In this document: positions 1-64,000 of the stretch, piece by piece
Numbering within the stretch: position 1 is the stretch's first letter
Layout of the letters: each line of letters starts with the position of its first letter
From: Gammaproteobacteria bacterium
Lineage (GTDB): Bacteria; Actinomycetota; Acidimicrobiia; Spongiisociales; UBA4744
Length of the DNA: 64,000 nucleotides
Reading direction: 5' to 3'
Assembly: GCA_011682695.1 (NCBI GenBank)
Contig: JAACED010000005.1
Location: 2,488-66,487, forward strand
Made by a program: the position numbers and the translations under genes
The notes under the pieces: generated by a model
What the model was told of the DNA's origin: nothing
Seen by the model: the letters and a program-made list of their open reading frames with translations, nothing else
The model's database searches: none

Positions 1-101
1 CCGGTGCAGCCGCCAACGATGACAGCGTTTGCGGCGGCCGGGAACAGCACTACGGCTGTGATCAGGAACCCGGCAAGAAGCAGACTCCACAGGCGTCTCA
101 A
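1..101 (-). CDS. Partial CDS (N-terminus only; gene continues past the window start) with a signal-peptide-like N-terminus (LRRLWSLLLAGFLITAVVLFPAAANA...)
   Basis: Reverse-strand reading from a TTG ~7 nt after a GAGGAGGG RBS gives a hydrophobic signal-like peptide. Only ~33 codons are visible. Confidence 0.25.
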   Translation of the reverse strand, partial: MRRLWSLLLAGFLITAVVLFPAAANAVIVGGCT

Positions 102-172
102 AGTGGCCCTCCTCTCGTTGTCCTGAACCTATCAGATCGAGAGGAACGATCAATGGAAAAGGTCGTGCCGGC

Positions 173-832
173 TCATCTCTCGGGGAGCACAACGAGCAGG
201 TTTCCGTCGGCGACGCCGATTTCCACCTGTTCGCCGAGGAACCGGTTTGACATCCCTCGAGTGCCGCCGGGTTGGAGGTCCTCGTCGTGCAGCGGCCATT
301 GCAGACCGGAGGTTCGAACACGGTGCACCGGTCCACCGAATGCCAGCAGGCTGATGGTCTCTCCCGGTGCGCCGTGCAGGTGCAACGTTCCGTTGACTCG
401 GTACGCCGTGCCCGTCCCGGTCCGCCACTCCACGTCGAGTCCCGTCTGCGCGGCCAGGAGCGAGGCATTGGCCAGGAAGTGGTCCATGCGGCCGCCGTGC
501 CCACCGATCACGATGACCGAGGAGACGCCTTCCTCGCGCGCATGCGCCAACGCGAGTTCGAGATCCGTGGCATCCTTGTCCACCGGATGGTGCTGGATTC
601 GAGTGCCCAGGCGCTTTGTGTTTTCGAGCGCCGTCGCCGACACGGAATCGAGATCACCGATCACGATGTCGACGCGAATGCCGAGCGTCGCGGCCAGATC
701 CACCCCGGAGTCCGCGGCGATCACGTATGCGTCTCCAGGAAGCCCGTCCAGGACCGCCACAGGGACCTGGTCGCCTCCGGAGATGATGATTGCCATGTCG
801 GTCATTTCTTCAGGATAGAGGAGGAGCCTCAC
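173..832 (-). CDS. Thiamine pyrophosphokinase
   Basis: 219-aa ORF; IIISGGD...GGHGGRMDH motifs and overall layout typical of bacterial thiamine diphosphokinase (TPK catalytic plus B1-binding domain). Confidence 0.75.
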   Translation of the reverse strand: MRLLLYPEEMTDMAIIISGGDQVPVAVLDGLPGDAYVIAADSGVDLAATLGIRVDIVIGDLDSVSATALENTKRLGTRIQHHPVDKDATDLELALAHAREEGVSSVIVIGGHGGRMDHFLANASLLAAQTGLDVEWRTGTGTAYRVNGTLHLHGAPGETISLLAFGGPVHRVRTSGLQWPLHDEDLQPGGTRGMSNRFLGEQVEIGVADGNLLVVLPER

Positions 833-856
833 CGTGAACGGATGGTTGAGGCGAAT

Positions 857-890
857 GACAAAATCGTCTTACGCGCATTCTGCGCGTAAG
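857..890 (-). terminator. Intrinsic terminator candidate downstream of the S9 peptidase gene
   Basis: Perfect 10-bp inverted repeat CTTACGCGCA-TTC-TGCGCGTAAG (868..890). On the minus strand it is followed by ACGAUUUUGUC (U-run). It lies between two co-directional genes. Confidence 0.55.
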
Positions 891-941
891 AATCCGCTGA
901 CCTGGGGATTCAGCGAGACCTCAGGGGAGTTCGACAATGTC

Positions 942-2909
942 TCAACTACTGGTTGAGGCCCTGTCGAGATGGCGAGCAAGCCACGTCTGGACCTCTTGAT
1001 ACCAGTGCAGAGAGTTCTGCGGCTTGAGGATCCAGTGGTTCTCGTCGGGGTAGTAGACAAGGCGCGCCTCCACTCCCTTGGCTTTCAGGATCCCGTAGAA
1101 CTCCAGGCCCTGTGTCGATGGAACGCGAAAGTCGCGCTCCCCGGCGATGACGAGTGTGGGAGTCCGGCAGCCTGCGGTGTGCCGTGCGGGGTTCCAGCGG
1201 TCCACCGTGTCGGGGTCTTCCCAGTAGTCGGCACCGTAGGAGCGGATCCTGCCCATCGTCACGTCCGACGCATACATGCCCGGCAGGTCGGTGACCGCCG
1301 CGTGGGCGACTGCACACGCGAATCGGTCGGTCTGTGTCGTGAGCCAGGTCGTCAGATAGCCGCCGTAGGAACCTCCGGCGATGGCCATGCGGTCCTCGTC
1401 GAGAAACCCTCGTTCGAGGAGGTGGTCGGTCGCCGACAGGATGTCCTGCGTGGGCAGATCGCCCCAGGCGCCTTGAATCGATGTCGCGAAGTCCTGGCCC
1501 CAGGAAGTCGATCCGTGGAAGTTGACCAATGCAACGACATAGCCGGGTGCCGCGAACGTATGTGCGTTCCATCGGAAGTGAAACGTGTCTCCGAAGATGC
1601 CATGGGGGCCCCCGTGGATCATATGCACGAGTGGCCAGCGGCGAGCTGGATCAAAGTCGGGCGGGTAGACGACGAACGCCTGGATCGGGTCGCCGTCAGC
1701 TCCTTCGAAGGTGATTTCTTCGACATTGCCCAGCCGGAGGTCCGCCATCGACTCTTCGGTGAAGTGGGTCAGTCGTTGGCTTCCGGATATGTCGACACTC
1801 ACGACTTCCGGGGGATGGCTGAGGTCCTGGAGGGTGGCGAACAGTGTGTCCGTGCCGGGCACCGGATGGCCAAAGGTCCCTCCTCGAGCAATCTGTCGTG
1901 GTTCCACGTCCTTCGGCGGCATCTGGTACAGATTTACCCGTGCGCGGTCCTCCGCGGTGAACACGAGGTCTCCTTGCGCGGTGAACTCCCATGAGGATGC
2001 GGAACGGTCCCAAGCTTCCGTGAGGACATGGTGTTCGTCCGGCTGCCGGTCATACCTCACCAGCCGAACGCGGTCCGCGTAGTAGTCGATTTCGCGTTGC
2101 ATTCCGTAGACGATGAGGGTTCCGTCCGGGCTGTAGCGGGGCCGAAGCTCATGCCCGGTGCCGTCAGGAGTGAGACAGCGGGTCGCTCCGCCGGCGACCG
2201 GGGTTGTGAAAACGGCGGTGCGAGGCCGGTCATGCGGCGGTGCACTCGTGTCGGCCGAGAAGGCGACTTCCCTTCCGTCCGGCGAAACATCGTAGGAGTC
2301 GGCTTCCTGATCCCAGCTCCACCACCGTTGCGAGTCGGGGATGAGGTCTCGGATCTCTCGCGAGGCGAAGTCGAACAAGAAGATGTGCGGAACGCTTCCA
2401 TCGGTCAGCCAGCGGTCCCAGTAGCGGTAGAGGCGGTCTTCGGTCACGTGGGCCTTGACCTTCGCATCCTCGCGCCGATCCCGCAGCTTCCGGGTGTCTT
2501 CGATGGTCGGTGCCTCGGTGAACAACGGCGAGAGGAAGAGCAGGCCGTCACCGTCGGGCATCCACTTGGGTCCGAGCACACCGAGCGGCATGTCGGTCAG
2601 GCACTCGGCCTCGCCTCCGTCGAGTGGCATCACATAGAGTTGCGCCGGCTCGTCGGGGCTCTCTGAGCGAACGAAGGCGATGCGGGCGCCGTCGAGCGCA
2701 ATGGCGGGGGACTTCGCATCGTGTTTCGGATTGGTGAGCAGCTTCGGCTCTCCGGGAGTGAGCAAGTACAGGCTGGTCGTCGCCTTGTTGTCGTCGAGAT
2801 CGAATCGCGTGACGGGAACCACGACAATCCCGCCGTTTGCGACCGGGTCGCCGACGCGGGGAAGTGTCCAGAGGTCGTTTGCAGTGATGGAACGTGTCAT
2901 ATCGAGCAA
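942..2909 (-). CDS. S9 family serine peptidase (prolyl oligopeptidase / acylaminoacyl-peptidase-like, beta-propeller plus alpha/beta-hydrolase)
   Basis: 655 aa; N-terminal WD/propeller-like repeats, C-terminal GGSYGG nucleophile elbow and Asp/His region typical of S9 peptidases. Confidence 0.85.
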   Translation of the reverse strand: MLDMTRSITANDLWTLPRVGDPVANGGIVVVPVTRFDLDDNKATTSLYLLTPGEPKLLTNPKHDAKSPAIALDGARIAFVRSESPDEPAQLYVMPLDGGEAECLTDMPLGVLGPKWMPDGDGLLFLSPLFTEAPTIEDTRKLRDRREDAKVKAHVTEDRLYRYWDRWLTDGSVPHIFLFDFASREIRDLIPDSQRWWSWDQEADSYDVSPDGREVAFSADTSAPPHDRPRTAVFTTPVAGGATRCLTPDGTGHELRPRYSPDGTLIVYGMQREIDYYADRVRLVRYDRQPDEHHVLTEAWDRSASSWEFTAQGDLVFTAEDRARVNLYQMPPKDVEPRQIARGGTFGHPVPGTDTLFATLQDLSHPPEVVSVDISGSQRLTHFTEESMADLRLGNVEEITFEGADGDPIQAFVVYPPDFDPARRWPLVHMIHGGPHGIFGDTFHFRWNAHTFAAPGYVVALVNFHGSTSWGQDFATSIQGAWGDLPTQDILSATDHLLERGFLDEDRMAIAGGSYGGYLTTWLTTQTDRFACAVAHAAVTDLPGMYASDVTMGRIRSYGADYWEDPDTVDRWNPARHTAGCRTPTLVIAGERDFRVPSTQGLEFYGILKAKGVEARLVYYPDENHWILKPQNSLHWYQEVQTWLARHLDRASTSS

Positions 2910-2946
2910 TGTAGTGGTGTGCGCGGCGGTGACGACCCGGCCGGGT

Positions 2947-4449
2947 CTACTCGCCGCTCCTCCTCCGCTTTCCCGGCTTGCGTCGGGTGGCGCGGTTCAA
3001 CGCCTGCATGCGCTGCTGCACCTCGGCAGTGACCGCGCCGGGAATCGCGCGCCACTGCCAATTGCCAGACGTGGTCCCGGGGCGGTTCATTCTGGCTTCT
3101 GTCGGGAGGTCGAGCAGATCCTGAAGCGGGGCCAGGGCGAGAACCGATCTCGACTTCCAAACAGCCCACATGCTGTCCCATGCGATTTGGCTGTCGTCGG
3201 TCCCCAGATACTCCAGCACGAATGAACGGCGGGCTTCATCGAGGCTGTCGAACCAGCCTCTGGTCGTGTCGTTGTCATGTGTTCCCGTGTATGCGACGCT
3301 ATTGCGCGGGTAGTTGTGGGGGAGGAACTCGCTGGTCCGGTCCGTGTCGAATCCGAACTGGAAGACTTTCATCCCGGGGAATCCCAAGAGATCGCGCAGG
3401 GCGGGCACTCGGGGATCCAGTTCGCCGAGATCCTCGGCGATGACCGGGAGCCTTCCGAGTTCTCGCTGGATGGTCTCGAAGAAGGTCTCTCCGGGTCCGT
3501 CGACCCACCTTCCCTTGGTCGCATCGCGTGCTCCACCGGGCACCTCCCAGTAGTTCACGAATCCACGGAAATGATCGATGCGGACGATGTCGACAAACCG
3601 AAGCACCGCGCGGAAACGCTCGGTCCACCACGCGAATCCGGTCCTTTGGTGCTCGTCCCAGCGATAGAGAGGATTGCCCCACAATTGGCCGGTCTCGGAG
3701 AAATAGTCGGGTGGCACTCCTGCCTGGAAGGCGGGCTCTCCAGTTTCGGTCAGCTGGAAGAGTTGACGGTTCGCCCACACGTCGGCGGAATCACCGGCGG
3801 CGAAGATCGGGATGTCTCCGATGATGCTGATGCCAAGCGAACGTGCACGGCGACGAAGCGCACTCCACTGACGAAAGAAGAGGAACTGGGCGAACTCGTG
3901 ACGGCGAATCTCAGTCGTGTAGGCCAGGGACGCCTTTTCCATCTGCGCCGGATCGCGATCTCTCAACAAGGGAGGCCACAACGTCCAGGAGTGACCGCCG
4001 TAGAGATCCTTCAGTGTCATGAAGAGGCCGTAATCGCCGACCCAATCCCGATGCGCATGGCGGAAGCGTTCGAAGTCGTCTTGTAGCGCACCGATGTTGT
4101 CGAAGGCGTGATTCACCAAGTCGCGTTTCCACGTGATGACAGCTCCGTAGTCGACACGATCGACGGGAAACGCAGGGGCGTTCTGGATCTCTGCTTCGTC
4201 GATCAGGCCTTCGGCAATGAGACTCTCGGGGCTGATCAGGTTGGGATTCCCGGCGAAGCTCGAGAAGCTTTGATATGGGGAGTCGGCGTAACCGGTCGGA
4301 CCGAGCGGGAGAACCTGCCACAGAGCACAGCCCATCTGCGTCAGCTGGTCGAGCCACGCATGTGCAGAAGGCCCGATGTCACCGATGCCGGGCGGGCCGG
4401 GAAGGCTCGTGGGGTGGACGAGCACGCCTGATGATCGGGTGAAGTGCAT
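2947..4449 (-). CDS. malQ: 4-alpha-glucanotransferase (amylomaltase, GH77)
   Basis: 500 aa; N-terminus SGVLVHPTSLPG and overall similarity to MalQ/disproportionating enzyme. Confidence 0.85.
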   Translation of the reverse strand: MHFTRSSGVLVHPTSLPGPPGIGDIGPSAHAWLDQLTQMGCALWQVLPLGPTGYADSPYQSFSSFAGNPNLISPESLIAEGLIDEAEIQNAPAFPVDRVDYGAVITWKRDLVNHAFDNIGALQDDFERFRHAHRDWVGDYGLFMTLKDLYGGHSWTLWPPLLRDRDPAQMEKASLAYTTEIRRHEFAQFLFFRQWSALRRRARSLGISIIGDIPIFAAGDSADVWANRQLFQLTETGEPAFQAGVPPDYFSETGQLWGNPLYRWDEHQRTGFAWWTERFRAVLRFVDIVRIDHFRGFVNYWEVPGGARDATKGRWVDGPGETFFETIQRELGRLPVIAEDLGELDPRVPALRDLLGFPGMKVFQFGFDTDRTSEFLPHNYPRNSVAYTGTHDNDTTRGWFDSLDEARRSFVLEYLGTDDSQIAWDSMWAVWKSRSVLALAPLQDLLDLPTEARMNRPGTTSGNWQWRAIPGAVTAEVQQRMQALNRATRRKPGKRRRSGE

Positions 4450-4497
4450 CCGAGCATTATTGCGCGGTCGCGCCGGGAATCGAACAATGATCGGTAG

Positions 4498-5721
4498 TCA
4501 ATCCGCGATGATCACGATCTCGAGTTCGTTTCTGGCCGCCGCCAGCGACGTCTCGACCTCGAGAGGAGTGCCGGCTCTGGCGAAGAGAAAGCCGAGATGG
4601 CGTGCCCCGTCGGGGAGCGGGATCACGTACGTACCCGGTGGGATCGTGACGGCAACCTCGGTGATGCCGGGCACAGCCCTGGCTGCGTCGAGACCGTTGA
4701 CCGTCCGCAACGTTCCCGCGCTCGGCACAGGGACCGCCAGCACTCCGGAAGCGATGTCTTCACGGTGGGTGTTCACGCGCATCCCCAGGGCATGCCTGAG
4801 CAGCAGATCCTCCAAGGTCGTTCCGAGGAGTCCGAAGTGCAAAGAACGGCCGCGCAATCCTCCGATCGAGCGAGCTGCGACTTCGATGATCGCCACCCGA
4901 CTCCCGTGGATGCGAAGCTTGGCGTGGATGGGACCTTCCCGTAGTCCCAGCGCCCGGACGGCGCGCGTCGCCACCGTCTCGACCTCCTCGAGGATCTCGG
5001 GGTGGAGTCTCGACGGTGTCACGAGCATGGTCTCTGCGAAGTACGGGCCGTCCATCGGCTCCGGCTTGTCGAAGAGAGCCAGGACACGTAAGGCTCCTTC
5101 GACGAGGAGGCCTTCCAGGACGATCTCCCTGCCCGGGATGTAGCGTTCGATGAGCACCAGTTCATTCGGATTCTGACCGGCAACGGCGAGTATACGACGG
5201 ATTCGTTCGACGACAGGCGGCACCTGAAGCGGGTGGTCGACTCTGATGACGCCTCTGCTTCCAGAGAGCGAGAGGGGCTTGAGTACGACCGGAGTTCCCA
5301 CGACTTCCGCAAGTGCGACGGTGTCGCTCGATGGCGCCGCGAGTTCGAAGGTGGGCTGTGGAACTTCGTGTTCGTTCAGCACGTTTCGCAGGATCGCCTT
5401 GTTGCGCGTGGCGGCAACCGATGCAGGGTGATTGTGCGCCAGTCCGAGCCCCTGGGAAGCAATCGCCGCGATCATGGCTCCGGCATCGTCCACCGGGATC
5501 ACGGCGTTGATCGGGCGACGGTCGCCCGCCTGGACGATGGCCTCCGCCGAACGGTGCAGGTCCCGAGAGTCGATGTGGATGAATCCCTCGCTGCTCATCG
5601 AGGCGTGACGCTTCTCGGAGGCGATGACCAGATCGACTCCCAGTGATCTGCCGGCCTCGATGAAGTCGTCGGCCCGGTAGGTTCCGGTGGGGAGAATGAG
5701 GACCGCTGTGCTCACGGGCAC
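4498..5721 (-). CDS. ATP-grasp domain protein (unknown ligase)
   Basis: 407 aa with ATP-grasp-type central region (VVLKPLSLSGSRGVIRV..., ERYIPGREI). The substrate cannot be inferred. Confidence 0.6.
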   Translation of the reverse strand: MPVSTAVLILPTGTYRADDFIEAGRSLGVDLVIASEKRHASMSSEGFIHIDSRDLHRSAEAIVQAGDRRPINAVIPVDDAGAMIAAIASQGLGLAHNHPASVAATRNKAILRNVLNEHEVPQPTFELAAPSSDTVALAEVVGTPVVLKPLSLSGSRGVIRVDHPLQVPPVVERIRRILAVAGQNPNELVLIERYIPGREIVLEGLLVEGALRVLALFDKPEPMDGPYFAETMLVTPSRLHPEILEEVETVATRAVRALGLREGPIHAKLRIHGSRVAIIEVAARSIGGLRGRSLHFGLLGTTLEDLLLRHALGMRVNTHREDIASGVLAVPVPSAGTLRTVNGLDAARAVPGITEVAVTIPPGTYVIPLPDGARHLGFLFARAGTPLEVETSLAAARNELEIVIIAD

Positions 5722-5784
5722 ATGATCGTCGTTTCTCGCCGTTAGAGGCCCTCAATCCGTGGGCGACCCTGTGCGTACGACGGG

Positions 5785-6432
5785 ATGTTGCATGGGGCTT
5801 CCGGTACGATGTCACCCGCCATGGCACAGACACTGACGATCACCGACCTCGCTCGCGCCAAGATCATAGAGATCCGGGACCAGGAGGACGGGGAAGTCGA
5901 AGCGGTGCTCTTGCTCGAAGTGAGCGGAATGCAGGGTGATGATTTCGCGTATGAGCTGAGCTTCGTACCGCTCCCACACGTGGAGCGGACGCATCGTATC
6001 GAGCGCCATGGTGAGCTTGCGCTCGCTCTGCGTAATGAAGACCTCGACAAGCTCGATGGCGCTCTTCTGGATGTGAGGGCCGGTGGATTGGCGATGCAGA
6101 ACCCGAACCGTCCTGCGAGCCCGACCTTTGATTCAGGATCGTCTGGGACGTTGGAGGGATCGTTGGCCGAGCAGGTCGCTCAAGTCATCACGCAACAGGT
6201 GAATCCGGCGATCGCTTCACATGGCGGCGCAGCGGAGCTCGCCGGTGTGGAAGGCCGGGACGTGTATCTGCGGCTGCTCGGCGGATGCCAAGGATGCGGA
6301 CTCGTCTCGGTCACATTGCGGCAGGGAATCGAGCAGATCCTTCGTCGTGTGATTCCGGACCTCGGAGAGATCATCGACGTTACCGACCATCAGGCCGGAA
6401 CGAATCCCCACTATGAATCCGAGAAGAAGTAG
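5785..6432 (+). CDS. nfuA: Fe-S cluster assembly protein, NfuA-like (A-type carrier-like N-domain plus Nfu/NifU C-domain)
   Basis: C-terminal CQGCGL (CxxC) Nfu motif preceded by HesB/IscA-like region. The true start may be an internal Met/Val a few codons downstream. Confidence 0.7.
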   Translation: MLHGASGTMSPAMAQTLTITDLARAKIIEIRDQEDGEVEAVLLLEVSGMQGDDFAYELSFVPLPHVERTHRIERHGELALALRNEDLDKLDGALLDVRAGGLAMQNPNRPASPTFDSGSSGTLEGSLAEQVAQVITQQVNPAIASHGGAAELAGVEGRDVYLRLLGGCQGCGLVSVTLRQGIEQILRRVIPDLGEIIDVTDHQAGTNPHYESEKK

Positions 6433-6465
6433 TTGACACTCCCGGGGTCCCGATACTCTTGACGC

Positions 6466-7143
6466 ATGGACTGGCCGCGCACGGTCGAGGATCTTCGCGA
6501 TGTGCAGACTCGGCTTGGTTCGACACGGCCGTGTGTCTTCCCCGTGCCGGAGACCCCGTCCGTCGGCGGCGTGTTCGTCTGCTTTCCGAGAGGTGGGATG
6601 GGAGCAGGCGCTGCCGGTGACCCGGGATGGGCGGCGGCCGTGGTGATGCAGGGCAGGCGACGTGCTCAGGCTGCAACGGTGAGGGGCTCTGCGGGTGCCG
6701 CCTACCGGCCGGGATTCCTCGCCTTGCGTGAAGGGCCTCTCCTCGCAGCAGCCGTGGATGCTCTCGAGCGAAAGCCCGACGTGCTCATCGTCAACGCGAC
6801 CGGTCGTGACAATCCTCGCCGTTGTGGACTCGCCGTGCATCTCGGGGCCGTGCTCGACATTCCCACCGTCGGAGTTACGCACCGACCGCTCGTGGCGTCC
6901 GGGGCGTGGCCGCAGGAGGGGCGTTGGTCCAGATCCCCACTGATGTTGGGAGGAGAGGTCGTCGGGTACTGGTTTCGGACCAGTGTCGGGACACGTCCCG
7001 TATGTGTGCATGCCGGATGGCGAACCGGCCCGGACCTTGCCGTGGAGATCGTGAGGCTCGTGACGGGTCGGTTTCGTACTCCGGAACCCTTGCGTCGGGC
7101 GAGAACGGCTGCTCGTCGTTTTCGCACCGCACAACGTTTCTGA
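6466..7143 (+). CDS. nfi: Endonuclease V (deoxyinosine 3' endonuclease)
   Basis: PGFLALREGP and NPRRCGLAVHLGAVLDIPTVGVTH match the conserved EndoV motifs (PYIPGLLAFRE / ...HLG...DIPTIGVAK). Confidence 0.8.
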   Translation: MDWPRTVEDLRDVQTRLGSTRPCVFPVPETPSVGGVFVCFPRGGMGAGAAGDPGWAAAVVMQGRRRAQAATVRGSAGAAYRPGFLALREGPLLAAAVDALERKPDVLIVNATGRDNPRRCGLAVHLGAVLDIPTVGVTHRPLVASGAWPQEGRWSRSPLMLGGEVVGYWFRTSVGTRPVCVHAGWRTGPDLAVEIVRLVTGRFRTPEPLRRARTAARRFRTAQRF

Positions 7144-7157
7144 TTCTGCTCGGTGAC

Positions 7158-7619
7158 CTATCCCTGTGGTGTCGGTATCAGCGCCTCTGCAATGCAGTTC
7201 ACGAAGTTCTCGATCGTGCCCTCTGCAACTCGATGGAGGAGCGCATCGTCGAAGATCTGTCCGATGGACCCCAGAGGGACCGTGTACGAGCCGCTGAGTC
7301 TGATCTGGGTCGTGTCCTTCGAGACCCGCAGCAAGTGCAGATCTGCCCGCATCATGGGGAAGAGCATCGGCGCACCCGTCGCTCTCCAGGAGATGGGAAT
7401 GATCAGGCTGTCCGGTCCCCGCTCAGGCGTAGCCGTCTCCAACACGACGGTCTTCGCAATCACCGGTGCAGTCTTTCCCACGCCGATTCTCGCTCGCAGT
7501 TCCTCGCCATTGCGGTACGCCTCATGAGCCCATCCGCCGAGTTCGCCGAGCACCGGCTCGAGTCGTTCGACGGCTACGTCGAAGGGCACAGGGACTTGCG
7601 AGAAATAGGAGACGAACAT
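7158..7619 (-). CDS. Hypothetical protein, SRPBCC/polyketide-cyclase-like (approx. 153 aa)
   Basis: Internal ATG of the long minus-strand ORF 7158..8453. Only this C-terminal part lies outside the well-supported + strand hydrolase gene and it has a balanced amino-acid composition. The fold assignment is weak. Confidence 0.4.
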   Translation of the reverse strand: MFVSYFSQVPVPFDVAVERLEPVLGELGGWAHEAYRNGEELRARIGVGKTAPVIAKTVVLETATPERGPDSLIIPISWRATGAPMLFPMMRADLHLLRVSKDTTQIRLSGSYTVPLGSIGQIFDDALLHRVAEGTIENFVNCIAEALIPTPQG

Positions 7620-7727
7620 GGACCACCTTTCGGTGCGCCAGAGTCTTGCAGGCCCGTGGGAGTACGACCAGGGTCGAACGGCCCTTCTCGCCACAGGTAG
7701 TGTTCGACGTGGACGAGGAGGATTCCC

Positions 7728-8522
7728 ATGCGAGAGGTCACGTTTGATGGCGCCGAGTGCCCTGTGTACTGCCGGGTGTGGGAGCCTGCGGACCGCGTCG
7801 ACCGGATCGTCCTGATCGTTCACGGCTACGCCGAACACGGCGGGCGCTACGAGCACGTAGCGGACGCTCTCGTTGGCGAAGGTGCGGCCGTATATGCGCC
7901 CGATCACATCGGACACGGTCTGTCGGGCGGAGAGCGTGCTCTGATCAGCGATTTCGAGCATGTTGTGGATGACCTGCATCACGTTGCCGCAATGGCTCGA
8001 AGCGAACATCCCGGCGTTCCGCTCATCGTTGTCGGGCATTCCATGGGGGGGTTGATCGGTGCGCGGCTCGCAGAGCGCTATCCAGACGAGGTGGCGGGCG
8101 TTGTGTTCATGGGCGCGGTGATTGGAGATTGGGATTGGGCGAGACAGGCCCTCGAGGATCCGTCGATGATGGCGACACCGTCGGATGTCGCCGGCATGTC
8201 CGGTGATCCGGCGGCCCAACGCTCCTATGCGGCGGACCCGTTGGTGTATCACGGTCTGTACAAGCGGCCGCTGCTCGTCGCGGAGGTGCAGGCACTCGAC
8301 CGGTTCAACGCCGAGCTGGATCGTCTCACGATGCCGATCTTGTTCATGCACGGGACCGATGATCCGTTCGTGCCGTATCAGACCTCCTTGGACGCGGTGC
8401 TCCGCATGCCGTCCACGGATGTGACGATCCGGCTGTTCAAGGGTGATCGGCACGAACTCGTGAACGAACGTGACCGTGCCGAGGTCATCGCCGAACTCTG
8501 CAGGTTCGTTGCCCGGTTCTGA
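7728..8522 (+). CDS. Alpha/beta hydrolase (lysophospholipase / monoacylglycerol-lipase-like)
   Basis: 264 aa; HGYAEHGGRY, GHSMGG nucleophile elbow, C-terminal Asp/His region. Confidence 0.8.
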   Translation: MREVTFDGAECPVYCRVWEPADRVDRIVLIVHGYAEHGGRYEHVADALVGEGAAVYAPDHIGHGLSGGERALISDFEHVVDDLHHVAAMARSEHPGVPLIVVGHSMGGLIGARLAERYPDEVAGVVFMGAVIGDWDWARQALEDPSMMATPSDVAGMSGDPAAQRSYAADPLVYHGLYKRPLLVAEVQALDRFNAELDRLTMPILFMHGTDDPFVPYQTSLDAVLRMPSTDVTIRLFKGDRHELVNERDRAEVIAELCRFVARF

Positions 8523-8528
8523 GCCGTC

Positions 8529-9305
8529 CTACGTCCAGCCTTGCAGGTTGAAGAGCGCCGTGAGCCTGTCCGACATGTTCGGAGCAACTGTCCCCAGCCA
8601 CGCATAGACGCGTCCGCTGAAGGCGGGGACGTAGACCTCCGAGCGAGGCCGTCGGATCGCCGAGAGCACGGCGGTCGCCACCTTCTCGGGTGGCATCTTC
8701 TTTTGAATCTTCGGGACACGCAGTCCTTCGAAGGGAGCGGTGTCCACTCTTCCGGGGTAGATGCTCGTCACGGCGATGCCGCGGGCGGCGAGTTCCTGGC
8801 GGGCAACGCCGGCGAAACCCGAGAGAGCGTGCTTCGCCGCCGAATATGCCGCTTCCAGAGGGACGCCCTTCTTTCCGTCGAGGGAGTTGACGAATACCAA
8901 CTGACCGCCCTGCTCCAGGAACGGGAGCGCTTCGAGGGCAGTGTTGAGAGCCCCGAAGTAGTTCACCGCCATGACGGCGTGCCAATCCGCAGCGGTGGTT
9001 GCTTCGACAGGAGCTTTGAGCCAGATTCCGGCGTTCGCCACCACGACGTCGATTCGTCCCCATCGTTGCACGGTACGTTCGATCAGGCCGCGGACCTGGT
9101 CGCGATCGGTGACGTCGATGGGGACGGCGAGCGCCTGACCTCCGCTTGCGGCGATCTCGGCCGCCAGGTCTGTGAGGAGTGCCTCTCTGCGGGCCGCAAC
9201 GGCCACGTTGGCGCCGTGGGCACCGAGGGCGAGTGCGGTCGCCCTGCCGATCCCCGAAGAAGCGCCGGTGACGACCACGACGCTGTCTCGAATAGCCCGC
9301 CTCAT
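8529..9305 (-). CDS. SDR family NAD(P)-dependent oxidoreductase
   Basis: TGASSGIG Rossmann motif, NAG, YxxxK catalytic motif (YSAAKHAL). Confidence 0.85.
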   Translation of the reverse strand: MRRAIRDSVVVVTGASSGIGRATALALGAHGANVAVAARREALLTDLAAEIAASGGQALAVPIDVTDRDQVRGLIERTVQRWGRIDVVVANAGIWLKAPVEATTAADWHAVMAVNYFGALNTALEALPFLEQGGQLVFVNSLDGKKGVPLEAAYSAAKHALSGFAGVARQELAARGIAVTSIYPGRVDTAPFEGLRVPKIQKKMPPEKVATAVLSAIRRPRSEVYVPAFSGRVYAWLGTVAPNMSDRLTALFNLQGWT

Positions 9306-9358
9306 TCTCCTTCACTCTAGGAGGCTGCGACGTAGTCTGGACTGGCGAAGGAGGTGCG

Positions 9359-10570
9359 ATGGGTTTTCGACAGTATCCGACGAGCGATGCGAACTACGAC
9401 GCATACGGCACGTACATCTCTCCCGGGAAAGTGGCGCTGTATCGTCAACTGGAACTCGGTCTGGTGATGGGATCCAGGGATGGGGCCGTCTTCACGGACG
9501 CCTACGAGGGAACCCGACTCTACAACTGCCACTGCAACGGCGGTGTCTTCAATCTCGGCCACAGGAATCCGCGCGTCCTCAGCGCCGTTCGCACTGCGTT
9601 GGACTCGTTCGATATTGGGAATCATCACCTCATCTCCGGGATGAGAGCCAGGCTCGCGGAGCGGCTCGCTGCAACGACCGGCGGTGCGTTGTCCGGTGTG
9701 ATCTTTGGCGTGGGAGGAGGAGAAGGGATCGATCTTGCCCTGAAAGCGGTTCGAGGAGTGACCGGTCGACAGAAGATCGTTTCTGCGAAAGGCGGCTACC
9801 ACGGGCATACGGGGCTTTCCGTGGCAGCCGGTGATCCCGAATACCGTACCCCGTTCGGCCCGAACCTTCCCGGCTTCGTACAGGTCCCATTCGACGATAT
9901 CGATGCGCTTGTCACCGAGGTCGATTCCGACACTGCCGCGGTGCTGCTCGAGCCGGTGCCGGCGACCCTCGGCATGCCGATTGCAGCCGATGGCTACTTC
10001 GCATCCGTTGCAGAGCTCGTGAACTCCAGAGGCGCTCTCCTGGTGCTCGATGAAGTGCAGACGGGGCTTGGTCGGACGGGAACCATGTGGTGCTATCAGC
10101 AACTCGACGTCGTCCCGGACATCCTCGTCACGGGAAAAGGGTTGAGCGGAGGGATCTATCCGATCAGCGCCACCTTGATGAGCCCCGCGGTGTTCTCTTT
10201 CTTCGACGAGCTGCCGTTTGTGCACCTCTCCACCTTCGGCGGGGCGGAACCGGGATGTGCAGCCGCTCTCGAGGTCTTGGATATCGTCGAGACACCCGGC
10301 TTTCTCGACCGTGTACTGGAGCTTGCCGAACGCTTCCGAGCCGGACTCTCCGGTCTGCCTTTCGAACTCCGACAGCGAGGGATGATGATGGGGCTGGTCT
10401 TCCCCGCGTCCAATGCGGCCGTGATGGCCGCCAAGATGTTCTTCGACGCCGGCGTCTTCGTCGTGTGGGCCGAGAACGATCGTTCGGTACTGCAGTTCCT
10501 TCCGCCACTGATCCTCGGCGATGAGGAAGCCGACGACATCATCGCTCGCGTGCGGGGAATCTTCACATGA
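9359..10570 (+). CDS. Class III PLP-dependent aminotransferase
   Basis: 403 aa; DEVQTGLGRTG and surrounding fold-type I class III signature. The substrate is unknown. Confidence 0.85.
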   Translation: MGFRQYPTSDANYDAYGTYISPGKVALYRQLELGLVMGSRDGAVFTDAYEGTRLYNCHCNGGVFNLGHRNPRVLSAVRTALDSFDIGNHHLISGMRARLAERLAATTGGALSGVIFGVGGGEGIDLALKAVRGVTGRQKIVSAKGGYHGHTGLSVAAGDPEYRTPFGPNLPGFVQVPFDDIDALVTEVDSDTAAVLLEPVPATLGMPIAADGYFASVAELVNSRGALLVLDEVQTGLGRTGTMWCYQQLDVVPDILVTGKGLSGGIYPISATLMSPAVFSFFDELPFVHLSTFGGAEPGCAAALEVLDIVETPGFLDRVLELAERFRAGLSGLPFELRQRGMMMGLVFPASNAAVMAAKMFFDAGVFVVWAENDRSVLQFLPPLILGDEEADDIIARVRGIFT

Positions 10571-11460
10571 GCCTCGAACCTGTCCGGGTCGACGACCTGG
10601 AAGTATTGGAAGAACGATTCCAGAAAGCCTTCGCCACGGGCCACGCCGAAGGACTCGATGTCATCGGGTATGGAGAGATCACCAGTGTCGTGGCCTGGGC
10701 CGGATCCGATGGCATGGTTGCAGCAAAACGGTTGCCGACCTTTCGGGCCGGTGAAGGAGTGGAAGCGTATCTCGCCCTTCTCGAGGACTATCTGACAGGG
10801 TTGCGGGCCGCCGATGTCTCAGTCGTGCCAACGTCGTTTCAGACGCTCAGGCTCGACGGTCGAGATGTCGCCGTGTACCTGGTACAACCGTTGCTCTCGC
10901 CCGAGAACGTCGGACACGCTTATCTCAGAGGTGCTACGGAGCAACAGGCCGTCCGTCTCTTCGACCGTGTCTTCGAAAGGACCGAGGCGGCCATCGGCGC
11001 CCGGATCGGGATCGATGCGCAGATCTCGAACTGGGCGGTAGACGGGGATGACTTGGTCTATTTCGACGTTACGACGCCGCTTCTGAAAGATGACCATGGG
11101 GTCGACCGGATCGATGTGGATATCTTCCTGGCGTCACTGCCCTGGGCTCTTCGGGGGATCGTGAAGCGGTTTCTCGTGGTGGGGATCATCGAAGACTACT
11201 TCGATGTCCGTACGACCATCCTCAATCTGGTCGCGCAGTTCCACAAGGAACGGCTCATCTCACTCATTCCACTGGCTCTCGAGCGGGCAAACCGCAGGCT
11301 GTCGGATCCCATCGGTGCGGATGAGGTCAAGCGGTACTACGGGAGCGATGCTCGAATGTGGGAGCTCCTGCAGCGTCTTCGTAGGATCGACCGGTGGTGG
11401 CATCACAAAGTCCGCCGGCGTCCGTATCCGTTCCTGTTGCCCGGCAAGATCGATCGTTGA
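10567..11460 (+). CDS. Hypothetical protein with possible protein-kinase-like fold (Gly-rich loop IGYGEITSV, VAAKRL, DGDDLVYFD)
   Basis: 297-aa ORF whose ATG overlaps the aminotransferase stop (ATGA). No confident family assignment. Confidence 0.55.
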   Translation: MSLEPVRVDDLEVLEERFQKAFATGHAEGLDVIGYGEITSVVAWAGSDGMVAAKRLPTFRAGEGVEAYLALLEDYLTGLRAADVSVVPTSFQTLRLDGRDVAVYLVQPLLSPENVGHAYLRGATEQQAVRLFDRVFERTEAAIGARIGIDAQISNWAVDGDDLVYFDVTTPLLKDDHGVDRIDVDIFLASLPWALRGIVKRFLVVGIIEDYFDVRTTILNLVAQFHKERLISLIPLALERANRRLSDPIGADEVKRYYGSDARMWELLQRLRRIDRWWHHKVRRRPYPFLLPGKIDR

Positions 11461-13064
11461 TGAGAACCACGACCGGGGTCGTGTTCCCTCTGGGCATCGC
11501 CGCCGCCGTGTTGCTCGTCGGTGCATGTGCACCGGAGGCATCCGAACCTGTCCGGTCGTCGCCCGAGACCCGGGCTCCGACGGCTTCGACCACCACAACC
11601 TCCACGCCTCCAGCCATGACGGCCGTCACAGTGACCTCGACGACCTCGACGACGATCACTACGCCGGAGACGACACGGCGTCCCACCATCCGCATCGCGA
11701 TGGTTGGTGACGTCATGCTCGGCCGTGGTCTCTCGCGCATCGTTCGGAACGACCCGCAGAGCATCTTCGAAGATGTGCGATTCGTCCTGTCGGACGTGGA
11801 TATCGCCGGGGCGAACATGGAGTCGCCGTTGACGAATCGGCCTCACATCGCACTCAACCCGTACGCGCTCGAGGCGAGGCCGGAGACGGCCGGGCTGCTC
11901 GCCGCGGCGGGTTTCGATGTCCTGTCGGTCGCGAACAACCATGCGGGTGACGCAGGGCGGGCATCGGTGATCGATAGCGTCGAAGCGATCAATGACGCCG
12001 GGATGCAGGCGGTCGGTGGCGGGGTGAACCTGAGCGAAGCCGTGCGGCCGGTCATCGTGGAGGTGCGAGGGCTTCGTGTGGGGTTCCTCGCATTCGATGC
12101 GACGAGGGCGGGTACTCCGGCGAGTGAGAATCGGGCGGGCATCGCACCGTGGGACGACGAGACGGTTCGTGCCGCAGTGACAGGACTGCGTCCCTGGGTC
12201 GATCTGCTCGTAGTGGCCGTGCACGGCGGGGTCGAGTATCGCACGTGGACCGACCCGCACATGGCAGCGCTTGCAGAGGAACTCAGCGGCTGGGGCGTCG
12301 ACGTGGTGTGGGGGAGTGGGCCACATGTCGTCCAACCCGTCTTCCTGATCGATGGTGCACGACCGACCGTGGTGGCGACGAGTCTCGGCAACTTCCTCTT
12401 CGACCAGGGTGATTCCGCGACAAAGGTGGGGGCGATCCTCGAGGTCCTTGCCGACGCCGACGGTGTCGTCGCGTACCGGGTAGCGACGGTCCAGCACCGT
12501 GACCGGCGGGTGCATTTCGACCAGTGGGACGACCCAGACGGTGACGCGGCGATGCTCGGCACCGAATGGTGGAGCCTCGGCCGCGGTTTCGAACCCCTCG
12601 AGCCCGACGAGCCCGGGGATCTCGAGCGGTTCCGGTGGGGTGATGTGGTCGACGCGACTCGAGGCGACGTGGACGGTGACGGGAGGGATGAGATCGTCGT
12701 GGCGTTCCGCCGGCCTTATCAGGAGAACCCGGTGAACGCACTGTTCCCCGATAGGCCGTGGGCCGACGTGTTGGGACGCAGCGCCCACATCGGTGTGTTT
12801 CGAGCCTCGGATCTCGAGCCCGAATGGATCGCGGGAACCCTGTTCCGACCCGTCAGACGGGTCGTGGCATGCGACGGAAGCCTTGCCGTCGGATACGGCT
12901 CGGACGAGACGGACGGTGTCGTGGCGTCTGGAGCGTGGCGGTGGCGTGGGTTCAGTTTTCTCATCGCTCCGACCTTGGATCGCGATGCCGCGCTCGGGTG
13001 CGCGGATATCGATGGTGATGGTCGAACGGACCCGATCCTGTTCAGTAGACCGGGAACTCCATGA
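11460..13064 (+). CDS. CapA/PGA_cap family metallophosphatase-like lipoprotein with Thr/Ser-rich linker and C-terminal FG-GAP/VCBS-like Asp-rich repeats
   Basis: Start ATG overlaps the previous stop (TGATG). Lipobox LLVGACAP. CapA core (IAMVGDVMLGR...ANNHAGD...VAVHGGVEY). C-terminal DVDGDGRDE / DIDGDGRTD repeats. Confidence 0.75.
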   Translation: MRTTTGVVFPLGIAAAVLLVGACAPEASEPVRSSPETRAPTASTTTTSTPPAMTAVTVTSTTSTTITTPETTRRPTIRIAMVGDVMLGRGLSRIVRNDPQSIFEDVRFVLSDVDIAGANMESPLTNRPHIALNPYALEARPETAGLLAAAGFDVLSVANNHAGDAGRASVIDSVEAINDAGMQAVGGGVNLSEAVRPVIVEVRGLRVGFLAFDATRAGTPASENRAGIAPWDDETVRAAVTGLRPWVDLLVVAVHGGVEYRTWTDPHMAALAEELSGWGVDVVWGSGPHVVQPVFLIDGARPTVVATSLGNFLFDQGDSATKVGAILEVLADADGVVAYRVATVQHRDRRVHFDQWDDPDGDAAMLGTEWWSLGRGFEPLEPDEPGDLERFRWGDVVDATRGDVDGDGRDEIVVAFRRPYQENPVNALFPDRPWADVLGRSAHIGVFRASDLEPEWIAGTLFRPVRRVVACDGSLAVGYGSDETDGVVASGAWRWRGFSFLIAPTLDRDAALGCADIDGDGRTDPILFSRPGTP

Positions 13065-15287
13065 CCGGTCGTGTCGTTCTACAATCCCGAGGGGGGAAGA
13101 TCGTGCGAACGTTCGCGGCAATCGTCGTCATTGCTCTTTTCGTGGTGGCGTGTACGAGTGGCTCTGAGGCTCCGACGACCTCTGCGGCCGTGTCGACATC
13201 GACATCGACATCGACGTCCGCGCATCCGAGCACGACCACGTCCGCGCATCCGAGCACCACCCCGTCCACGGCCCCCGTCGCCGACGCGACCCTCACCGTT
13301 CAGCAGCAGCCTCGGTCGCTGAGCCCGTTCGCCGGGTACACGCTGGTTCCGATGGACGAGGCAGGCACCTATCCGGGCCCTGCCTGGCCGACATCGCTCG
13401 ATGGTGTCGTGATCTCGCCGGAAGCCGAGTACCTCGTCGGGCGGCCCGAGGCTGCACGGGCACTCACCGATCACGGTTTCGTCGTCGTACCGGGCTACGC
13501 GGCGCTCTTCCAGGATGTCTACGCGCAGGCGCCCTACGACAACCACGCGATTTTCGTGACCACCGACGCCGGCTACCACGTTCTTCATCTTGCCTTCAGC
13601 AAGGTGCTGCGTGACACCGAGCAGAACTCCCTCCTCCCAGTGCTCGAAGATCTCGTCACCCGCTCGGTCGCCGCCGCCCGAGGCCAGGCGGCAGCACTCG
13701 CAGGCACGGGCCAGGCGGACCAGGCGTCGCGAGTCGCGCAGCTCTTCGAAGCGGCAGCGGTGCTGCTCGGTCTCGACGTCGGGCCGGTCGGCCCGCTTGC
13801 AGACCAGGAGGTCGGCCTTGCCACCGAAGCGGCGCAGATGACCACGTCGCCGATCACCGGCTTCGCCGCATGCAATCGAACGCAGTCGCCACGCGGGTGT
13901 GTCGACTACAGCCTGTTCAAACCCAGAGGTCATTACACGCGCAACGAGGATCTCGAGCGGTATTTCCGGGCGATGTCGCTTGTCGGGCAGGAAGGCGCAT
14001 CATTCGTCGCCGGGATGGACGGCGACACTCCGGTCGTCGACGAACCGTCGATGCAGTTCGCCCTCCTTGTCGTCCGGGCGATGCAGGCGGACCCGGTTAT
14101 CGAGCAGGACTGGCGGCTCCTCTACGAACCTACTGCGTTCATGGTCGGCATGGCCGACGACTACACGCCGTTCGAGCTCGCAGCAGTCGCCGTAGCGGTC
14201 GCCGGAGACCGGTGGTCGACCGACGATTTCGCCGACACCGGCCTCCTGCAGACCGTCGGGGGGAAACTGCTCGCGACCCGTGCGGTTGGAATCAATCCGG
14301 AGGCGGCGTCGGTCCGCATCATGGGAGCACGGTTCGTCATCGATTCGTAGATTCTCGACCAGCTCGCCTGGCCGAACGTCGGAAAGGAGCCGCCGGTGAA
14401 ACGACGTGTGTACGTGTCGCCGCTCGACGTCGCCGCGACATTCGATTCCAATCTGGCGCTCGGCATCCAACGACAGGCGGGCGAGGACCGGTACCTGCAC
14501 TATGAGGACCAGATGGCCGCCATGCGCGAACTCGTCTCTGTACGTGCGGAAGACGACTGGGCCGCGACCGTATATGACGCGTGGTTGTCTGCCCTCCAGC
14601 CGGTGTGGCGTGAGCACGGTGACGCATTCCCGCCGTTCATGCGCAACGACGCCTGGACCGCGAAGGACCTCCAGACGGGCCTCGGGTCGTACACGGAGCT
14701 GAAGCACGACACGATCCTCTACGCGAAACAGGAATTCGCCGCGGAGGGCGGCGGGGACTGGACCGAGCTACATCCGCGACACTGGGTCGAGCCGGATCCG
14801 GTCGCATTCGAGAGGATGTCGCAGGTCGCGGCGCTGCTCCAGAGCGGCCTGGCCGAGCGGGGCCATCAGCACCGAGGACAACGACTGGCTCGGTGGGGTC
14901 GGGTCCGCCATGGAAGGCCTCTGGTATGCCTCGTCGGACGCCGACCCCAAGACCGGGGCGGTCGCGTCGGGGGATTCTCGCGACGCCCTCATTGCGGACA
15001 TCGGACGGGCGTCTTTCGCGTATCTGGAGATCGGCACCGGGGTGATCGACCAGATCCTCGTCCTCGTCCCCGACGACGCCGGACGGTTCCAGGTGGCAAT
15101 CGGCGGCGTCTACTCGTACTACGAGTTCTGGCGCCCCGAAGAGCAGGGCCGCCTCACCGACGAGGAGTGGTGGAAGCTCCTCGACGACGGTCGTGCACCG
15201 GACCGGTCGGCGCCGATGATCTTGCCCGATCCGGATGACGGTGAGCGTCACCGTCCCGCCTGGCAGGCCGCATTCCTGGTGCCCTGA
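13061..15287 (+). pseudogene. Large secreted lipoprotein gene (about 740 codons) interrupted by an in-frame TAG (14348..14350) and a +/-1 frameshift near 14855..14865
   Basis: Three track ORFs (13061..14350, 14396..15238, 14910..15287) read as one continuous protein if the TAG is read through and one base is adjusted in a CGGGGCC run. Lipobox VVACTSG with a Ser/Thr linker. Family is uncertain (possibly DUF3160-like). Confidence 0.5.
13192..13262 (+). repeat. Coding tandem repeats in the lipoprotein linker: (ACATCG)n followed by a 24-nt direct duplication (GTCCGCGCATCCGAGCACNACC x2)
   Basis: Read directly. Encodes STSTSTS and SAHPSTTT/SAHPSTTP. Confidence 0.6.
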
Positions 15288-15616
15288 CCGGTATCCGCTC
15301 GAGAATGCCGGACGCGCAACGGCGTCGTGTGCCGTATGGGGCCGATCCATAGGAATGGTTTCACAAGCTCGCGAGAACCGGGTACCGTGATGGTCGCGGC
15401 CGGCCGTCCGGTTGGCTACCCTCCATCCGTGCCCGCTATACCCGTTGCCCCAGCGGGGGGTACGGTGAGCCTCCCAGCCCCGGACGGCTGCCGCATGAGC
15501 CGTTCTGGAGGAGTTCTGGCGAGCTACGCGACGCTGCTCACCGCCGACGATCAGATCGAGACGGCGCTACGGTTCTTGTGTCGAGGCAAGGATCTATTGC
15601 ATCGGAAGAGAGTCTG

Positions 15617-16279
15617 ATGACGCCCGATTTCACCCTGATCGATCAAGGGGGCAACCCGTGGACACTCTCGGAGCATCTCGACAGCGCCGTCGTGCTGCTC
15701 TTCCTGCGCGGTGACTGGTGACCGTACTGCAACGGCCAGCTGGTCAGTCTGGCATCACGATACGACGACCTACTCGCCGCCGGGGGTCGGATTGCCGTGA
15801 TCAGCGTCGACACCCCACAACAGCATGCTGCACTGATCGAGAAACTCGGGCTGCGCTTCCCGATGTTGTCCGATCCCGACCGCAGTCGAGCCATCAGGCC
15901 GTACGGGGTTGCCGACCACAAGGATGCCCGCAATATCGCCCGGCCCGCCTTCGTCATCGTCACTCCGCAAGGAGATGAGGTCGAGAGGCGGTTGTCGGGC
16001 GACTTCGCCGATCGTCCTACCGAGGACGAACTGATCGCCGCTGTCGGCAAGCTTGGGATGGCCCCGGTCGAAGCGGAGCCGATCGCACTCGGTCCGGCGT
16101 CTCCCGGCCCGAATGCGATGCCGGTCGCTGCCATGGAGCCGTACTATCGGGGAGCGAAGTTCGCCGTCACCGCAATGCGGTTGCGACATCCCGAATTGGA
16201 GGAGGAGGCGAAGCGCTACATCGACGAACTCGACCGTTACATCGAAGCCGTGCGCGACCTCAAGAGGTCCAACGGCTGA
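15617..16279 (+). CDS. Candidate selenoprotein: peroxiredoxin/redoxin (AhpC-TSA, thioredoxin-fold) family with in-frame TGA (15719..15721) at the first position of a W-U-P-Y-C redox motif
   Basis: Contiguous reading from ATG 15617 gives MTPDFTLIDQGGNPWTLSEHLDSAVVLLFLRGDW-TGA-PYCNGQLVSL...FPMLSDPDRSRAIRPYGV... This runs in frame into the track ORF 15797..16279. The Prx-like motifs (FTLxD, VVLxF, FPxLSD...YGV) flank the TGA. An RBS-like GGAAGAGAG lies upstream. Confidence 0.6.
15735..15753 (+). promoter_or_regulatory. Candidate bacterial SECIS-like hairpin (GCCAG-CUGGUCAGU-CUGGC) 13 nt downstream of the UGA
   Basis: 5-bp GC-rich stem with a 9-nt loop containing GGU. Position is compatible with bSECIS spacing. 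Not folded computationally. Confidence 0.3.
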
Positions 16280-16287
16280 CAGGGGGG

Positions 16288-18237
16288 ATGATGGACAAGA
16301 CAGCCTGGAGGAAGCTCGACATCGGTGACCTGGCCGTGGGCCGGGTTACAACGGTGATCGTCGAAGGCCGTGCTCTGGCCGTGAGCCGCACCGAGTCCGG
16401 TTGGGGAGTACTCGACAACCGTTGTCCGCATCAAGGGGGTCCACTCGGCGACGGAGAGATCGAAGGTCCGTACCTGCTCTGTCCCTGGCACGGCTACGAG
16501 TACGACCCTGTCACCGGCGAGCCGCCGGCAGGGTTCAGCGATGTCGCCACCTGCTATCGCCTCGAGGAACGCGACGGCGGCCTGTACGTCGAGCTTCCCG
16601 TCCCTTCCGCGCAGCCGACCCTGATGGACCAGATGGTCGATGTCATGACCGGGTGGGGCGTGGACACGGTGTTCGGAATGGTCGGTCATTCCAATCTCGG
16701 GCTTGCCGACGCTCTGCGAAGGGCCGAACAAGACGAGCGCCTGCGGTACATTGGGATCCGGCATGAGGGCGCGGCTGCCTTCGCGGCTTCTGCCTACGGC
16801 AAACTGACCGGCCGCCCCGCAGCCTGCTTTTCGATCGCCGGGCCGGGAGCAACGAACCTGTTGACGGGCCTATGGGACGCAAAGGTCGACCGTGCACCGA
16901 TTCTGGCACTCACCGGACAGGTGCAGACCCAGGTGCTGGGCCCGGGAGCCTTCCAGGAGGTCCCGCTCACCGAAGCGTTCGCGGCCGTCGCCAACTTCAG
17001 TCAGACGGTGCTCGTACCCGACAACGCGACGGAGTTGATGGCGCTCGCCCTCAAACATGCGCTGGTCGAGCGCGGTGTCGCCCATCTCGTGTTCCCAGAT
17101 GAAGTGCAAAGCCTGCCGGGCCTGAGCGAACCGCCGGAGCGACTGCGAACCGGACGGGTCGCGTTCGACGGGATCGCGCCGCCGAAAGAGGAACTGTCGA
17201 GGGCGGTCGACCTCCTCGAAGGCGCTCAGCGGCCGGTGATCATCGCCGGAAACGGGGCACGCCAGGCTCGCCGGCTGGTGATCGAGCTTGCGGAACACAT
17301 CGATGTACCCGTGATCACGACGTTTCGTGCCAAGGGTCTCATTGGTGATGACCACCCATTGGGGGGCGGTGTGGTGGGGCGCTCGGGCACACCCATCGCT
17401 TCTGCGCTGATGGCGCGAGCGGATGCCCTGCTGGTCCTCGGTGCATCGTTCTCGAACCATTCGGGTATCGCGACATGGGTGCCGACCATCCAAGTCGATT
17501 TCGATCGCATGACCCTGGGCAAGTTCCATCCCGTCGACGTCCCGATCTGGGGTGAGATCGGGCGGACGCTCGAGCTCCTGAAGGGGGCGCTGTCACCGGT
17601 TGATCGTCCCGAGCAACGCGCCACGGTCGAACTCAAGCGGACCAGGTGGCGCGAGGAGACCGTGCGAAGAGCCGCCATGACTGACGAGTCCGGCCGTATG
17701 CATCCGGCCCGCGTATTCACCACCCTGTCCGGGCTGGTGCCTACGGACGCGGTGATCTCTGTCGACGTCGGCAACAACACCTACGCGTTCGGTCACTACT
17801 TCGAGGCGAAAGGAGGCCAGGATGTTCTCATGTCCGGCTACCTGGGGTCGATCGGCTTCGGTTTCCCGGGTGCAATGGGGGCGTGGGCCGCAACACGTGG
17901 CACCAACCGCAAAGTGATCTCGGTCTCTGGAGACGGAGGCTTCGGCCAGTACCTCGCCGAGTTCACCACCGCCGTGAGGTACGGGATGCCGATTACCCAC
18001 GTGCTGCTGAACAACGACGAGCTGGGCAAGATCAGCAGGGAGCAGATCGGTGCGGTGCGGCCGGTGTGGCAGACGTCGCTGGTCAATCCCGATTTCGCCG
18101 AGTACGCGCGCCTATGTGGTGGGCGGGGATTCAGGGCCGACGATCCTGCCGACCTGGAAGCCGTGTTCTCGGAGGCACTCGCCGTCTCCAATGGACCATC
18201 ACTGGTCGAGGTCACCGTCTCTGCGCTCGACGTCTGA
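16288..18237 (+). CDS. Rieske [2Fe-2S] domain fused to a thiamine-diphosphate-dependent enzyme (acetolactate-synthase/pyruvate-oxidase-like)
   Basis: N-terminus CPHQGGPL...CPWHGYEYD (Rieske CxH...CxxH). The remainder has ThDP-enzyme Pyr, central and PP domains (GDGGF...NN). Confidence 0.8.
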   Translation: MMDKTAWRKLDIGDLAVGRVTTVIVEGRALAVSRTESGWGVLDNRCPHQGGPLGDGEIEGPYLLCPWHGYEYDPVTGEPPAGFSDVATCYRLEERDGGLYVELPVPSAQPTLMDQMVDVMTGWGVDTVFGMVGHSNLGLADALRRAEQDERLRYIGIRHEGAAAFAASAYGKLTGRPAACFSIAGPGATNLLTGLWDAKVDRAPILALTGQVQTQVLGPGAFQEVPLTEAFAAVANFSQTVLVPDNATELMALALKHALVERGVAHLVFPDEVQSLPGLSEPPERLRTGRVAFDGIAPPKEELSRAVDLLEGAQRPVIIAGNGARQARRLVIELAEHIDVPVITTFRAKGLIGDDHPLGGGVVGRSGTPIASALMARADALLVLGASFSNHSGIATWVPTIQVDFDRMTLGKFHPVDVPIWGEIGRTLELLKGALSPVDRPEQRATVELKRTRWREETVRRAAMTDESGRMHPARVFTTLSGLVPTDAVISVDVGNNTYAFGHYFEAKGGQDVLMSGYLGSIGFGFPGAMGAWAATRGTNRKVISVSGDGGFGQYLAEFTTAVRYGMPITHVLLNNDELGKISREQIGAVRPVWQTSLVNPDFAEYARLCGGRGFRADDPADLEAVFSEALAVSNGPSLVEVTVSALDV

Positions 18238-18259
18238 GTTCGGGCCTATCCTTTCGACG

Positions 18260-18826
18260 ATGCCGACGTTCACATGCCAGAACTGCGGGAACGCGTTCAC
18301 GCTTCCTCGACAAGTACTCGACCGATATCCAGGCTGGACACCGCCGCTGTGCCTCGACTGCCGTGACGCACGGAGCACATCGGAACCGGTTGCGAACGAC
18401 GTTGGTCCCCACACGGGTGTGTTCACCGATGGAAGCGCCTCACCGAACCCGGGACCTGGCGGCTGGGGCGCCGTCTACGTCGTCGACGACGAGATCATCG
18501 CCGAGGCATATGGGCACGCGGAGCACACCACGAACAATCGTATGGAACTCACCGCGGTGATCGCGGCACTCGATCTCGTTCCCGAAGGCACCCCCATGAC
18601 CATCTACTCGGATTCGAATCTGGTGGTGCGCACCATCAACGAGTGGGCAGCAGGGTGGGAGAAGCGTGGATGGAGGCGGAAGACGGGACCGGTCGAGAAT
18701 GTGGATCTGGTAAAGAAGGCGTACTACGGGTGGCGGCCCGAATTGACGTTGAAGTGGATCAAAGGGCACGCCGGGTACCGATGGAACGAGTACGCGGATG
18801 AACTCGCCAACCGGTGGCGGGACTGA
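18260..18826 (+). CDS. rnhA: Ribonuclease HI with N-terminal 4-Cys zinc-ribbon-like extension
   Basis: TDGSASPNPGPGGWG, NNRMELTAVI, IYSDSNLVV, KWIKGHAGYRWNEYADELA RNase H motifs. N-terminal CQNCG...CLDC. Confidence 0.8.
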   Translation: MPTFTCQNCGNAFTLPRQVLDRYPGWTPPLCLDCRDARSTSEPVANDVGPHTGVFTDGSASPNPGPGGWGAVYVVDDEIIAEAYGHAEHTTNNRMELTAVIAALDLVPEGTPMTIYSDSNLVVRTINEWAAGWEKRGWRRKTGPVENVDLVKKAYYGWRPELTLKWIKGHAGYRWNEYADELANRWRD

Positions 18827-18832
18827 AGAGCC

Positions 18833-19813
18833 CTACTCTCCCGGAAACGTCAGCCCGATCTGATCTCTGATCCGATCCAGGATGTGCATCACCGCCAGTG
18901 TGTCGTCGAGGCTCATCCGCGGGCTCTCCGTTGCTCCTTCCAGAAGGCAGCGGTGTACTTCTTCGACTTCGAATCGGTAACCCGATCCTTCGTGACTCGT
19001 GTCGATCGTCTCGACGACGCTTCCTCGACGTTCGATGGAGAGCATGGGGGAGTGGTGGAACGGAGCATGGACCCGGACATGTCCGTCGGGTCCGGAAACG
19101 AATGCTTCCATGCTCGAATCTGCCACGAAAGAGGTGCTCAGCGTGGACAAGCCTCCATTGCGATGATGGAGGACGATTCCGGCCTGTTCATCGATTCCTG
19201 CATCGGACATTTCGGCGGTCGCGGTGATGCGATCGGGGGCACCGAGCAGCATCATGGCGAAGGTCACCACGTAGACGCCGAGATCCATGATCGTTCCGCC
19301 GCCGAGTGAGCGGTCGAACAGACGGCCGCTGGGGTGAGGTCCTGCGAGGAATCCGAAGTTGGCCTGGACCGAGCGGACTTCCCCGAGGCGTCGTGAACGT
19401 ACGATGGCCTCGAGGCGGCTGATCGCCGGCTGAAACCGCATCCACATTGCCTCCATCAGAAACACATCTCGCTTTCGGGCGGCGGCGACCATCTCCTCGG
19501 CCTGCCGGTGGTTGAGGGCGAACGGCTTCTCGCAGAGAACCGGCTTTCCGTGTTCGAGGGCCGTCAGTGTGTTCGCGTGATGCAGTTCGTTGGTCGTGGC
19601 GACGTACACGACGTCGACATTCGGATCGCGAGCGACCTCCTCGTATGTGCCGTACCAACCGGGAATGTCGTGGAGATCGGCGAATGCTTTCGCTCGTTCT
19701 CTCGACGAGGAACCGATTGCGACGACTTCTCCGCCCGGTACTTGACGTATGGCCTCGACGAGCGAGGACGCGATGCGCCCTGCTCCCATGATGCCCCATC
19801 TCACATTCTTCAT
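18833..19813 (-). CDS. Gfo/Idh/MocA family oxidoreductase
   Basis: Start MKNVRWGIMGAGRIASS (Rossmann), EKP motif. The longer upstream extension in the track is antisense to the next gene. Confidence 0.8.
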   Translation of the reverse strand: MKNVRWGIMGAGRIASSLVEAIRQVPGGEVVAIGSSSRERAKAFADLHDIPGWYGTYEEVARDPNVDVVYVATTNELHHANTLTALEHGKPVLCEKPFALNHRQAEEMVAAARKRDVFLMEAMWMRFQPAISRLEAIVRSRRLGEVRSVQANFGFLAGPHPSGRLFDRSLGGGTIMDLGVYVVTFAMMLLGAPDRITATAEMSDAGIDEQAGIVLHHRNGGLSTLSTSFVADSSMEAFVSGPDGHVRVHAPFHHSPMLSIERRGSVVETIDTSHEGSGYRFEVEEVHRCLLEGATESPRMSLDDTLAVMHILDRIRDQIGLTFPGE

Positions 19814-19844
19814 GGCCCCGACATTACCTCGGTACAGTGGGCCC

Positions 19845-20279
19845 ATGAACGACCGGCCTGTCGTCGCGATCTCCGTTCCGCTCTTCGGCGACGAGCGCCG
19901 CAAGAACTGGGCGAAGGTGGTCGAGAGGGTGGATGAGGCCAAGAGTTCCGGCTGGGCGTTCGAGGGCGAGTTCATCGCAACCGGGGGAGTGCAAGACGTC
20001 CCTGTGGGTTCTGTGATCCTCGTGTACGGAGAGCGCGGATCCAGGGCACACCCGCAAGTCGAGGTGGGGGTGTTCACCGTCAACGCGGACGGAACGCTGT
20101 CGCGCCATGCCGGTGCAAAGGGACGGGCATGGGCTCGGACACTGAGAGATGACGTCATCGGGTTGCTCGAAGAGGCCGAAGGAAAACCGATCACACTTCT
20201 TCAGTGGTCGCCCGACCTGATTCGATATGAGGACGACGCTCTGCTCTCGGAGTTGCGCCGACGCGGCAGGGATGTCTGA
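19845..20279 (+). CDS. Hypothetical protein (144 aa)
   Basis: ORF with balanced composition starting at MNDRPVVAISVPLFG. No recognisable family. Confidence 0.45.
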   Translation: MNDRPVVAISVPLFGDERRKNWAKVVERVDEAKSSGWAFEGEFIATGGVQDVPVGSVILVYGERGSRAHPQVEVGVFTVNADGTLSRHAGAKGRAWARTLRDDVIGLLEEAEGKPITLLQWSPDLIRYEDDALLSELRRRGRDV

Positions 20280-20322
20280 GCGCCGGTGATGTGAGACTCC
20301 GGGGCCCGTCGGTAGACTCTCG

Positions 20323-20934
20323 GTGATGAGCGAACTGGCCCAGGCAATTGCCGCATTGCTCGCGATCACGAATCCGGTGGGTGCGCTGCCGGTGTTCATG
20401 AGTATCACCGAGGATTCCGACCGTCAGACACGTCGGCGGTACGCGGCCCTGGCTTCCGGTGTGGTGTTCGCAATCCTGGCTCTTTCGGCGATCGGAGGAC
20501 GATGGATGCTCGAGGCATTCGGGATTTCGATGCCCGCCTTTCAAGCGGCCGGCGGTCTCGTCATCGTCCTCATGGGCCTCGAGATGCTGCAAGGAAGTCC
20601 CACGCGCGTGCAGCATTCGGATCGTCCCATCAGCGAGGAGGACTCGATCCTGGTGCCGTTTGCGATGCCGATGGTTGCCGGTCCCGGGGCGATCACGACT
20701 GTTATCACGTTGACGGCCAAATCGGGGAGTCTCGCAGGTGACCTTACGGTGGTGCTTGCCGTCGCGATCACCGCGTTGATCCTGCTCCTGGTACTTGCTC
20801 TTTCGGCGTCGGCAGGACGATTCATTCGCGGCCGCGGCGGTGTCCTCGTTGTTCGGTTCATGGGCCTGATCCTCGTGGCGATTGGAGCTCAGTACCTCTT
20901 CGACGGTGTCAAGGGGTTCTTCTTCGCCACATGA
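20323..20934 (+). CDS. MarC family (UPF0056) integral membrane protein
   Basis: 203 aa, multi-TM, NPVGALPVF motif typical of MarC. Confidence 0.8.
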   Translation: MMSELAQAIAALLAITNPVGALPVFMSITEDSDRQTRRRYAALASGVVFAILALSAIGGRWMLEAFGISMPAFQAAGGLVIVLMGLEMLQGSPTRVQHSDRPISEEDSILVPFAMPMVAGPGAITTVITLTAKSGSLAGDLTVVLAVAITALILLLVLALSASAGRFIRGRGGVLVVRFMGLILVAIGAQYLFDGVKGFFFAT

Positions 20935-21014
20935 GAGTCGGCCCGTTCGACGCGCGCCATCTCCGGCCGGCGGTAGGGTTGGGACTGTCGACCCCGTAGG
21001 CTCGGGGCGGGGAG

Positions 21015-21503
21015 GTGCCGATGAAGAAGCTGTTCAAGATCCTGCTCTGGATGATCACAGTGAGTGCCGCCATAAAAGCGATGGCGGTCGCGCTTACGAA
21101 GATCATCGGTGAGAACACCGACAAGGAAGCCGACGAGTTCAAACTCGTGGCGCTCATGGGCGGCCGCAACTACGAGAGCGTCTCCTCACACCTTCGCTCT
21201 GGTCGGGTGATCGCCGCCATGGGAGGTGTCGACATCGACCTTCGCCAAGCTCATCTCGATCCGGAAGGGGCAAGGCTCAACCTGCGAGTTCTCGCCGGTG
21301 GAGCACGTGTCTTGGTCTGCGAGAGTTGGCGGGTCGAAGTCGACCATCGGGTGATCGGCGGCGCGGCCCAGATCGAGATCCCCGACCCGGAGACACTGCC
21401 CGACGGCGCGCCGATCCTGCACATCGACGCGTTGACGGTCGGTGGAGGACTCGTGATCGCCAACGCCGAGTCGGAATCCCACGTCGTCCGGTCGTCGACG
21501 TAA
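21015..21503 (+). CDS. Hypothetical membrane-anchored protein, possibly LiaF/toastrack-like C-terminal domain
   Basis: N-terminal TM (KILLWMITVSAAI). C-terminal repetitive G-x-V beta-pattern. Weak assignment. Confidence 0.45.
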   Translation: MPMKKLFKILLWMITVSAAIKAMAVALTKIIGENTDKEADEFKLVALMGGRNYESVSSHLRSGRVIAAMGGVDIDLRQAHLDPEGARLNLRVLAGGARVLVCESWRVEVDHRVIGGAAQIEIPDPETLPDGAPILHIDALTVGGGLVIANAESESHVVRSST

Positions 21504-21575
21504 TCGGATTGGCCGGCCGTGTCCGGGCCCCACGCTCTCTGACTACGGTGATGCCGGCGAACGAGGAGGAAGCCA

Positions 21576-22538
21576 GTGCATGCCATTCGTCTTGCGATGC
21601 ATGGAGGTCCTGAGGTCTTGTGCTGGGAGGAGGTTCCCGACCTCCAACCCGGTGACGGTCAGGTTCGCGTTCGGGTCGCAGCTGCGGGCGTGAACTACAT
21701 CGACACGTACCACCGGCGCGGCCTGTATCCGGTGGATCTGCCGTTTGTTCCCGGTCTCGAAGGAGCGGGCGTGGTCGACGCCGTCGGCGGCGGGGTTCGG
21801 CGCTGGAAGGTCGGCGATCGTGTTGCCTGGACTTCGGCCCAGGGGTCCTATGCGGAGCAGACACTCGTTGCAGCCGATCAGGCCGTGGCCGTACCCGAAG
21901 GCATCAATCTGGAGATCGCTGCGGCGGCCATGCTTCAAGGCATGACGGCGCACTACCTCGTTCATGACACCTACCCGCTCCGGCAAGGCGAGTTGTGTCT
22001 CGTTCACGCCGGTGCAGGCGGCGTGGGGAGGCTGCTCATCCAGATGGCTGTGCAGGCAGGGGCACGAGTGTTCGCCACGGCCGGAACCCCGGAGAAGCGA
22101 CAAATCGCCGAGTCCCTCGGTTCCGAGGTCGCCTGCGACTACTCGGAGTTCGTCGATGTCATCGAGGAGGCGGCCGGTCAGAGGCCGCTCCACGTCATCT
22201 ACGACGGTGTCGGCAAGACCACGTTCTTCGATGGCCTCGCCCTGACGCGTATCCGAGGCATGGTCGTTCTCTATGGGCAGTCGTCGGGTCCCGTCGAACC
22301 GCTCGATCTGCAGGAGCTGAACCGCAACGGGTCTCTGTACGTGACACGGCCAAGCTTGTTCCACTACATCGCAACGCCCGGCGAGCTGGAACACAGATCA
22401 GGCGAGGTCTTTCGTGGAATCTTGGACGGATGGCTGGATGTCACCGTCAGCCAACGGTTTGCCATGTCCGATGCGTCGGCGGCACATCTCGCCCTCGAGG
22501 GTCGGCGTACGACGGGAAAGGTCCTGCTGATTCCCTGA
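21576..22538 (+). CDS. qor: NADPH:quinone oxidoreductase (zinc-independent MDR family)
   Basis: 320 aa; GVNYIDTYHRRGLYP, AGAGGVG Rossmann; classic Qor. Confidence 0.85.
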   Translation: MHAIRLAMHGGPEVLCWEEVPDLQPGDGQVRVRVAAAGVNYIDTYHRRGLYPVDLPFVPGLEGAGVVDAVGGGVRRWKVGDRVAWTSAQGSYAEQTLVAADQAVAVPEGINLEIAAAAMLQGMTAHYLVHDTYPLRQGELCLVHAGAGGVGRLLIQMAVQAGARVFATAGTPEKRQIAESLGSEVACDYSEFVDVIEEAAGQRPLHVIYDGVGKTTFFDGLALTRIRGMVVLYGQSSGPVEPLDLQELNRNGSLYVTRPSLFHYIATPGELEHRSGEVFRGILDGWLDVTVSQRFAMSDASAAHLALEGRRTTGKVLLIP

Positions 22539-22568
22539 GAGCATCAGATAGGGCGTAATCTTTCGGGT

Positions 22569-23648
22569 ATGGATCTCGGGCCCGCATGGTCGATCGCTCC
22601 GACCAAGTTCTGGCATGCGATCGACGACGGTCGCATCCAGTGCGATCTGTGTCCTCGCGAGTGCAAGCTGCGGGAGGGACAGCGCGGCCTGTGTTTCACG
22701 CGGGCGAGGCGCGATGACGAAATCGTGCTCACGTCCTATGGTCGATCGACCGGTTTCTGGGTGGATCCGATCGAGAAGAAGCCTCTGAATCACTTTCTGC
22801 CGGGAACCTCGGTGCTGTCGTTTGGGACGGCAGGCTGCAACTTGGCCTGCCGATACTGTCAGAACTGGGACATCTCCAAAGCGCGCGGCGATGACGTCTT
22901 GGCACAGCGCTCGTCGCCGCGAAGGATCGCCGACGAGGCGAAACGGCTCGGCTGCGCCGGCGTTGCGTTCACCTACAACGACCCGGTCATCTTTCACGAG
23001 TACGCGATCGACACGGCAGACGCGGCCCATGGCGCAGGTCTCGAGACCGTCGCCGTGACGGCCGGATACGTCAATCCGGAACCGCGTGCGGAGTTCTTCG
23101 AGGTGATGGACGCCGCCAACGTGGACCTGAAAGCATTCACCGATGAGTTCTATCACCGGTACTGCGCGGGCAGCCTTCAGCCGGTCCTGGACACGCTGCT
23201 GTACGTCCGTCATGAGACCGATGTGTGGTTGGAGATCACCACGCTGTTGATCCCGGGCCTGAACGACTCCGACGCAGAGATCGACGAGATGACGCGCTGG
23301 ATCGCCGACAATCTCGGCCTGGACGTTCCCCATCACTTCACCGCGTTCCATCCGGCATTCAAGATGTTGGATGTGCCGCAAACCCGGTTCGCGGCACTCA
23401 AACGCGCCAGAGAGATCGCCATGGGCAACGGGCTGCAGTACGTCTACACGGGGAACATCCCCGATGAGGAGACCCAGAGCACGTGGTGCCCCACCTGCGG
23501 CACGAAACTGATCGGTCGATCCGGCTACTCGATCACCGCATGGAACATCGATCAAGGGCGCTGTGGATCCTGTGGCTCGGCGGTCCCCGGAGTGTTCGAG
23601 GACCGGCCGGGTTCCTGGGGCCCGAGACGACATCCGGTGGCGTGGTAG
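22569..23648 (+). CDS. AmmeMemoRadiSam-system-type radical SAM enzyme
   Basis: N-terminal IQCDLCPRECKL extra Cys cluster, canonical CNLACRYC (Cx3Cx2C), C-terminal CPTCG...CGSCG ribbon. Matches the AmrS-like family. Confidence 0.7.
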   Translation: MDLGPAWSIAPTKFWHAIDDGRIQCDLCPRECKLREGQRGLCFTRARRDDEIVLTSYGRSTGFWVDPIEKKPLNHFLPGTSVLSFGTAGCNLACRYCQNWDISKARGDDVLAQRSSPRRIADEAKRLGCAGVAFTYNDPVIFHEYAIDTADAAHGAGLETVAVTAGYVNPEPRAEFFEVMDAANVDLKAFTDEFYHRYCAGSLQPVLDTLLYVRHETDVWLEITTLLIPGLNDSDAEIDEMTRWIADNLGLDVPHHFTAFHPAFKMLDVPQTRFAALKRAREIAMGNGLQYVYTGNIPDEETQSTWCPTCGTKLIGRSGYSITAWNIDQGRCGSCGSAVPGVFEDRPGSWGPRRHPVAW

Positions 23649-23691
23649 GTTCGGTCAGGTTCCGAGGGTCCGACACGGTACGCTGCGGCCC

Positions 23692-24297
23692 ATGATCGAG
23701 ATTCTCGGCTATATCGCTTCATGCCTCGTCGTACTCTCCTTGGCGATGACGTCCGTCGTGCGACTGCGCGTCATCAGCCTGATCGGCGCGGTGCTGTTCG
23801 GCATCTACGCCGTTCTGATCGGTGCCGTTCCCATCGTCCTGGTGAACGCGGCCGTCATCGTCATCAACGTCTATTACCTCTGGAAGGCCTTCACCGACGA
23901 GGAGTACTTCACGATCCTGGAGGTCCGACCGGAGTCGTTGTACGTCGCCGGTCTGGTCGACTTCTACCGTGACGACATCGCACGGTTCCAGCCGTCGTTC
24001 CGGCTCGCGCCGAATTCCGACCAGTTCGCCGTGTTGATTCTGCGGGACATGGTTCCCGCAGGCATCTTCATCGGAGAACCTGAGAGTCCAGGCGTCATGC
24101 GGGTCCTGCTCGACTACGTGACGCCGGCGCACCGGGATCTGAAAGCGGGACGATTCCTCTTCGATCGGAACCCGGACCTCTTCCGAGACCGTGGATACAC
24201 GACGCTGGTGAGTGACGGTGGCAGCGCGTCGCACAACCGGTATCTCGAGCGCATGGGGTTTCGGCTGGAGCGTGGCCGGTACGTACGTGAGTTCTGA
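23692..24297 (+). CDS. Hypothetical protein: YgjV-like small membrane domain plus C-terminal GNAT-like region
   Basis: Three predicted TM segments at the N-terminus. The C-terminus ends NRYLERMGFRLE (GNAT-like motif). Weak. Confidence 0.45.
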   Translation: MIEILGYIASCLVVLSLAMTSVVRLRVISLIGAVLFGIYAVLIGAVPIVLVNAAVIVINVYYLWKAFTDEEYFTILEVRPESLYVAGLVDFYRDDIARFQPSFRLAPNSDQFAVLILRDMVPAGIFIGEPESPGVMRVLLDYVTPAHRDLKAGRFLFDRNPDLFRDRGYTTLVSDGGSASHNRYLERMGFRLERGRYVREF

Positions 24298-24789
24298 TCA
24301 AAGGTCGATGATCGTCGGCTGATGCCCGGTCGCTTCGAGGAACTTGAGGAGGTCCGCTGAGGCAATGCTCGTGGTCATCGTGTTGTCCAATGGATGGAAG
24401 TTGAGCGGGTCCAGCGCCATGAGACCGCGGTCGAGGACCACCTGCACGGCGCCCTCGGCATCGTTGAGGACCGCAAATGGCGTGACTGCACCCGGTATGA
24501 CCCCGAGGGTTCGCATGAGTCGGTCGGGGCTTCCGAAGGAGAACCGTCCTGCCCCCAGTCGCCCGGCGAGGTCCTTCAGATCGATCGGACGATCCTCCTT
24601 GGCGACGACGAGCCACATCTTGCCTTTCTTGTTGCGCAGGAAAAGGCTCTTCGAATGGCCTCCTGGCAGGTTGCCGCGTTCGGAGCGAGCCTCCTCGACG
24701 GTGAACACGGCCCCGTGATTGGCGGTTTCGGTCGGGATGCCGAGGTTCTCGAGGAACTGGAAGAGATCATCTGGTGTGGCGGGATGCAT
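24298..24789 (-). CDS. YbaK/ProX-type aminoacyl-tRNA deacylase
   Basis: 163 aa with HSKSLFL and GAVTPF motifs typical of YbaK/ProX editing domains. Confidence 0.7.
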   Translation of the reverse strand: MHPATPDDLFQFLENLGIPTETANHGAVFTVEEARSERGNLPGGHSKSLFLRNKKGKMWLVVAKEDRPIDLKDLAGRLGAGRFSFGSPDRLMRTLGVIPGAVTPFAVLNDAEGAVQVVLDRGLMALDPLNFHPLDNTMTTSIASADLLKFLEATGHQPTIIDL

Positions 24790-24841
24790 GTCGGCATCCT
24801 AGGAGGGACACCGCCGGCGGCGTTCCGATAGGCTGGCACAT

Positions 24842-25438
24842 ATGAAGTATCCCGAACGTCTTCTCAGCAGCGGCGAACGTGTGGAACTCGCGTTCCGTCC
24901 CCATTGGAAACAGCTCATCTGGCCGGTCTTCGTGTCGGTGATCGCCCTCGTCGGCGTCGTCGTCATCGCCGCACTTGCCGAGGGCATGTGGATGTGGGTC
25001 AGTCTTGCCGCCGTGGTCGTAATCTGGCTCGTGCTGTTCACACCCTCGTTTACGCGGTGGTTCTTTACCCACTACATCATCACGAACGAACGCCTGATCG
25101 TTCGCCGCGGCATGCTTGCCCGGCGCGGCAAAGAGATACCGCTCGAGGTGATGAACGACGCGGCCTTCAGCCAGACGGCCTGGGAACGGCTGTTGCGATC
25201 CGGTGACCTCATCATCGAATCGGCGGGAGAGCAAGGCCAGAGTCATTTCAGCGATATTCCCGACCCGGAAGGGATTCAGTCTGAGATCTACCGACTGCGG
25301 GAAGATCGGATGATCGCACTTCAGGGTGGATCCGGACCGGTCGAACATCTCGAGATGCTGGCCAGATTGCACAGGGACGGAGTCCTCAGTGACGAGGAGT
25401 TCGCCGAGAAGAGAAACAAGCTCCTCGGTCAGATCTAG
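24842..25438 (+). CDS. Membrane protein with bacterial PH (YdbS/bPH_2) domain and C-terminal SHOCT motif
   Basis: Two TM helices flanking a PH-like region. C-terminus LEMLARLHRDGVLSDEEFAEKRNKLL equals SHOCT. Confidence 0.65.
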   Translation: MKYPERLLSSGERVELAFRPHWKQLIWPVFVSVIALVGVVVIAALAEGMWMWVSLAAVVVIWLVLFTPSFTRWFFTHYIITNERLIVRRGMLARRGKEIPLEVMNDAAFSQTAWERLLRSGDLIIESAGEQGQSHFSDIPDPEGIQSEIYRLREDRMIALQGGSGPVEHLEMLARLHRDGVLSDEEFAEKRNKLLGQI

Positions 25439-25458
25439 TGCCTCGACCGGCAACCTTT

Positions 25459-25500
25459 GCGGCGTTCTACCGGCCAGGAACGCCGCTTGCTGCGTTCTCC
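25459..25500 (+). terminator. Intrinsic-terminator-like hairpin after the PH-SHOCT gene
   Basis: GCGGCGTTC-N10-GAACGCCGC (9-bp stem) followed by TTGCTGCGTTCT. Confidence 0.4.
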
Positions 25501-25666
25501 GCCTCGACGCACCTGCCGGTGCGCCTTCGTTGTGCGGCCTTGCCATCGACGTTCCTGCCTCGGCATCGACCCCCCGAACGTTACCGGCCAAGGCACTAGC
25601 GGTTCCGTATCCGACTTTACGTCGGCGTTTCGCGCTCGTAGCGTGTTAGAGGTCATAAGAGGTGAG

Positions 25667-25777
25667 ATGGATCCACGAGAGCCGCAGAGTCAAGTCGTTC
25701 CGATCATTCTCATCGTCCTTACCATCGCAGCAGTCTCCCTCGTCGGGATTGTGCTGTATGTGATCATCACGTCGTAG
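25667..25777 (+). CDS. Small single-TM peptide (36 aa)
   Basis: Strong SD AAGAGGTGA 5 nt upstream of ATG. Encodes MDPREPQSQVVPIILIVLTIAAVSLVGIVLYVIITS. Ends 12 nt before the next membrane-protein gene. Confidence 0.35.
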   Translation: MDPREPQSQVVPIILIVLTIAAVSLVGIVLYVIITS

Positions 25778-25789
25778 GAGTCTCCCCCC

Positions 25790-26494
25790 ATGCAGGAACT
25801 GTTGAGCGCGTATCTACCGGCCGCAGCATCGGTCATCTCGTTCGTCTTCGCCTCAATGGTGCTTCGTAGGTGGCTGGATCGAAGGCAGCCCTACATGTTG
25901 TTGTGGGGCATCGGATTCCTCATGTACGGCATGGGTGGAGCGATGGAGGCGATCTTCGGCTTCGTCGGCTGGAGTCCGCTCGTGTTTCGATTGTGGTACC
26001 TCTTCGGTGCGATCCTCGTCGCCGCATGGCTCGGTCAGGGTACGGTCTACCTGCTGGTGCATCGGCGCTTTGGGAGAGTGAAACTGGCCGACATTCTGAT
26101 GGTGATCCTGGCGCTGGGTTCGTTGTACGCGCTGGTCAAGGTTGCCGGGGCGCAACTCGACCCGAGCCAGATGCTCGAAGGGGAACTGAGCGGACACGCC
26201 ATCGTCAGCCCCGGTGTCCGTGTACTGACACCGTTCTTCAATCTCTACGGTGTGATCATGCTTGTCGGGGGAGCGATCTACTCGGCGTATTACTTCTGGA
26301 GAACGAGAGCTGCGGCGAACCGGATGGTTGGGAACATCTTCATCGCGATCGGGGCCATGATGCCGGCATTCGGTGGTGCAGCACAGCGCTTTGGCATACC
26401 GGTGGCTTTGTATGTCGGTGAGTTCCTGGGGGCGATCCTGATGTTCATCGGCTACCTGTACTCCTCGCGGTCCCAAACGTCCCGGGTGATGTAG
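25790..26494 (+). CDS. Integral membrane protein (6-7 TM), unknown function
   Basis: 234 aa, highly hydrophobic with regular TM spacing. Confidence 0.6.
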   Translation: MQELLSAYLPAAASVISFVFASMVLRRWLDRRQPYMLLWGIGFLMYGMGGAMEAIFGFVGWSPLVFRLWYLFGAILVAAWLGQGTVYLLVHRRFGRVKLADILMVILALGSLYALVKVAGAQLDPSQMLEGELSGHAIVSPGVRVLTPFFNLYGVIMLVGGAIYSAYYFWRTRAAANRMVGNIFIAIGAMMPAFGGAAQRFGIPVALYVGEFLGAILMFIGYLYSSRSQTSRVM

Positions 26495-26542
26495 CGGCCA
26501 AGGGCCCCGTTTCGAACTGATGGTTCCCGTGCCCGGGCCGGT

Positions 26543-27073
26543 TCAGGAAGTGCTTTTGACGAAGCGCCGGGCGGCAGAGGACAGATCGGCAATTCCTTCG
26601 AAGAAGCCCGGAATCGAATCGTGGATGAACCGATGCCAGTTCAGCGTGGCGATGATCAGGATGACGACTGGTGGGAGCCACCAACCGTTGATCGACTGCG
26701 AGTACGCCAGCCACATGAACAGGCCGTAGGCGGTCGCCTGGAGCACGGACGAGAGTGAATTGTTCCCCAGTGCGATCCAGCCTCCACCGAGCACAACGAC
26801 GACGAGTAACCCGACTCCCCAGCTCACATAGCCTCCGAGGGCCAGACCGATCATCAGGCCGGCACCGACAAACGTGTCGACTTGGAGATCCCATTGACCG
26901 AGATGTGTGGGCCGCGAAGCGGCACGGGCACTCTTGCCGTCGAAGAAATCGGTCAGCCAGGCCGTGGCGAGAAGTGCGGCGGCAGTCTCGAGCCGACCCT
27001 GTCCAACCATCGCCACCAAGAGCAAGGCGATGAGCGCTCGCAATCCGGTCAGCACATCTGCCAACACCGCCAT
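26543..27073 (-). CDS. CDP-alcohol phosphatidyltransferase family protein
   Basis: DFFDGKSAR (D-x2-DG-x2-AR) signature, multi-TM. Confidence 0.75.
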   Translation of the reverse strand: MAVLADVLTGLRALIALLLVAMVGQGRLETAAALLATAWLTDFFDGKSARAASRPTHLGQWDLQVDTFVGAGLMIGLALGGYVSWGVGLLVVVVLGGGWIALGNNSLSSVLQATAYGLFMWLAYSQSINGWWLPPVVILIIATLNWHRFIHDSIPGFFEGIADLSSAARRFVKSTS

Positions 27074-27109
27074 ACTTCATTCTGGCAGATCGCCCTGTTC
27101 GCGGTTGGC

Positions 27110-27967
27110 CTAGCTCTCCTGATCTCCGAAGGGGTTCTCCGTGTTCTCTCGTAGGAAACGTTCCACTTCCGAAGCAATCTCTTCACCACTCGGAATCGTT
27201 TGCTGCTCCGCCACCAACTCTTCGAGGCGTTGGAGGTAGGCAACCGCCTCCGGCTTGTCGGCGACGGTCGCGTCGAGTTCCCGGCGCTGTTCCGTCGCAT
27301 CGTCGACGAGGTCACCCAACGGCAGCTCGATGCCGAGGTGCCGGGCGGCACGCTCGATGACGGCGATCGTTCCGGCATGGTACGGTGCCGCCACGTAGTG
27401 CGGAATCTGTGCCCAGAAGCCGACGGCCGGGATTCCTCTGCCAGTGACGGCTTGCTCCACGATGTTCACGGCGGCGCCAGGGACTTTGAGGATGCCTTGC
27501 GGCAGTTGCTCGTCATCGGGAATGAGATTCTTCCGAGAGGCCGTCGTGAGGATCCGCACGGGGCGGGTGTGGGGGACCGCTGCCGGTACGCCTCCGAGAG
27601 AGACCATTTCGACAACGCCAAGTGACTCTGCGATCTCGGCGATCGACGTACTCAGTGCTTTCCATCGAAAATCCGGCTCATTGCCACTCAGGACGAGCAG
27701 GTCGCGTTCGTGTCGGACGTGTGTCAGTGTGATCTCGGGCCAGCGAACCGATTGCATCACTCCTTCGACGAACTCGATGTCGGGACGCGATGAGCGATAG
27801 TCGAACAAGGCGTCGCCGTCGAAGGTCGCCAGCCGCCTGCCGTCGTGTGCGATCGACATCGCCGCCCGGGTACCGACGGAACCTGCGTTCACCCAGCCGT
27901 CGAAGGCAGCGATGAGTGCCGGAGCAACCAGGTCGGGGATGTCGTCGACCAGTTTGTACAGTGCCAT
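27110..27967 (-). CDS. PAC2 (proteasome assembly chaperone 2-like) family protein
   Basis: 285 aa, similarity to actinobacterial PAC2-family proteins (NAGSVGT..., LSGNEPDFRW). Confidence 0.65.
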   Translation of the reverse strand: MALYKLVDDIPDLVAPALIAAFDGWVNAGSVGTRAAMSIAHDGRRLATFDGDALFDYRSSRPDIEFVEGVMQSVRWPEITLTHVRHERDLLVLSGNEPDFRWKALSTSIAEIAESLGVVEMVSLGGVPAAVPHTRPVRILTTASRKNLIPDDEQLPQGILKVPGAAVNIVEQAVTGRGIPAVGFWAQIPHYVAAPYHAGTIAVIERAARHLGIELPLGDLVDDATEQRRELDATVADKPEAVAYLQRLEELVAEQQTIPSGEEIASEVERFLRENTENPFGDQES

Positions 27968-28126
27968 ACGATCCTCAGCGTACTTCAGCGTCCGGCATGT
28001 GCCGCGAATCGGAGAATGGTGGCCGCCCGTACGGCCTTTGCCAGGGTTCGAGGAACCTTGCGTTCCTCGTGGGACGTCTTACTGTGGTACACCGGGCCAG
28101 TTCCGGATGACGATCAGGAGTGGGAC

Positions 28127-29029
28127 ATGAAGCGTGGAATTGCAGTTGCAGGTCTGGTGCTTTTGCTGGCAGGGTGCGCGTCGGGCACCAGCAGCGAGAT
28201 GCTGGACAAGAGCACACCTTTGCGGGAGCTTGCAGCAAGCGGTGCAGCGGAGCCGGGAGCCGAGCAGGTAACGAACGACCAGGTCACGAACGATCGCAAG
28301 ATCATCAAGAACGCCTCCATCGATCTCGAGGTGGCAGATCCGGAACAGGCAGCGCGCTCCGTGGCACGGCTGGCCGACCAGTTTGGCGGCTTTGTTTCGA
28401 ACGAGAGTCTGTACCGAGATGGCGACGGCGTGGACGAGATCACGTTCGCGCGACTCCAGGTTCGTGTTCCCGCCGATCGGCTGACAGAGTTCCTGGATGC
28501 GTTGAAGGCCGAGGCTGTCGACGTGCGATCCTTGAACATGACAGCGCAGGACATCTCGGAGCAATACAGCGACATCGAGGCACAGCTGCGCAACCTGCGC
28601 GCCTACGAAGACGAGCTGCGCCTGCTGCTCGCCGAAGTTCGGGATCGGCCGGAAGCGACGCCGGACGATCTGCTCAGCGTGTTCGAGAATATTCGCCAGG
28701 TCCGTGGTGAAATCGAGCAACTCGAAGGCAGGCAGCGACTGCTCGACTCGCAGGTGTCGTTGGCGACCGTCGATGTGACCTTGACGCCCTCTGAGGCCGT
28801 CGCACCACTGGCCAGGGAGGGATGGAGCGCCGGCTCGATCCTGCGCCAGGCAATCCGGGGACTCATCGTTGCGCTGCAATGGATCGCTTCGGCGGCGATC
28901 TGGCTGGTGGCCTTCTTCCTCCCGGTGCTCATCGTCATTCTCGTGCCGATTGCTCTGGTGTTCTGGCTGGTGATGTGGATCGTCCGCCGGCGCAGACTGC
29001 CGGACACGGATGGCAGTGACGGGACCTGA
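28127..29029 (+). CDS. DUF4349-like lipoprotein with C-terminal TM anchor
   Basis: Lipobox LLLAGCAS. Central coiled region. C-terminal hydrophobic helix followed by RRRR. Confidence 0.65.
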   Translation: MKRGIAVAGLVLLLAGCASGTSSEMLDKSTPLRELAASGAAEPGAEQVTNDQVTNDRKIIKNASIDLEVADPEQAARSVARLADQFGGFVSNESLYRDGDGVDEITFARLQVRVPADRLTEFLDALKAEAVDVRSLNMTAQDISEQYSDIEAQLRNLRAYEDELRLLLAEVRDRPEATPDDLLSVFENIRQVRGEIEQLEGRQRLLDSQVSLATVDVTLTPSEAVAPLAREGWSAGSILRQAIRGLIVALQWIASAAIWLVAFFLPVLIVILVPIALVFWLVMWIVRRRRLPDTDGSDGT

Positions 29030-29088
29030 AAACCGAGGGAGGGCCATCCCGTCGGGATGAAGTCCCCGGCACCGACTAGCGTGCGGCC

Positions 29089-30546
29089 GTGGTCTGGTTC
29101 GGTGCGCTCGCGTCTGCGGTCCTGTTGTGGCTCGCGTTTCCTCCTGTGGGTTGGGGAGCGATGGTGTTCATCGCTCCCACTCCACTGCTGTGGGGTCTGC
29201 GCCGGGCGAAGAGCCGCCGGGCGGCAGTCGGCGCCGTATACGTGTTCGGGATCGTCTTCTTCACTTCATTGCTGTGGTGGGTGGCGATCAGCACGCGCGT
29301 AGGCGCGGCGGTGCTGTTTCCGATCATGCCGCTGTATTTCATACCGCTCGGATGGGTCGTGTGGCGGACCCGCTCGTGGGCGCCCGGTCTCTGGTGGATG
29401 GTGGCCGTAGGCGGATGGGCGGCGACGGAGTGGGTGCGTGGCCACTGGCCGTTTGGGGGTTTCCCGTGGGGTTCGCTCGGCACCGCGGTCGGTGACGTTC
29501 CGGCCTTGCGGGCAACGGCGCAGTGGATAGGGGAGACCGGACTCTCGGTACTGGCGATCGGGATCGCTGCAGGACTCGTCCTCATGCTGGAACACAGAAG
29601 CGCCCGTTGGCTGGTCGGTGCCGTCGGGACCGGTCTGGTGCTCGTGCTCGCCGGATCTCTCTGGCCACCGCAGACCGATGGAAACGTCCTGCGCGTCGCG
29701 GTGATCCAGGGGTCGAGTCCATGCCCCGGCCGGTACTGCCTGGGTGAGAATCAGGAGATCTTCGACTCGCACCTCGCGTTGACACGCACCCTCGATGCGG
29801 GAAGTGTGGATCTCGTCATCTGGCCCGAGAGCTCTGCCCAATATGAGGCCGAAACGCTGACCAATCCGCAAAACGGCGAAGCAGTGGCCGCACAGGCGGT
29901 GCGATTGGATGCCTCGATTCTCGTTGGGTCGACCCGAGCCGTGGGAGACAGCGGATTCGTCAACGCGAACCTTCTCTACGGGCCGGACGGTGACGTCGTC
30001 GGCGAGTACACCAAGCGTCAGGGGGTGCCGTTCGGCGAGTACGTGCCGTTCAGGCGGTATCTGGGGTGGGTCAAGGAGATCGATCGTGTGTCCCGGGACT
30101 TGGTTCCCGGTGAGGGCTCTGTCGTGTGGGAACTCCCGGAGGGTCCGTTCGCGTCAGTGATCTGCTTCGAGGCCGCATTTCCCCGTCACGTACGCGAAGC
30201 GGTCCAAGCGGGGGCGAGATTTGTGGTGGTGACGACCAATGAGTCCGGCTATGGACGCACGGCAGCGACGCTGCAGTTCAGTGAGATGACCCGCATGCGG
30301 GCAGCCGAGAACGGTATCGACATGGTGCATGCCTCGATTACGGGCTCGAGCGCTCTGATCACCGCCGACGGGACGATCACCGATCGCACGCCGATCATGG
30401 AACCCGCCATTCTCAGAGGTGAGGTCGGATTCCGGACGCTGGGGCCAACTCTGTACACCCGCATAGGGGATTGGGTGCAACTGCTCGCGATCGCAGGACT
30501 TCTCATTGCCGTCGGTCTTGGCGTACGGCGAGAACGGGTGGAATAA
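29089..30546 (+). CDS. lnt: Apolipoprotein N-acyltransferase
   Basis: Multi-TM N-domain plus CN-hydrolase domain (VIWPES...CFEAAFP...TNESGYG). Confidence 0.85.
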   Translation: MVWFGALASAVLLWLAFPPVGWGAMVFIAPTPLLWGLRRAKSRRAAVGAVYVFGIVFFTSLLWWVAISTRVGAAVLFPIMPLYFIPLGWVVWRTRSWAPGLWWMVAVGGWAATEWVRGHWPFGGFPWGSLGTAVGDVPALRATAQWIGETGLSVLAIGIAAGLVLMLEHRSARWLVGAVGTGLVLVLAGSLWPPQTDGNVLRVAVIQGSSPCPGRYCLGENQEIFDSHLALTRTLDAGSVDLVIWPESSAQYEAETLTNPQNGEAVAAQAVRLDASILVGSTRAVGDSGFVNANLLYGPDGDVVGEYTKRQGVPFGEYVPFRRYLGWVKEIDRVSRDLVPGEGSVVWELPEGPFASVICFEAAFPRHVREAVQAGARFVVVTTNESGYGRTAATLQFSEMTRMRAAENGIDMVHASITGSSALITADGTITDRTPIMEPAILRGEVGFRTLGPTLYTRIGDWVQLLAIAGLLIAVGLGVRRERVE

Positions 30547-30564
30547 CGCTGTTGGCGCTCGCGC

Positions 30565-31434
30565 TCATGGCCTTTCGGACGGTGCACCGAGGAGCTTCTC
30601 GATGATGGCAGGAACCGTTGAACCGGCCGGCCCGTCCACCCGAACGGCAGCGAGCTCGTCTCGGTCGGTCGGCCCGAGGTTGGCGATGACGAGCGGAGCG
30701 CCGCGAAACACGGGTTCGAGGACGAAGTCGACCGCGGGATATACCGAAAGCGTGCTTCCGATCGACAAGACGGCATCAGCCTCCTGGGACATCTGTTGTG
30801 CGCGGGCAACGGCGGCACCCGGCAGCAACTCGCCGAACAACACGGTGGTCGATTTGAGAATGCCGCCGCAGTGGAGGCAGTGCGGGTCGTCGTCGCCTCC
30901 GACGATCCGGTCGAGGATTTCCTCTGCAGACCAAACCGTCGCACAGGAGACGCAACGAACATGCCTCAAGTTTCCGTGGAGTTCGGCGATCTCGGTTTCC
31001 GGCAGGCCTGCCTTTTGGTGGAGTCCGTCGATGTTCTGGGTGATGCAACCGACCATTCGGCCGCTCTTCCACAGATCTACGGCTGCGTAGTGGGCCGGAT
31101 TCGGATGTAGGTCGCTGATGTTGAGATCCCCGGCGAGGTGGATTCGCCAAACTTCACGCCGGGCCTCGACGTCGGACAGGTAGCGGCCGATCTCGAACAG
31201 TGAAGGGTCGACTCGGGACCAGAGGCCGTCCGGGCCGCGGAAATCGGGGATGCCGGACTCGACGGAGATCCCGGCGCCCGTGAACACGAGGATGTGCTCG
31301 GCTCGACCGAGGATGGCGGCGGCTCGCTGGACGGACTCGTGCACGCCCAGCAAGATAGCGCATGGCCGGCATGTTTTCGCCCGATGGGCGGGTGTGGAGG
31401 CTTGACGGCCTGTAGCCTCGGCACTCATGAGCAC
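30565..31434 (-). CDS. cobB: NAD-dependent protein deacylase (sirtuin, Sir2 family)
   Basis: GAGISVESGIPDFRG, QNIDGLH, Zn ribbon CVSC...CLHC. Confidence 0.85.
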   Translation of the reverse strand: MLMSAEATGRQASTPAHRAKTCRPCAILLGVHESVQRAAAILGRAEHILVFTGAGISVESGIPDFRGPDGLWSRVDPSLFEIGRYLSDVEARREVWRIHLAGDLNISDLHPNPAHYAAVDLWKSGRMVGCITQNIDGLHQKAGLPETEIAELHGNLRHVRCVSCATVWSAEEILDRIVGGDDDPHCLHCGGILKSTTVLFGELLPGAAVARAQQMSQEADAVLSIGSTLSVYPAVDFVLEPVFRGAPLVIANLGPTDRDELAAVRVDGPAGSTVPAIIEKLLGAPSERP

Positions 31435-32761
31435 ATGGGTTCACCGACAGCGACTCTCGACCCGGCACAAGGTGCTGTGGGCTTTTGGGACATTCGGCGT
31501 GTCGCTCTCGTACGAGGCGTTCATCGGCTGGGTGCAGTTCTTCTACCTCGACGTTCTTCGCCTCGCCCCTCTCGCGATGACGTGGGCCTGGGTGCTGTAC
31601 ACGCTGTGGAACATGGTCAACGATCCGATTGCCGGTCAACTCTCCGATCGTACGAGCACCCGCTGGGGCCGGCGTATCCCATGGATCATGGGGCTGGCGA
31701 TACCCTTGGGCATCAGCTTCGCGTTGATCTGGACACCGCCCGCCGGATTGGGGCTTGGCCTCGGAGGCGGCCTCTGGTGGTACTTCCTGATCGCCATTTG
31801 CGTCTTCGATGCGATGTTCTCTGCAATCACCATCAACTACGTAGCGCTGTTCCCGGCGATGTATCCGGAGCAGGGCCCGCGTGCCGCCGTGGCGGGGTGG
31901 CGGCAAGGGTTCGCGATCCTCGGTGTGATCGTCGGGGTGACGTTCGCCAAGAGTGTCGCGGATGCCGTCGGATGGGCGGCGATGGGGGTGCTGTTCGGAG
32001 CGTTGGCAAGCCTCGCGTTCTTCATCTCTCTCGGCGGGAGTTTCGAGCCTGCTCGTACGTCTGTCGCATCAGACGTTCCGTTCAAGACGGCGGTTCGGAT
32101 GACACTTCGCAGCGGTTCATTCCGATGGTTTCTCGTCATGTCGACCACTATCGAGTTCACGCTCATCGTCCTTCCCGCCGTTGTACCGCTGTTCGCCAAG
32201 TACGTGCTGGGGGAGAGCGATGGTCTTCGGCAGGGCCTGATCAGCGGTGTTGCATTCGTTGTCGCCATCCCTTCGTTCGCCTTGTGGACGTGGGCGGCCA
32301 AGCGGTGGGAGAGTCGTTCGGCCATCATCGTCGCGCTCGGTCTCTTCGGTATTCTGCTGATACCGCTCGGAGTGGTCCGGTCGTATGACCAGGCACTCAT
32401 TGCGGCGGCGGGACTCGGCGTCGGTCTGGCCGGACTGCTGATGCTGCGTGAAGTCATGCTGGCCGACGTGATCGATGAAGATGCCGCCCGTCACGGTGTG
32501 CGTCGCGAGGGGATGTTCTTCGGAATGCACGGGTTCGTCATCCGAGCGGCGTTCGCCTTCCAAGGCACGCTGATCGGCGGGATGCTGGCGATCACCGGTT
32601 ACGACCCTGCACTCGTCGCGCAGCCGCAGAATGTCGCGTTGGGACTCCGGATCCTCATCTCCGGCGCGCCGCTGATCGCAGTCCTCATCGCTGTCTACGC
32701 TGCGCGCCGGTACTCATTGCACGGGGAGCGTCTCGCAGCGGTGAAGGCGGCGACGCCCTGA
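31427..32761 (+). CDS. MFS transporter, glycoside-pentoside-hexuronide:cation symporter-like
   Basis: 12-TM profile and GPH-family N-terminal motifs (NDPIAGQLSDRT..WGRR). Confidence 0.8.
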   Translation: MSTWVHRQRLSTRHKVLWAFGTFGVSLSYEAFIGWVQFFYLDVLRLAPLAMTWAWVLYTLWNMVNDPIAGQLSDRTSTRWGRRIPWIMGLAIPLGISFALIWTPPAGLGLGLGGGLWWYFLIAICVFDAMFSAITINYVALFPAMYPEQGPRAAVAGWRQGFAILGVIVGVTFAKSVADAVGWAAMGVLFGALASLAFFISLGGSFEPARTSVASDVPFKTAVRMTLRSGSFRWFLVMSTTIEFTLIVLPAVVPLFAKYVLGESDGLRQGLISGVAFVVAIPSFALWTWAAKRWESRSAIIVALGLFGILLIPLGVVRSYDQALIAAAGLGVGLAGLLMLREVMLADVIDEDAARHGVRREGMFFGMHGFVIRAAFAFQGTLIGGMLAITGYDPALVAQPQNVALGLRILISGAPLIAVLIAVYAARRYSLHGERLAAVKAATP

Positions 32762-33519
32762 TGGATTGTGTCGTGCTCGCCGGCGGGGTGCCGATGCCGG
32801 GCGACAGCCTCTATCCGTTGACCCGGGGACTCCCGAAGGCGCAGGTCGAGGTCGCGGGCAGGACCGTCGGTCAGCGGGTCATCGACGCGCTGACGGACGC
32901 GGAGACGATCGATCATATCGTGATCGCGGGGATCGAGCCCGGGGTATTCATGTCTCCGAAGATCGTCGAGACGGTCCCGAATCGTGGCGGCCTCGTCGAC
33001 AACTTCATGGCGGGCGTCGACGTGTTGCTTGCCCGCGACCCCGACATGTCGATTGCCGCGGGCTGTACATCCGACGTCCCACTGCTGAGCGGGGCCATGG
33101 TCGACTGGTTCACCTCTGCAGCCGGAGCGCACGACGCGGTGGCCGGGGTGATCCGTCGCGAGGCCGTCGAGGCCGGTTACCCCGACTACCCGAACGAGTA
33201 CTGGCGTCTCACCGACGGTGAATTCACCGCGGCCGACTTCATCGTTTTCCGTCCGGCGTTGGCGGTTGACCTGAAGTCTCGCCTCGAACCGTTCGCCGGA
33301 GCGCGCAAGAACGCTCTGCAAACCGCGCGACTGATCGGATGGGGCCTCCTGTTCCGGTATCTGTTTCGGCGTCTCGGCCTCATGCAGGCGGAGAGAAGCA
33401 TCTCGAAGACTCTCGGACTCGGCCTCCGGATCCTCGACGTTCCTCATCCGGAGATGGGGCTCGATCTCGATCTCGTGGAACACGTTCCGGTATTGGAGCG
33501 TTGGGTGGCGAGGCGCTAA
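32761..33519 (+). CDS. Nucleotidyltransferase (MobA-like NTP-transferase fold)
   Basis: N-terminus VVLAGGVPMPGD...LTRGLPKAQVEVAGR typical of NTP_transf_3. The start overlaps the transporter stop. Confidence 0.6.
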   Translation: MDCVVLAGGVPMPGDSLYPLTRGLPKAQVEVAGRTVGQRVIDALTDAETIDHIVIAGIEPGVFMSPKIVETVPNRGGLVDNFMAGVDVLLARDPDMSIAAGCTSDVPLLSGAMVDWFTSAAGAHDAVAGVIRREAVEAGYPDYPNEYWRLTDGEFTAADFIVFRPALAVDLKSRLEPFAGARKNALQTARLIGWGLLFRYLFRRLGLMQAERSISKTLGLGLRILDVPHPEMGLDLDLVEHVPVLERWVARR

Positions 33520-33573
33520 GGAACGCCGCCCCCATTGCCGATGGAGATGTGTAGCCACTCGTGAGGAAATGAC

Positions 33574-34911
33574 GTGAAGCCCATGCAACTCGCCGGTCCG
33601 ATCGCTGCCGCCTCCACGTTTCCCGACGAAGTGGGGAGAATCGCAGCAACCCTCCAGTCTGTTGCCGACCATCTGGAGCTTCGGATCCGTGAGATGGAGA
33701 CACTCGACCGCATCACGACCTTGATCAACGATGGTCTTCTCCTCGAGGACGTTCTCGAAAAGGTCTATGAGAGCTTTCGAGGAGTCATCCCGTACAACAG
33801 GATCAGCTTCTCACTGATCGAGGGTGATCGCGTGTTCGCCAAGTGGGTGAAGTCCGACCTTCCGACGGTGAAGCTCCTCGTGGGCTACTCGGCGGATCTG
33901 GAGGGAAGCAGCCTCCAAGACATCATCGAAACCGGGAAGCCCAGAATCATCAACGACGTGGGCGCGTACTACCGGTACAAGCCGGACTCGAAATCCACCA
34001 GGCTCATCTTCGAAGAGGGCATCAGGTCGTCGCTCACCTGTCCATTGACGAACAACGGGACGGCGGTCGGGTTCATGTTCTTCTCAAGTGTGGCCCGTAA
34101 CGCGTACACTCCCGACCATGTCGCAACATTTCTGCGCATCGCCTCGCAACTCTCGACCATCGTCGATCGCGGGCGCATGATGTCGGAGATAGCGTCGCGT
34201 GGGGCTGCGATCGAGGAGCAGAACAGGGAACTGGCTCGGCTGAACGAGACCAAGGATCGTTTCCTTGGCATGGCCGCCCACGACCTGCGTAACCCGGTCT
34301 CCATCGTGCTCATGGCGGCCGAGTATCTGGCAGCCTGTGCCGTGGATGAGGAGCATCGTATCTTCGTCGAAGATATCGTCCAGCAAGCCCGGTACATGCT
34401 CGAACTCATCAACGATCTGCTTGACGTGTCCCAGATCGAGTCCGGGGCGCTCGAGCTGTATCGCCAGGAGGTGGACCTCTACGAGTTCCTCAGCCTCGAG
34501 GTGAAACGACATAGGCAGCTGGCGAAGGGCAAAGGCACGACGGTCGAGTTCACGCCGAGCGAGGGCGGGCTCGTACAGGCCGATCCGGCACGCCTTCGCC
34601 AAGTGGTGGATAACCTGATTTCGAACGCTGTCAAGTACTCGCCTCCCGGCAGCAACGTGCGTGTCTCCGTCCACGAACTGTCTCCCGGGTGGAAGATTCA
34701 GGTCCAGGACGAAGGTCCGGGTGTCAACAGCGCCGATCGGGAACGGCTGTTCAGCTACTTCGGGAAGCTGTCCAACCGGCCGACCGGTGGAGAGGCGAGC
34801 ACCGGACTCGGGATGGCGATCAGCCGGCGGATCGTCGAAGCACACGGCGGCGAGATCGGGCAGGATCCCGCGCCCGGTGGCGGAAGCATCTTCTGGTTCA
34901 CCTTGCCCTAG
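33574..34911 (+). CDS. Sensor histidine kinase with GAF domain (GAF-HisKA-HATPase_c)
   Basis: H-box AAHDLRNPVS, N/G1/G2 boxes. No adjacent response regulator. Confidence 0.8.
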   Translation: MKPMQLAGPIAAASTFPDEVGRIAATLQSVADHLELRIREMETLDRITTLINDGLLLEDVLEKVYESFRGVIPYNRISFSLIEGDRVFAKWVKSDLPTVKLLVGYSADLEGSSLQDIIETGKPRIINDVGAYYRYKPDSKSTRLIFEEGIRSSLTCPLTNNGTAVGFMFFSSVARNAYTPDHVATFLRIASQLSTIVDRGRMMSEIASRGAAIEEQNRELARLNETKDRFLGMAAHDLRNPVSIVLMAAEYLAACAVDEEHRIFVEDIVQQARYMLELINDLLDVSQIESGALELYRQEVDLYEFLSLEVKRHRQLAKGKGTTVEFTPSEGGLVQADPARLRQVVDNLISNAVKYSPPGSNVRVSVHELSPGWKIQVQDEGPGVNSADRERLFSYFGKLSNRPTGGEASTGLGMAISRRIVEAHGGEIGQDPAPGGGSIFWFTLP

Positions 34912-34965
34912 AGAGGCAGGCACCCCAAGCTCCACGTTCCGCCACCGGAGCGCCGACCGTGATGA

Positions 34966-36933
34966 TCAGAATCGCTCGAAAGCGACTCGTTCGAGCGTGT
35001 CGAAGTCGTGCACGGCAATTCCACCTTGGGTGATCGTGTAGATGTTCGGTCCGATCACCATCGTTCGAATGGGCGTCCAGCGCCACGGCTCGAGCCGTTC
35101 CAAGTCCTTCCCGGAGATGGGCCCGTCCTCGAAGGCACGCAACACCTTCTCGAAGGTGAGGTGCCTTCCGTCCACACGTACGGCGAGAACGCCGGTGTCG
35201 TACGAGGATCCATCACGTTCCCATCCTTCGTATGGGGTGAGTACGAGTCCGTTCCAGAACGTGAACGCGTGGTGGTCGTTTTCGGCCTGTGAGTAACCGC
35301 CGTCCATCGCCACCTGATCGATCTTGACGGGATGCGCAGGGTCGGAGACGTCGAACAGCGAGAGTTGCGTGCCCTTCGTCCTGCCGGTCTTGTCGGCGTC
35401 CTGGCCGAGTCCGAGGAGTAGACCTTCACCGACAGGGTGCAGGTACGCGGAGTACCCAAGGATCTTGAGCTCACCGACGACGCTCGGTCGTCTCGGATTC
35501 GACAGGTCGATCGTGTAGAGAGGGTCGGTCTGACGGAACGTCACGACGTACCCGATGTCGTCGATGAAACGCACCCCGAAGATGCGCTCGCCGCGTCCAA
35601 GACCGTCGATTCTGCCCACCTCGGCGAGCCGGTTGCCCTCGAGTTGCAGGATCGTCACCAGGCTCTCGGACTCATCGGACCACCACCAGCCTTGTGGGGC
35701 GGTCGTACTTGCCACGCGCAGTGATCCGTCGTACTCGTCCATCGAGAACTGATTCAGCAGAAACCCGGTGACTTCGCCACTGGCCACATAGCGAGGGCTG
35801 CCCGAGGTGTCGAACATGTGGATCTTGCTGCGATACCTCTCCGCTTCGTCCCTGATCTCGTTTTCCTCCAGCAGTCCCCAGTCCATCCACGGCTGGGTGG
35901 CCACGTAGACGTGCTCGGCCGTCGCATACAGCGTGCTTCCCGATGCAACGACACCCGCGTCGTCCCACGAGCCGATCCCGTCCTCGAGGTCGAAGGTCAG
36001 AATCGAGAGCGTGTTCAGACCAGAGAACTCATTGGGCGCCATCACCGACGAGCAGTCGAGCAGCCTGCCTTCGGTGGTGCGGCCGGCACTCTCGAGGACG
36101 TAGTAGGGCAGCCAGTTGTCGAGCTTCGAGTCTCGAACGATCTGCTGGTTCTTGGAGGTGGCGACCCGTTCGGATCGAAGCCCGGATCCCTCCGGATACG
36201 CCCAGTCGAAGCCAACCGGCGAAGAAGTGATCGCGACGGTTGCCCGAGAACCCACGAGGCGAGATGACACGTACCCGCCGTCCAGCCAGAGCGTCTGGAC
36301 GAGCTTGGGGCGGTACGGATCGGACACGTCCACTTGGGCCAGACGGGTCACGGCCGACTGTGGAGGCGCTATGCCCGTATCAAATGCCAGGGGTCGCGGG
36401 CCGCCCTGCCAGTCCTGGCCGATCAGTACGACGGTGTCGCCGAAGAGCAGCATCTGGCTTGGCCACCAGTCACGAAGCTCGAGGCTCCCCGCGATCTCGA
36501 CCCCATTGCTCTTCGGGAGCGCTATCTGCAAGGAACCGTTCACCAGAGCGAAGATGCGGTTGCCGTCGGTCTTGACGATATCTGCCTCGTCGACGCCTGC
36601 GACCTGCACATTGGTTCCGGAGTAGTCCTTTGTGCTGGATGCCTGGGTCGTCGAAGGCGACGTGATCGGGCCCGGTGCGCCGCGGACTGCGTCCTCTTCG
36701 AGGAAGGCGGGTCCGTACGGCCCATATCCCGGCAGACCGTATGGCCCCACGAGCGGTAGCGCCTGCTCGATGTAGTAATCGAGCAGATCGTCACACTGGC
36801 TGAAGCTGTGCAGCGCGGCACCGAATACACCGGGCGTGGTTGGTTGTGTCGTTGTGCTGCCCACGGTGCCGACCTCGGCACAGGCGGACATCAAGAGTGC
36901 AAGTACGGTGAGCAGGATCGTGAATCGGCGCAT
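34966..36933 (-). CDS. Secreted beta-propeller domain lipoprotein
   Basis: Lipobox LLMSACAEV. Long beta-rich repeats consistent with the Beta_propel family. The track's upstream extension is trimmed to the MRRFTILL start. Confidence 0.65.
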   Translation of the reverse strand: MRRFTILLTVLALLMSACAEVGTVGSTTTQPTTPGVFGAALHSFSQCDDLLDYYIEQALPLVGPYGLPGYGPYGPAFLEEDAVRGAPGPITSPSTTQASSTKDYSGTNVQVAGVDEADIVKTDGNRIFALVNGSLQIALPKSNGVEIAGSLELRDWWPSQMLLFGDTVVLIGQDWQGGPRPLAFDTGIAPPQSAVTRLAQVDVSDPYRPKLVQTLWLDGGYVSSRLVGSRATVAITSSPVGFDWAYPEGSGLRSERVATSKNQQIVRDSKLDNWLPYYVLESAGRTTEGRLLDCSSVMAPNEFSGLNTLSILTFDLEDGIGSWDDAGVVASGSTLYATAEHVYVATQPWMDWGLLEENEIRDEAERYRSKIHMFDTSGSPRYVASGEVTGFLLNQFSMDEYDGSLRVASTTAPQGWWWSDESESLVTILQLEGNRLAEVGRIDGLGRGERIFGVRFIDDIGYVVTFRQTDPLYTIDLSNPRRPSVVGELKILGYSAYLHPVGEGLLLGLGQDADKTGRTKGTQLSLFDVSDPAHPVKIDQVAMDGGYSQAENDHHAFTFWNGLVLTPYEGWERDGSSYDTGVLAVRVDGRHLTFEKVLRAFEDGPISGKDLERLEPWRWTPIRTMVIGPNIYTITQGGIAVHDFDTLERVAFERF

Positions 36934-37043
36934 GGTTCCTCCGTTCGTTCGCCGCTTGGACGGCTCGAGGGGCCTGCCGGGTTCCCGGAACCGGCGGTGG
37001 GCGGCGATTGCGTCCCTGTGATGCCTGTGTGAGACTGGCGGCC

Positions 37044-38243
37044 ATGGCAACCTCAACCGAGCTTGATGCAGTACTCGAAGTCGTGCGCAGTTTCATCGAT
37101 CAGGAGGTCATTCCGGTCGAATCCAAGTTTCTCGCAGACGGTTTTGCGGGGGTCTTTCTCAAGCTGCAGGCACTCCGCCACCTGGTCAAAGAGATGGGTC
37201 TGTGGGTTCCTCATCTGCCGGAGGAGATGGGCGGCCCAGGGCTTTCGCTCGTCGAATTCGCACAGGTAAGCGAGCAACTCGGCCGGACTCCGCTTGGACA
37301 TTTCGTATTCAACGCCCAGGCTCCCGATGTCGGAAATATGGAGCTGCTGCTGGGTCACGGAAGCCCGGCACAGAAGCAGAAATGGCTGCTCCCGCTGATC
37401 GACGGCGAGATCCGGTCGTGCTTCTCGATGACAGAACCGGGCCGTGCAGGGTCGAATCCCACATGGCTGGCGACGACTGCGACGAGAGACGGGGATCACT
37501 ACGTGGTCAACGGTGACAAGTGGTTCACGTCTGCCGCCGAAGGAGCCGCGTTCACCATCGTCATGGCCGTGACGAACCCACAAGCTTCGGAACGTCATCA
37601 GAGGGCGAGCATGATCATCGTTCCCACCGACACTCCTGGTTTCGAGCTGGTGCGAAACACGTCCGTGATGGGGGAGGCCGGTTCAGGATGGGCGAGCCAT
37701 GCAGAGGTTGCGTTCACCGATTGCAGGGTGCCCGTGGAGAACCGGATCGGAGCCGAAGGTGCGGGGTTTGTCCTGGCACAGGAACGCCTGGGTCCAGGGC
37801 GCATCCACCATTGCATGCGCTGGATCGGCATCTGTGAGCGAGCCATCGAGATCATGTGCCGTCACGCGGTCGATCGGGAACTTGCTCCGGGGAGGCCACT
37901 CGCATCACGCCAGGTCGTCCAGCACTGGATCGCGGACAGCAGGGCAGAGGTGAACGCATCCCGACTGATGGTGCTCGACGCGGCGGCGAAGATCGAACGG
38001 GAGGGGAGCCGTGGGGCTCGCACCGAGGTTTCGGCAATCAAGTTCTACGTTGCCAACACGCTCGGCAGAGTTCTCGACAGGGCCCTGCAGACACTCGGTG
38101 GGATGGGAATGACCGACTACACGCCGATCGCCTTCTGGTTTCGACATGAGCGGGCCGCTCGCATCTACGACGGTGCCGACGAGGTGCACCGCAATGTCGT
38201 CGCCCGCACGGAACTGGCGAAGTACGGATATCAGGGTCGATGA
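37044..38243 (+). CDS. Acyl-CoA dehydrogenase
   Basis: ACAD N/M/C domains (FSMTEPGRAGSNP, catalytic Glu region near the C-terminus). Confidence 0.85.
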   Translation: MATSTELDAVLEVVRSFIDQEVIPVESKFLADGFAGVFLKLQALRHLVKEMGLWVPHLPEEMGGPGLSLVEFAQVSEQLGRTPLGHFVFNAQAPDVGNMELLLGHGSPAQKQKWLLPLIDGEIRSCFSMTEPGRAGSNPTWLATTATRDGDHYVVNGDKWFTSAAEGAAFTIVMAVTNPQASERHQRASMIIVPTDTPGFELVRNTSVMGEAGSGWASHAEVAFTDCRVPVENRIGAEGAGFVLAQERLGPGRIHHCMRWIGICERAIEIMCRHAVDRELAPGRPLASRQVVQHWIADSRAEVNASRLMVLDAAAKIEREGSRGARTEVSAIKFYVANTLGRVLDRALQTLGGMGMTDYTPIAFWFRHERAARIYDGADEVHRNVVARTELAKYGYQGR

Positions 38244-39301
38244 AACCGGAGCAGGCGAGTTCCGTCCGTGTCGGAGAAGAGTTCGACGTCGATGCCCTGC
38301 AGCGGTGGCTGTCTTCTCGTTTTCCCGAGTTGAGCGGACCGATCGAGGTCTCCCAGTTCCCATCGGGTCACTCGAACCTCACGTACCTGCTCGGCATCGG
38401 AGATCACCAACTGGTCCTGCGCCGCCCCCCGTTCGGAGCACGTGTCAAGTCCGGTCATGACATGAGCCGTGAGTACCGCATCCTCAGCCATCTGCGACCG
38501 GTCTGGCCCAAAGTGCCGGAGCCGATCGCCTTCTGTGAGGACCCTTCGATTCTCGGAGCGCCCTTCTACCTGATGGAGCGAGTGGACGGCATCATCCTTC
38601 GCGGTGGGACTCCACCGCCGGATGCTCCGACGATGCGTCGCATCTGTGAAGCTTTCGTGGAGACGTTGGCGCAGGTCCACGGCATCGATGTCGTCGGCGC
38701 CGGGCTCGAGATGCTCGGCCGTCCCGGCGGCTATGTCGAACGTCAGGTCAACGGCTGGTCTCGCCGTTGGAACGATGCAATGATCGAACCCGTGGCGTCG
38801 ATCGACCAGACGATCACATGGCTCGCGGCGAACCGACCGTCCGAGACGGGTGCCGTACTCATTCACAATGATTTCAAACTCGACAACCTCGTTCTCGACC
38901 CCGACGATCCGAGTCGCGTGCGCGCAGTCCTCGATTGGGAGATGGCAACGCTTGGCGATCCACTCATGGATCTGGGATCCAGTCTCGCCTATTGGGCGGA
39001 GCCGGGCGATCCTCCTGCGTTGAGGAACATAGCGGGAGGACCGACAACGGCACCCGGGAGCAGCACCCGTGTCGAGATTGCAGAACGCTACGCAGGGATC
39101 AGGGGCATCGATATCGAGCAGCTGATGTTCTACTACGTGTTCGGGTTGTTCAAACTGGCCGTGATCGCTCAGCAGATCTACTACCGATACCACCACGGGT
39201 TCACGCACGACGAACGATTCGCCGCGTTCGGAGCGGGAGTGGCCATGCTTGGTGATGTTGCGCAGCAGGCCATTGTCAGCGGGGAGATCTCGCGGAGTTG
39301 A
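38240..39301 (+). CDS. Phosphotransferase family protein (APH/choline-kinase fold)
   Basis: HNDFKLDNLV catalytic loop and DWE motif. The start overlaps the ACAD stop. Confidence 0.8.
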   Translation: MKPEQASSVRVGEEFDVDALQRWLSSRFPELSGPIEVSQFPSGHSNLTYLLGIGDHQLVLRRPPFGARVKSGHDMSREYRILSHLRPVWPKVPEPIAFCEDPSILGAPFYLMERVDGIILRGGTPPPDAPTMRRICEAFVETLAQVHGIDVVGAGLEMLGRPGGYVERQVNGWSRRWNDAMIEPVASIDQTITWLAANRPSETGAVLIHNDFKLDNLVLDPDDPSRVRAVLDWEMATLGDPLMDLGSSLAYWAEPGDPPALRNIAGGPTTAPGSSTRVEIAERYAGIRGIDIEQLMFYYVFGLFKLAVIAQQIYYRYHHGFTHDERFAAFGAGVAMLGDVAQQAIVSGEISRS

Positions 39302-41000
39302 TCAGCGCAAACAGCGCCGGTCGGGGGTTGCATCGGCGGTCGATGAGGCCGTGACGGCGGTAGTAGCCGCGGTCGTGGTCCATGAAGCCGTCGAGGAACA
39401 TCGGAACGTCAGGATGTCGCAGCCTTACAGTCAACGCCTCGGTGGCCAGGCGTGCGATGTATCCGTCGTCGTCGAATACGCCGCTTTCGTCACCGCGGGG
39501 CATCTCGATGCTCATCGATGCTCCGACGCCGATCGTCCGAGCCGTCTGGATGGCCATGGACACGGCTTCCGCGACGGGGTGTCCGGGAGCGGCCCGGTAG
39601 ACGAAATCCTCGAATACATCTGCGGCCCCTGCATCCACGAAGTGGGAAAGGAGATCATCGGCGCGCGGATCGAATCCGTGTGTGACGAAGTGCTGGACAT
39701 CGCCTGATCCGATCGGGACGATGGGGGCGAGGGCCCTGGGAACCGGAGATGGGCCGAGGCTCGAGAGCACGGTTTCGATCTGGTCCGGTTGGACGATGAT
39801 CTCCCAGCGGACGACGGCAGGTGCGCTCTCGTCGATGGCACTTGCGATAGCGACATCGGGTACTCCCGCCGAGAAGACGGTAAAACGCATGCCCAGCCGG
39901 GCGAGATCGTTGATGCGCCGGCGTCGCTCGGCATGCATGATGTCTTCTGCCGGAATGCGAACGTCGGAGATTCTCGACTCCCTGAGGGCAAGCAGGGGGT
40001 AGTCGTTACGAACCATCTTTCGCACGAAGGGATCGAGCCCATCGGTCGGAAAACCGACCGTTGCCATCCAGTCGTGGCGCAGTGTGACTCCGATCGGGCA
40101 GGTCCAGTCCGACGCAGCCGACGTTTTGGCCGGCACAGGAAGGGAAGCGCTGCCGGTGTTTCCGTACGTGCGGACCGGCCGAACGGCATGCCCATCGGAG
40201 GTGACCTCGACGATGAAGAATCCCAGTTTCGCGCGGTCGTCGCGTCCCGCTTCTGCTTCAGGCGGGATCGCCGCCAGCTCCGAGTAGTCCGGTCTCACGA
40301 AACCCGTCGATGGGAGAGTGTAGAAGTCACAATGGTGACGGTTGTACAGGAAGTTGTGCACGTGGCCGGAGAACCAGGCTTCGACGGAGTGGCGTTCGAT
40401 CAGATCGATGAGCCAGGATCTGGCCGGCTCTGCAAGGTTGTCGTAGTTCTCGGCCTCGTTTGGGTCGCGGATGAACGGCGGATAGTGGCTGAACAGGAAG
40501 ATGCGCCGTCCCGCCGCTGCGGTGAGATCGTTCTCCAGCCATCGGCGTTGCCGATGTTCTCTCTCGAGTCCCGAGTTGAGGATCGGAGTGTCGATGAGCA
40601 CGAAGTGACAGCCACCGTGGTCGAACGACCCGTAGGCAGGCCCCCAGTACCGTTCGAAGACTTCGTAGGCGGTGTCGCGTACCTGGGGGACCGCGACGTG
40701 TGGATTCGGCTTGTCACCGACGTCGTGGTTCCCGGGCAGATGACGCACGGGAACCTCGATGCCTCGGTAGAGGTCGGCGGCGAGGCGTACGGCGGCTTCG
40801 TGTCCGGCTTCGACCGGAAGGGGATGGACGATGTCTCCCAGGTGAATGACGAACGAAGGTTTCAGCCGATTGATCAGATCGACTACGAACCGGTTGCGTT
40901 CCAGCATGGCACCGTCAGAGGGGTACCCGCCGGAGTCCTCTCGGCGGATGTGGGAGTCGGCGATGACGGCAAACCGAAATGTCGACGGGGGAGCGCTCAA
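39276..41000 (-). CDS. Calcineurin-like metallophosphoesterase with large C-terminal extension
   Basis: VIADSH...HLGDIVH...GNHD...SHYPP...GHVH motif series. Confidence 0.75.
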   Translation of the reverse strand: MSAPPSTFRFAVIADSHIRREDSGGYPSDGAMLERNRFVVDLINRLKPSFVIHLGDIVHPLPVEAGHEAAVRLAADLYRGIEVPVRHLPGNHDVGDKPNPHVAVPQVRDTAYEVFERYWGPAYGSFDHGGCHFVLIDTPILNSGLEREHRQRRWLENDLTAAAGRRIFLFSHYPPFIRDPNEAENYDNLAEPARSWLIDLIERHSVEAWFSGHVHNFLYNRHHCDFYTLPSTGFVRPDYSELAAIPPEAEAGRDDRAKLGFFIVEVTSDGHAVRPVRTYGNTGSASLPVPAKTSAASDWTCPIGVTLRHDWMATVGFPTDGLDPFVRKMVRNDYPLLALRESRISDVRIPAEDIMHAERRRRINDLARLGMRFTVFSAGVPDVAIASAIDESAPAVVRWEIIVQPDQIETVLSSLGPSPVPRALAPIVPIGSGDVQHFVTHGFDPRADDLLSHFVDAGAADVFEDFVYRAAPGHPVAEAVSMAIQTARTIGVGASMSIEMPRGDESGVFDDDGYIARLATEALTVRLRHPDVPMFLDGFMDHDRGYYRRHGLIDRRCNPRPALFALINSARSPR

Positions 41001-41530
41001 CGCGAGCTCTCATCCCTCACGTTCGGTCCCTCGTATCGCGCCACTCGACCTCCAGAGCGCGCCACGAGAAGCAACGGGCATGTCCATGGATGGGAGTCCA
41101 TGGAGTCCACAGCACGAACCAACGCCTCACGTGAGATGATCTCGGGTCCCTTCACTGCGATCAGGGTGGATCGGTCGACGCCGTGGAGGACCTGATTTCC
41201 GTGCACTCTCTTGATCGCCTCGGTGGCAGCCACGTAGCCTGCGAGTGCGTCGATATCCTGAGATGCGAACTGTTCGAGCATGTCATCGATTCTCTCGATC
41301 GTCGCATTGTCCGGGAACGGTCCATCCACGAACACCAGCGTGTCGATATCGGGCGACAGCTGGGCCAGGCGTTGTAGGAGGGTGGGCGCATGCACTTGAA
41401 GTGTGGGGCCTGCGAAGCGACCGCCCATGACAGCGAAGACCATGACGTGTCCTTCGTCCGCCCACAGTCCGAGTTGGCGGGAATCGAAGGGGCGTAACAT
41501 GTGTGGGCTTGTGACAGGTGGGAATCGCAT
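40997..41530 (-). CDS. Hypothetical protein (177 aa)
   Basis: Internal ATG of the track ORF 40997..42121. The upstream part is antisense to the IspD-like gene. Overlaps the phosphoesterase start by 4 nt. Confidence 0.4.
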   Translation of the reverse strand: MRFPPVTSPHMLRPFDSRQLGLWADEGHVMVFAVMGGRFAGPTLQVHAPTLLQRLAQLSPDIDTLVFVDGPFPDNATIERIDDMLEQFASQDIDALAGYVAATEAIKRVHGNQVLHGVDRSTLIAVKGPEIISREALVRAVDSMDSHPWTCPLLLVARSGGRVARYEGPNVRDESSR

Positions 41531-41593
41531 GGAGCCAACTAGTGTAGAGCGTGTTCCATCGGATGCCTCTTTGCTAGTGCCGGGTGAACGCGA

Positions 41594-42319
41594 ATGATGA
41601 CTGCCGCCATTCTCCTCGCCGGAGGGTCCGGTTCCAGGGCAAGGATCGACGTCAACAAGGTGTACCTCCCCATCCGAGGACGTCCAATGTTGGCCTATTC
41701 GCTCGACACGATGGGCAACTCCGAAGCAGTGGACATGATTGTGCTCGTGATCCGCGACGTAGATCGTGAGCAGGCAGAGCTGCTCGTGCAACAGAACGAG
41801 ACGGGAACGCCGACCAGGATTGTCGAAGGGGGTCGGACTCGCCAGGCGAGCGAATACGAGGGCCTGAAGGCTCTGACGGCTCGGATCGAATCCGGTGAGA
41901 TCGATTGCGTCGTCATTCATGACGGGGCGAGGCCCTTCATGTCCACCAAGCTCCTCGAACTCGTCATCGAACGCGCACGTAGCGATGGAGGAGCGATTCC
42001 CGGCTACGTTCCCGAGGAGCCTCTCTACGAGACGAAGGATGGGCTCATCGTGTCCCTCGCCGGCGAAGATCTTCGGAAGGTACAAACGCCCCAGGGTTTC
42101 CACGCGTTGCCGCTCCTTCACGCTTATCGACGTGCAGCGAGAGCTGGATTCGAGGGTGTTGACACCGCTGAGACCGTCGAGCGTTTCAGCGATCTCCCCA
42201 TTCGTTTCGTTCCGGGAGATCCCCGGAACATCAAGGTCACGTTCGTCGAGGACATCTTTGTCGCCGAGGATCTCGCGTACGACTGGCGTGACGGAAGCTG
42301 GGACGCCGACGGCGTGTGA
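41594..42319 (+). CDS. ispD: IspD-family cytidylyltransferase (2-C-methyl-D-erythritol 4-phosphate cytidylyltransferase-like)
   Basis: AAILLAGGSGSR...K and IHDGARPF motifs. Confidence 0.7.
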   Translation: MMTAAILLAGGSGSRARIDVNKVYLPIRGRPMLAYSLDTMGNSEAVDMIVLVIRDVDREQAELLVQQNETGTPTRIVEGGRTRQASEYEGLKALTARIESGEIDCVVIHDGARPFMSTKLLELVIERARSDGGAIPGYVPEEPLYETKDGLIVSLAGEDLRKVQTPQGFHALPLLHAYRRAARAGFEGVDTAETVERFSDLPIRFVPGDPRNIKVTFVEDIFVAEDLAYDWRDGSWDADGV

Positions 42320-42320
42320 G

Positions 42321-42348
42321 CAATTGTGATACTATGTCACAATTGTGA
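42321..42348. promoter_or_regulatory. AT-rich operator candidate: CAATTGTGA-N7-TCACAATTG(TGA) inverted repeat overlapping the GTG start of the SorC regulator
   Basis: 9-bp perfect inverted arms. Contains the 12-bp perfect palindrome TCACAATTGTGA. Stands out in a 68% GC background. Confidence 0.5.
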
Positions 42349-43289
42349 TTCCCGAGTCGGTAAACCGCCGTCGTCGTCTCGCAGAGGCTGCAGAGCGCTA
42401 CTACATCGATGGCTGGTCGCAGGATCGTATCGCCCACCACTTGGGTACCAGCCGATCCAACGTGTCTCGTCTGCTCGAAGCTGCACGTCGGGAGGGCGTG
42501 ATCCGGTTTGTGATCGATCATCCGCTGCGGCGCCATCGATCACTGGAGCAGGAGCTCGTTCAGCGTTTCGGGATACGCGAGGCAATAGTGCTGGTTGCGG
42601 GCGGTGACACGCTTGCTTCGGTTGGGCGTCTTGCTGCCGAGTGGCTCGTGGATCATGTTGCCGATGGCGATCGCATCGCCATCGGGTGGGGGCGCAGCGT
42701 CGAGGCAACCGTCGCCAACGTTGCGGTCGAGCAGCCGCGCGACGTCGAGGTCGTGCAAGTCGGAGGCGATCTGACCATGGCGCCGGCTTCGTCGGGCCAC
42801 GAACTCGTTCGGATGCTGGCCGAGGCGCTGGGCGGTCGCCACCGTTTCCTGCACGCGCCTGCCCTCGTCGAGGATGAGACGGTCGCCGACGAGCTCCTTT
42901 CCGACCCCAGGATACGAATAGAACTCCAGCTCGCTCGTTCGGCCGATATCGCGTTGGTCGGCATAGGCATACCTGGAGAGGGCTTCGCGGAACGAGCCAT
43001 CGCCGACAGCTATCAGGGATTGATGAAACCGGAAGCGGTGGTCTGTGCTCGCCTCATCGACCAGGACGGGGAAGAACTCCAGGGGCCGCTCAGCCGTCGG
43101 GTGATCGCATTGACTCTCGACCAACTACAAGCGATTCCCTGTGTCGTCGGTGTCGCTGCCGGGGTGGCAAAGGGCCAAGCGATAGCAGCGTCCCTGGCCG
43201 GTGGACTTCTCGACGTCCTGGTATGTGATCAACCGGCAGCGGCGGCGGCACTCCACGACGACGCGGCCCGCAGTCATGTGAGGGAATGA
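42345..43289 (+). CDS. SorC/DeoR-type sugar-binding transcriptional regulator
   Basis: N-terminal HTH (DRIAHHLGTSRSNVSRLL) plus SorC sugar-binding domain. Confidence 0.8.
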   Translation: MIPESVNRRRRLAEAAERYYIDGWSQDRIAHHLGTSRSNVSRLLEAARREGVIRFVIDHPLRRHRSLEQELVQRFGIREAIVLVAGGDTLASVGRLAAEWLVDHVADGDRIAIGWGRSVEATVANVAVEQPRDVEVVQVGGDLTMAPASSGHELVRMLAEALGGRHRFLHAPALVEDETVADELLSDPRIRIELQLARSADIALVGIGIPGEGFAERAIADSYQGLMKPEAVVCARLIDQDGEELQGPLSRRVIALTLDQLQAIPCVVGVAAGVAKGQAIAASLAGGLLDVLVCDQPAAAAALHDDAARSHVRE

Positions 43290-44266
43290 GTATGGCAAGA
43301 AAGGATCCAACCGATTCTGCGCAGGCGGCCGATGTTCTCAAGGGCATGTGGTCGATACGAGTCTTTGAAGAAGCCGTCGAAGAGCTGTTCTCGAGAGGGC
43401 TCCTGCACGGCACGATGCATCTCACGATCGGCCAAGAGGCCGTGGCGGAAGGGGTCTGTGACGCTCTCGACGAGGGAGACTTCATCACTTCGACACACCG
43501 AGGCCACGGCCACGCCCTCGCCCACGGAGCGGACCCCGAGCGAATGCTGGCCGAACTCCTGATGAAGGATACGGGATACTGTCGAGGCCGAGGCGGCTCG
43601 ATGCACATCGCGGATGTAGACAGCGGGAACCTCGGCGCCAACGGAATTGTCGCCGGATCGATGACCATTGCCACCGGTGCGGCTCTCTCGCAGCGATTAC
43701 AGGAGACCGGCAAGGTTGTCGTCTGTTTTTTCGGTGACGGTGCTGCAAACGAAGGTGCGTTCCACGAGGCGCTCAATCTCGCCTCGATCTGGTCCCTTCC
43801 ACTCGTTTTCGCCTGCGAGAACAACCAGTACGGAATGTCCATGGCCCAGGAGAAGTCAACGGCCGGAGGGTCGGTGGCGAATCGAGCGTCTGCATACGGC
43901 ATGCCTGGTGTCCAGGTGAATGGCAACGACGTGGTCGAGGTGTTCGAGAATGCAAGAGAAGCGGTGGAACACGCCCGTTCGGGCGAGGGCCCGAGCCTGC
44001 TGGAATTCGTCACCTACCGGTACAGGGGCCATTCGAAGTCGGATCGTAACCTCTACAGAACACAGCAGGAAATCGACCAATGGCGCAGTACGAAAGATCC
44101 GCTCATGCTCTACGAGCAGCGTCTGCGCTCACTTGGTTGGCTTGATGACGAGGAAATCGCAGCTGCGCAGCTGGCGGCTCGTGAGCGAATACGAGAGGCG
44201 GTAGTGGCTGCATACAAAGCACCTCCTGCGCTCGTAGACGACTTGGAGGGAGCCGCGTATGCCTGA
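43286..44266 (+). CDS. acoA: ThDP-dependent 2-oxoacid (acetoin/pyruvate) dehydrogenase E1 alpha subunit
   Basis: GQEA...THRGHGH, GDGAANEG ThDP motif. Confidence 0.85.
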   Translation: MSMARKDPTDSAQAADVLKGMWSIRVFEEAVEELFSRGLLHGTMHLTIGQEAVAEGVCDALDEGDFITSTHRGHGHALAHGADPERMLAELLMKDTGYCRGRGGSMHIADVDSGNLGANGIVAGSMTIATGAALSQRLQETGKVVVCFFGDGAANEGAFHEALNLASIWSLPLVFACENNQYGMSMAQEKSTAGGSVANRASAYGMPGVQVNGNDVVEVFENAREAVEHARSGEGPSLLEFVTYRYRGHSKSDRNLYRTQQEIDQWRSTKDPLMLYEQRLRSLGWLDDEEIAAAQLAARERIREAVVAAYKAPPALVDDLEGAAYA

Positions 44267-45254
44267 GACGAGCTCATACGCGAGAGCTGTCGGAGCCGCA
44301 CTCCGATTGCTGCTGACCGAGGACCCCCGTGTGTTCCTCGCCGGGGAAGACATCGGCGTGTACGGCGGGGCCTTTGGCATCACCGACGGACTTGTCCAGG
44401 AGTTTGGAGAGGACAGAGTCCGGGATACGCCGATATCTGAGGAGGCCATCATCGGGCTCGCGGTGGGCGCCGCCATTACGGGACTGAGACCGGTCGTGGA
44501 GATTCAGTTCTTCGATTTCATCGTGAACGCGATGGACCCCCTTGTGAATCAGGCGGCGAAGCTCCACTTCATGTATGGGGGACATGTCGACGTCCCGATG
44601 GTCGTGCGAACAGCCGGAGGTGGGGGTACCGGGGCCGCGGCTCAACACAGCCAAAGCCTCGAGGCTTGGTTTGCGCATGTCCCGGGACTGAAGGTCGTGC
44701 TGCCCGCCACTCCTCAAGACGCGTATGACCTGCTGTTGGCGTCGGTGTTGGATCCCAATCCGGTGGTGTTCGTCGAACACAAGCTGCTGTACAAGACCGA
44801 AGGTCCTTTCGAGTCGAGAGCCCACATTGCCGAGACGCCCGCGCGAATCGGTGAAGCCAAGGTCATCCGTCCCGGCACCGATCTGACGATCGCCGCATAC
44901 TCGATCATGACGGTCAAGGCGTTGGAGGCAGCGGAGAGACTTGCCGACGCCGGCATCGACGCGGAAGTCGTCGACCTGCGAACGGTGCGGCCACTCGACA
45001 TCAAAACCGTCCGTGGGTCGGTGAAGAAGACGGGGAGACTCCTCGTCAGTCACGAGGCGCCGACCGCCGTGGGTGTCGGCGCAGAAGTCGTTGCAGGGGT
45101 GGTCGAATCCGACGCGCTCGACTACCTCCTTGCTCCGGTACGGCGTGTGTGTGGGAAAGACAACCCGATGCCGTATGCCAAGGAACTGGAACGAGCGACG
45201 ATTCCTCAGGTCGATGACATCGAGAAGGCGGCCAAGGAGCTGATGAACGCATGA
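44259..45254 (+). CDS. acoB: 2-oxoacid dehydrogenase E1 beta subunit (transketolase-like)
   Basis: Typical E1beta pyrimidine and C-terminal domains. Confidence 0.85.
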   Translation: MPETSSYARAVGAALRLLLTEDPRVFLAGEDIGVYGGAFGITDGLVQEFGEDRVRDTPISEEAIIGLAVGAAITGLRPVVEIQFFDFIVNAMDPLVNQAAKLHFMYGGHVDVPMVVRTAGGGGTGAAAQHSQSLEAWFAHVPGLKVVLPATPQDAYDLLLASVLDPNPVVFVEHKLLYKTEGPFESRAHIAETPARIGEAKVIRPGTDLTIAAYSIMTVKALEAAERLADAGIDAEVVDLRTVRPLDIKTVRGSVKKTGRLLVSHEAPTAVGVGAEVVAGVVESDALDYLLAPVRRVCGKDNPMPYAKELERATIPQVDDIEKAAKELMNA

Positions 45255-46423
45255 GCGGCGAGAACATCCTCGAGATTCGCCTGCCTGCCATGACCGCAAC
45301 CATGGAACAGGCAACCATCCTTCAGTGGTTGGTCGCCCCCGGTGATCACGTGTCGGAAGGTCGACCGATTGCCGACGTATCGACGGACAAGGTGGATATG
45401 GAGCTGGTGTCTCCGTATGAAGGGACGGTGGTCGAGTTGCTGGTGGAACCCGGCACGGTCGTTCCGCTGGGCGCAACCATTGCCACCATTGCATCCGCGA
45501 CCGGTGATCTGCTCGCCGGATTGGATCTGACCGAGTACGAGCCGTCACCGCCTGCGTCCCCAGAGACTTCTTACGGCATCGTGCCGGCATCGCCACCGGC
45601 GCGACTGCTCGCCCGGCAACTCGGTGTCGATTTGTCCGAGGTCGAGCCCACGGGGGCACGTGGCCAAGTGACCTCGGTCGACGTGAAGGCGTTCGCTCGG
45701 CGAGGTGAGGCCCATCCTGGCGAACGTGCCGACCGTGTCCCTGAGCAAACATCTGCACCATCCCAGAGCTCGCCGATGCCGGTCGATACCGCGAGGGAGC
45801 TCTCGGTGCGCCGGGCCACTGCCGAGATCATGAGCAGGTCCGCGGCAATCCCTCAATTCACGCTGTATCGCACGATCGTTCTCGATCGCACTGCAGCGCG
45901 CAAAGGAGATCACAGTTGGACGACCGAACTCGTGAGGGCACTCGCTGCCGCATTGCGAGAGCATCCCGAGGTGAACAGCCGATGGGATGATCAGCAGCGC
46001 CAACCTGTGCCGTGTGAGGCGGTGCGAGTGGGAGTGGCGATCGACCGGCCGCACGTGGGACTGATCGTTGCTGCGATATCTGATCCTGACACTGTCGATC
46101 CGGACGAGGCCGATCGCATCGTGCGTTCGACCCTCGATCGCGTCCGGGGCGGTTCGCCCAGCCGAGAAGACATGGCGCAGCCTTCGATCACCCTCTCGAA
46201 CCTCGGTGGTCTCGGGATCGACTCGTTCGCCGCTCTGGTCTTCCCACCCCAATCTGCGATCCTGTCGGTGGGGAGCATTCGGATGCGGCCGGTGGCAACG
46301 ACGGACGGTGCGGTGAAAGCAGCGCTCACGTGCGAAGTCGGACTCACGATCGACCATAGGGTCGCCGATGGAGCCGATGGCGCAAGGTTCCTCGCAACGT
46401 TCGCTCGGTATCTCGAGGGTTGA
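45251..46423 (+). CDS. acoC: Dihydrolipoamide acyltransferase E2 (lipoyl domain plus catalytic domain)
   Basis: N-terminal lipoyl domain (DVSTDKVDME) and C-terminal DHRVADGA catalytic motif. Confidence 0.8.
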   Translation: MSGENILEIRLPAMTATMEQATILQWLVAPGDHVSEGRPIADVSTDKVDMELVSPYEGTVVELLVEPGTVVPLGATIATIASATGDLLAGLDLTEYEPSPPASPETSYGIVPASPPARLLARQLGVDLSEVEPTGARGQVTSVDVKAFARRGEAHPGERADRVPEQTSAPSQSSPMPVDTARELSVRRATAEIMSRSAAIPQFTLYRTIVLDRTAARKGDHSWTTELVRALAAALREHPEVNSRWDDQQRQPVPCEAVRVGVAIDRPHVGLIVAAISDPDTVDPDEADRIVRSTLDRVRGGSPSREDMAQPSITLSNLGGLGIDSFAALVFPPQSAILSVGSIRMRPVATTDGAVKAALTCEVGLTIDHRVADGADGARFLATFARYLEG

Positions 46424-46464
46424 TCCTGCCCGCAAACGTGCAGGCCTTCGTGCCGGTCATCCGG

Positions 46465-48177
46465 TCAGGATGGAACGGCTCTCATCAGGATGTCTCTCAC
46501 TTCAGCGGTCGAGGACGCCTGCAGGCAGCGGTCGGCAACTGTCCTGGCGGCATCCGTGGACCATGACCGGATACGGTCTTTCACCACACTGATCGACGGT
46601 GGGTTCATGGACCATTCGTCGAGGCCAAGCCCCAGCAGTATGGGAACCGCCACGGGATCTCCGGCCATTTCTCCACACAGTCCAACCCATTTCCCGTGCG
46701 CGTGGGCAGCTTCGATGACCATCTGGATCAGGCGCAGAACTGCTGGATGGAGGGGGTCGGCGATTGTCGCGACCGCTGCATTGGTTCGATCGACCGCCAA
46801 CGTGTATTGCGTGAGATCATTGGTGCCGATCGAGAAGAAATCGAGCCGGGAGGCAAGTGCACCAGCGATCAGTGCCGCCGAGGGCACTTCGATCATGATC
46901 CCGATTTCGAAGGAAGCAGCCCGTTCTATGCCGCGGCTGTCGAGCGCGGCCGCTGCTGCGCCGACTGCCGCTCGTGCGGCCTCGACTTCGGCCAAGGTGG
47001 CCACCATCGGGAACATGATCTTCAGATTGCCATGGACCCCGGCACGCAGCAGGGCTCGGAGTTGCTTCTGGAAGAGATCGCGTTCCGCCAAGGTCAGGCG
47101 GATTCCCCGCTTGCCGAGAAACGGGTTCAGCTCGTTCTCGAGATTGATGCCGGGCACCTGCTTGTCGCCGCCCACGTCGAGAGTTCTCACTACCACCGGG
47201 CGGTCGCCGAACAGTTCAAGAATCGACCGATAGGCCTCGTACTGCTCATCTTCCGTGGGGAGAGTTCCCCGATCGATGAACAGGAACTCGGTCCGAAGCA
47301 ATCCCACACCCTCGGCTCCCGACCGATCGGCGCGCTCGGCATCTGCGACGCTGCCGATGTTCGCCACCACTTCCTGGCGATGTCCGTCCACGGTGACCGC
47401 CGGCTCTGAGGCGCGTGCGGCAGCAACCGTGAGGAGTCGGGCCTGTCGTTCATACTGCTCACGCAGAGCGGCGAGCTGTTCTGTGTCGGGGTCGATGTAG
47501 AGAAGACCGGCATCACCATCCACCGCGACTGTTGTCCCGGTGGCAACGTCGAGGTTCGTGATTCCGACGATCGCCGGGATTCCCATCGACCGAGCCAGGA
47601 TCGCCGCATGGGAGGTGGCGCTGCCTTCTTTGGTGCAGAAAGCCAACGCCATTCCCTCAGGAAGTGACATCGTATCCGACGGTGTCAGATCGTCGGCGAT
47701 GACGACCGACGGCACGGTGATTTCCGACAATCCTTCGGAACCCAGTCCCATCAGTTCGCGCACGAGTTGTTGTCCGATGTCTCGCACGTCGATTGCTCGC
47801 TCGGCGAAGTAGTCGTCTCCGATGGATGCGAATTCATCAGCAAGTGCGGACGTGACCGCGACCACGGCAGCCTCGGCCGTGGTCGCCTCGGCGGCGATCA
47901 GGTCGGCGGCTTTCGCGGAGAGTGCCGGGTCGGCCAAGAACATTCGATGCACCTCGAATATCTCGGCGGCAGCATCTCCGGCGTGGTCGGCGGCGATCGC
48001 AACGAGCTCACTGAGGCGACGATCGACGGCTGCGATTGCGGCCAGCAGGCGCTCCTGCTCTCCAGGGATGTCATCGACGGGACCCTTGGGAATCTCGGGC
48101 GTCTCGGGTCGATAGACGAACGCTGGTCCGATGGCGATACCGCCGGCCGCCGGGATGCCGTGCATGATGCGGTTCAT
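46465..48177 (-). CDS. ptsI: Phosphoenolpyruvate-protein phosphotransferase (PTS Enzyme I)
   Basis: 570 aa; GGRTSHAAILARSMGIPAIVG-like and PEP-utilising TIM-barrel motifs. Confidence 0.9.
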   Translation of the reverse strand: MNRIMHGIPAAGGIAIGPAFVYRPETPEIPKGPVDDIPGEQERLLAAIAAVDRRLSELVAIAADHAGDAAAEIFEVHRMFLADPALSAKAADLIAAEATTAEAAVVAVTSALADEFASIGDDYFAERAIDVRDIGQQLVRELMGLGSEGLSEITVPSVVIADDLTPSDTMSLPEGMALAFCTKEGSATSHAAILARSMGIPAIVGITNLDVATGTTVAVDGDAGLLYIDPDTEQLAALREQYERQARLLTVAAARASEPAVTVDGHRQEVVANIGSVADAERADRSGAEGVGLLRTEFLFIDRGTLPTEDEQYEAYRSILELFGDRPVVVRTLDVGGDKQVPGINLENELNPFLGKRGIRLTLAERDLFQKQLRALLRAGVHGNLKIMFPMVATLAEVEAARAAVGAAAAALDSRGIERAASFEIGIMIEVPSAALIAGALASRLDFFSIGTNDLTQYTLAVDRTNAAVATIADPLHPAVLRLIQMVIEAAHAHGKWVGLCGEMAGDPVAVPILLGLGLDEWSMNPPSISVVKDRIRSWSTDAARTVADRCLQASSTAEVRDILMRAVPS

Positions 48178-48446
48178 TCTTCGAAGTTACTCTCGACGAG
48201 TCGCTTGAGCGTTGAGATAGCTGCCTCCTCGTCGGGGCCGTCGGCTTGGATACGAACCTCATGGTTCTTCGCTACCGCGATCCTGAATACGGAGATGATG
48301 CTCTTCGCATCAACGGGATCACTCCCACGAGTGAGATTGGTGAGGGTGATCGAGCTGTCGAACCCTTGGGCGGCCTTGACGAATATCGCGGCCGGGCGCG
48401 CGTGTAGCCCAACTTCATGCCTGACGACGACTGTGGTCTCAACCAT
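48174..48446 (-). CDS. ptsH: Phosphocarrier protein HPr
   Basis: 90 aa; GLHARPA (His15 region). Confidence 0.85.
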   Translation of the reverse strand: MVETTVVVRHEVGLHARPAAIFVKAAQGFDSSITLTNLTRGSDPVDAKSIISVFRIAVAKNHEVRIQADGPDEEAAISTLKRLVESNFEE

Positions 48447-49041
48447 CTGTCCAACTCCTGTCGCTCATATGTACGGTGATGGTGGCAAGGAACTCGGCAG
48501 CTTCGAGCCGAGTGACCGCAGTGCCCACATCGTCTCCGACAGCCAGTACACCCATCCCTCGAATCACGGTCACGCCTTCTGGAAGAGGTTCTGTCGCCAC
48601 ACCCAGCCGGATGGAACCTGCAGCTTCACTCATGGATGCCACAACAGGCTCCGGCACACGATGTTGCTCGGCGAGAGCCAGCAGCATGGGCGGCAATCCC
48701 CATGCTGCCGCCTCATGGAAAGCAAGGGCGGCGACGAGCGGATCGGAGTCATCGATGGGAACCGTATCCAACGCTCGATTGTCGATGCAGCCCAGGTCGG
48801 CGCCTACAGCGGTTCGCGTCGCGGACTTGTCGGACCGACGGACGGCGACCGCTCCCAGTGTTGCGGGAGCCAATCCGGCCGCCAGGAGACGTTCGGCGGC
48901 GCGACGAATCTCCGCGACCAGATCACGCTCCGATGGAGCGGCGTAGAGCAAGTCATTGCGGATACGATCGACACGCCGGGGCTGCATTTGAACGGCGCGA
49001 TCGACCGAGCGACGCATGATTCGCCGGAGCAGTCCTTTCAT
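48439..49041 (-). CDS. Hypothetical protein, class II aldolase/adducin-like (degenerate?)
   Basis: Overall resemblance to FucA-fold proteins but metal-binding His residues are not evident. Weak. Confidence 0.35.
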   Translation of the reverse strand: MKGLLRRIMRRSVDRAVQMQPRRVDRIRNDLLYAAPSERDLVAEIRRAAERLLAAGLAPATLGAVAVRRSDKSATRTAVGADLGCIDNRALDTVPIDDSDPLVAALAFHEAAAWGLPPMLLALAEQHRVPEPVVASMSEAAGSIRLGVATEPLPEGVTVIRGMGVLAVGDDVGTAVTRLEAAEFLATITVHMSDRSWTDG

Positions 49042-49046
49042 GGGCT

Positions 49047-50336
49047 TCAGTGCTCGGCCGTTTCGAGATCCTGGAGCCGTCTCAGGTTGACGACGGTGAG
49101 CGACTCGTCGAGTGCGACGTCGTCATAGGCCAGGGTTTGGCCCATCTCCACATCTCGCAAGATCTTCGCTCCGGGTGCCAAACCCAAGGGGAGAAGGCAC
49201 TGTTGGCGTGCAATGTCGGCACGTTCAATCAGTCCGTAGACAGTGAAGCCACCGAGACCGTCGATGATTTCGCCGGCCTTCAGCGGTCTCTTGGCCACGG
49301 TGATGGCTTCCGCCGTTGGATGAGCATCGGTTGCGAGTGTCGTTTCGCCCATGAGTGCGGCTCGGGCGATCCATACAGGTGTCTCCAGGCTCGTCAGATG
49401 ATACGGACGGTAGAGCGCCCAGTAGGGTCCCGGGCCCATCGACAGATACTGAAGATCGCGTATCAGTTTTGGGTGGTCCGTCGTGAACGTCACGAACACA
49501 CCAGGGGCGATTCCTAGACCGAAGTCGACCACCCCTTCATGTGACTCGATTCCTCCGGCATCACGAGGAACGTACGTTTGAGCCAGTGCCTCTTGCGTCA
49601 CATTGGGTCCGTGCATTCCCCGTATGTCAGGTATGAATTGTATGCCGTTTGCCAGCGATGTCATCTCCACCATCGTCTTGGTGCCGTCAACGAAAGAGGC
49701 GAGCATCTTTGGATTCATCTTGCGGGCTCGCGCCATCTCGGCCATGGAATCGGGGTTCGCCGAGCGGTCGAGTGGATTGTTCTTTCCTTTGCCGGCGGCG
49801 ACGACTTTGAATCCAAGACTGGTGGCAAAGTCGTAGAGCTCCATCGTGGCACCTGGCTCATCGCCTCCGGTCAGCGTGTAGACCACGCCGGCGGCCTTGG
49901 CCATCTTGCGAAGGATGTAGCCAACGGTGGCATCCGTCTCGACATTCATCTGCATCACGTGCTTGCGGGCCAGGATCGCGTGATAGGCGACACGGGCTCC
50001 AACATCGGGGATTCCTGTCGCCTCCACGACCACATCCAGTGGCTCGATCGTTGCTGCAAGATGGGCCCTTGTGGTGGCGACACGTTTGCCTGCATACACG
50101 GCATCTGCAGCCTTGTCCGGATCCTCGGTGTCGACGATGTCCGATGCGTCTACACCGGCGGAGAGGAGGACTTCTGTGGCACGCCCCGGCACGACGTCGG
50201 CCACGACCACTACGCGCATTCCGTAGACGGTCTCCATCTGGCTTACCAAGCCCTCACCCATCTGGCCGGCGCCTGCGAGACCAATGCGCACGATCTCCCC
50301 GCGTTCCTCGCGCGATTTCAGTAGCGGTAACAGCAT
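49047..50336 (-). CDS. NAD(P)-binding oxidoreductase with C-terminal SAF domain (COG4091-like)
   Basis: Start ATG overlaps the srlB stop (TGATG). Rossmann GLAGAGQMG. Occupies the position where srlD would be expected. Confidence 0.6.
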   Translation of the reverse strand: MLLPLLKSREERGEIVRIGLAGAGQMGEGLVSQMETVYGMRVVVVADVVPGRATEVLLSAGVDASDIVDTEDPDKAADAVYAGKRVATTRAHLAATIEPLDVVVEATGIPDVGARVAYHAILARKHVMQMNVETDATVGYILRKMAKAAGVVYTLTGGDEPGATMELYDFATSLGFKVVAAGKGKNNPLDRSANPDSMAEMARARKMNPKMLASFVDGTKTMVEMTSLANGIQFIPDIRGMHGPNVTQEALAQTYVPRDAGGIESHEGVVDFGLGIAPGVFVTFTTDHPKLIRDLQYLSMGPGPYWALYRPYHLTSLETPVWIARAALMGETTLATDAHPTAEAITVAKRPLKAGEIIDGLGGFTVYGLIERADIARQQCLLPLGLAPGAKILRDVEMGQTLAYDDVALDESLTVVNLRRLQDLETAEH

Positions 50337-50710
50337 CAATGCTCTCCTTTGAGAATCCGCACGACAGTGCCAGGCGTGACGTTCGGTGCCGGAACTTCGG
50401 GGACGCTCACGTCTCCGGGAAGTTCGGGTTCGGTGCACCCGTTGAACTTTACGATGAGGTGTCCGAGATTGGCCAGGTTCTCGTTTGCGACGTCTCCCAC
50501 ACAGAGCACCGGGTACGGTTCTGTGCCTATCTCGAGGATGTCGCCGGCCTCGACTGGGGAATGCAATTTGTCATGATCAATGAGAATGGCGAACTCGTGG
50601 AGTTCCTCGGGGGCTTCTTCGCCGAAGAACACGAGGATGCCTTCTGCAGCGAACGCCTCGGCCATTTCCCCTACGCTGATCACGGTTGTTTCATACTTGA
50701 CGGTGGTCAT
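50336..50710 (-). CDS. srlB: PTS glucitol/sorbitol-specific EIIA component
   Basis: ~124 aa starting MTTVKYETTVISVGE. Size and composition fit the SrlB/GutB family. Confidence 0.7.
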   Translation of the reverse strand: MTTVKYETTVISVGEMAEAFAAEGILVFFGEEAPEELHEFAILIDHDKLHSPVEAGDILEIGTEPYPVLCVGDVANENLANLGHLIVKFNGCTEPELPGDVSVPEVPAPNVTPGTVVRILKGEH

Positions 50711-50802
50711 GGCATTAGTCACCCCACCCGGCCGCCGGCCGGGCCCATCGAGCGTGGGATGGGATCCGGCGGTCAACCGGATCCCATCGCGTCGGACCTT
50801 GC

Positions 50803-51351
50803 TCAGTCCTCGATCAAGGAGATGTTGTCGACATCAACCCCGGAGACGAAGTTCTCCTCGGTGATGAATCGCGCCAACGGACCCGAGGGACTCGCCCCGT
50901 GCACGTCGACGGTCAGCACACCCTTCATGGGGTACACACCGATGCGAGCCGTGCCACCACAATCGATGACGGCGACTGCAATCTCGCTGAAGCCGGCTTT
51001 CGACTTGAAACCGTCGAATGGCCTCCCACCGGTGAGGTCTGCGATGCGCTGAGCGACCGGGTGGATGCCTCCTCCGGTCACGGAGTAGATCAGGTCCCTT
51101 CCTGGTTCCGGCTGGATGACCAGTCCTGTGCCCCACCCTTTCATGCCGCGTCCGACGCGCACCTTCCGATACCCTCCCTCAGGAGGCGAAGGCTGCGCAG
51201 GCTCGGCAGGGACCTCGACGGTCTCGGCGGCAGCCTCGTCTGGAGCGGACTCTGCGGTCGTGGCCGTCTTTTCGGCCTCCGGCCGAGTCGCATCCTCCGT
51301 TGCTTCAGCAGCTTCTTTGGGGGACTTCTTGTGCCGTTTCAGAAAACCCAT
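50803..51351 (-). CDS. srlE: PTS glucitol/sorbitol EIIB domain protein (SrlE N-terminal-domain-like) with Ala/Glu/Pro-rich N-terminal extension
   Basis: IAVAVIDCGGTARIGVYP...GASPSGPLARFITEENFVSGV matches the E. coli SrlE EIIB region (IGVAVIDCGGTLRCGIYP...GKSGPLAQYIVEDIYVSGV). Confidence 0.7.
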   Translation of the reverse strand: MGFLKRHKKSPKEAAEATEDATRPEAEKTATTAESAPDEAAAETVEVPAEPAQPSPPEGGYRKVRVGRGMKGWGTGLVIQPEPGRDLIYSVTGGGIHPVAQRIADLTGGRPFDGFKSKAGFSEIAVAVIDCGGTARIGVYPMKGVLTVDVHGASPSGPLARFITEENFVSGVDVDNISLIED

Positions 51352-51375
51352 TCGAACAACGCCTCCTCTTGTCGA

Positions 51376-51912
51376 TCAGGCGTACATACCGATGCTGGCT
51401 GCCCACCCGATCACCACGGCTATTGGACCCGTGATCATCCGGGAGAACAGCACTGCTGGTACCCCGATCTCTACAGTCTCTGGTTCTGCTTCTCCAAGCG
51501 CGAGACCTACTGGAATGAAGTCGCACCCAACCTGGGGGTTGATGGCCCACAAGGCCGTCAATGCCATGGCCGGCGAGATATTCCCTCGGCCGATCTCAAC
51601 ACCGATAAGTGTACCGATGATCTGCGCGATGACTGCTCCGGGACCCAACAGTGGTGAGAGCAACGGAAACCCGATGATCACCGAAAGGATGAGGAGTCCA
51701 ATGACATTGCTGGCCAAGCCTTTCAGACCGTTGGCCAACCAGTCGCCGACGCCTGTTGCAAGGATGATGCCGATGACAAAAGCGATGAATGCCATGAACG
51801 GAATCACGGTCTTCAACACAATGTCTACAGCGTCGCGGCCTGCCTGAAACAGGGCTCCGACCACCAGGCCGGTTCCCTTACCGAGTCGAGTCAAGAAATC
51901 TTGCATGTTCAA
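51376..51912 (-). CDS. PTS glucitol/sorbitol EIIC2 membrane domain protein (SrlE C-terminal-domain-like)
   Basis: 178-aa multi-TM protein between srlA and the EIIB gene. Confidence 0.6.
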
Positions 51913-51922
51913 TCCTCCTCGA

Positions 51923-52468
51923 TCAGGCGGCTGGGATCAGACCGCTGCGCTTCCACAGGAATGCAGTGATCCGCTCGGTAACGATTCCCCGGATTTGGAT
52001 GACCACGAGTCCGGTGAGCAAGTAGCGGACGGCCAAGTCCGTGACGCTCAATCCGAGAGCTTCGATGCCGGTCGCAATGCCGAGCCAAACGAAGAGCTCA
52101 CCCGGGTTGATGTGCGGGAAAATCCCCAGTGGGGGATGCACATACGACACCGCAGCGTCATAGAACGCCGGCTTGTACTTCTCCGGGAGGAACTGGCCAT
52201 TGGTGTACGCCATCGGATTCGTCAGGAAGAACACCGAAAGCACGGGCCAGACTACGTACCTGATGGGGTAGTAGATAATCCCTTCGCGAGCTGCCCATTC
52301 ACCAAACTTGTTCACGCGTTCCGGCCCAATCAGCGCGATCAGCGCGTTTACGCCGGTAAGCAGCACGATGAGCAGCGGAACGATTCCGACCAGCAGACCG
52401 GAGAAGACATCGGCACCTTGCTTGAAGACACCGATGAAAGCTTCAGCCCAACTTGCTAGTAATTCCAT
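51923..52468 (-). CDS. srlA: PTS glucitol/sorbitol EIIC component
   Basis: [16 protein letters not shown] and YKPAFYDAA match SrlA ([25 protein letters not shown]). Confidence 0.8.
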
Positions 52469-52547
52469 TGTCTCTCCTCTCAGACTGACAGCGTCTGTTT
52501 ACTTTCGGTCCGCTGTAGTAACCGGTCTCACTTGCGCGTTATGTCAT

Positions 52548-52988
52548 TCAGTCATCCTCCTCAGATCCGTCCACCCTCGATTCAATTGACGAGGAACGTT
52601 TGTCTCTCGCGTTCTTGAGAAAGCCTGCCGCCTGTTCGAATGCCGCCCAGGTCTTGTCGCTTACTCCGGCCGGGGGTGTCCCGAGGCCAAGATTGTCGAG
52701 CTGCCAGCCGACGACGCTAGGAACAGGCTGAAGGCCGGCGAAGATGGTGAACCCGGATAGGCGCTCTGCAGCGACGACTACGTCGGATTGGTCGATGACC
52801 GCGACGACATAGGTCTTGCGCTTCCAGTTCGAACCGGCCATGCCGATGGACATTGTGCTTCCCAGGCGGCGAAGATCCTGGGCACGTCCATGGAATCGAT
52901 GCATTTGCCATGTGGAGAGACCGAGTTGGATGAGCCAGGCAACCACGAGAAGGATGAGCAGCATGATCGTTTTGGACTCGAACATCAC
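52548..52988 (-). CDS. gutM: Glucitol operon activator GutM-like
   Basis: N-terminal TM (VVAWLIQLGLSTWQ), KRKTYVVAVIDQ...FAGLQPVP resembles GutM. Confidence 0.65.
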   Translation of the reverse strand: MMFESKTIMLLILLVVAWLIQLGLSTWQMHRFHGRAQDLRRLGSTMSIGMAGSNWKRKTYVVAVIDQSDVVVAAERLSGFTIFAGLQPVPSVVGWQLDNLGLGTPPAGVSDKTWAAFEQAAGFLKNARDKRSSSIESRVDGSEEDD

Positions 52989-53962
52989 GCCACCTCACTG
53001 ATAGATGTATTTGTATCGATATGGAGGATCGCCTCGGCGGCGGTGGAATCGGTGACGAGGGCATCCAGATACCCGCCTCTGAGCACGGAGAGGATCGCAG
53101 TGGCCTTGCCCTTTCCCGCTGCGACCGCCATGACGAAAGGTATCGAGGTGAGGTCTTCCAGCGGCATGGCCACGATTCTTCGGTTCTGGGGCAGATCTGC
53201 AGGGCGTCCCCGGTCGTCGAACAAGAAACCCAAAAGATCTCCCACGACGCCACGTTCTTGGAGCTCGGTAATTGTTGCCCGGTCGAAGTATCCGGCGCGG
53301 ACGATGCCCGGAATCTGGCCGACAGATCCGATACCTGTGATGGCCACGTCACTCTCTCGGGCAAGGTCCAACGTGTGCCTGATTGCCTGCTGGGATAGGA
53401 GCGATTGGGCAGTCTCCTCCCGGTCCACGAGAAGAGGAGTCGCCAGGAAGTGATAGTCGCCATTCAGTTTCTCGGCAAGCAGCCTGACGATGCCGGAACC
53501 GTCGATGGAAGGGTCTCCTTCGCCGATGGAGCCCATCATCTGCACGGCCGAGACTCCCCGAAGCTGTATCTCTGGCATCGCTCTCACGACATGGAAAAGG
53601 GAAGCTCCCCATCCGACGGAAATACGCATGTCGGAGTGGAGATGACTTTGGAGAGACCGTGCAGCGAGGCGACCTACCCGAGCTAGAAGTGTTTCATACG
53701 CAAGGCCACGATTGTCGAGCACTCGAGCTTCCGTCAACCCGTAACGTTCCACGAGCTGCTGTTCCAAGTCTGGACGTGAGCGCAGCGGGAACTTGACCCG
53801 GATTTGCACCAATCCGGCTTCGCGAGCCTCACGCAGCAGACGCGAGACCATCGACCGTGATTTTCCGATGCGGAGTGCTATCTCGCGCTGGTCGAGATTC
53901 TCCTCGTAATACCAGACGACGATCTGGCCCAACAACTCGAGCCGTTCCTCGCTCGCAGGCAT
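52985..53962 (-). CDS. SorC-family transcriptional regulator of the glucitol PTS cluster
   Basis: HTH (QREIALRIGKSRSMVSRLL) plus SorC sugar-binding domain. Confidence 0.8.
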   Translation of the reverse strand: MPASEERLELLGQIVVWYYEENLDQREIALRIGKSRSMVSRLLREAREAGLVQIRVKFPLRSRPDLEQQLVERYGLTEARVLDNRGLAYETLLARVGRLAARSLQSHLHSDMRISVGWGASLFHVVRAMPEIQLRGVSAVQMMGSIGEGDPSIDGSGIVRLLAEKLNGDYHFLATPLLVDREETAQSLLSQQAIRHTLDLARESDVAITGIGSVGQIPGIVRAGYFDRATITELQERGVVGDLLGFLFDDRGRPADLPQNRRIVAMPLEDLTSIPFVMAVAAGKGKATAILSVLRGGYLDALVTDSTAAEAILHIDTNTSISEVA

Positions 53963-54050
53963 GAATACCCTCCCAGATACCCGCAGTCAACGTGAGTATT
54001 TTCAGTTGCAGGGACTGTATGCCGGTACTCACGGACGCGTCAATGAGTGT

Positions 54051-54084
54051 GTGCACATATGTGCATCCTCGGTGCACTTATGTT
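54051..54084. promoter_or_regulatory. Operator candidate in the divergent gut promoter region: 14-bp perfect palindrome TGCACATATGTGCA plus downstream half-site repeat GTGCACTTATG
   Basis: Read directly. AT-rich. Lies in the 271-nt intergenic region between the SorC regulator (-) and the serine hydrolase (+). Confidence 0.5.
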
Positions 54085-54232
54085 CTCTGTCACTGTCAGC
54101 AGCACAGTATCGATTTCGGTGGCGGGCCTCCAAGTTCGAAAGAGGCAAGGTGGTGTTGTTCCAAGGGCGGTTGGCATGGTGGAGGCGCCGGGTGATCCTG
54201 CCCCGTCGGATTCCACTCCTCACTAGGCTCGG

Positions 54233-55432
54233 ATGAATCGACACGGGAGAATCCTGATGGTCCACGGCCACTGTGACCGAGCGTTCGATACGGTTCGTGA
54301 GGCATTCGCCGCCAATTTCGCGGAGCGCGCGGAGACCGGAGCGGCGCTCAGCGTCTACGCAGACGGACGCAAGGTCGTGGATCTGTGGGGTGGGGATGCC
54401 GGCCCCGGACGACCGTGGGAGCAGGACACCATCACCCCGGTGTGGTCGGCGACCAAAGGGATCACGGCGCTGGTCGTGCAGCGTCTCGTCGATACCGGGC
54501 GACTCGGACTCGACACACCCGTGGCGCACTGGTGGCCGGAGTTCGCCCAAGGCGGCAAGGAGAAGATCACGGTCGCCGATGTGCTCACCCACGGCGCCCG
54601 TCTGCCCTATCCGCCGGGCTACGCCGAGATCGTCACGGCTGACGGGCCCGAGGGGTGGGACCGTGTCGAGGACCTCACTCGGCTACTCGAGCAGGCCGAG
54701 CCCATCTGGCCGGAGGGTACCCATGGCTACCACTCCGTGACCTTCGGGCTCCTTCTCAACGGTGTCGTGCGCCGGGCGACCGGCAGCAGCATCGGAGCGT
54801 TGCTCCGCGACGAGATCGCCGGGCCGCTCGGGATCGAGGCCGCCTGGATCGGACAGCCCGCAGAGGTCGAGGACAGGGTGGCACATCTCGAACTCACCAT
54901 CCCTCCGCCGCCCACCGATGATCCCGAGATCCTGGCGTTCATGGCCCACGCCATGAGCTCGGAGGGATCCATCGGCCGTTCGCTCTTCGTCGGACCGTCG
55001 GGGGCGATGAACTTCACCGCGGTAGGGAACGATCCCCGGTTCCGGGCCGTGGAGCACCCTGCGGCCAACGGTGTCGTCGATGCACGATCCCTGGCCCGGG
55101 TGTACGCCGCACTCGCGGGCGGCGGGGAACTCGACGGTGTTCGCGTAGTGTCCGAGGAGTCCATCGCCCGGCACAGTGCCGAGCAATGGCACGGCAACGA
55201 TGCCACGCTGATGGCCGAGAAGCGATACGCCCTCGGCTACATGCTGCCAGGTACCCCCACCGAGCGATACGGCCCTGCCGACAAGGCATTCGGGCACCCG
55301 GGGATGGGGGGTTCGCTCGGTTTCGCCGACCCCGGGATCGGATTCGGATATGTCACCCGGCACATGGTGTTCGAGATCACAGTGGACCCGCGTGTCGACG
55401 CGGTGGCCGACGCCGTGTATGCGAGCCTCTGA
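54233..55432 (+). CDS. Serine hydrolase, beta-lactamase/esterase family (class C-like)
   Basis: SATKG (S-x-x-K) nucleophile motif. 399 aa. Confidence 0.8.
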   Translation: MNRHGRILMVHGHCDRAFDTVREAFAANFAERAETGAALSVYADGRKVVDLWGGDAGPGRPWEQDTITPVWSATKGITALVVQRLVDTGRLGLDTPVAHWWPEFAQGGKEKITVADVLTHGARLPYPPGYAEIVTADGPEGWDRVEDLTRLLEQAEPIWPEGTHGYHSVTFGLLLNGVVRRATGSSIGALLRDEIAGPLGIEAAWIGQPAEVEDRVAHLELTIPPPPTDDPEILAFMAHAMSSEGSIGRSLFVGPSGAMNFTAVGNDPRFRAVEHPAANGVVDARSLARVYAALAGGGELDGVRVVSEESIARHSAEQWHGNDATLMAEKRYALGYMLPGTPTERYGPADKAFGHPGMGGSLGFADPGIGFGYVTRHMVFEITVDPRVDAVADAVYASL

Positions 55433-55536
55433 GGTGTGACCTTCGGCCTGGCGCCGCCTCGCGCCGTTGGCCGACGGAGGGCTTCGTTCGGGATCCGGGT
55501 GTTGGGACGGTGTGCCGCCGGGGCGAGTGACGGCGC

Positions 55537-56808
55537 TCAGGGCGGTGTGCCGCTGGTCGTGTAGGTGTGGCCGAGCTTGGTGGTCCATCGGTGGTCGCCG
55601 CCGGGGAGGGGCTGGTGGGTCCATCCGGCGTCGTGTCGGATGCGGTGGTCGTGGCGGCAGAGGGGTGCGAGGTTCGTGACGGTGGTGGGACCGCCGTCGC
55701 CATACGGTGTGCCATGGTCGAGGTCGCAGCTTGCCGCGGGCATGCGGCATCCGGGGAAGACACAGGTCGGGTTGCGGGTCTCGACGTGTCTGCGCTGGCC
55801 TGTGGTGGGTCGCCGCCGCGTGGTGCCGTGGTAGGCCGGTTGTCCGGTATCGGGGTCGGTGACGGTGAAGCGCCATTGGCCGGTTTGGTTTTGTTCGGTG
55901 ACCTGTCGGGCGATGTCGGCGATGACGGGTCCGTAGCCGGCCAACTCGCCGGGATGATCGCTGAGAGTCGCCAGAGTTTCGAGGTCGACGCGGATCTCGA
56001 CGACACCTCTGGTCTTGGTGGCGTGGGTGGGCGTGCCGTCGAGCAGGTCCAGGAAGACGTCGGCGCGTAGTTGATCCATGGTGCGGGATTCGTCGGCCGT
56101 CTTGAGGCTGCGGGCGAGGTGGTCGATCTTCGCGGCCGCGGCGGTGACCCGATCCGGGGCGAGATCGAGGCCGAGGAGGTGGGCGGTTCCCGACTCGGTC
56201 GGTTCTGCGATGAGGCGCCGTTCACCGACCGCCCGTTGATACCGTTGTCGGGCATCGTCGGGGTCGACATCGATGCAGAGCCTACGGATCCGTGCTGCGA
56301 GCTGTCCGGATGTAAGGCGAGGCGCATCCCCCAACACGCGGTCGGTGACATCACGGGCAAGAGCGATCGGCAGATGTTCCGTCCCGTAGCTGATGGTCTT
56401 GGCGCGGCGCAGGTCGATGTCTCCGGCGGCCAACTCATCCCAGACTCGGGGGAGACGCCGTCTCAGGACGAAAGCGAAGGCAAGTTCCGAGTCGGCAGCC
56501 CGTCGGGTCAGCCGCAGCGCGACCCGAATCTCGGCCGCCGCGGACTCCACCGCCAATGCGTCGTCGGACTCGCCTGTCGCGTCGGCGACAGCAGCCATAT
56601 CCTCATAGATTCGGGCCTGGTAATGCGACGCCATGCGTTGATGAGCCCGCAGTACCACGATGCGGTCATACCCGGACAGCTCCCCGACATCGATCGTCGT
56701 CAGGAACGCAGCCAACACGGGACCCGGCTCCAACTCATCGAGCCGGTCGGGGATCACTGCAGCCTCGCTATCGAACATATGTTCGATCATACAGGGTCCC
56801 ACCGACAA
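55537..56808 (-). CDS. DUF222 plus HNH endonuclease domain protein (REP13E12-like)
   Basis: C-terminal CDLDHGTPYGDGGPTTVTNLAPLCRHDHRIRH HNH motif preceded by a DUF222-type region. Such genes are common in Actinobacteria. Confidence 0.8.
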   Translation of the reverse strand: MSVGPCMIEHMFDSEAAVIPDRLDELEPGPVLAAFLTTIDVGELSGYDRIVVLRAHQRMASHYQARIYEDMAAVADATGESDDALAVESAAAEIRVALRLTRRAADSELAFAFVLRRRLPRVWDELAAGDIDLRRAKTISYGTEHLPIALARDVTDRVLGDAPRLTSGQLAARIRRLCIDVDPDDARQRYQRAVGERRLIAEPTESGTAHLLGLDLAPDRVTAAAAKIDHLARSLKTADESRTMDQLRADVFLDLLDGTPTHATKTRGVVEIRVDLETLATLSDHPGELAGYGPVIADIARQVTEQNQTGQWRFTVTDPDTGQPAYHGTTRRRPTTGQRRHVETRNPTCVFPGCRMPAASCDLDHGTPYGDGGPTTVTNLAPLCRHDHRIRHDAGWTHQPLPGGDHRWTTKLGHTYTTSGTPP

Positions 56809-57160
56809 GAACCACCCTCCAAGAACGACATATGTGCCGATCCGTTTTCGTGTGACGATTCGGCGTGTTCTGGCTCCTGGACTCGTGATCGAATGTGGGG
56901 AGTTGTAGAGCTTCTGAGGCTCTCAGGCCACAGATCGCCACGTCGATCGATCCGTCGTCCAGGAAATCGAGAGGCTCGGTGAAGTCATGCACCCGCAGCT
57001 CCACACGATCGGCATAGCTATCTCGTGCCAGCCGGATCATCTCCGTACTGGCATCGAAGCCGATGATCCGTTCGGCATCCTGCTCCAAGAGTCAATCGAA
57101 GTAGGCACCGGGACTGCAGCCGATGTCGAGCACGACCTTCCCCTTCACCGGAGGGAGCAG
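56768..57160 (-). pseudogene. Degraded class I SAM-dependent methyltransferase
   Basis: Motif I VVLDIGCSPGAYFD is followed by an in-frame TGA and then ...IIGFDAS...DVAICGL. No intact start upstream. Coordinates are approximate. Confidence 0.4.
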
Positions 57161-57303
57161 GGCTCAGCACAACGGACGCCAGGCTGTAGCGGAGGACTGC
57201 AAACGTGATCGACTGCAACGCTTCTTCGTCCAGGCCCCGACGGATCAGCACCCACGAGCTCCACAGGAACGTAACGGCAAGGGCGATTCCGATAGCGCCG
57301 AGA

Positions 57304-57739
57304 TGTGACGGCCAAACCCGGGACGCCGTTGCGACACTCCAACTTCGCCAAGCGAATCTGGCGGCCGGCCGTCGAAGCGGCGGGCGTCCCACCAGGGCTG
57401 CGCATCCACGACTTGAGACATACCGCTGTCGCGTTGATGATCGCAGCAGGCGCTCATCCTGAGCACATCAAACGTCACCTCGGGCACAGCTCGATCACCG
57501 TCACCATGGACCTGTACGGTCACCTGTTCCCGTCAGAGGCGGACACCATCGCGGAGCGTCTCGATCAGATGCTGCGCGAGTCTCAGACGGACAAACGACG
57601 GACAAAACCGCTCGAACTGACGTCGTGGAGCGGCCATGAACCCCCTGGTCAGGCCCCTGACCAGGACGTATTCGGGTGGGCCCGGCAGGACTCGAACCTG
57701 CGACTAACGGATTATGAGTCCGCTGCTCTGACCAACTGA
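57304..57739 (+). pseudogene. Tyrosine recombinase (phage integrase) C-terminal fragment whose 3' end overlaps the tRNA
   Basis: HDLRHT...HSSITVTMDLYGHL (catalytic His/Arg/Tyr box) only. The N-terminal two-thirds are absent. Confidence 0.6.
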
Positions 57740-57750
57740 GCTACGGGCCC
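57677..57750 (-). tRNA. tRNA with CAT anticodon (Met elongator or Ile2-lysidine type)
   Basis: Reverse complement gives GGGCCCGTAGCTCAGTTGGTCAGAGCAGCGGACTCATAATCCGTTAGTCGCAGGTTCGAGTCCTGCCGGGCCCA: a 7-bp acceptor stem, D-arm, CTCATAA anticodon loop and TTCGAGT T-loop. Confidence 0.8.
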
Positions 57751-57860
57751 CTGTTTGATTGTATGGTGCACTCGAGCAACCTGAGCTCAGGAAAGGTTCA
57801 ACTGCACCAGACACATTGTCGATAGCACGGTAACTGCATGTCGCCAGGGAAGGAACGAAT

Positions 57861-59507
57861 GTGCAGGAGGTGGAACCCACACAGTCACCGGAGGCGCCCT
57901 CGGGGGAGGGACAGCTCACCTCGCGCCTCGAGGAGGCGGAGCGGGCCGACCGGGCCAAATCGCGATTCCTCGCGGATGTCAGTCATGAGATTCGCACGCA
58001 ACTAGCCGGAATCATCGGGATGACTCAGCTCACGCTCGAGACAAAACTGACCCCGGAACAGCGTGAGTACCTCGGATTGTCGGCGTCATCCGCCAACGCC
58101 CTGCTGACTATCGTGAACGATCTGCTGGATCTGTCGAAGATCGAGGCGGGAAAACTCGAAATCGAGACGGAGCCATTCAGTCTGTCCGATCTTCTCAACG
58201 ACATCACGGCCCTCTCCGCGGCGCAAGCCGAAGACCAAGGTATCGGTTTCCAACTCGGGGTGGGTGCGGACGTTCCGGATGTGATCAAGGGAGATCCCGG
58301 ACGTATCCGCCAGATCCTGCTCAACCTGATCGGCAACGCGCTGAAGTTCACCCAGGATGGGGCCGTGTCGGTGTCGGTGGCAGCGGACGCCATCGCCGGC
58401 GCAGACCATGCTCTCCACGTGCAGGTAAGGGACAGCGGCCCCGGGATTCCTGCGGAACAGCTGAGTTCGATCTTCGAAGCGTATACGCAGGCCGACGGTG
58501 AGACGGCGATGCACGGCAACGGTACGGGCCTCGGGCTGGCGATCTGCCGCCAGCTCGTGGAACTCATGGGAGGCCGTATCTGGGCGGAAAGCAGCCTAGG
58601 ACAGGGCTCGTCGTTCCATGTGATCGTGCCGATCGGCGTGTATGAAGGTGCGGCGCGCATCAGCGAGGAGGGACACTCCGAGCTGGAGGATCTGCCGGTG
58701 CTGGTGATCGCCAAGAACAGATTCGTGCGTGAAGGGTACGTCGATGCGATCGGTGCCATCGGGCTCACACCGGTCGGTGTGGAGAATGCAACAGAGGCCG
58801 TCGGGGCACTCGGGACGGCGGCTGCGACGGATCATCCCTTCGCTCTGGCCGTCGTGGCCTTGAACGGTGACTCGCTCGAGTTCGCAGCCCAACTGCGACA
58901 GCGAGCGGATCTGGAACAGATGCACATCGTCGTCGTCACCTCGGTCGGCCAGCGCGGCGATGCCGTACGGTGTCGCGACTTGAACATCGCGGGCTACTTG
59001 ACGAGACCGTTGACCGACGACGTGGTGCAGGGAGCGATTCAGGCCGTATTGACCGGGCCATCCCCGGTCGACCTCTCGACGTTGGTCACCAAACACTGGC
59101 TTCGTGAGCGACGTCGTCATCTCAGCTTGTTGGTGGTCGACGACAGCCCGACACATCGCATGGTGGCCAAACGCATCCTCGAGCGTCGTGGTCATCATGT
59201 GGATGTCGTCGACTGCGGACTCGATGCACTCAAAGCCGTGGGTGAGCATCGCTTCGATGTGATCCTTCTGGATCTGTGGCTTCCCGACATCGGGGGTATG
59301 GAAGTTGCGGCCGAGATTCGCCGTGGCGAGTCCGCTCGAACGAGGGTCCCGATCATCGGCACGGCAGCCGAAGGTGTCGTGGACATGTCGAGCCGGGTAC
59401 TGCGGGCAGGGATGGATGCGTTCGTGGCCAAGCCGTTCCAGGTCGTTGAGCTGTTGCGGACGATCGAGTCTGCGGTGGAGGATGAGGCTCAGACTACGGC
59501 AAGCTGA
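57861..59507 (+). CDS. Soluble hybrid sensor histidine kinase (HisKA-HATPase_c, degenerate receiver-like middle region, C-terminal receiver)
   Basis: H-box SHEIRTQL, G-boxes. C-terminal LLVVDDSP...DVILLDLWLPDIGG receiver. No TM or sensor domain. Confidence 0.8.
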   Translation: MQEVEPTQSPEAPSGEGQLTSRLEEAERADRAKSRFLADVSHEIRTQLAGIIGMTQLTLETKLTPEQREYLGLSASSANALLTIVNDLLDLSKIEAGKLEIETEPFSLSDLLNDITALSAAQAEDQGIGFQLGVGADVPDVIKGDPGRIRQILLNLIGNALKFTQDGAVSVSVAADAIAGADHALHVQVRDSGPGIPAEQLSSIFEAYTQADGETAMHGNGTGLGLAICRQLVELMGGRIWAESSLGQGSSFHVIVPIGVYEGAARISEEGHSELEDLPVLVIAKNRFVREGYVDAIGAIGLTPVGVENATEAVGALGTAAATDHPFALAVVALNGDSLEFAAQLRQRADLEQMHIVVVTSVGQRGDAVRCRDLNIAGYLTRPLTDDVVQGAIQAVLTGPSPVDLSTLVTKHWLRERRRHLSLLVVDDSPTHRMVAKRILERRGHHVDVVDCGLDALKAVGEHRFDVILLDLWLPDIGGMEVAAEIRRGESARTRVPIIGTAAEGVVDMSSRVLRAGMDAFVAKPFQVVELLRTIESAVEDEAQTTAS

Positions 59508-59704
59508 CCACGATGAGTGCGATCAACTCGGCGGCGGGGCGCTCCTGCCTCCGCGGTGGCCGGCGGACTCGATAGGGCCGAATGGCCCTGGTCGCAACGG
59601 CCGGCATCTGATATTCAGTACCCACAGTTTGGCACCCCGAGAGGCAGCGGCGCGGAGACCGGATGCGCAATCCGATGCTTGGTCGGTCGGGGTGCCGCCT
59701 TGCG

Positions 59705-60355
59705 TCAGAAGCCGCGTTCGGCCGCACGGTCGAGGCACTCGACTACCTGCGCATCGGTCGTCTGACGAAAGTCCTCATACCACTGGCCGACCGCTCTGAA
59801 CCATCGTGGGATTTCGAGGCACACGACCTCGTCGACTTCTCCCCTGACGTCATGGACCGTTTCAAGTGCACCGACCGGTACCGCGAGCACGATTCGCCCT
59901 GCGTCGCGGGCCCGCAGCACCCTCGCCGCGGCCTTGGCGGTGATACCGGTTGCGAGGCCGTCGTCGATCAGTAGGACCGTCTTTCCCGCAACCGGGAGCG
60001 GCGGGTTGCCACGGCGGTACCGTGCTTCTCGCCGTTGGAGTTCCGCCCGTTCCGACGTTCTGACCTTGTCGAGCTCGGCTTCGGTGATGCCGAGCATGCC
60101 GATGAGATCCCGGTTGAGGACCTCGATGCCATCTTCGCCGATCGCACCGACGCCCAGCTCGGGCTGACCCGGCGCACCGAGTTTGCGGACAACGATGACA
60201 TCGAGCGGAGCTTCGAGTGCCGCCGACACTTCGGAGGCGACCACGACACCTCCTCTGGGGAGGCCGACGACCACCGTCTGGGGGCCGGCGAGGTTCATCA
60301 ATTGCTCTGCGAGGCGGCGGCCTGCGTCATTGCGATCTCGAAAGATCATGCTCAT
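59705..60355 (-). CDS. Phosphoribosyltransferase family protein (type I PRTase fold)
   Basis: VLLIDDGLATGIT PRPP-binding motif. Start chosen at MSMIFRDRNDAGRRL. Confidence 0.7.
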   Translation of the reverse strand: MSMIFRDRNDAGRRLAEQLMNLAGPQTVVVGLPRGGVVVASEVSAALEAPLDVIVVRKLGAPGQPELGVGAIGEDGIEVLNRDLIGMLGITEAELDKVRTSERAELQRREARYRRGNPPLPVAGKTVLLIDDGLATGITAKAAARVLRARDAGRIVLAVPVGALETVHDVRGEVDEVVCLEIPRWFRAVGQWYEDFRQTTDAQVVECLDRAAERGF

Positions 60356-60440
60356 AGCTTTCCCGCGTTCGAGGTGATGTGCAAGAACCATTTTGGCTCG
60401 TGAACCGTCTGTTAGCTTCCTCCCGAGAAGAAAGGGAACC

Positions 60441-61376
60441 ATGTGCGTGCTGGTCTGTGAGGGACTCCGTAAGTGCTTCGATGGCCTCACTGCCGTCGAC
60501 GGCGTGAGCTTTCAGGTCCCGCAGGGCGAAACCTACGGGCTGCTCGGTCCGAACGGTGCAGGAAAGACGACCACGATCTCGATGATTGCCGGGCTGCTCA
60601 CGGCCGATGCCGGGTCGGTGACCGTTGCCGGGCAACCGGTGACGACACGAAGCGTCAACGCAAGGGCCGCCATCGGACTGGTTCCGCAAGACGTCGCGGT
60701 CTATCCGGATCTCACCGCCAGGGAGAACATCCGTTTCTTTGGGAGGCTGTACGGGCTGGGGTCGTCGCGGCTCGCGGCCAGAACTGATGAAGTACTGGAG
60801 ATCATCGGCCTGGCGGACCGGGCCGACGACCGCGTCGAGCAGTACTCGGGAGGCATGAAACGGCGCCTGAACATCGGCATCGGCCTATTGCACGAGCCGC
60901 GACTCCTCATCCTCGATGAGCCCACCGTTGGCGTCGATCCACAGAGCCGCAATGCGATTCTCGAAAACGTCGAGCTTCTCGGCCGTGAGGGTATGGCGGT
61001 GATCTATACGACCCACTACATGGAGGAGGCGGAGCGCCTGTGCGATCGTGTGGGGATCATCGATGCAGGCAAGCTGGTCGCTGAAGGAACTCGACGTGAG
61101 CTGGTCGGCCTGATCGGTAGCAGCGATCGGGTTCGTTTGCGGGCCTCAGGGGATCTCGACGCCGCCATCGAACGGGTTCGTGGTATCGAAACGGTCCGGG
61201 GGGTGGGGCGTGTCGATGACGGCATCGAGATCATCGTCGAAGACGCGGGTGAGATCATCACCGAGGTCCTGTCGGTGGTGACCGGCGCGGGCGTGGCCGT
61301 GGCGACCGTCGAGTTCGACGAGCCGAACCTGGAAGACGTGTTCCTGCACCTCACCGGCAAGGCCTTGCGGGACTGA
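60441..61376 (+). CDS. ABC transporter ATP-binding protein (ABC-2 type exporter)
   Basis: Walker A GPNGAGKTT, signature YSGGMKRRL, Walker B LLILDEPT. Confidence 0.85.
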   Translation: MCVLVCEGLRKCFDGLTAVDGVSFQVPQGETYGLLGPNGAGKTTTISMIAGLLTADAGSVTVAGQPVTTRSVNARAAIGLVPQDVAVYPDLTARENIRFFGRLYGLGSSRLAARTDEVLEIIGLADRADDRVEQYSGGMKRRLNIGIGLLHEPRLLILDEPTVGVDPQSRNAILENVELLGREGMAVIYTTHYMEEAERLCDRVGIIDAGKLVAEGTRRELVGLIGSSDRVRLRASGDLDAAIERVRGIETVRGVGRVDDGIEIIVEDAGEIITEVLSVVTGAGVAVATVEFDEPNLEDVFLHLTGKALRD

Positions 61377-62572
61377 TGCGCGACGCATTGCTCATCGCGG
61401 GCAAGGACCTTCGGAGGCGCCTGCGCGACCGTTCCGCGTACATCGTCGGGATCATCGCTCCACTAGGACTCGCAGCCATTTTCAGCTTCGTATTCAACCC
61501 GATTGCATCGACGCACTTCACCGCGACATTCGGTGTCGTGGACCAGGACGGAGGGGAGATTGCCGCCGCATTCACCGACCGGATGCTCGCCGGCTTTGCT
61601 GCTGAGCAGGAGGGAATCACGATCGTGCCGGTCGAGTCCGTCGACGAAGCGCGCCGGCGCGTGGAAGCCGGCAGCGGCTCCCTCTCCGACTCTGAAAATG
61701 GCATCAGCGCCGCCTTCGTGATTCCTGCCGGATTCTCCGCTGCGGTGCAGCGTGGCGAAGCCGCAACGCTCGAGGTCATCGGCAGCCCGGCCTCATCGAC
61801 CAGCGCGGCGATCGCCGAGGCACTCGCGAGTCGTTTTGCAGACGAGGTGACCGCGGTCAACCTCGAAATGCGAACCTATCTGGCGTCCGGTGGATCGATC
61901 GGTCCGGATACGGTGGCCGAGGCGGTGGCATTCCCGGCTCCGGTCGTGGTCGGCAGCGTGTCGGTCCCCACCCGCCGGCTCGACAGCGCGACTTCGATGA
62001 CCGTGGGGATGGCGGCGATGTTTCTGTTCTACGTCACACAGTTGGGTGTCTTGGGGTTGTTGGAGGAGCGCCGTGATGGAACACTCGACCGTCTGCTGGT
62101 CGCTCCGATCCGGAAAGGCTCCATTCTCGGCGGCAAGGCGATCGCGTCGTACGTTCTCGGGTTATTGAGTATGACCGTCCTCGTTGTCGCCTCGACCTAC
62201 CTGCTTGGAGCGGACTGGGGGAACCCCGTCGGGGTGGCAATCCTCGTTCTCGCCGTGACCTTCTCGGCGGTCGGGATCATGGCCGTCGTGTCTGGCATCG
62301 CCAAGACCGACGAGCAGGCCAACACCTACACGGCGGTCGTCGCCATTGCTCTGGCCCTGCTCGGCGGGTCCTTCTTCCCGGTATCCCAGGTCGGAGGTTT
62401 CTTGACCGTCGCGAGTCGATTTACGCCACACGCGTGGTTCATCCAAGGGCTGGGTGACCTGGCCGCAGGGCACGTCACCGACGTGTTGCCGGCAGCGGGC
62501 ATCTTGGTGGGGTTCGGCGTGGTGTCGGGTGCACTCGCATGGGCAGTGTTGCGCAAGGTCGTGGATCGATGA
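61376..62572 (+). CDS. ABC-2 family transporter permease
   Basis: 6-TM ABC-2 permease with large extracytoplasmic loop. Start overlaps the upstream stop. Confidence 0.8.
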   Translation: MRDALLIAGKDLRRRLRDRSAYIVGIIAPLGLAAIFSFVFNPIASTHFTATFGVVDQDGGEIAAAFTDRMLAGFAAEQEGITIVPVESVDEARRRVEAGSGSLSDSENGISAAFVIPAGFSAAVQRGEAATLEVIGSPASSTSAAIAEALASRFADEVTAVNLEMRTYLASGGSIGPDTVAEAVAFPAPVVVGSVSVPTRRLDSATSMTVGMAAMFLFYVTQLGVLGLLEERRDGTLDRLLVAPIRKGSILGGKAIASYVLGLLSMTVLVVASTYLLGADWGNPVGVAILVLAVTFSAVGIMAVVSGIAKTDEQANTYTAVVAIALALLGGSFFPVSQVGGFLTVASRFTPHAWFIQGLGDLAAGHVTDVLPAAGILVGFGVVSGALAWAVLRKVVDR

Positions 62573-63735
62573 AAGCGTTGGTCATTGCCAGAATGAACGT
62601 GCTCCGCATGGTGCGGGACCGCAGCTCATTCTTCTTCGTCTTCGTTCTCCCGCTCCTGCTGATCCTGGTGCTCGGTGCCATGTTCGGTGGCAGCTTCTTG
62701 CCTCGTCTCGGAGTCGTCGGCGGCGATGACGGTCCACTGGCACGGTCGCTGGTCGCCGGCTTGGAGAGCCGGTCCACCATCCGGGTGCTGTCCTATCCGG
62801 ATCTCGATCGGCTCCTCCTGGCTGTGGAGCGGGGAGAGGTGGAAGCCGGCTTCGAGATACCGAAGGGCTACGACGAGCGGGCCAAGGACGGCGTTGAACT
62901 CGGTTTCGTGGCACGATCCCTTCAAGACGAGGCGGCACTGCGAACCGTGGTCGAGAGCGTCGTTGCCGATGAGAACAGGGTGTTGCGTGCCGCCGGGTTC
63001 GTCGAATCTCATGGCCTGGCGGACTTCGACGATGCGCTTCCCGTCGCGAAAGCGCTGCAGACGAGCCTGGGAGGCATCTCCGTCGTCACGTCGTCGGTGG
63101 GAGAGTCGGTTTCGTTCACTCAGGGTGGACGCTTCGACCTCGGTGCGCAGTCCCAGTTGATCCTGTTCATGTTCCTCACATCCCTGGCCGGCTCCGCCGC
63201 ACTGATTCAGTCGCGAACATGGGGTGTCAGTCGCCGAATGGTGGCGACCCCAACACCGATACGAACGATTGTGGCCGGGGAAGCCATGGGGAGGTTCGGG
63301 GTCGCCATGGTGCAGGGCCTGTTCATCGTTCTCGGCACGTGGGTGGTGTTCGGCGTCGATTGGGGAGACCCGCTGGGGACCGGCGCGGTGCTCGTCATGT
63401 TCTCACTCGTGGGCGCCGGTGCGGCGATGCTGGTGGGGTCGCTGTTTCGCAACGATGCGCAGGCCGGTGGAATCGGCGTGTTACTCGGGCTCGGGCTTGG
63501 GGCGCTGGGAGGATGCATGGTTCCCTTGCAGGTGTTCCAGATGTTCTCGCCGGGTCTATTCACGGTGGCCCACATCACCCCGCACGCGTGGGCCCTGGAG
63601 GCATTCATCGAGATGGTGCTGCGGGGCGGAGGGCTCGTCGATATCCTCCCTGAGCTGGCGATTCTCGGCGGATACGCCGTGGTGCTTCTCGCTCTGGCCT
63701 CTTGGGCACTGCACCGGTCGTTGACGCGACCGTGA
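62569..63735 (+). CDS. ABC-2 family transporter permease (second subunit)
   Basis: Paralog of the preceding permease. ATG overlaps the previous TGA (ATGA). Confidence 0.8.
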   Translation: MKALVIARMNVLRMVRDRSSFFFVFVLPLLLILVLGAMFGGSFLPRLGVVGGDDGPLARSLVAGLESRSTIRVLSYPDLDRLLLAVERGEVEAGFEIPKGYDERAKDGVELGFVARSLQDEAALRTVVESVVADENRVLRAAGFVESHGLADFDDALPVAKALQTSLGGISVVTSSVGESVSFTQGGRFDLGAQSQLILFMFLTSLAGSAALIQSRTWGVSRRMVATPTPIRTIVAGEAMGRFGVAMVQGLFIVLGTWVVFGVDWGDPLGTGAVLVMFSLVGAGAAMLVGSLFRNDAQAGGIGVLLGLGLGALGGCMVPLQVFQMFSPGLFTVAHITPHAWALEAFIEMVLRGGGLVDILPELAILGGYAVVLLALASWALHRSLTRP

Positions 63736-63766
63736 GCCGGAAGTGGCGCTGAAGTCCGCCGCTCGC

Positions 63767-64000
63767 TCAGCCGTCGACTACGTCCTCGTCGAGGACGATG
63801 TGCGCCAGGTTGGCCAACGACAGCGATCCGGTTCGGTAGTACGACGAGTGGGCGCTCCACACCGGCCTGGTACCGGTAGCGAATGTCCTGGCGCCGAACA
63901 TCGGGCTGTGCGGGTCGGCACCGAACACCAGATCCGTTGAACACGGAGGCAAAGGATCCATGCAGTCCGGGCGAGCCAGTCGGATCGGATCGAGCGGTGC
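63767..64000 (-). CDS. Partial CDS (C-terminal end; gene starts beyond the window end), product unknown
   Basis: The reading frame is open from the window edge to the stop at 63767 (...DLVFGADPHSPMFGARTF...VLDEDVVDG*). Confidence 0.3.
   Translation of the reverse strand, partial: APLDPIRLARPDCMDPLPPCSTDLVFGADPHSPMFGARTFATGTRPVWSAHSSYYRTGSLSLANLAHIVLDEDVVDG

Follow-up and report, generated by a model that had tools for sequence, protein, structure and literature searches.

The locus between positions 9359 and 13064 of the window, the whole 64,000-nucleotide stretch of DNA analysed here, raises the question whether a PLP enzyme, a kinase-like protein and a CapA-like lipoprotein that are encoded by tightly packed genes also belong to one pathway. 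A sequence-only reading had proposed a co-translated three-gene operon for an envelope pathway. The ORF list and a direct reading of the sequence confirmed the three open reading frames on the plus strand, 9359-10570 (403 aa), 10567-11460 (297 aa) and 11460-13064 (534 aa counted from the ATG at 11460; the ORF list extends the start to a GTG at 11394), as well as the stop/start overlaps at both junctions. In the ATGA at 10567-10570 the ATG (10567-10569) overlaps the TGA (10568-10570), and in the TGATG at 11458-11462 the TGA (11458-11460) and the ATG (11460-11462) share one base. An AAGGAGG ribosome-binding site is located just before the ATG of the PLP enzyme gene. Upstream of the TGATG junction a Shine-Dalgarno motif was looked for in the sequence and none was found, which makes reinitiation coupling plausible for the CapA-like gene, and co-translation of the tightly packed genes is probable. 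Stop/start overlaps are not unusual by themselves, because four-base overlaps are the commonest junction type in bacterial operons. What exceeds chance is the conservation of the first junction: 39 of 55 loci, from several phyla, offer a start codon that overlaps the stop of the aminotransferase gene. The packing of the operon is as tight as described, but the co-directional run does not end with the third gene and continues into a fourth one, DUF3160, which also encodes a lipoprotein. On the other side, a short-chain dehydrogenase gene (SDR, 8529-9305, minus strand, Pfam adh_short 2.9e-53) is divergently transcribed from the aminotransferase-like gene with a gap of 53 bp. It is found at the matching position only in the closest Acidimicrobiia relatives (L001-L004 and L085) and lies outside the conserved core.

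The neighbourhoods in other genomes follow two separate patterns. Of 80 species-representative genomes, 60 carry an aminotransferase-like gene directly upstream of, and co-directional with, the DUF6206 gene, which encodes the 297-aa protein. They represent at least five phyla and include Acidimicrobiia, other Actinomycetota, Myxococcota, Acidobacteriota and Planctomycetota. In about 55 genomes this pair occurs without CapA nearby. In a single case, P0322 (738 aa), Aminotran_3 and DUF6206 are naturally fused and the motifs of both halves are all kept. We therefore consider it probable that the two genes form a functionally coupled kinase/PLP pair. The expected conservation of the neighbourhood holds for this pair but not for the adjacency of CapA, which is found behind it only in a small Acidimicrobiia clade. 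In all four contexts of CapA orthologues at 47-58% identity, DUF3160 is next downstream (in L082 with small ORFs intervening), and none of them contains DUF6206 or the orthologous aminotransferase. The operon thus very probably places side by side two modules of two genes each that are independent of one another. The first, module A (9359-11460), would be cytoplasmic and pair a class-III-fold PLP enzyme with DUF6206, to which it is translationally coupled and with which it is inherited across phyla. Module B (11460-15287) would be extracytoplasmic, with a CapA-like lipoprotein of metallophosphoesterase fold and the DUF3160 lipoprotein, a pair conserved by itself in Acidimicrobiia and other Actinomycetota. 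It would have been placed behind module A in this clade only and would now be decaying. In line with this, module A is absent from the context L081, although the synteny with Hydrolase_4 upstream is retained there.

The CapA-like part of the operon is ordinary. Translation from the ATG at 11460 yields a canonical lipoprotein signal, MRTTTGVVFPLGIAAAVLLVGAC, and the signal peptide with its lipobox Cys23 is followed by a Thr/Ser/Pro-rich linker (residues ~24-75), a metallophosphoesterase fold (~77-345) and an all-beta C-terminal domain (~350-530) with DxDGDG motifs and two invariant Cys. Pfam agrees with the earlier label (PGA_cap 1.1e-55, 189 bits) and adds a weak FG-GAP match in the C-terminal part (2.5e-05). 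Among 45 orthologues D84, N119/E121, N159-N160-H161, G256-G257/E259, H289, C471 and C514 are invariant and H255 is nearly so (at least 90%), and the CapA metal-ligand motifs GD, NxE, NNH, HGGxE and GPH are all present. In the AlphaFold2 model (pLDDT 88.9) the linker is disordered, and the top Foldseek match is the lasso-peptide epimerase MslH (8gq9, 2.7e-20), followed by 5'-nucleotidases. This nearest solved structure is not a component of a poly-gamma-glutamate synthase. CapA/PgsA and MslH share the PGA_cap domain and the metallophosphoesterase-type metal ligands with our protein, which differs from them in being a lipoprotein, in its additional all-beta domain at the C-terminus and in having DUF3160 as constant partner; the identity to MslH is 19%. 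Pfam scans of 18 ORFs, which cover most predicted genes between ~170 and 21,000, detected neither CapB (Mur-ligase-like) nor CapC, and both are also absent from the four CapA orthologue contexts. Within this scanned region a poly-gamma-glutamate synthase system (CapBCA/PgsBCA), in which CapA is encoded together with the CapB ligase and the CapC membrane protein, is thus not supported. This solitary state had been regarded as remarkable, but among 852 homologues (E<=0.001) the best 120 are all proteins of ~440-565 aa with PGA_cap as main Pfam domain, and a CapA-family protein without CapB/CapC is not unusual. The usual partner of CapA-like proteins elsewhere, DUF3160, is a pseudogene in this genome (13103-15287, plus strand; Pfam DUF3160 on two pieces, 1.9e-49 and 9.6e-43). 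Its translation more likely begins at the GTG at 13103, after GAGGGGGGAAG, than at an ATG at 13061 that overlaps with the stop of CapA in an ATGA. A tblastn comparison with the intact 743-aa orthologue of L001 revealed an in-frame stop (TAG, 14348-14350) in place of a Tyr of the orthologue, and a deletion of ~32 codons with a frameshift near 14860.

In contrast to the ordinary CapA-like part, the cytoplasmic module with DUF6206 is uncharacterised and widely conserved, and of modest interest. A profile search assigned the 297-aa protein (10567-11460) over profile positions 2-271 of 271 to Pfam DUF6206 (PF19709, 8.9e-40; 137 bits versus a gathering threshold of 30.4) and not to a well-known non-kinase family. 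No solved relative was detectable by sequence, and a literature search on DUF6206 proteins found nothing. Structure prediction with AlphaFold2 yielded a confident model (pLDDT 92.8, pTM 0.90) with the bilobal PKL fold, that is a beta-sheet and alphaC in the N-lobe and a catalytic loop in the C-lobe. In a Foldseek search of the PDB (E<=1e-3) the best 50 of 85 matches were all protein-kinase-like folds, including MSK1, TGFbR1, AAK1, WaaP, PRPK, VPS34, CK1 and PknB, at modest similarity (TM-score 0.33-0.44, E-values ~1e-4). G34, G36, K54, D150, N155 and D167 are invariant in an alignment of 44 homologues. From the motifs of the sequence-only reading, the Gly-loop (G34-Y-G36-E37), VAAK (K54) and YFD (D167) were recovered as invariant or nearly so, but the supposed D-x-D is in fact the catalytic-loop motif D150-x-Q-x-S-N155-W. 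In the predicted secondary structure these motifs map to beta1-2 and beta3, to the catalytic loop and to the DFG position, and G34xG36E37, K54, D150, N155 and D167 are the putative catalytic residues. As the Gly-loop, the beta3 Lys, D-x-x-x-x-N and the DFG-like Asp are all invariant, the term kinase-like is supported. Helix 65-81 (alphaC) contains no invariant acidic residue, and position 66 is mostly but not always Glu/Asp. By fold and motifs, the assignment of DUF6206 as a predicted kinase is supported, and the model describes a divergent member of the PKL superfamily with an intact predicted phosphotransfer site. WaaP (6dfl), PRPK/Bud32 (6wqx) and RIO-type kinases have the same small bilobal fold of ~300 aa with Gly-rich loop, beta3 Lys, D-x-x-x-x-N loop and metal-binding Asp, and the RIO/Bud32 catalytic loop, D-L-S-x-x-N, resembles that of DUF6206. 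However, no sequence relationship to these kinases was detected, and beyond the catalytic motifs DUF6206 has its own Arg-rich helical C-terminal lobe and a conserved tail, YPFLLPGxIxR.

The PLP enzyme (9359-10570) is closest to putrescine aminotransferase, yet atypical. The earlier aminotransferase label agrees with Pfam, and the features of the Aminotran_3 fold are present (HMM match 1.3e-69): the Schiff-base Lys260 in VTGKGLSGG and the pyridine-nitrogen Asp231 in LDEVQTG are at least 95% conserved among orthologues. The best PDB match is PatA/YgjG (4uox, 9.5e-60), which together with acetylornithine and ornithine aminotransferases represents the best sequence matches of the same fold and has the PLP Lys, DEVQTG and GHRNP motifs in common with our enzyme. 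Nevertheless, every NCBIfam match stays far under its equivalog cut-off, and the putrescine aminotransferase equivalog NF008570 was rejected with 229 bits versus 612. Two substitutions, invariant in the DUF6206-linked orthogroup, set the enzyme apart from PatA. Gln379 (VLQFLPPL), present in 56 of 56 orthologues and aligned opposite the Arg of TIRIEPPL in 4uox, replaces the carboxylate-binding Arg, and the EPIQGEGG loop is changed to EPVPATLGM (QGEGG to PATLG), where Thr replaces the Glu partner of this Arg. Without the Arg of xIRxxPPL and the Glu of the QGEGG loop, the enzyme does not match bona fide amino-acid-linked transaminases such as PatA, ArgD, OAT or GabT. As the Arg/Glu pair for the alpha-carboxylate of 2-oxoglutarate or pyruvate is lost, the enzyme is most likely not a conventional amino-acid-linked transaminase. 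Solved class-III phospho-lyases lack this Arg too, with Lys at the position of our Gln (human ETNPPL, 6tor, NVLKIKPP; bacterial 5g4i, NVLKMRPP). The absence of the Arg at xIRxxPPL is necessary, but not sufficient, for the phospho-lyase class; the class-III entry 5m4b is also without it (NVLEMTPP) and has the alpha-amino-epsilon-caprolactam racemase 2zuk as its closest relative among the matches listed. The loss of the Arg would also fit a racemase, or a transaminase whose partners are not carboxylates.

Module A is best read as a small-molecule kinase coupled to a PLP enzyme of non-canonical type; the two may be an amino-alcohol kinase and a phospho-lyase. DUF6206 would phosphorylate a hydroxyl group on a small molecule that bears an amine, such as an amino alcohol or a similar compound, and the PLP enzyme would act on the resulting phospho-amine, most simply by a 1,2-elimination of phosphate and ammonia modelled on the phospho-lyases for ethanolamine-phosphate, 5-phosphohydroxylysine and 1-amino-2-propanol-phosphate. 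Corresponding pairs are hydroxylysine kinase HYKK with PHYKPL and ethanolamine kinase with ETNPPL, and in the RMM microcompartment locus of Mycobacterium smegmatis a 1-amino-2-propanol kinase and the matching phospho-lyase occur together. In these known pairs the kinase is a member of the APH/choline-kinase family. DUF6206, in contrast, forms a Pfam family of its own; hhalign against APH(3')-IIIa gave a probability of 0.1 and an APH match in Pfam is absent even at E<=1. Furthermore, 6tor and 5g4i are not among the PDB matches of the PLP enzyme at E<=1e-30, which are led by PatA, ArgD and OAT. Known phospho-lyases form the AGXT2-like branch and our enzyme falls into the putrescine/ornithine aminotransferase branch, so that the lyase idea is an analogy. 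The likeness lies in the genetic coupling of a kinase-fold protein with a class-III PLP enzyme of fold type I that lacks the transaminase Arg. Since such pairs are already known (PMC8154272; 6tor, 5g4i), the statement that the locus has no described precedent was too strong. The genes listed for RMM1 include an aminotransferase, a phosphotransferase and an SDR (PMC4207490), and in the window an SDR gene also adjoins the PLP enzyme gene. We hold the kinase-then-phospho-lyase mechanism as such to be possible rather than probable, and the chances of the whole explanation, comprising two modules, a coupled pair and this mechanism, to be evenly balanced.

A single envelope pathway of three or four genes, in which an aminated or phosphorylated cytoplasmic precursor is installed or processed on the envelope by the CapA-like protein (and DUF3160), would explain why stop/start overlaps link all genes, and the intact metallophosphoesterase-type site could act on a phosphorylated product. 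The order aminotransferase-like gene, DUF6206, CapA, DUF3160 is kept in the window, L001, L002, L004 and L006, that is in five of seven clade members with DUF6206 identities from 100% down to 50%, and this retention may reflect some functional link. Against it stand the roughly 55 genomes with the first pair alone and the four distant CapA contexts with DUF3160 alone. In addition, the slot behind DUF6206 varies within the clade: L005 carries other genes, the closest relative L085 (86% nucleotide identity) has an internally deleted CapA and no DUF3160 next to module A genes that remain 91% (first) and 88% (second) identical, and the window itself harbours the DUF3160 pseudogene. We therefore regard a common pathway as very unlikely; what had been observed at this locus is confirmed and its interpretation is partly supported.

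Within module A, the order of events could also be biosynthetic. Like PigE, a true transaminase would aminate an aldehyde or ketone without the usual Arg, for example one carried by a lipid, a sugar or a polyamine-like scaffold. DUF6206 would then phosphorylate the aminated product or a hydroxyl next to it, with aminoglycoside or amino-sugar kinases as parallels. The top family matches are indeed transaminases (putrescine aminotransferase and the PigE aminotransferase domain) and the PLP-binding residues are all retained, but a transaminase requires an amino donor, normally an amino acid held by the missing Arg. Outside Streptomyces, the recurrent neighbours, a C45/Ntn amidohydrolase (14 loci) and a sulfatase (5 loci), look catabolic rather than biosynthetic. 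In 14 Streptomyces and 5 Actinocrinis/Actinospica genomes DUF6206 occurs without the PLP enzyme in a fatty-acyl/alpha-oxoamine-synthase cluster; in favour of this order, the Streptomyces version (KAS III, KAS II, ACP-ACP-alpha-oxoamine synthase, PPTase) looks biosynthetic and would make an amino-ketone or amino-alcohol lipid. On balance the biosynthetic order appears doubtful. A regulatory protein kinase, a pseudokinase or an AMPylase/ligase on a kinase fold that modifies or scaffolds the PLP enzyme seems unlikely, even though protein kinases make up the majority of the top structural neighbours of DUF6206, helix alphaC has no invariant Glu, and tight translational coupling and fusion are also expected of an obligate complex. 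Neither an activation segment nor a substrate-docking lobe is apparent in DUF6206, and its C-lobe is a short helical bundle like that of the small-molecule and lipid kinases (WaaP, PRPK/Bud32-like) that were also matched. Given the clusters without the PLP enzyme, the role of DUF6206 is not bound to a single partner, and quite different partners, such as the Streptomyces cluster and the sulfotransferase fused to DUF6206 in P0336, argue against a dedicated regulator of one enzyme.

The three forward-strand genes open a co-directional run, with an aminotransferase-like ORF of 403 aa (9359-10570; Pfam Aminotran_3, 1.3e-69), an ORF of 297 aa (10567-11460; Pfam DUF6206, PF19709, 8.9e-40) and a CapA-like ORF (11394/11460-13064; Pfam PGA_cap, 1.1e-55, and weak FG-GAP). 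The ORF list, the Pfam labels and direct reading of the junctions confirmed the three genes and both stop/start overlaps of the sequence-only reading, namely ATGA at 10567-10570 and TGATG at 11458-11462. As four-base overlaps are routine, little follows from them alone. An AAGGAGG ribosome-binding site is located 5' of the first gene and none is evident before the third gene, which fits coupling by reinitiation; read from the ATG at 11460, the third gene encodes a textbook lipoprotein signal, MRTTTGVVFPLGIAAAVLLVGAC. The run extends past 13064 into a fourth gene (Pfam DUF3160, 13103-15287) that also encodes a lipoprotein signal and could start at ATG 13061, overlapping the CapA stop codon, or, more likely, at GTG 13103 behind GAGGGGGGAAG. 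Rfam at the gathering threshold detected a single tRNA in the window and neither a riboswitch nor a leader, a promoter and terminator scan gave nothing above the shuffled expectation, and none of the three operon proteins matched a PADLOC defence model.

For the neighbourhood scan one genome per GTDB species was used and the best 80 of 589 relatives were retained. In 60 of these 80 loci tblastn with the window proteins places the aminotransferase-like gene directly 5' of DUF6206 and in the same orientation; the paired loci stem from Acidimicrobiia, other Actinomycetota, Myxococcota, Acidobacteriota (Holophagae, Thermoanaerobaculia) and one Planctomycetota MAG. In 39 of 55 loci DUF6206 can start at a codon that overlaps the upstream stop, mostly by four bases. 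Furthermore, a cluster representative of 738 aa (P0322) is a natural fusion of Aminotran_3 and DUF6206 that keeps the diagnostic motifs of both halves. Adjacency, start overlap and fusion are strong comparative evidence that the PLP enzyme and DUF6206 probably work together. The coupling and conserved neighbourhood proposed for the operon therefore hold for the first two genes, but a CapA gene behind DUF6206 was found in a small set only. The first two genes form a conserved pair, in which a cryptic kinase-fold family accompanies a class-III PLP enzyme lacking an otherwise typical Arg, and no literature on the pair was found; we regard it as a good lead for enzyme discovery rather than a surprise, and no major open question is altered by it.

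DUF6206 was the only Pfam family matching the middle protein at E<=1; NCBIfam holds no model for it, and a literature search found no paper naming the family. An exhaustive profile search recovered only 860 of 1.84 billion cluster representatives (50% identity) at E<=1e-3, nearly all of 290-320 aa and spread over at least five phyla, Streptomyces and myxobacteria included. Across 44 homologues with 43-89% identity, G34-x-G36-E37, K54 (A-x-K-R-L-P), Q107, D167 (Y-x-D-V-T-T-P) and the catalytic-loop motif G148-x-D150-x-Q-x-S154-N155-W156 are invariant, as are many Arg residues, and the C-terminal tail YPFLLPGxIxR is conserved. In the confident AlphaFold2 model (pLDDT 92.8, pTM 0.90) beta1 and beta2 flank the Gly-loop, the Lys sits at the end of beta3, and the D..N pair comes after helix alphaE and the second Asp after beta8; the alphaC Glu is the sole classical kinase element without an invariant residue in this alignment. 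Foldseek against the PDB returned 85 matches at E<=1e-3, the best 50 of which are all protein-kinase-like folds, and the matches include MSK1, TGF-beta receptor, AAK1/GAK, the LPS kinase WaaP, PRPK/Bud32, VPS34, CK1 and PknB, with TM-scores of 0.33-0.44 to kinase structures. Used as a profile against PDB sequences, the alignment matched a plant K+ channel segment at chance level and nothing else, and hhalign gave no sign of an APH-type kinase when run against APH(3')-IIIa. The earlier description of the middle protein as kinase-like is thus borne out by the predicted fold and by invariant motifs at kinase positions, and the model supports DUF6206 as a highly divergent branch of the PKL superfamily whose phosphotransfer site looks intact. 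If true, this would turn a domain without assigned function into a new kinase-superfamily branch whose partner enzyme can be tested.

The best matches of this partner are putrescine aminotransferase (PDB 4uox, 9.5e-60), acetylornithine/ornithine aminotransferases and the PigE aminotransferase domain, and all NCBIfam equivalog scores are far under the cut-offs. In 56 orthologues, all adjoining DUF6206, the PLP Lys (VTGK260GLSGG), DEVQTG and GHRNP are kept. The transaminase motif xIRxxPPL reads VLQFLPPL, with Gln379 in 56 of 56, and the EPIQGEGG loop is changed to EPVPATLGM. In a HMMER alignment Gln379 is opposite the Arg of PatA (TIRIEPPL) and a Thr is opposite the loop Glu. Ornithine and GABA aminotransferases use this Arg to bind the alpha-carboxylate of 2-oxoglutarate or glutamate, with the Glu as switch partner of the Arg. 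The Arg is also absent in solved class-III enzymes other than transaminases, namely human ethanolamine-phosphate phospho-lyase (6tor; NVLKIKPPM, loop ESMQSCGGQ), a bacterial phospho-lyase (5g4i; NVLKMRPPL) and the class-III entry 5m4b (NVLEMTPPL; closest relative listed: alpha-amino-epsilon-caprolactam racemase, 2zuk). A class-III paralogue in one related locus (L086), tried as control for this position, differs in the C-terminal motif and could not serve as one. We infer from these alignments that the orthogroup is probably not a standard amino-acid-linked transaminase; if so, the Arg-to-Gln signature flags a whole group of annotated aminotransferases as probably doing different chemistry.

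DUF6206 also occurs in other contexts. A C45/AAT-type Ntn amidohydrolase of ~395 aa, starting with MCD and with an N-terminal Cys, lies directly 3' of DUF6206 in 14 loci of Myxococcota, Acidobacteriota and some Acidimicrobiia (for example L057 6863-8050, L043 6863-8050 and L024 6927-8114) and is absent from the window. A sulfatase-family gene is located 5' of the pair in five loci, and sulfate-ester genes near DUF6206 were mapped at L075 351-2690, L012 425-2734, L072 3174-4718 and L086 2763-3446. In one case DUF6206 is fused to Sulfotransfer_3 (P0336), and a sulfotransferase gene lies near the fused gene. These neighbours hint at a release of an amine-alcohol from conjugates. In 14 Streptomyces and five Actinocrinis/Actinospica genomes (among them L050-L054, L058, L061-L063, L069, L071, L073, L074, L076, L077, L011, L040, L041) DUF6206 is instead embedded in a conserved cluster of KAS III, KAS II and an ACP-ACP-alpha-oxoamine synthase of RedN/PigH-like architecture, together with a PPTase, a nitroreductase-like protein, a LuxR regulator and a small ORF guessed to be an ACP. 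This looks like an uncharacterised amino-lipid biosynthetic cluster whose product would be an amino-ketone or amino-alcohol. In Streptomyces aurantiacus DUF6206 adjoins an Spt-like alpha-oxoamine synthase. A role in bacterial sphingolipid synthesis was considered and dropped, as the ceramide synthase bCerS is an acyltransferase and the literature examined contains no link to DUF6206.

Kinases are associated with phospho-lyases in bacteria, and the known pairs of a kinase with a class-III-fold PLP enzyme consist of an amino-alcohol kinase and a phospho-lyase, as in hydroxylysine kinase/PHYKPL, ethanolamine kinase/ETNPPL and the mycobacterial 1-amino-2-propanol kinase/phospho-lyase. The idea that the operon has no described precedent could therefore not be upheld. 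Like these pairs, the first two genes couple a kinase-like protein to a class-III PLP enzyme, and an SDR gene (8529-9305, reverse strand) is adjacent too. Class III is described to include phospho-lyases (PMC8154272), and the RMM1 locus contains an aminotransferase, a phosphotransferase and an SDR (PMC4207490). It is possible, and we propose it tentatively, that DUF6206 would phosphorylate the substrate first and the PLP enzyme would then act as phospho-lyase; a vicinal amino-alcohol as substrate would reconcile all DUF6206 contexts. Unlike the known pairs, DUF6206 is not APH-type, and the window PLP enzyme comes from the PatA/OAT branch and not from the AGXT2-like branch of known phospho-lyases.

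The reverse, biosynthetic order, in which a transaminase acts first and the DUF6206 kinase second, agrees with the PatA/OAT origin of the enzyme; we consider it rather unlikely, and Gln379 occupies the Arg position in every orthologue. A regulatory or non-phosphotransfer role of DUF6206 seems improbable. In a bolder reading, which we regard as rather unlikely, DUF6206 would found an unrecognised family of small-molecule kinases and form with its dedicated Arg-less partner a new, widespread two-step pathway for an amine-bearing alcohol. The substrate could then be an amino alcohol that the neighbouring Ntn-amidohydrolase or sulfatase frees from its N-acyl or O-sulfate conjugates, and recruitment of the kinase in Streptomyces to the fatty-acyl/alpha-oxoamine-synthase cluster would, if true, point to a sphingoid-like amino-alcohol lipid phosphate in Gram-positives.

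The single three-gene envelope pathway of the sequence-only reading was not borne out, as CapA and DUF3160 recur without DUF6206 and the slot after DUF6206 is unstable. The CapA search yielded 852 homologues, and 45 orthologues keep the metallophosphoesterase-type ligands (D84, N119/E121, N159-N160-H161, G256-G257/E259, H289) and two invariant Cys of the C-terminal domain, with H255 in at least 90%. In the model (pLDDT 88.9) a disordered Thr/Ser/Pro linker leads to an alpha/beta catalytic domain, and the C-terminal domain is all-beta; the best structural match is MslH, a lasso-peptide epimerase of the CapA family (2.7e-20), with 5'-nucleotidases next. CapB and CapC were not found among the Pfam-scanned ORFs (about 170 to 21,000); this absence is the norm for this large orthogroup and so does not point to a novel pathway. 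Among the other loci of the 80-locus scan, CapA and DUF3160 follow DUF6206 only in L001, L002, L004 and L006, all Acidimicrobiia. Four distant CapA orthologues on long contigs (47-58% identity) have DUF3160 3' in all four cases and DUF6206 in none; in L082 CapA and DUF3160 are set apart by small ORFs and a fragment of an unrelated class-III aminotransferase (36% identity), and L081 shares the upstream Hydrolase_4 gene with the window and carries other genes in place of the PLP enzyme/DUF6206 pair. The capsule-gene label of standalone CapA-family lipoproteins is likely a misreading, since their actual conserved partner is DUF3160.

In the closest relative L085 (86% nucleotide identity) the aminotransferase-like and DUF6206 proteins are 91% and 88% identical to those of the window, CapA (6900-8264) lacks residues ~378-465 by an internal deletion and DUF3160 is absent; L005 (70% identity) has an unknown gene at the CapA/DUF3160 slot. 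DUF3160 of the window carries an in-frame TAG at 14348-14350 (Tyr in L001) and has lost ~32 codons near 14860, where the frame also shifts, reflecting either a pseudogene or an assembly error. The separate neighbourhoods and the unstable slot argue for CapA/DUF3160 as a separate extracytoplasmic pair that was put behind the first two genes in one lineage and is eroding there. Between DUF6206 and RNase H the clade has a hot spot of gene turnover. L085 also lacks the Rieske/TPP region, and L005 holds yet another gene set in this stretch.

The Rieske/TPP region of the window encodes a 649-aa protein (16288-18237) of unusual architecture, in which an N-terminal Rieske [2Fe-2S] domain is joined to all three domains (N, M and C) of a TPP-enzyme. 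A small AhpC/TSA-like ORF (15797-16279) comes before it, and both genes also occur in L005. An ATP-grasp L-amino-acid-ligase-like gene (4498-5721, reverse strand; ATP-grasp_4 and LAL_C2) 3.6 kb upstream of the operon is syntenic in L001-L003 and L085 and shows no sign of a link to it. A tRNA-Met (57675-57750, reverse strand) overlaps the end of an ORF (region 57305-57750) whose product has RIHDLRHT, a motif we take to be associated with tyrosine recombinases, and the GC content falls to 0.58-0.60 between 50 and 54 kb (50000-54000). An integrated element may have its edge here. An identical CapA protein (P0121) is deposited under a "Gammaproteobacteria bacterium" MAG (locus tag GWP04_01445). 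As the close relatives of the locus are all Acidimicrobiia MAGs and the window GC is about 63%, the source MAG probably carries a wrong taxonomic label.

Follow-up and report, generated by a model that had tools for sequence, protein, structure and literature searches.

The forward strand of the 64-kb window (the whole stretch of DNA analysed here) carries a redox-protein reading frame interrupted by a single TGA, and the question raised by this locus is whether that codon is read as selenocysteine (Sec), as had been proposed in a preliminary description of this DNA, or whether it marks a genuine stop, an error or a decayed gene. From the evidence presented below, we consider it very probable (roughly 90%) that the TGA is a recoding site of the selenocysteine type and belongs to a Prx-like U-x-x-C redox protein.

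A reading frame with one in-frame TGA

Translation from ATG 15617 showed that the TGA at 15719-15721 (codon 35) is the sole break in the frame before the stop TGA at 16277-16279, and that its context is ...VVLLFLRGDW-[TGA]-PYCNGQLVSLA.... When the conceptual product was scanned against Pfam with Cys written at codon 35, one match was obtained, to AhpC-TSA (PF00578), which covers residues 2-119 and thus runs across the TGA (E=6.6e-26; 91 bits vs a cut-off of 26). The frame had been described earlier as meeting the TGA and then continuing, and both the translation and the domain match bear this out. The elements of the gene are as follows.

15617..16279, + strand: predicted full-length selenoprotein CDS of 220 residues, predicted U at residue 35, stop TGA 16277-16279 (translation)
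15719..15721, + strand: in-frame UGA, predicted selenocysteine codon U35, first position of U-P-Y-C (translation, homologue alignment)
15728..15730, + strand: TGC codon, Cys38, second residue of the U-x-x-C pair (sequence; HMMER alignments to 2cx3 and 3c71)
15604..15612, + strand: purine-rich tract GGAAGAGAG, putative Shine-Dalgarno site, 4 nt 5' of the ATG (read from the sequence)

The ORF called at this locus (15797-16279, GTG start, 160 aa) is a C-terminal fragment of the full gene. The preliminary description had pointed out that this half alone would lack the catalytic motif; the fragment also misses the first strands and the helix of the fold. Reassignment of TGA was rejected, since TGA closes 33 of the 48 confidently coding long ORFs of the window, this gene included, and is the commonest stop there. 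Both available assemblies of the window's contig have the TGA, and the same reads probably lie behind both.

The TGA and its coding flanks are conserved in relatives

A homologue search of 5.8 billion proteins listed 120 matches, 112 of which lack the N-terminal part and extend over only the C-terminal 62-80% of the query; they measure 139-182 aa, apart from one 297-aa fusion. In the alignment of the listed homologues, the starts of these fragments are arbitrary and all fall after the CxxC position. Only eight of the 120 are full length. Seven of them (37-43% identity) read GDWCPYCNGQL, and the eighth, P0004, reads GDWWPYC; as the codon for its 'W' at this position is TGA in the DNA, the gene having been called under genetic code 4, P0004 was rejected as a Trp variant.

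The genome scan, performed with one genome per species (GTDB), returned 80 loci. TGA occupies the identical codon in 68 of these species-representative loci and TGC or TGT in 11, and one locus ends at a contig edge; the TGA form was also found in further metagenome contigs. The Sec-form loci come mostly from Acidimicrobiia, with others from Euzebyales, Nitriliruptorales, Thermomicrobiales/Chloroflexota and Dormibacterota MAGs, and their motifs read W-U-P-Y-C, W-U-A/S/G-Y-C or F-U-T/S-Y-C. The 11 Cys-form loci are the most distant ones (Chloroflexia, Limnocylindrales, a Planctomycetota MAG, a Falkowbacteria MAG and myxobacteria). In the alignment of the 220-residue product with Cys homologues, U35 pairs with the first Cys of CPYC, CSYC or CPFC in the full-length Cys forms and in the 11 distant loci, so that the TGA lies at the first Cys of a W-C-x-x-C motif, where it had been placed in the preliminary description. 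In public sources the Sec forms are unnamed, and a Rubrobacteraceae Cys form appears as 'hypothetical protein' or, in UniRef, as 'thioredoxin-dependent peroxiredoxin'.

In dozens of genomes, the tblastn matches begin at query residues 1-4 and end near residue 216, and the DNA on the two sides of the TGA evolves alike. Among the Sec-form loci, pairwise differences at codon positions 1/2/3 were 0.38/0.34/0.57 in the 30 codons 5' of the TGA and 0.34/0.30/0.46 in the 30 codons 3' of it, whereas the DNA 5' of the start gave 0.70/0.72/0.70, i.e. no periodicity. Of 69 loci, 68 are free of stops in the 28 codons upstream of the TGA; the first possible start most often precedes the TGA by 34-36 codons, and by 34 in the window. 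The upstream piece also keeps the amino-acid pattern DFTL.D..G..W.LS.HLD, in frame with the rest. Thus the N-terminal piece is under purifying selection and evolves like coding sequence, and the N-terminal region that the preliminary description had included in the gene is coding in the relatives as well. Since the TGA is found at the identical alignment position in 68 other species and both flanks show coding periodicity, its conservation is far beyond chance.

A SECIS-like hairpin follows the TGA

The region after the TGA was folded and compared with the bacterial SECIS (bSECIS) model, as had been suggested when the TGA was first described. One hairpin, designated H2, was found to fit.

15735..15753, + strand: bSECIS-like hairpin H2, GCCAGCU-[GGUC]-AG(U)CUGGC (fold and comparative alignment)

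H2 has a 7-bp stem with one bulged base and an apical loop, GGUC, at 15742-15745, and it follows the UGA by 20 nt. The published constraints for bSECIS elements are an upper stem of 4-16 bp, a loop of 3-9 nt with a G in the first two loop positions, and a distance of 16-37 nt from the UGA (PMC13188914; PMC10778597), and H2 agrees with all of these. Folded alone, H2 reached -8.7 kcal/mol (z=-1.75), which is not significant vs shuffles in this GC-rich background, and single-sequence folds of 72- and 121-nt windows were no better than shuffles (z about 0). An alternative hairpin with the loop AGCU is nearly isoenergetic with H2.

Comparative data were obtained from alignment A3, which contains 68 distinct Sec-form sequences without gaps. 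H2 is paired in 88% of the cells of A3, vs 7-50% when the partners are slid. The pair 18:34 is CG in 56 sequences, AU in three, GU in one and UG in one, which includes a CG-to-AU compensation, and the A at column 18 would disrupt the alternative AGCU-loop hairpin. The T10 and G11 columns, which belong to the Cys38 codon, are invariant in A3.

RNAalifold gave no consensus structure for all 68 Sec-form sequences, because the hairpin is not the same in all clades. H1, a 6-bp hairpin with the loop AGUU, occurs in the F-U-T/S-Y-C-H and Thermomicrobiales clades, and the Dormibacterota clade fits both H1 and H2 poorly. Counts of the named structures, with Cys-form genes from metagenomes as a control, were used in place of one consensus. 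Without correction for kinship, the complete H2 was present in 46 of 77 Sec forms and in 0 of 36 Cys forms, and a near-complete H2 or a complete H1 in 61 of 77 distinct Sec forms vs 0 of 36 Cys forms. The local minimum free energy, likewise uncorrected for kinship, was -10.5 kcal/mol for the Sec forms and -7.2 kcal/mol for the Cys forms (Mann-Whitney p=6.6e-9).

Codon usage within the stem was restricted in the Sec forms. The Gln codon of the stem is CAG in 77/77 Sec forms; the Cys forms have CAG in 27 and CAA in 8. In the window's clade, the third-codon-position entropy was 0.00-0.34 bits at columns 21-30, vs ~1.7 bits just upstream (Arg and Gly codons) and 1.7-1.9 bits downstream (columns 36-42), and the Cys forms showed 0.75-1.5 bits at columns 21-27. 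Taken together, the Sec-vs-Cys comparisons, all uncorrected for kinship, point to RNA-level selection that would be specific to the Sec forms. Part of the difference between the two forms reflects amino-acid differences between the clades.

The SECIS of E. coli fdhF, which we read from the E. coli genome, resembles H2 in lying inside the ORF directly after the UGA and in having a bulged base in the upper stem. The two share the apical loop GGUC, at nucleotides 22-25 from the UGA in fdhF and at nucleotides 24-27 here. They differ in that the bulge of H2 is on the 3' side and that the stem sequences are unrelated. Also unlike fdhF, other clades of the present gene family use H1 with its AGUU loop.

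Selenocysteine machinery in the lineage

ARAGORN and Rfam detected only a tRNA-Met in the 64-kb window, and tRNA-Sec was not found by these programs in the flanks of related loci; two odd, long ARAGORN 'tRNAs', in loci L053 and L020, had been suspected to be tRNA-Sec and were discarded since they had no Rfam support. Rfam scans of the window and seven loci revealed no SECIS, tRNA-Sec or other relevant family. The SECIS part of this result says little, because bSECIS elements are poorly represented in Rfam. When E. coli SelA, SelB and SelD were used as probes (tblastn, E<=1e-3), no match was obtained in the window or in ~1.2 Mb of flanks of related loci. It follows that this gene and the sel genes are not linked.

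The preliminary description had regarded Sec use as uncommon in high-GC Actinobacteria-like genomes. Published data speak against this: selA, selC and selD are reported to be present in all 84 complete genomes of Actinomarina, a member of the class Acidimicrobiia, where selB is divergent and scores below the profile threshold (2026 preprint, bioRxiv 10.64898/2026.04.03.716425), and the list of Peng et al. 2016 (PMC5029168) includes Sec-using Actinobacteria. For this lineage, Sec use is thus plausible and not exotic.

Fold, active site and predicted reaction

The structure was examined with the AF2 model of the orthologue P0004 (pLDDT 95.8), and the following two regions were delineated.

15617..16051, + strand: thioredoxin/peroxiredoxin-fold domain, about residues 1-145
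16124..16273, + strand: C-terminal two-helix hairpin, about residues 170-219, with the conserved PYYRGAKFA motif (mapped from P0004 via alignment, approximate)

In the P0004 model, the redox motif is at the start of the first long helix (36-47), and the C-terminal helices comprise residues 170-190 and 196-223. The closest fold neighbours of the model are PrxQ/AhpE/BCP, and ResA is a neighbour as well. The C-terminal hairpin matched 0 Pfam families at E<=1, and no PDB match covers the region; its residues Y176, G179 and R190 do not vary among the Sec or the Cys forms. The protein begins with MTPDFTL directly at strand beta-1, and since neither a signal nor an anchor sequence precedes this strand in the sequence and the P0004 model, the protein is probably cytoplasmic.

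The HMMER alignments to 2cx3 and 3c71 place U35 opposite both the Ser/Thr of the Prx signature P-x-x-x-T/S-x-x-C and the first Cys of the ResA motif GTW-C-PH-C, and C38 opposite the peroxidatic Cys of PrxQ/BCP. The Prx signature is not kept: the aligned residues are R31-G-D-W-U35-P-Y-C38, with Arg31 in the place of Pro and Sec35 in that of Thr/Ser. R109 aligns with the conserved catalytic Arg of peroxiredoxins (AKRAVFIV in 2cx3) and is invariant in the nine closest family members (alignment A2), but not across the wider alignment A1. The scores for NCBIfam models were far below the cut-offs for PrxQ (34.5 vs 260), PRK09437 (33.6 vs 140), peroxi_PrxU (26.6 vs 270) and ResA (27.6 vs 170). The best-scoring NCBIfam model for the N-terminal 90 residues was the SelL-related redox protein (NF040769), which likewise combines a Prx-like fold with a CxxC/UxxC/UxxU-type motif, and membership in this family was rejected at 38.2 bits vs a cut-off of 120. 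Thus, of the earlier assignment to the peroxiredoxin/redoxin fold, the Prx fold and the AhpC-TSA domain hold, and a canonical peroxiredoxin does not, as the signature is lost. Judged by its domain and motif, the predicted product is best classed with the Prx-like thiol:disulfide oxidoreductase selenoproteins (PF00578, UxxC).

We propose the following course of events. The UGA at 15719-15721 would be read as Sec, with the hairpin at 15735-15753 recruiting a SelB-type elongation factor that carries Sec-tRNA(Sec). The product is predicted to have a thioredoxin/peroxiredoxin fold, in which the first long helix begins at the U35-P-Y-C38 redox centre, and to be completed by the C-terminal two-helix hairpin. 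The U35 selenolate would then attack a substrate in its oxidised form (disulfide, sulfenate or peroxide), C38 would resolve the intermediate to form an intramolecular selenenylsulfide, and a thiol reductant, e.g. thioredoxin, may re-reduce the latter. A catalytic cycle of this Trx/ResA-like kind is favoured.

Alternative explanations

One base separates TGA from TGC or TGT, the neighbouring DUF3160 gene looks split, so that local decay or an assembly error is conceivable, and the two assemblies are probably not independent of each other; an ordinary CxxC redoxin with a sequencing or assembly error, or a pseudogene, would be compatible with these observations. Independent errors or decay would not, however, recur at one codon in 68 independent species-level genomes and in metagenome contigs, with purifying selection on both flanks, and the probability of this explanation is practically negligible. 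It could further be argued that the 160-aa ORF (GTG 15797-16279) is the only part expressed and that the 34 codons upstream are non-coding or form a separate small ORF, as this is what gene callers report here and in more than 100 relatives. The called starts, however, differ arbitrarily between relatives, the fragment is devoid of the redox motif and of the first strands and helix of the fold, and the upstream piece displays coding periodicity and conserved in-frame amino acids, all of which make this very improbable. Since the same codon is TGA in 68 species, the upstream piece shows periodicity and upstream stops are missing, the error, pseudogene and two-ORF readings are thus excluded for practical purposes. 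A somewhat larger, still small, probability is assigned to read-through of the TGA without Sec, in organisms devoid of Sec machinery, by a near-cognate tRNA that inserts Trp or Cys or by another form of recoding, with the hairpin acting only as a stimulator of read-through. Both the modest stability of the hairpin (z=-1.75) and the failure to find sel genes in the window or the ~1.2 Mb of flanks are in line with such a process. It does not explain why, at the redox-active CxxC position, the TGA pairs with Cys alone, as in the classic Sec/Cys pair, or why the hairpin agrees with the SelB-type bSECIS in geometry and with fdhF in its loop; an inefficient stop at a catalytic residue, kept in 68 species, would have no evident advantage if it served to insert Cys or Trp. 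UxxC Prx-like proteins are, moreover, an established selenoprotein type, and Sec machinery has been reported within the class Acidimicrobiia (bioRxiv 10.64898/2026.04.03.716425). Insertion of Sec is therefore the reading that we retain, and the full-length Sec-containing product predicted in the preliminary description is upheld by the Sec/Cys pair, the TGA in 68 other species, the purifying selection on the N-terminal piece and the SECIS-like hairpin.

A different issue is how the protein would act once Sec is inserted. Selenoenzymes normally have Sec in the attacking position, and the motif W-[U/C]-P-x-C matches oxidoreductases of the ResA/Trx type, in which the first Cys attacks. A peroxiredoxin mechanism would invert these roles, so that C38 would be peroxidatic and U35 would resolve. 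Since the Arg and the peroxidatic-Cys position are kept (R109 and C38 in the alignments), a Prx-like cycle is possible; the closest folds are PrxQ, AhpE and BCP, and UniRef gives a Cys-form relative a peroxiredoxin name. The loss of the P-x-x-x-T/S-x-x-C signature through Arg31 and Sec35, and scores far under the NCBIfam cut-offs for PrxQ and PrxU, argue against it. We thus regard the peroxiredoxin mechanism as rather unlikely, and the Trx/ResA-like cycle is preferred.

Relation to known redox proteins and gene neighbourhood

Prx-like selenoproteins with a UxxC motif have been on record since 2005 (Zhang, Fomenko & Gladyshev 2005; Zhang & Gladyshev 2008, PMC2398784). The GOS survey contained 225 Sec sequences and 2,740 Cys homologues of Prx-like 1 (pfam00578, UxxC; PMC2398784), a Prx-like thiol:disulfide oxidoreductase selenoprotein was found in 28 organisms (Peng et al. 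2016, PMC5029168), and a review (PMC13188914) counts the 'Prx-like thiol:disulfide oxidoreductase, PF00578, UxxC/UxxU' among the prokaryotic selenoproteins predicted with high confidence. Of the features that define Prx-like 1, the PF00578 domain and the UxxC motif are both present in the predicted product. The present protein and Prx-like 1 have in common PF00578, Sec at the first position of a U-x-x-C motif that replaces the Trx-like CxxC, many Cys homologues, a SECIS within the ORF just after the UGA, and a function that is predicted only. Unlike Prx-like 1, the subfamily described here has a conserved C-terminal extension of ~95 residues (an ordered linker and the two-helix hairpin), for which neither Pfam nor the PDB gave a match, and its range is centred on Acidimicrobiia, Thermomicrobiales and Dormibacterota MAGs.

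The structures of PrxQ/BCP and AhpE (PDB 2cx3, 3hjp, 5epf, 5id2) are without the C-terminal helical hairpin, and their signature P-x-x-x-T/S-x-x-C contrasts with the R-G-D-W-U-P-Y-C found here, in which Sec is predicted in the place of Thr/Ser. ResA/TlpA (PDB 3c71, 1st9, 1jfu) are similar in that GTW-C-PH-C resembles GDW-U-PY-C and in having a thioredoxin fold with a Prx-like insertion. They are, however, membrane-anchored and extracytoplasmic, and use Cys instead of Sec.

The next gene (16288-18237, with a second ATG at 16291) encodes a fusion of a Rieske domain with a complete ThDP enzyme. The tight linkage to this gene, given as 9 nt in the preliminary description, is real, with a gap of 8-11 nt depending on the start; the adjacency is kept only in the two closest relatives (loci L003 and L004), i.e. 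in three genomes in all. ORF clustering within ~5 kb of 69 loci revealed no conserved neighbour or operon partner beyond antisense shadow ORFs. Since the adjacency is local to the closest relatives and there is no conserved neighbour, no functional inference is drawn from the Rieske-ThDP linkage.

Significance

The general knowledge of selenoproteins is unchanged by these results, as the UxxC Prx-like kind is long established. The gene, whose family is systematically mis-annotated, adds a new member and possibly a new subfamily to a known kind of selenoprotein. As a tentative proposal, to which we give somewhat less than an even chance, the family may constitute a distinct, undescribed selenoprotein subfamily, in which a Prx-like U-x-x-C domain is joined to a conserved C-terminal two-helix hairpin (PYYRGAKFA). 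Such a subfamily would be widely distributed among the Acidimicrobiia, Thermomicrobiales and Dormibacterota of soil, desert and marine metagenomes, missed by curated selenoprotein models and nearly always truncated in annotation, and it would use at least two SECIS hairpins (loops GGYC and AGUU), by clade, over the same peptide.

The gene is a case of stop-codon recoding that standard gene calling mishandles, as 112 of the 120 listed homologues are without the catalytic motif and genetic code 4 was applied to another; a corrected annotation would restore a complete redox enzyme. The different forms of this one protein provide a natural Sec/Cys set for studying how a SECIS hairpin fits over a fixed peptide and why Sec is preferred. 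The Acidimicrobiia, Chloroflexota and Dormibacterota lineages that have the gene are probable selenium users, and if the subfamily proposal is true, Sec decoding would be common in several poorly studied phyla.

Genes flanking the predicted selenoprotein gene

The following features of the window lie upstream and downstream of the predicted Prx-like selenoprotein gene:

13061-14350, plus strand: DUF3160 (PF11369) gene, 429 aa
14910-15287, plus strand: DUF3160 (PF11369) gene, 125 aa, called separately from the 429-aa gene
15327-15617, plus strand: 96-aa ORF, which ends in a TGA overlapping the start codon of the selenoprotein gene (TGATG)
16288-18237, plus strand: Rieske-ThDP fusion protein, 649 aa, with Rieske [2Fe-2S] and TPP_enzyme_N/M/C domains

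In the downstream product, residues 14-78 at the N-terminus form a Rieske [2Fe-2S] domain, and an entire ThDP enzyme follows in the same chain, an unusual fusion. The protein is 86% and 78% identical to the window copy in L003 and L004, respectively, the two closest relatives, and no Rieske-ThDP gene was seen beside the selenoprotein gene in the other related loci. Upstream, a gap separates the two DUF3160 genes; the pair could represent one gene broken by a frameshift or by decay, a fault in the assembly, or two pieces that are paralogs. The 96-aa ORF is a candidate gene; neither the ENA nor the Logan records contain a gene call for it.

Judging by its coordinates, the 113.7-kb ENA contig for this organism (SONG20-1_SAMN10739805_METAG-scaffold_15; L001) would stop at about ~55,200 in the window. 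Since the 64-kb window extends beyond this point, it was probably taken from another assembly for the organism.

Hairpins, RNA genes and other in-frame TGA codons

The SECIS-like hairpin varies among the clades of the family. A 6-bp stem with an AGUU loop was found 14-29 nt after the TGA in the F-U-T/S-Y-C-H and Thermomicrobiales clades (loci L038, L046, L048, L049, L053-L057, L059, L060, and L073). The Dormibacterota clade (..NGQLASYA; L061, L065-L068, and L070) matches neither this hairpin nor that of the window, which has a GGUC loop.

ARAGORN reported two RNA genes in the flanks of related loci:

L053, 17906-18001, plus strand: 'tRNA-???', 96 nt, anticodon cctc
L020, 12626-12714, minus strand: tRNA-Asn (att), 89 nt

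Their lengths suggested tRNA-Sec; neither matched the Rfam tRNA or tRNA-Sec model, and both calls are probably spurious. The flanks of L053 also contained a match to the fluoride riboswitch model of Rfam (RF01734; 47.8 bits; 16921-16980, plus strand) and those of L032 a tmRNA (428-779, minus strand), both unrelated to the selenoprotein finding.

Two further in-frame TGA codons occur in the window, at 47407 (plus strand) and 42542 (minus strand). GC3 is coding-like on either side of both, and no redox motif was found at either codon. Each is probably the normal end of one gene, with the next gene downstream happening to share its frame.

Gene calling across the predicted Sec codon

The full-length family homolog P0004 comes from a JGI metagenome contig:

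L165 (JGI Ga0633713_0320760), 582-1259: P0004, the JGI gene call

In this call the Sec-TGA is rendered as Trp, and the caller therefore evidently picked genetic code 4 for the short contig. As with P0004, in-frame Sec codons can lead to the wrong genetic code in metagenomic gene calling.

Follow-up and report, generated by a model that had tools for sequence, protein, structure and literature searches.

A conserved, widespread family of pyruvate oxidase-like ThDP enzymes with an N-terminal Rieske domain

Results

Gene and domain organisation

A contiguous stretch of 64,000 nt (referred to here as the window) was examined, and one gene in it was found to encode a Rieske domain and a full ThDP-dependent enzyme on a single polypeptide (Table 1). 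Translation of the reading frame revealed no internal stop codon or frameshift, so the Rieske segment is not a separate ORF, and an HMM search identified all four Pfam domains (Rieske, TPP_enzyme_N, TPP_enzyme_M and TPP_enzyme_C) in the same protein. This is the arrangement that had been proposed in a first-pass annotation made from the sequence alone, and the CxH-N16-CxxH Rieske motif and GDGGF...NN ThDP motif described there were both read in the sequence. The predicted structure was confident throughout (pLDDT 88.1, pTM 0.87), and neither the Rieske domain nor the 6-residue linker that follows it was an exception. The gene is flanked by a gene for a peroxiredoxin (Prx)-like protein and a gene for RNase HI.

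Table 1. Features of the Rieske-ThDP fusion gene and its immediate neighbours in the window
Feature	Coordinates	Strand	Evidence or comment
Upstream AhpC/TSA (Prx-like) gene; TGA codon in frame at 15719–15721	15617–16279	+	Outside the conserved unit
Rieske-ThDP fusion gene	16288–18237	+	Single 649-aa ORF plus stop; four Pfam domains; collinear homologues
N-terminal Rieske ferredoxin-like domain, residues 1–104	16288–16599	+	PF00355 at residues 14–78 (E 3.9e-11, 43.1 bits; cut-off 20.3); model pLDDT 80–95
Cluster-ligand motif C46-P-H48-x16-C65-P-W-H68	16423–16491	+	Sequence reading; ligands conserved in 120–121 of 121
Linker of ~6 residues (PSAQPT), Rieske to Pyr	16600–16617	+	Pfam and model domain limits; linker block pLDDT 86–95
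Pyr domain with the catalytic E160 and the loop F222-Q223-E224	16618–16962	+	PF02776 (TPP_enzyme_N) at residues 111–225, E 1.1e-32
Central domain; FAD/nucleotide-binding domain in POX/AHAS relatives	17197–17577	+	PF00205 (TPP_enzyme_M) at residues 304–430, E 1.2e-33
PP domain	17764–18213	+	PF02775 (TPP_enzyme_C) at residues 493–642, E 3.2e-32
ThDP/Mg motif G548-D-G-G ... N575-N576	17929–18015	+	Sequence reading; conserved among homologues
K581 codon (position of E. coli PoxB F465 and L. plantarum POX F479)	18028–18030	+	Alignment to 3ey9
Downstream RNase HI gene with N-terminal CxxC...CxxC extension	18260–18826	+	PF00075, E 1.6e-33; outside the conserved unit

Distribution of the family

The best 120 protein clusters retrieved were collinear with the query over 98–100% of its length and all carried the same four Pfam domains, and the Rieske part alone was also matched in 79 of the best 80 genome loci. 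When the phylogenetic distribution was examined, 326 relatives were found in species-representative genomes, mainly in Acidimicrobiia and also in other phyla. None of the NCBIfam equivalog cut-offs was reached by the fusion protein, none of the solved structures that match it in sequence and Foldseek comparisons includes the Rieske part, and full-text searches of the literature turned up no description of a ThDP enzyme fused to Rieske or rubredoxin. No characterised member was thus found, although the first-pass annotation had allowed for a well-characterised family, and the Rieske-ThDP proteins are a conserved, widespread and unstudied family.

The ThDP core

The three-domain (Pyr-central-PP) architecture and the catalytic motifs identify the fusion as a pyruvate oxidase (POX)-like ThDP enzyme. 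The catalytic Glu, E160, is Glu in all 167 Rieske-fused and all 79 rubredoxin (Rd)-fused homologues, and the motif G548-D-G-G ... N575-N576, of the GDG-X(24-27)-NN type, is conserved across the same two groups. The top NCBIfam model was PRK08611 pyruvate oxidase (407.5 bits; cut-off 742), which scored above all acetolactate synthase (ALS) models, and two further models of the oxidase branch, PRK09124 and TIGR02720, gave 292 bits (cut-off 792) and 290 bits (cut-off 638), respectively. The best ALS models gave 282–287 bits against cut-offs of 509–538 and ranked below the oxidase and dehydrogenase models. The core had been described only as acetolactate-synthase/pyruvate-oxidase-like, and the scores (407 versus 282–287 bits) favour the second half of that description and speak against the first, so that the core is pyruvate oxidase/PoxB-like rather than ALS-like. 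As all scores for curated families fall well under their cut-offs, the substrate is a guess.

Among solved structures, sequence matches were found to E. coli PoxB (3ey9, E 1e-64) and L. plantarum POX (LpPOX), and Foldseek recovered LpPOX, PoxB, AHAS and C. glutamicum PQO, with TM scores of 0.7–0.89 to POX, PoxB and AHAS. The Pyr-central-PP fold is common to the fusion and to PoxB (3ey9/3eya) and PQO (9ev3–9ev6), which give the best sequence and fold matches, and the catalytic Glu, the FQE loop, the GDGG...NN motif and a Glu at the position of LpPOX E483 are also shared, though the ThDP core is only ~27% identical to those of pyruvate oxidase, PoxB and PQO. The POX enzymes of L. plantarum and Aerococcus (1pox, 4fee, 1v5e), which are phosphate-dependent and form H2O2, were the top Foldseek matches (E ~5e-45, TM 0.74–0.82).

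The fusion differs from PoxB and PQO in the N-terminal Rieske domain, the C-terminus and the residue at the position of PoxB F465. PoxB and PQO reach quinone through a C-terminal membrane-binding tail. In the PoxB alignment the fusion protein ends 4 residues past the last aligned PoxB position (528 of 572), and fused members of the family stop at the PP domain (median 0, maximum 3 extra residues), whereas the PoxB/POX models run ~45 residues longer. The amphipathic membrane-binding and autoinhibitory peptide of ~40 residues that follows the PP domain in PoxB and PQO is thus absent from the fusion and from the family, as is the C-terminal extension of the L. plantarum and Aerococcus enzymes. 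The aromatic residue PoxB F465/LpPOX F479 lies between ThDP and FAD and mediates electron transfer from the former to the latter. The aligned residue in the fusion is K581, and Lys is found there in 161 of the 167 Rieske-fused and 77 of the 79 Rd-fused homologues. Because the electron-transfer Phe is a conserved Lys in the fused clade, the internal electron route may differ from that in POX and PoxB.

Loops of the central domain (G364-R365-S366, F388-S389-x-H391 and D404) vary little or not at all within the family. They align without gaps to PoxB, at positions assigned to its FAD contacts, though these positions do not separate FAD binders from non-binders, and published residue lists for AHAS do not map reliably. 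The central domain of the fusion protein may hold FAD.

The Rieske domain

In an alignment of 121 sequences, the cluster ligands C46 and C65 were present in every sequence and H48 and H68 in 120 each, and a [2Fe-2S] cluster probably assembles in the fusion protein. The best solved relatives of residues 1–110 are Rieske ferredoxins of oxygenase systems, namely the naphthalene dioxygenase ferredoxin (2qpz, 6.5e-8), CarAc (1vck) and T4moC (1vm9). The CxH...CxxH ligands are common to these proteins and the fusion domain, and the extra disulfide cysteines typical of bc1/b6f Rieske proteins were found in neither when the sequences were read. The lack of these cysteines and the similarity to oxygenase ferredoxins predict a cluster of the low-potential type. 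However, the oxygenase ferredoxins act as separate shuttle proteins that receive electrons from NAD(P)H-dependent flavoprotein reductases, whereas in the fusion the Rieske domain is covalently joined to the ThDP enzyme, which would itself play the part of the reductase.

Relatives with other N-terminal electron carriers

Closely related ThDP cores were found joined to other electron carriers. Three relatives (P0199, P0222 and P0228) have rubredoxin in front of the TPP_enzyme_N, M and C domains, and in another, P0134, the N-terminal part comprises a 4Fe-4S domain (Fer4_19), two zf-CDGSH domains and Rieske. The ThDP cores of the rubredoxin- and multi-FeS-fused relatives are 46–54% identical to that of the fusion, compared with ~27% for PoxB. 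Rieske-fused and Rd-fused clusters intermingle in the homology search and in a neighbour-joining tree drawn without support values, and the relatives, none of which is characterised, share with the fusion both the ThDP-core clade and the lack of a C-terminal tail. They differ in the carrier itself, which is an Fe(Cys)4 rubredoxin in P0199 and the four-module chain in P0134, and the latter also has Met at the K581 position, where the Rd-fused forms nearly all share Lys with the fusion. The genes of rubredoxin-fused relatives lie in varied contexts, with a free rubredoxin gene as neighbour in only one syntenic lineage (L082, L170).

The N-terminal module is thus exchangeable inside one ThDP-core clade, and in the fused clade the membrane tail disappears together with the acquisition of a carrier. 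As rubredoxin and a multi-FeS chain can take the same N-terminal place, it can be argued that the Rieske domain is the electron-transfer module of an oxidative ThDP reaction, a role that the first-pass annotation had suggested and that these relatives make more credible.

A Rieske-fused glutamate synthase-like partner

The flanking ORFs of 80 loci were clustered, and no neighbour was present in more than 12 of them, though one neighbour had been placed in the cluster of the fusion itself by its own Rieske domain. This partner is a Rieske-fused glutamate synthase (GltS)-like protein (Rieske plus PF01645; FMN/[3Fe-4S]) in which the Rieske ligands are invariant and the [3Fe-4S] Cys motif is present. 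Its gene directly adjoins the Rieske-ThDP gene in Acidobacteria Mor1, and the same-strand pair is present in L081, in L083 and in 9 of 80 genome loci. When the partner was used as the starting point, 19 of the 50 metagenome loci that could be evaluated had the ThDP gene next to it. The Rieske-GltS-like gene is the only neighbour of the Rieske-ThDP gene that recurs across phyla. Most loci, including that in the window, have no conserved neighbour, no copy of the Rieske-GltS-like gene was detected within the 64-kb window, and no third gene conserved with the pair was found. The best 120 matches of the partner family were all Rieske-fused and none was Rd-fused, and a parallel swapping of carriers in that family was rejected.

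Discussion

Proposed electron path

The reading given slightly better than even weight here is that of a soluble POX-like ThDP enzyme in which electrons from a 2-oxo acid pass through an N-terminal Rieske ferredoxin domain of the low-potential type to a one-electron acceptor. A 2-oxo acid, by default pyruvate, would be decarboxylated on ThDP to give the hydroxyalkyl-ThDP carbanion/enamine. This intermediate would then give up its two electrons, probably to a flavin bound by the central domain, which is conserved, and they would pass singly to the Rieske cluster and from there to an external one-electron acceptor. The sequences show the domain architecture, the conservation of ligands and catalytic residues, the limits of family membership, the swapping of modules and the recurrence of the gene pair, whereas cluster assembly, FAD binding, the direction of flow, the substrate and the acceptor are inferred. 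The acceptor is presumed to be a protein-bound one-electron centre rather than a membrane quinone, because the membrane tail is absent, F465 is replaced by Lys and a Rieske domain has been added. Where it is present, the adjacent Rieske-fused GltS-like FMN/[3Fe-4S] protein would be the best candidate. A fused Fe-S carrier also suggests that electrons are not simply passed to O2 as in the POX enzymes of L. plantarum and Aerococcus.

In characterised enzymes of the pyruvate oxidase branch the electrons end up on O2 or membrane quinone, and a described member with a built-in one-electron carrier is not known to us. A whole clade, found widely in Acidimicrobiia and in several further phyla, has exchanged the membrane tail for a Rieske domain, a rubredoxin or a multi-cluster wire. 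PFOR, a ThDP oxidative decarboxylase of 2-oxo acids, has built-in Fe-S clusters that release single electrons to a ferredoxin-type acceptor, but the likeness of PFOR/OFOR to the fusion is one of functional analogy only, as the fold family is unrelated and homology is confined to the ThDP-binding fold. PFOR works with [4Fe-4S] clusters and CoA and is in most cases sensitive to O2, whereas the fusion has a Rieske domain on a POX/AHAS scaffold. The exchange of tail for carrier points to an unrecognised route by which aerobes may draw low-potential single electrons from 2-oxo acids without the O2-sensitive PFOR, and the clade offers enzymology a defined target, in which the cofactors present, the function of Lys581 and the acceptor can all be tested.

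A further step, which is speculative and judged rather unlikely, is that the fusion and its GltS-like partner form a self-contained two-protein system, in which O2-tolerant oxidation of a 2-oxo acid would supply low-potential electrons, from Rieske to Rieske, for a GltS-type reduction such as the reductive amination of 2-oxoglutarate. If so, the pair would amount to an aerobic counterpart of PFOR in function, built on POX and coupled to a glutamate synthase that can do without both NAD(P)H and free ferredoxin. The recurrent pairing likewise hints at what a second large family may do, one to which databases give only the generic annotation 'glutamate synthase-related protein'.

Alternative electron paths and roles

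The flavin may have no part in the path. In a PFOR-like route without a redox-active FAD, the Rieske cluster would oxidise hydroxyalkyl-ThDP directly in two one-electron steps via a ThDP radical, and the replacement of the electron-transfer Phe by Lys throughout the fused clade would fit such a route, as would the fact that one-electron carriers are the only redox modules that can be read from a sequence in which FAD binding is not demonstrable. However, the nearest characterised relatives are all FAD users, few parts of the family are as well conserved as the central-domain loops, suggesting a retained ligand site, and nothing shows that a Rieske domain joined to the N-terminus of the Pyr domain could reach the buried ThDP. 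This route is considered quite unlikely.

A comparably low probability is given to flow in the reverse direction, with the Rieske domain feeding electrons in, either to keep the flavin reduced for a non-oxidative carboligase or lyase reaction or to reduce acyl-ThDP. In AHAS and glyoxylate carboligase FAD is present although the reaction has no net redox step, the direction of flow is not readable from sequence and the ALS models also score well. Yet they are consistently outscored by the oxidase and dehydrogenase models, and the GltS-like partner is built as a consumer of electrons, with the order [3Fe-4S] to FMN known from ferredoxin-GltS. Compared with the 2-oxo-acid/acyl couple, moreover, both Rieske ferredoxins and rubredoxins are far less reducing, which makes reductive carboxylation with such carriers thermodynamically unfavourable.

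The Rieske domain could also lie off the catalytic electron path, as a sensor of redox state, O2, NO or iron, or as an oligomerisation module. Fe-S domains do serve as sensors in other proteins, and the gene mostly stands alone with no obvious acceptor gene close by. Against this, the replacement of Rieske by rubredoxin and the presence of a four-cluster chain on the same core fit an electron wire and not a specific sensor, the membrane tail was lost where a carrier was gained, and the gene that recurs beside it encodes a further redox enzyme with a fused Rieske domain. A purely regulatory or structural role is thus very improbable.

Local neighbours of the fusion gene

The first-pass annotation had placed the fusion in a small redox operon with the genes for the Prx-like selenoprotein and RNase HI, and a functional unit of this kind, in which Prx might remove H2O2 made by the oxidase, would agree with several features of the locus. 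All three genes run in the same direction, and their spacing was confirmed, with 8 nt between the Prx-like stop codon (16277–16279) and the fusion ATG at 16288 and with the RNase HI gene starting at ~18260, 22 nt past the fusion stop. A scan for promoters and terminators revealed no significant signal between the genes and gave nothing beyond expectation (two terminator-like matches, one at 18232–18245 on the + strand, versus 1.8 expected from shuffled sequence). The same gene order occurs in loci L001 and L002, and the in-frame TGA of the Prx-like gene is conserved in both, which supports a real selenoprotein. The local fold, considered as a SECIS element for this TGA, was no better than that of shuffled sequences (z 0.33), there was no Rfam match, and no tRNA-Sec gene was found within the 64-kb window.

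However, when the co-occurrence of the U/C-Prx gene with the fusion was followed by tblastn, the Prx-like and RNase HI neighbours were found in just 2 of 80 related loci, and these (L001, 86% identical, and L002, 78%) belong to the two closest relatives. No Prx gene was seen beside family members of other lineages in the annotated contexts checked, and RNase HI has no redox link. A conserved Prx-U/fusion/RNase HI operon was therefore rejected, the arrangement is local synteny only, and it is very unlikely that the three genes form a functional redox unit. Finally, the chance that the fusion is an artefact, produced by an assembly or sequencing error that joined two genes or by a fortuitous Rieske-like motif, is negligible, as the ORF is continuous, the Pfam Rieske score is above gathering and the same architecture turns up in several phyla and in hundreds of assemblies that are independent of one another.

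Architecture and distribution of the Rieske-ThDP fusion

The fusion gene was found to be a single ORF of 649 codons without internal stops, encoding a Rieske [2Fe-2S] domain followed by the Pyr, central and PP domains of a ThDP-dependent enzyme (Table). The cluster ligands were read from the sequence as C46-P-H48 and C65-P-W-H68, separated by 16 residues, and the ThDP portion includes the catalytic glutamate E160 and the ThDP/Mg motif G548-D-G-G...N575-N576. As the domains, ligands, E160 and ThDP/Mg motif are all present, the sequence description in the first-pass annotation was correct, as was the spacing it gave to the neighbouring genes. An AlphaFold model built from 77 sequences was confident over the whole length (pLDDT 88.1, pTM 0.87), with pLDDT of 80-95 for the Rieske domain and its ~6-residue linker.

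Table. Coordinates of genes and domains
Feature	Sequence	Position	Strand	Remarks
DUF3160 gene	window	13061-15238	+	in-frame TAG at 14348-14350
Prx-like (AhpC/TSA) gene	window	15617-16279	+	in-frame TGA at 15719-15721; stop 8 nt before fusion ATG
Rieske-ThDP fusion gene	window	16288-18237	+	
Rieske [2Fe-2S]	fusion protein	residues 14-78		Pfam, E 3.9e-11; 43.1 bits vs gathering score 20.3
TPP_enzyme_N (Pyr)	fusion protein	residues 111-225		Pfam, E about 1e-32 to 1e-33
TPP_enzyme_M (central)	fusion protein	residues 304-430		Pfam, E about 1e-32 to 1e-33
TPP_enzyme_C (PP)	fusion protein	residues 493-642		Pfam, E about 1e-32 to 1e-33
RNase HI gene	window	18260-18826	+	start about 22 nt past fusion stop
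GFO/IDH/MocA ORF	window	18833-20194	-	long N-terminal extension
176-aa ORF	window	19749-20279	+	no Pfam match
Rieske-GltS-like partner	L081 (Acidobacteria Mor1)	5340-6974		544 aa; 27 nt upstream of Rieske-ThDP gene
Rieske-GltS-like partner	L083	8017-9660		reverse order; gap 57 nt
Free rubredoxin gene	L082	6751-6888		45 aa
Free rubredoxin gene	L170	4827-4964		45 aa

The best 120 clusters from a search of 5.8 billion proteins shared 69-93 % identity with the fusion over 98-100 % of the query, and all had the same four Pfam domains. In the 121-sequence alignment, C46 and C65 are invariant, and H48 and H68 are each present in 120 sequences. A relative is encoded by 326 stretches among one-genome-per-species contigs, the best 80 of which are full-length fusions; most come from Acidimicrobiia MAGs, and some are labelled Gaiellales/Thermoleophilia, Promineifilaceae or Anaerolineae. 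Further members were found in Polyangiales, Alphaproteobacteria and Acidobacteria bacterium Mor1, where the gene sits on a 5.99-Mb contig and is annotated merely as 'pyruvate oxidase'. A Rieske plus Pyr query of a library clustered at 50 % identity recovered fusions down to about 35-45 % identity. The fusion is a conserved family and not an accident, and it is exceedingly improbable that an assembly artefact lies behind it. The architecture is already findable in domain databases; neither a review of Fe-S flavoenzymes nor the part of the full-text literature covered was found to describe a ThDP enzyme fused to a Rieske domain or to rubredoxin.

Relationship to pyruvate oxidases

Among curated models, PRK08611 (pyruvate oxidase) came first with 407 bits, and those for pyruvate dehydrogenase/PoxB (292-330 bits) scored above those for acetolactate synthase (282-287 bits), every score being far under its family cut-off. 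Of the earlier designation 'acetolactate-synthase/pyruvate-oxidase-like', the oxidase side is thus favoured, whereas the acetolactate synthase side ranks lower. The closest solved structures by sequence were E. coli PoxB and L. plantarum POX (LpPOX; E about 1e-64 to 1e-62), with matches spanning just residues 116-645, and the model superposed best on LpPOX, PoxB, AHAS and C. glutamicum PQO at about 27 % identity.

PoxB, PQO and POX continue for 40-60 residues beyond the PP domain, a segment that in PoxB binds the membrane and is autoinhibitory, whereas the fusion lacks this segment and ends at the PP domain. No more than three residues follow this domain in any of 167 Rieske-fused and 79 rubredoxin-fused relatives. 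PoxB and LpPOX place an aromatic residue (F465 and F479, respectively) between ThDP and FAD; at the aligned position the fusion has a lysine (K581), also found in 161 of the Rieske-fused and 77 of the rubredoxin-fused relatives. Invariant residues of the central domain are G364-R365-S366, F388-S389-x-H391 and D404, although these positions do not separate FAD binders from non-binders. Within the pyruvate-oxidase branch of ThDP enzymes, the family is a widespread uncharacterised variant with its own one-electron carrier.

Exchange of the N-terminal module

The closest non-identical relatives with another architecture included proteins of about 600 aa (P0199, P0222 and P0228) in which rubredoxin precedes the three TPP domains, with a core 46 % identical to that of the fusion. 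A metagenome protein (P0134, 873 aa) has Fer4_19, two zf-CDGSH and a Rieske domain ahead of a 54 % identical core, and P0258 (546 aa; 42 %) has no N-terminal module; PoxB shares about 27 %. P0134 thus places four metal centres in a chain on a single polypeptide. In a search from the rubredoxin form, clusters fused to rubredoxin were intermixed with clusters fused to a Rieske domain, all at 47-53 % identity. In a rough tree without support values, built by neighbour joining from 65 non-redundant cores with PoxB as the root, the Rieske-, rubredoxin- and multi-cluster-fused cores and P0258 formed one long-branched clade, with rubredoxin forms at no fewer than three positions, some nested among Rieske forms, as was P0134.

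The N-terminal module is therefore interchangeable on one catalytic core, and its replacement by rubredoxin or extension to a four-centre chain is best explained if it serves in electron transfer. The accompanying loss of the quinone-directed C-terminal membrane tail fits an exchange of acceptors, with a protein-bound one-electron centre taking the place of membrane quinone. The solved structures nearest the Rieske domain are free electron-shuttle ferredoxins from oxygenase systems (those of naphthalene dioxygenase, CarAc and T4moC), and, unlike high-potential bc1-type Rieske proteins, it has no extra disulfide cysteines; it is presumably of the low-potential type.

In a single syntenic lineage only (L082 and L170), the gene for the rubredoxin-fused enzyme is directly preceded by a free rubredoxin gene, in the order GFO/IDH/MocA, Amidohydro_2, rubredoxin, rubredoxin-ThDP, RND-efflux.

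A recurrent Rieske-GltS-like partner

In Mor1 the gene directly upstream of the fusion encodes a protein with a Rieske domain and the FMN domain of glutamate synthase (PF01645). This partner is directly upstream in nine of 80 genome loci, from Anaerolineae (L080), Acidimicrobiia and other Actinomycetota (L049, L025, L051, L030, L070 and L024), Thermoleophilia (L063) and Gaiellales (L068). From the partner's side, a ThDP core adjoins in 19 of 80 metagenome loci (19 of the 50 with enough flanking sequence); these cores are 54-72 % identical to that of the fusion, lie mostly on the same strand, and are spaced with room for a Rieske domain and a short gap. The pairing thus recurs across phyla. No third gene conserved with the pair was found, and the 64-kb window has no copy of the partner.

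The partner family (about 545 aa) is widespread, with 74-80 % identity across phyla, and its sole database name is 'glutamate synthase-related protein'. In its alignment (A2), the Rieske ligands are invariant, and the FMN site, the GQGAKxGxGG motif and the [3Fe-4S] motif of glutamate synthase (C-x5-C-x4-C-P-V-G-I-A-T-Q) are kept. A single predicted metagenome protein of 696 aa (P0249) has PF01645 followed by TPP_enzyme_N, and may have arisen by read-through or by genuine fusion of the two genes.

Proposed electron path

On balance, we slightly favour a model in which the enzyme oxidises a 2-oxo acid and the Rieske cluster carries single electrons to an external acceptor. The 2-oxo acid, pyruvate by default, would be decarboxylated on ThDP, and two electrons would exit, probably by way of a flavin in the central domain, itself strongly conserved, passing singly to the Rieske cluster and then outward. 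Where the partner is present, a plausible acceptor is its Rieske to [3Fe-4S] to FMN chain, similar to that in ferredoxin-dependent glutamate synthase. The in-cis electron transfer proposed in the first-pass annotation gains comparative support from the swappable modules.

Direct transfer from ThDP to the cluster without a flavin, which the Phe-to-Lys change at the PoxB F465 position favours, is unlikely; a reverse flow of electrons into the enzyme is equally so, and a sensor or structural role for the Rieske domain is more doubtful still. Although every functional claim here is inferential, module swapping, the clade-specific lysine and the cross-phylum pairing amount to a hypothesis that is specific, can be tested and is somewhat surprising.

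Genes surrounding the fusion

The Prx-like selenoprotein, fusion and RNase HI genes had been proposed to form a small redox operon. Their tight spacing, with no terminator signal above chance between neighbouring genes, is compatible with co-transcription in this lineage. However, both neighbours flank the fusion in only two of 80 loci, L001 (fusion 86 % identical) and L002 (78 %), so the arrangement is local synteny; it does not stand up as a conserved unit, and a functional redox operon is very improbable. Even the commonest neighbour cluster occurs in at most 12 of 80 loci, and the other window neighbours (PGA_cap, DUF3160, GFO/IDH/MocA and MarC) have no evident link to the fusion.

The Prx-like TGA lies in the motif GDW-U-PYC. 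Both this TGA and the coding sequence flanking it are retained in the L001 and L002 orthologues, and the conservation supports a real selenocysteine codon. The hairpin downstream was no better than shuffles, Rfam SECIS gave no match for this gene, and the 64-kb window has no tRNA-Sec. In RNase HI, about 50 extra N-terminal residues precede the RNase_H domain; they contain two CxxC pairs (MPTFTCQNCG...CLDC) and look like a zinc ribbon. The gene also lies downstream of the fusion in L001 and L002.

The in-frame TAG divides the DUF3160 gene into two ORFs that share one frame. The L002 orthologue has TAC (Tyr) at this position (VIDS*ILDQL vs VIDSYILDQL); the TAG is either a sequencing error or a nonsense mutation that makes the gene a pseudogene. 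The 176-aa ORF is conserved in L001 and L002 at 66-76 % identity and overlaps the antisense GFO/IDH/MocA ORF within the latter's long N-terminal extension. As this oxidoreductase probably starts near MKNVRWGIMGAG, the 176-aa ORF is likely to be a separate divergent gene.
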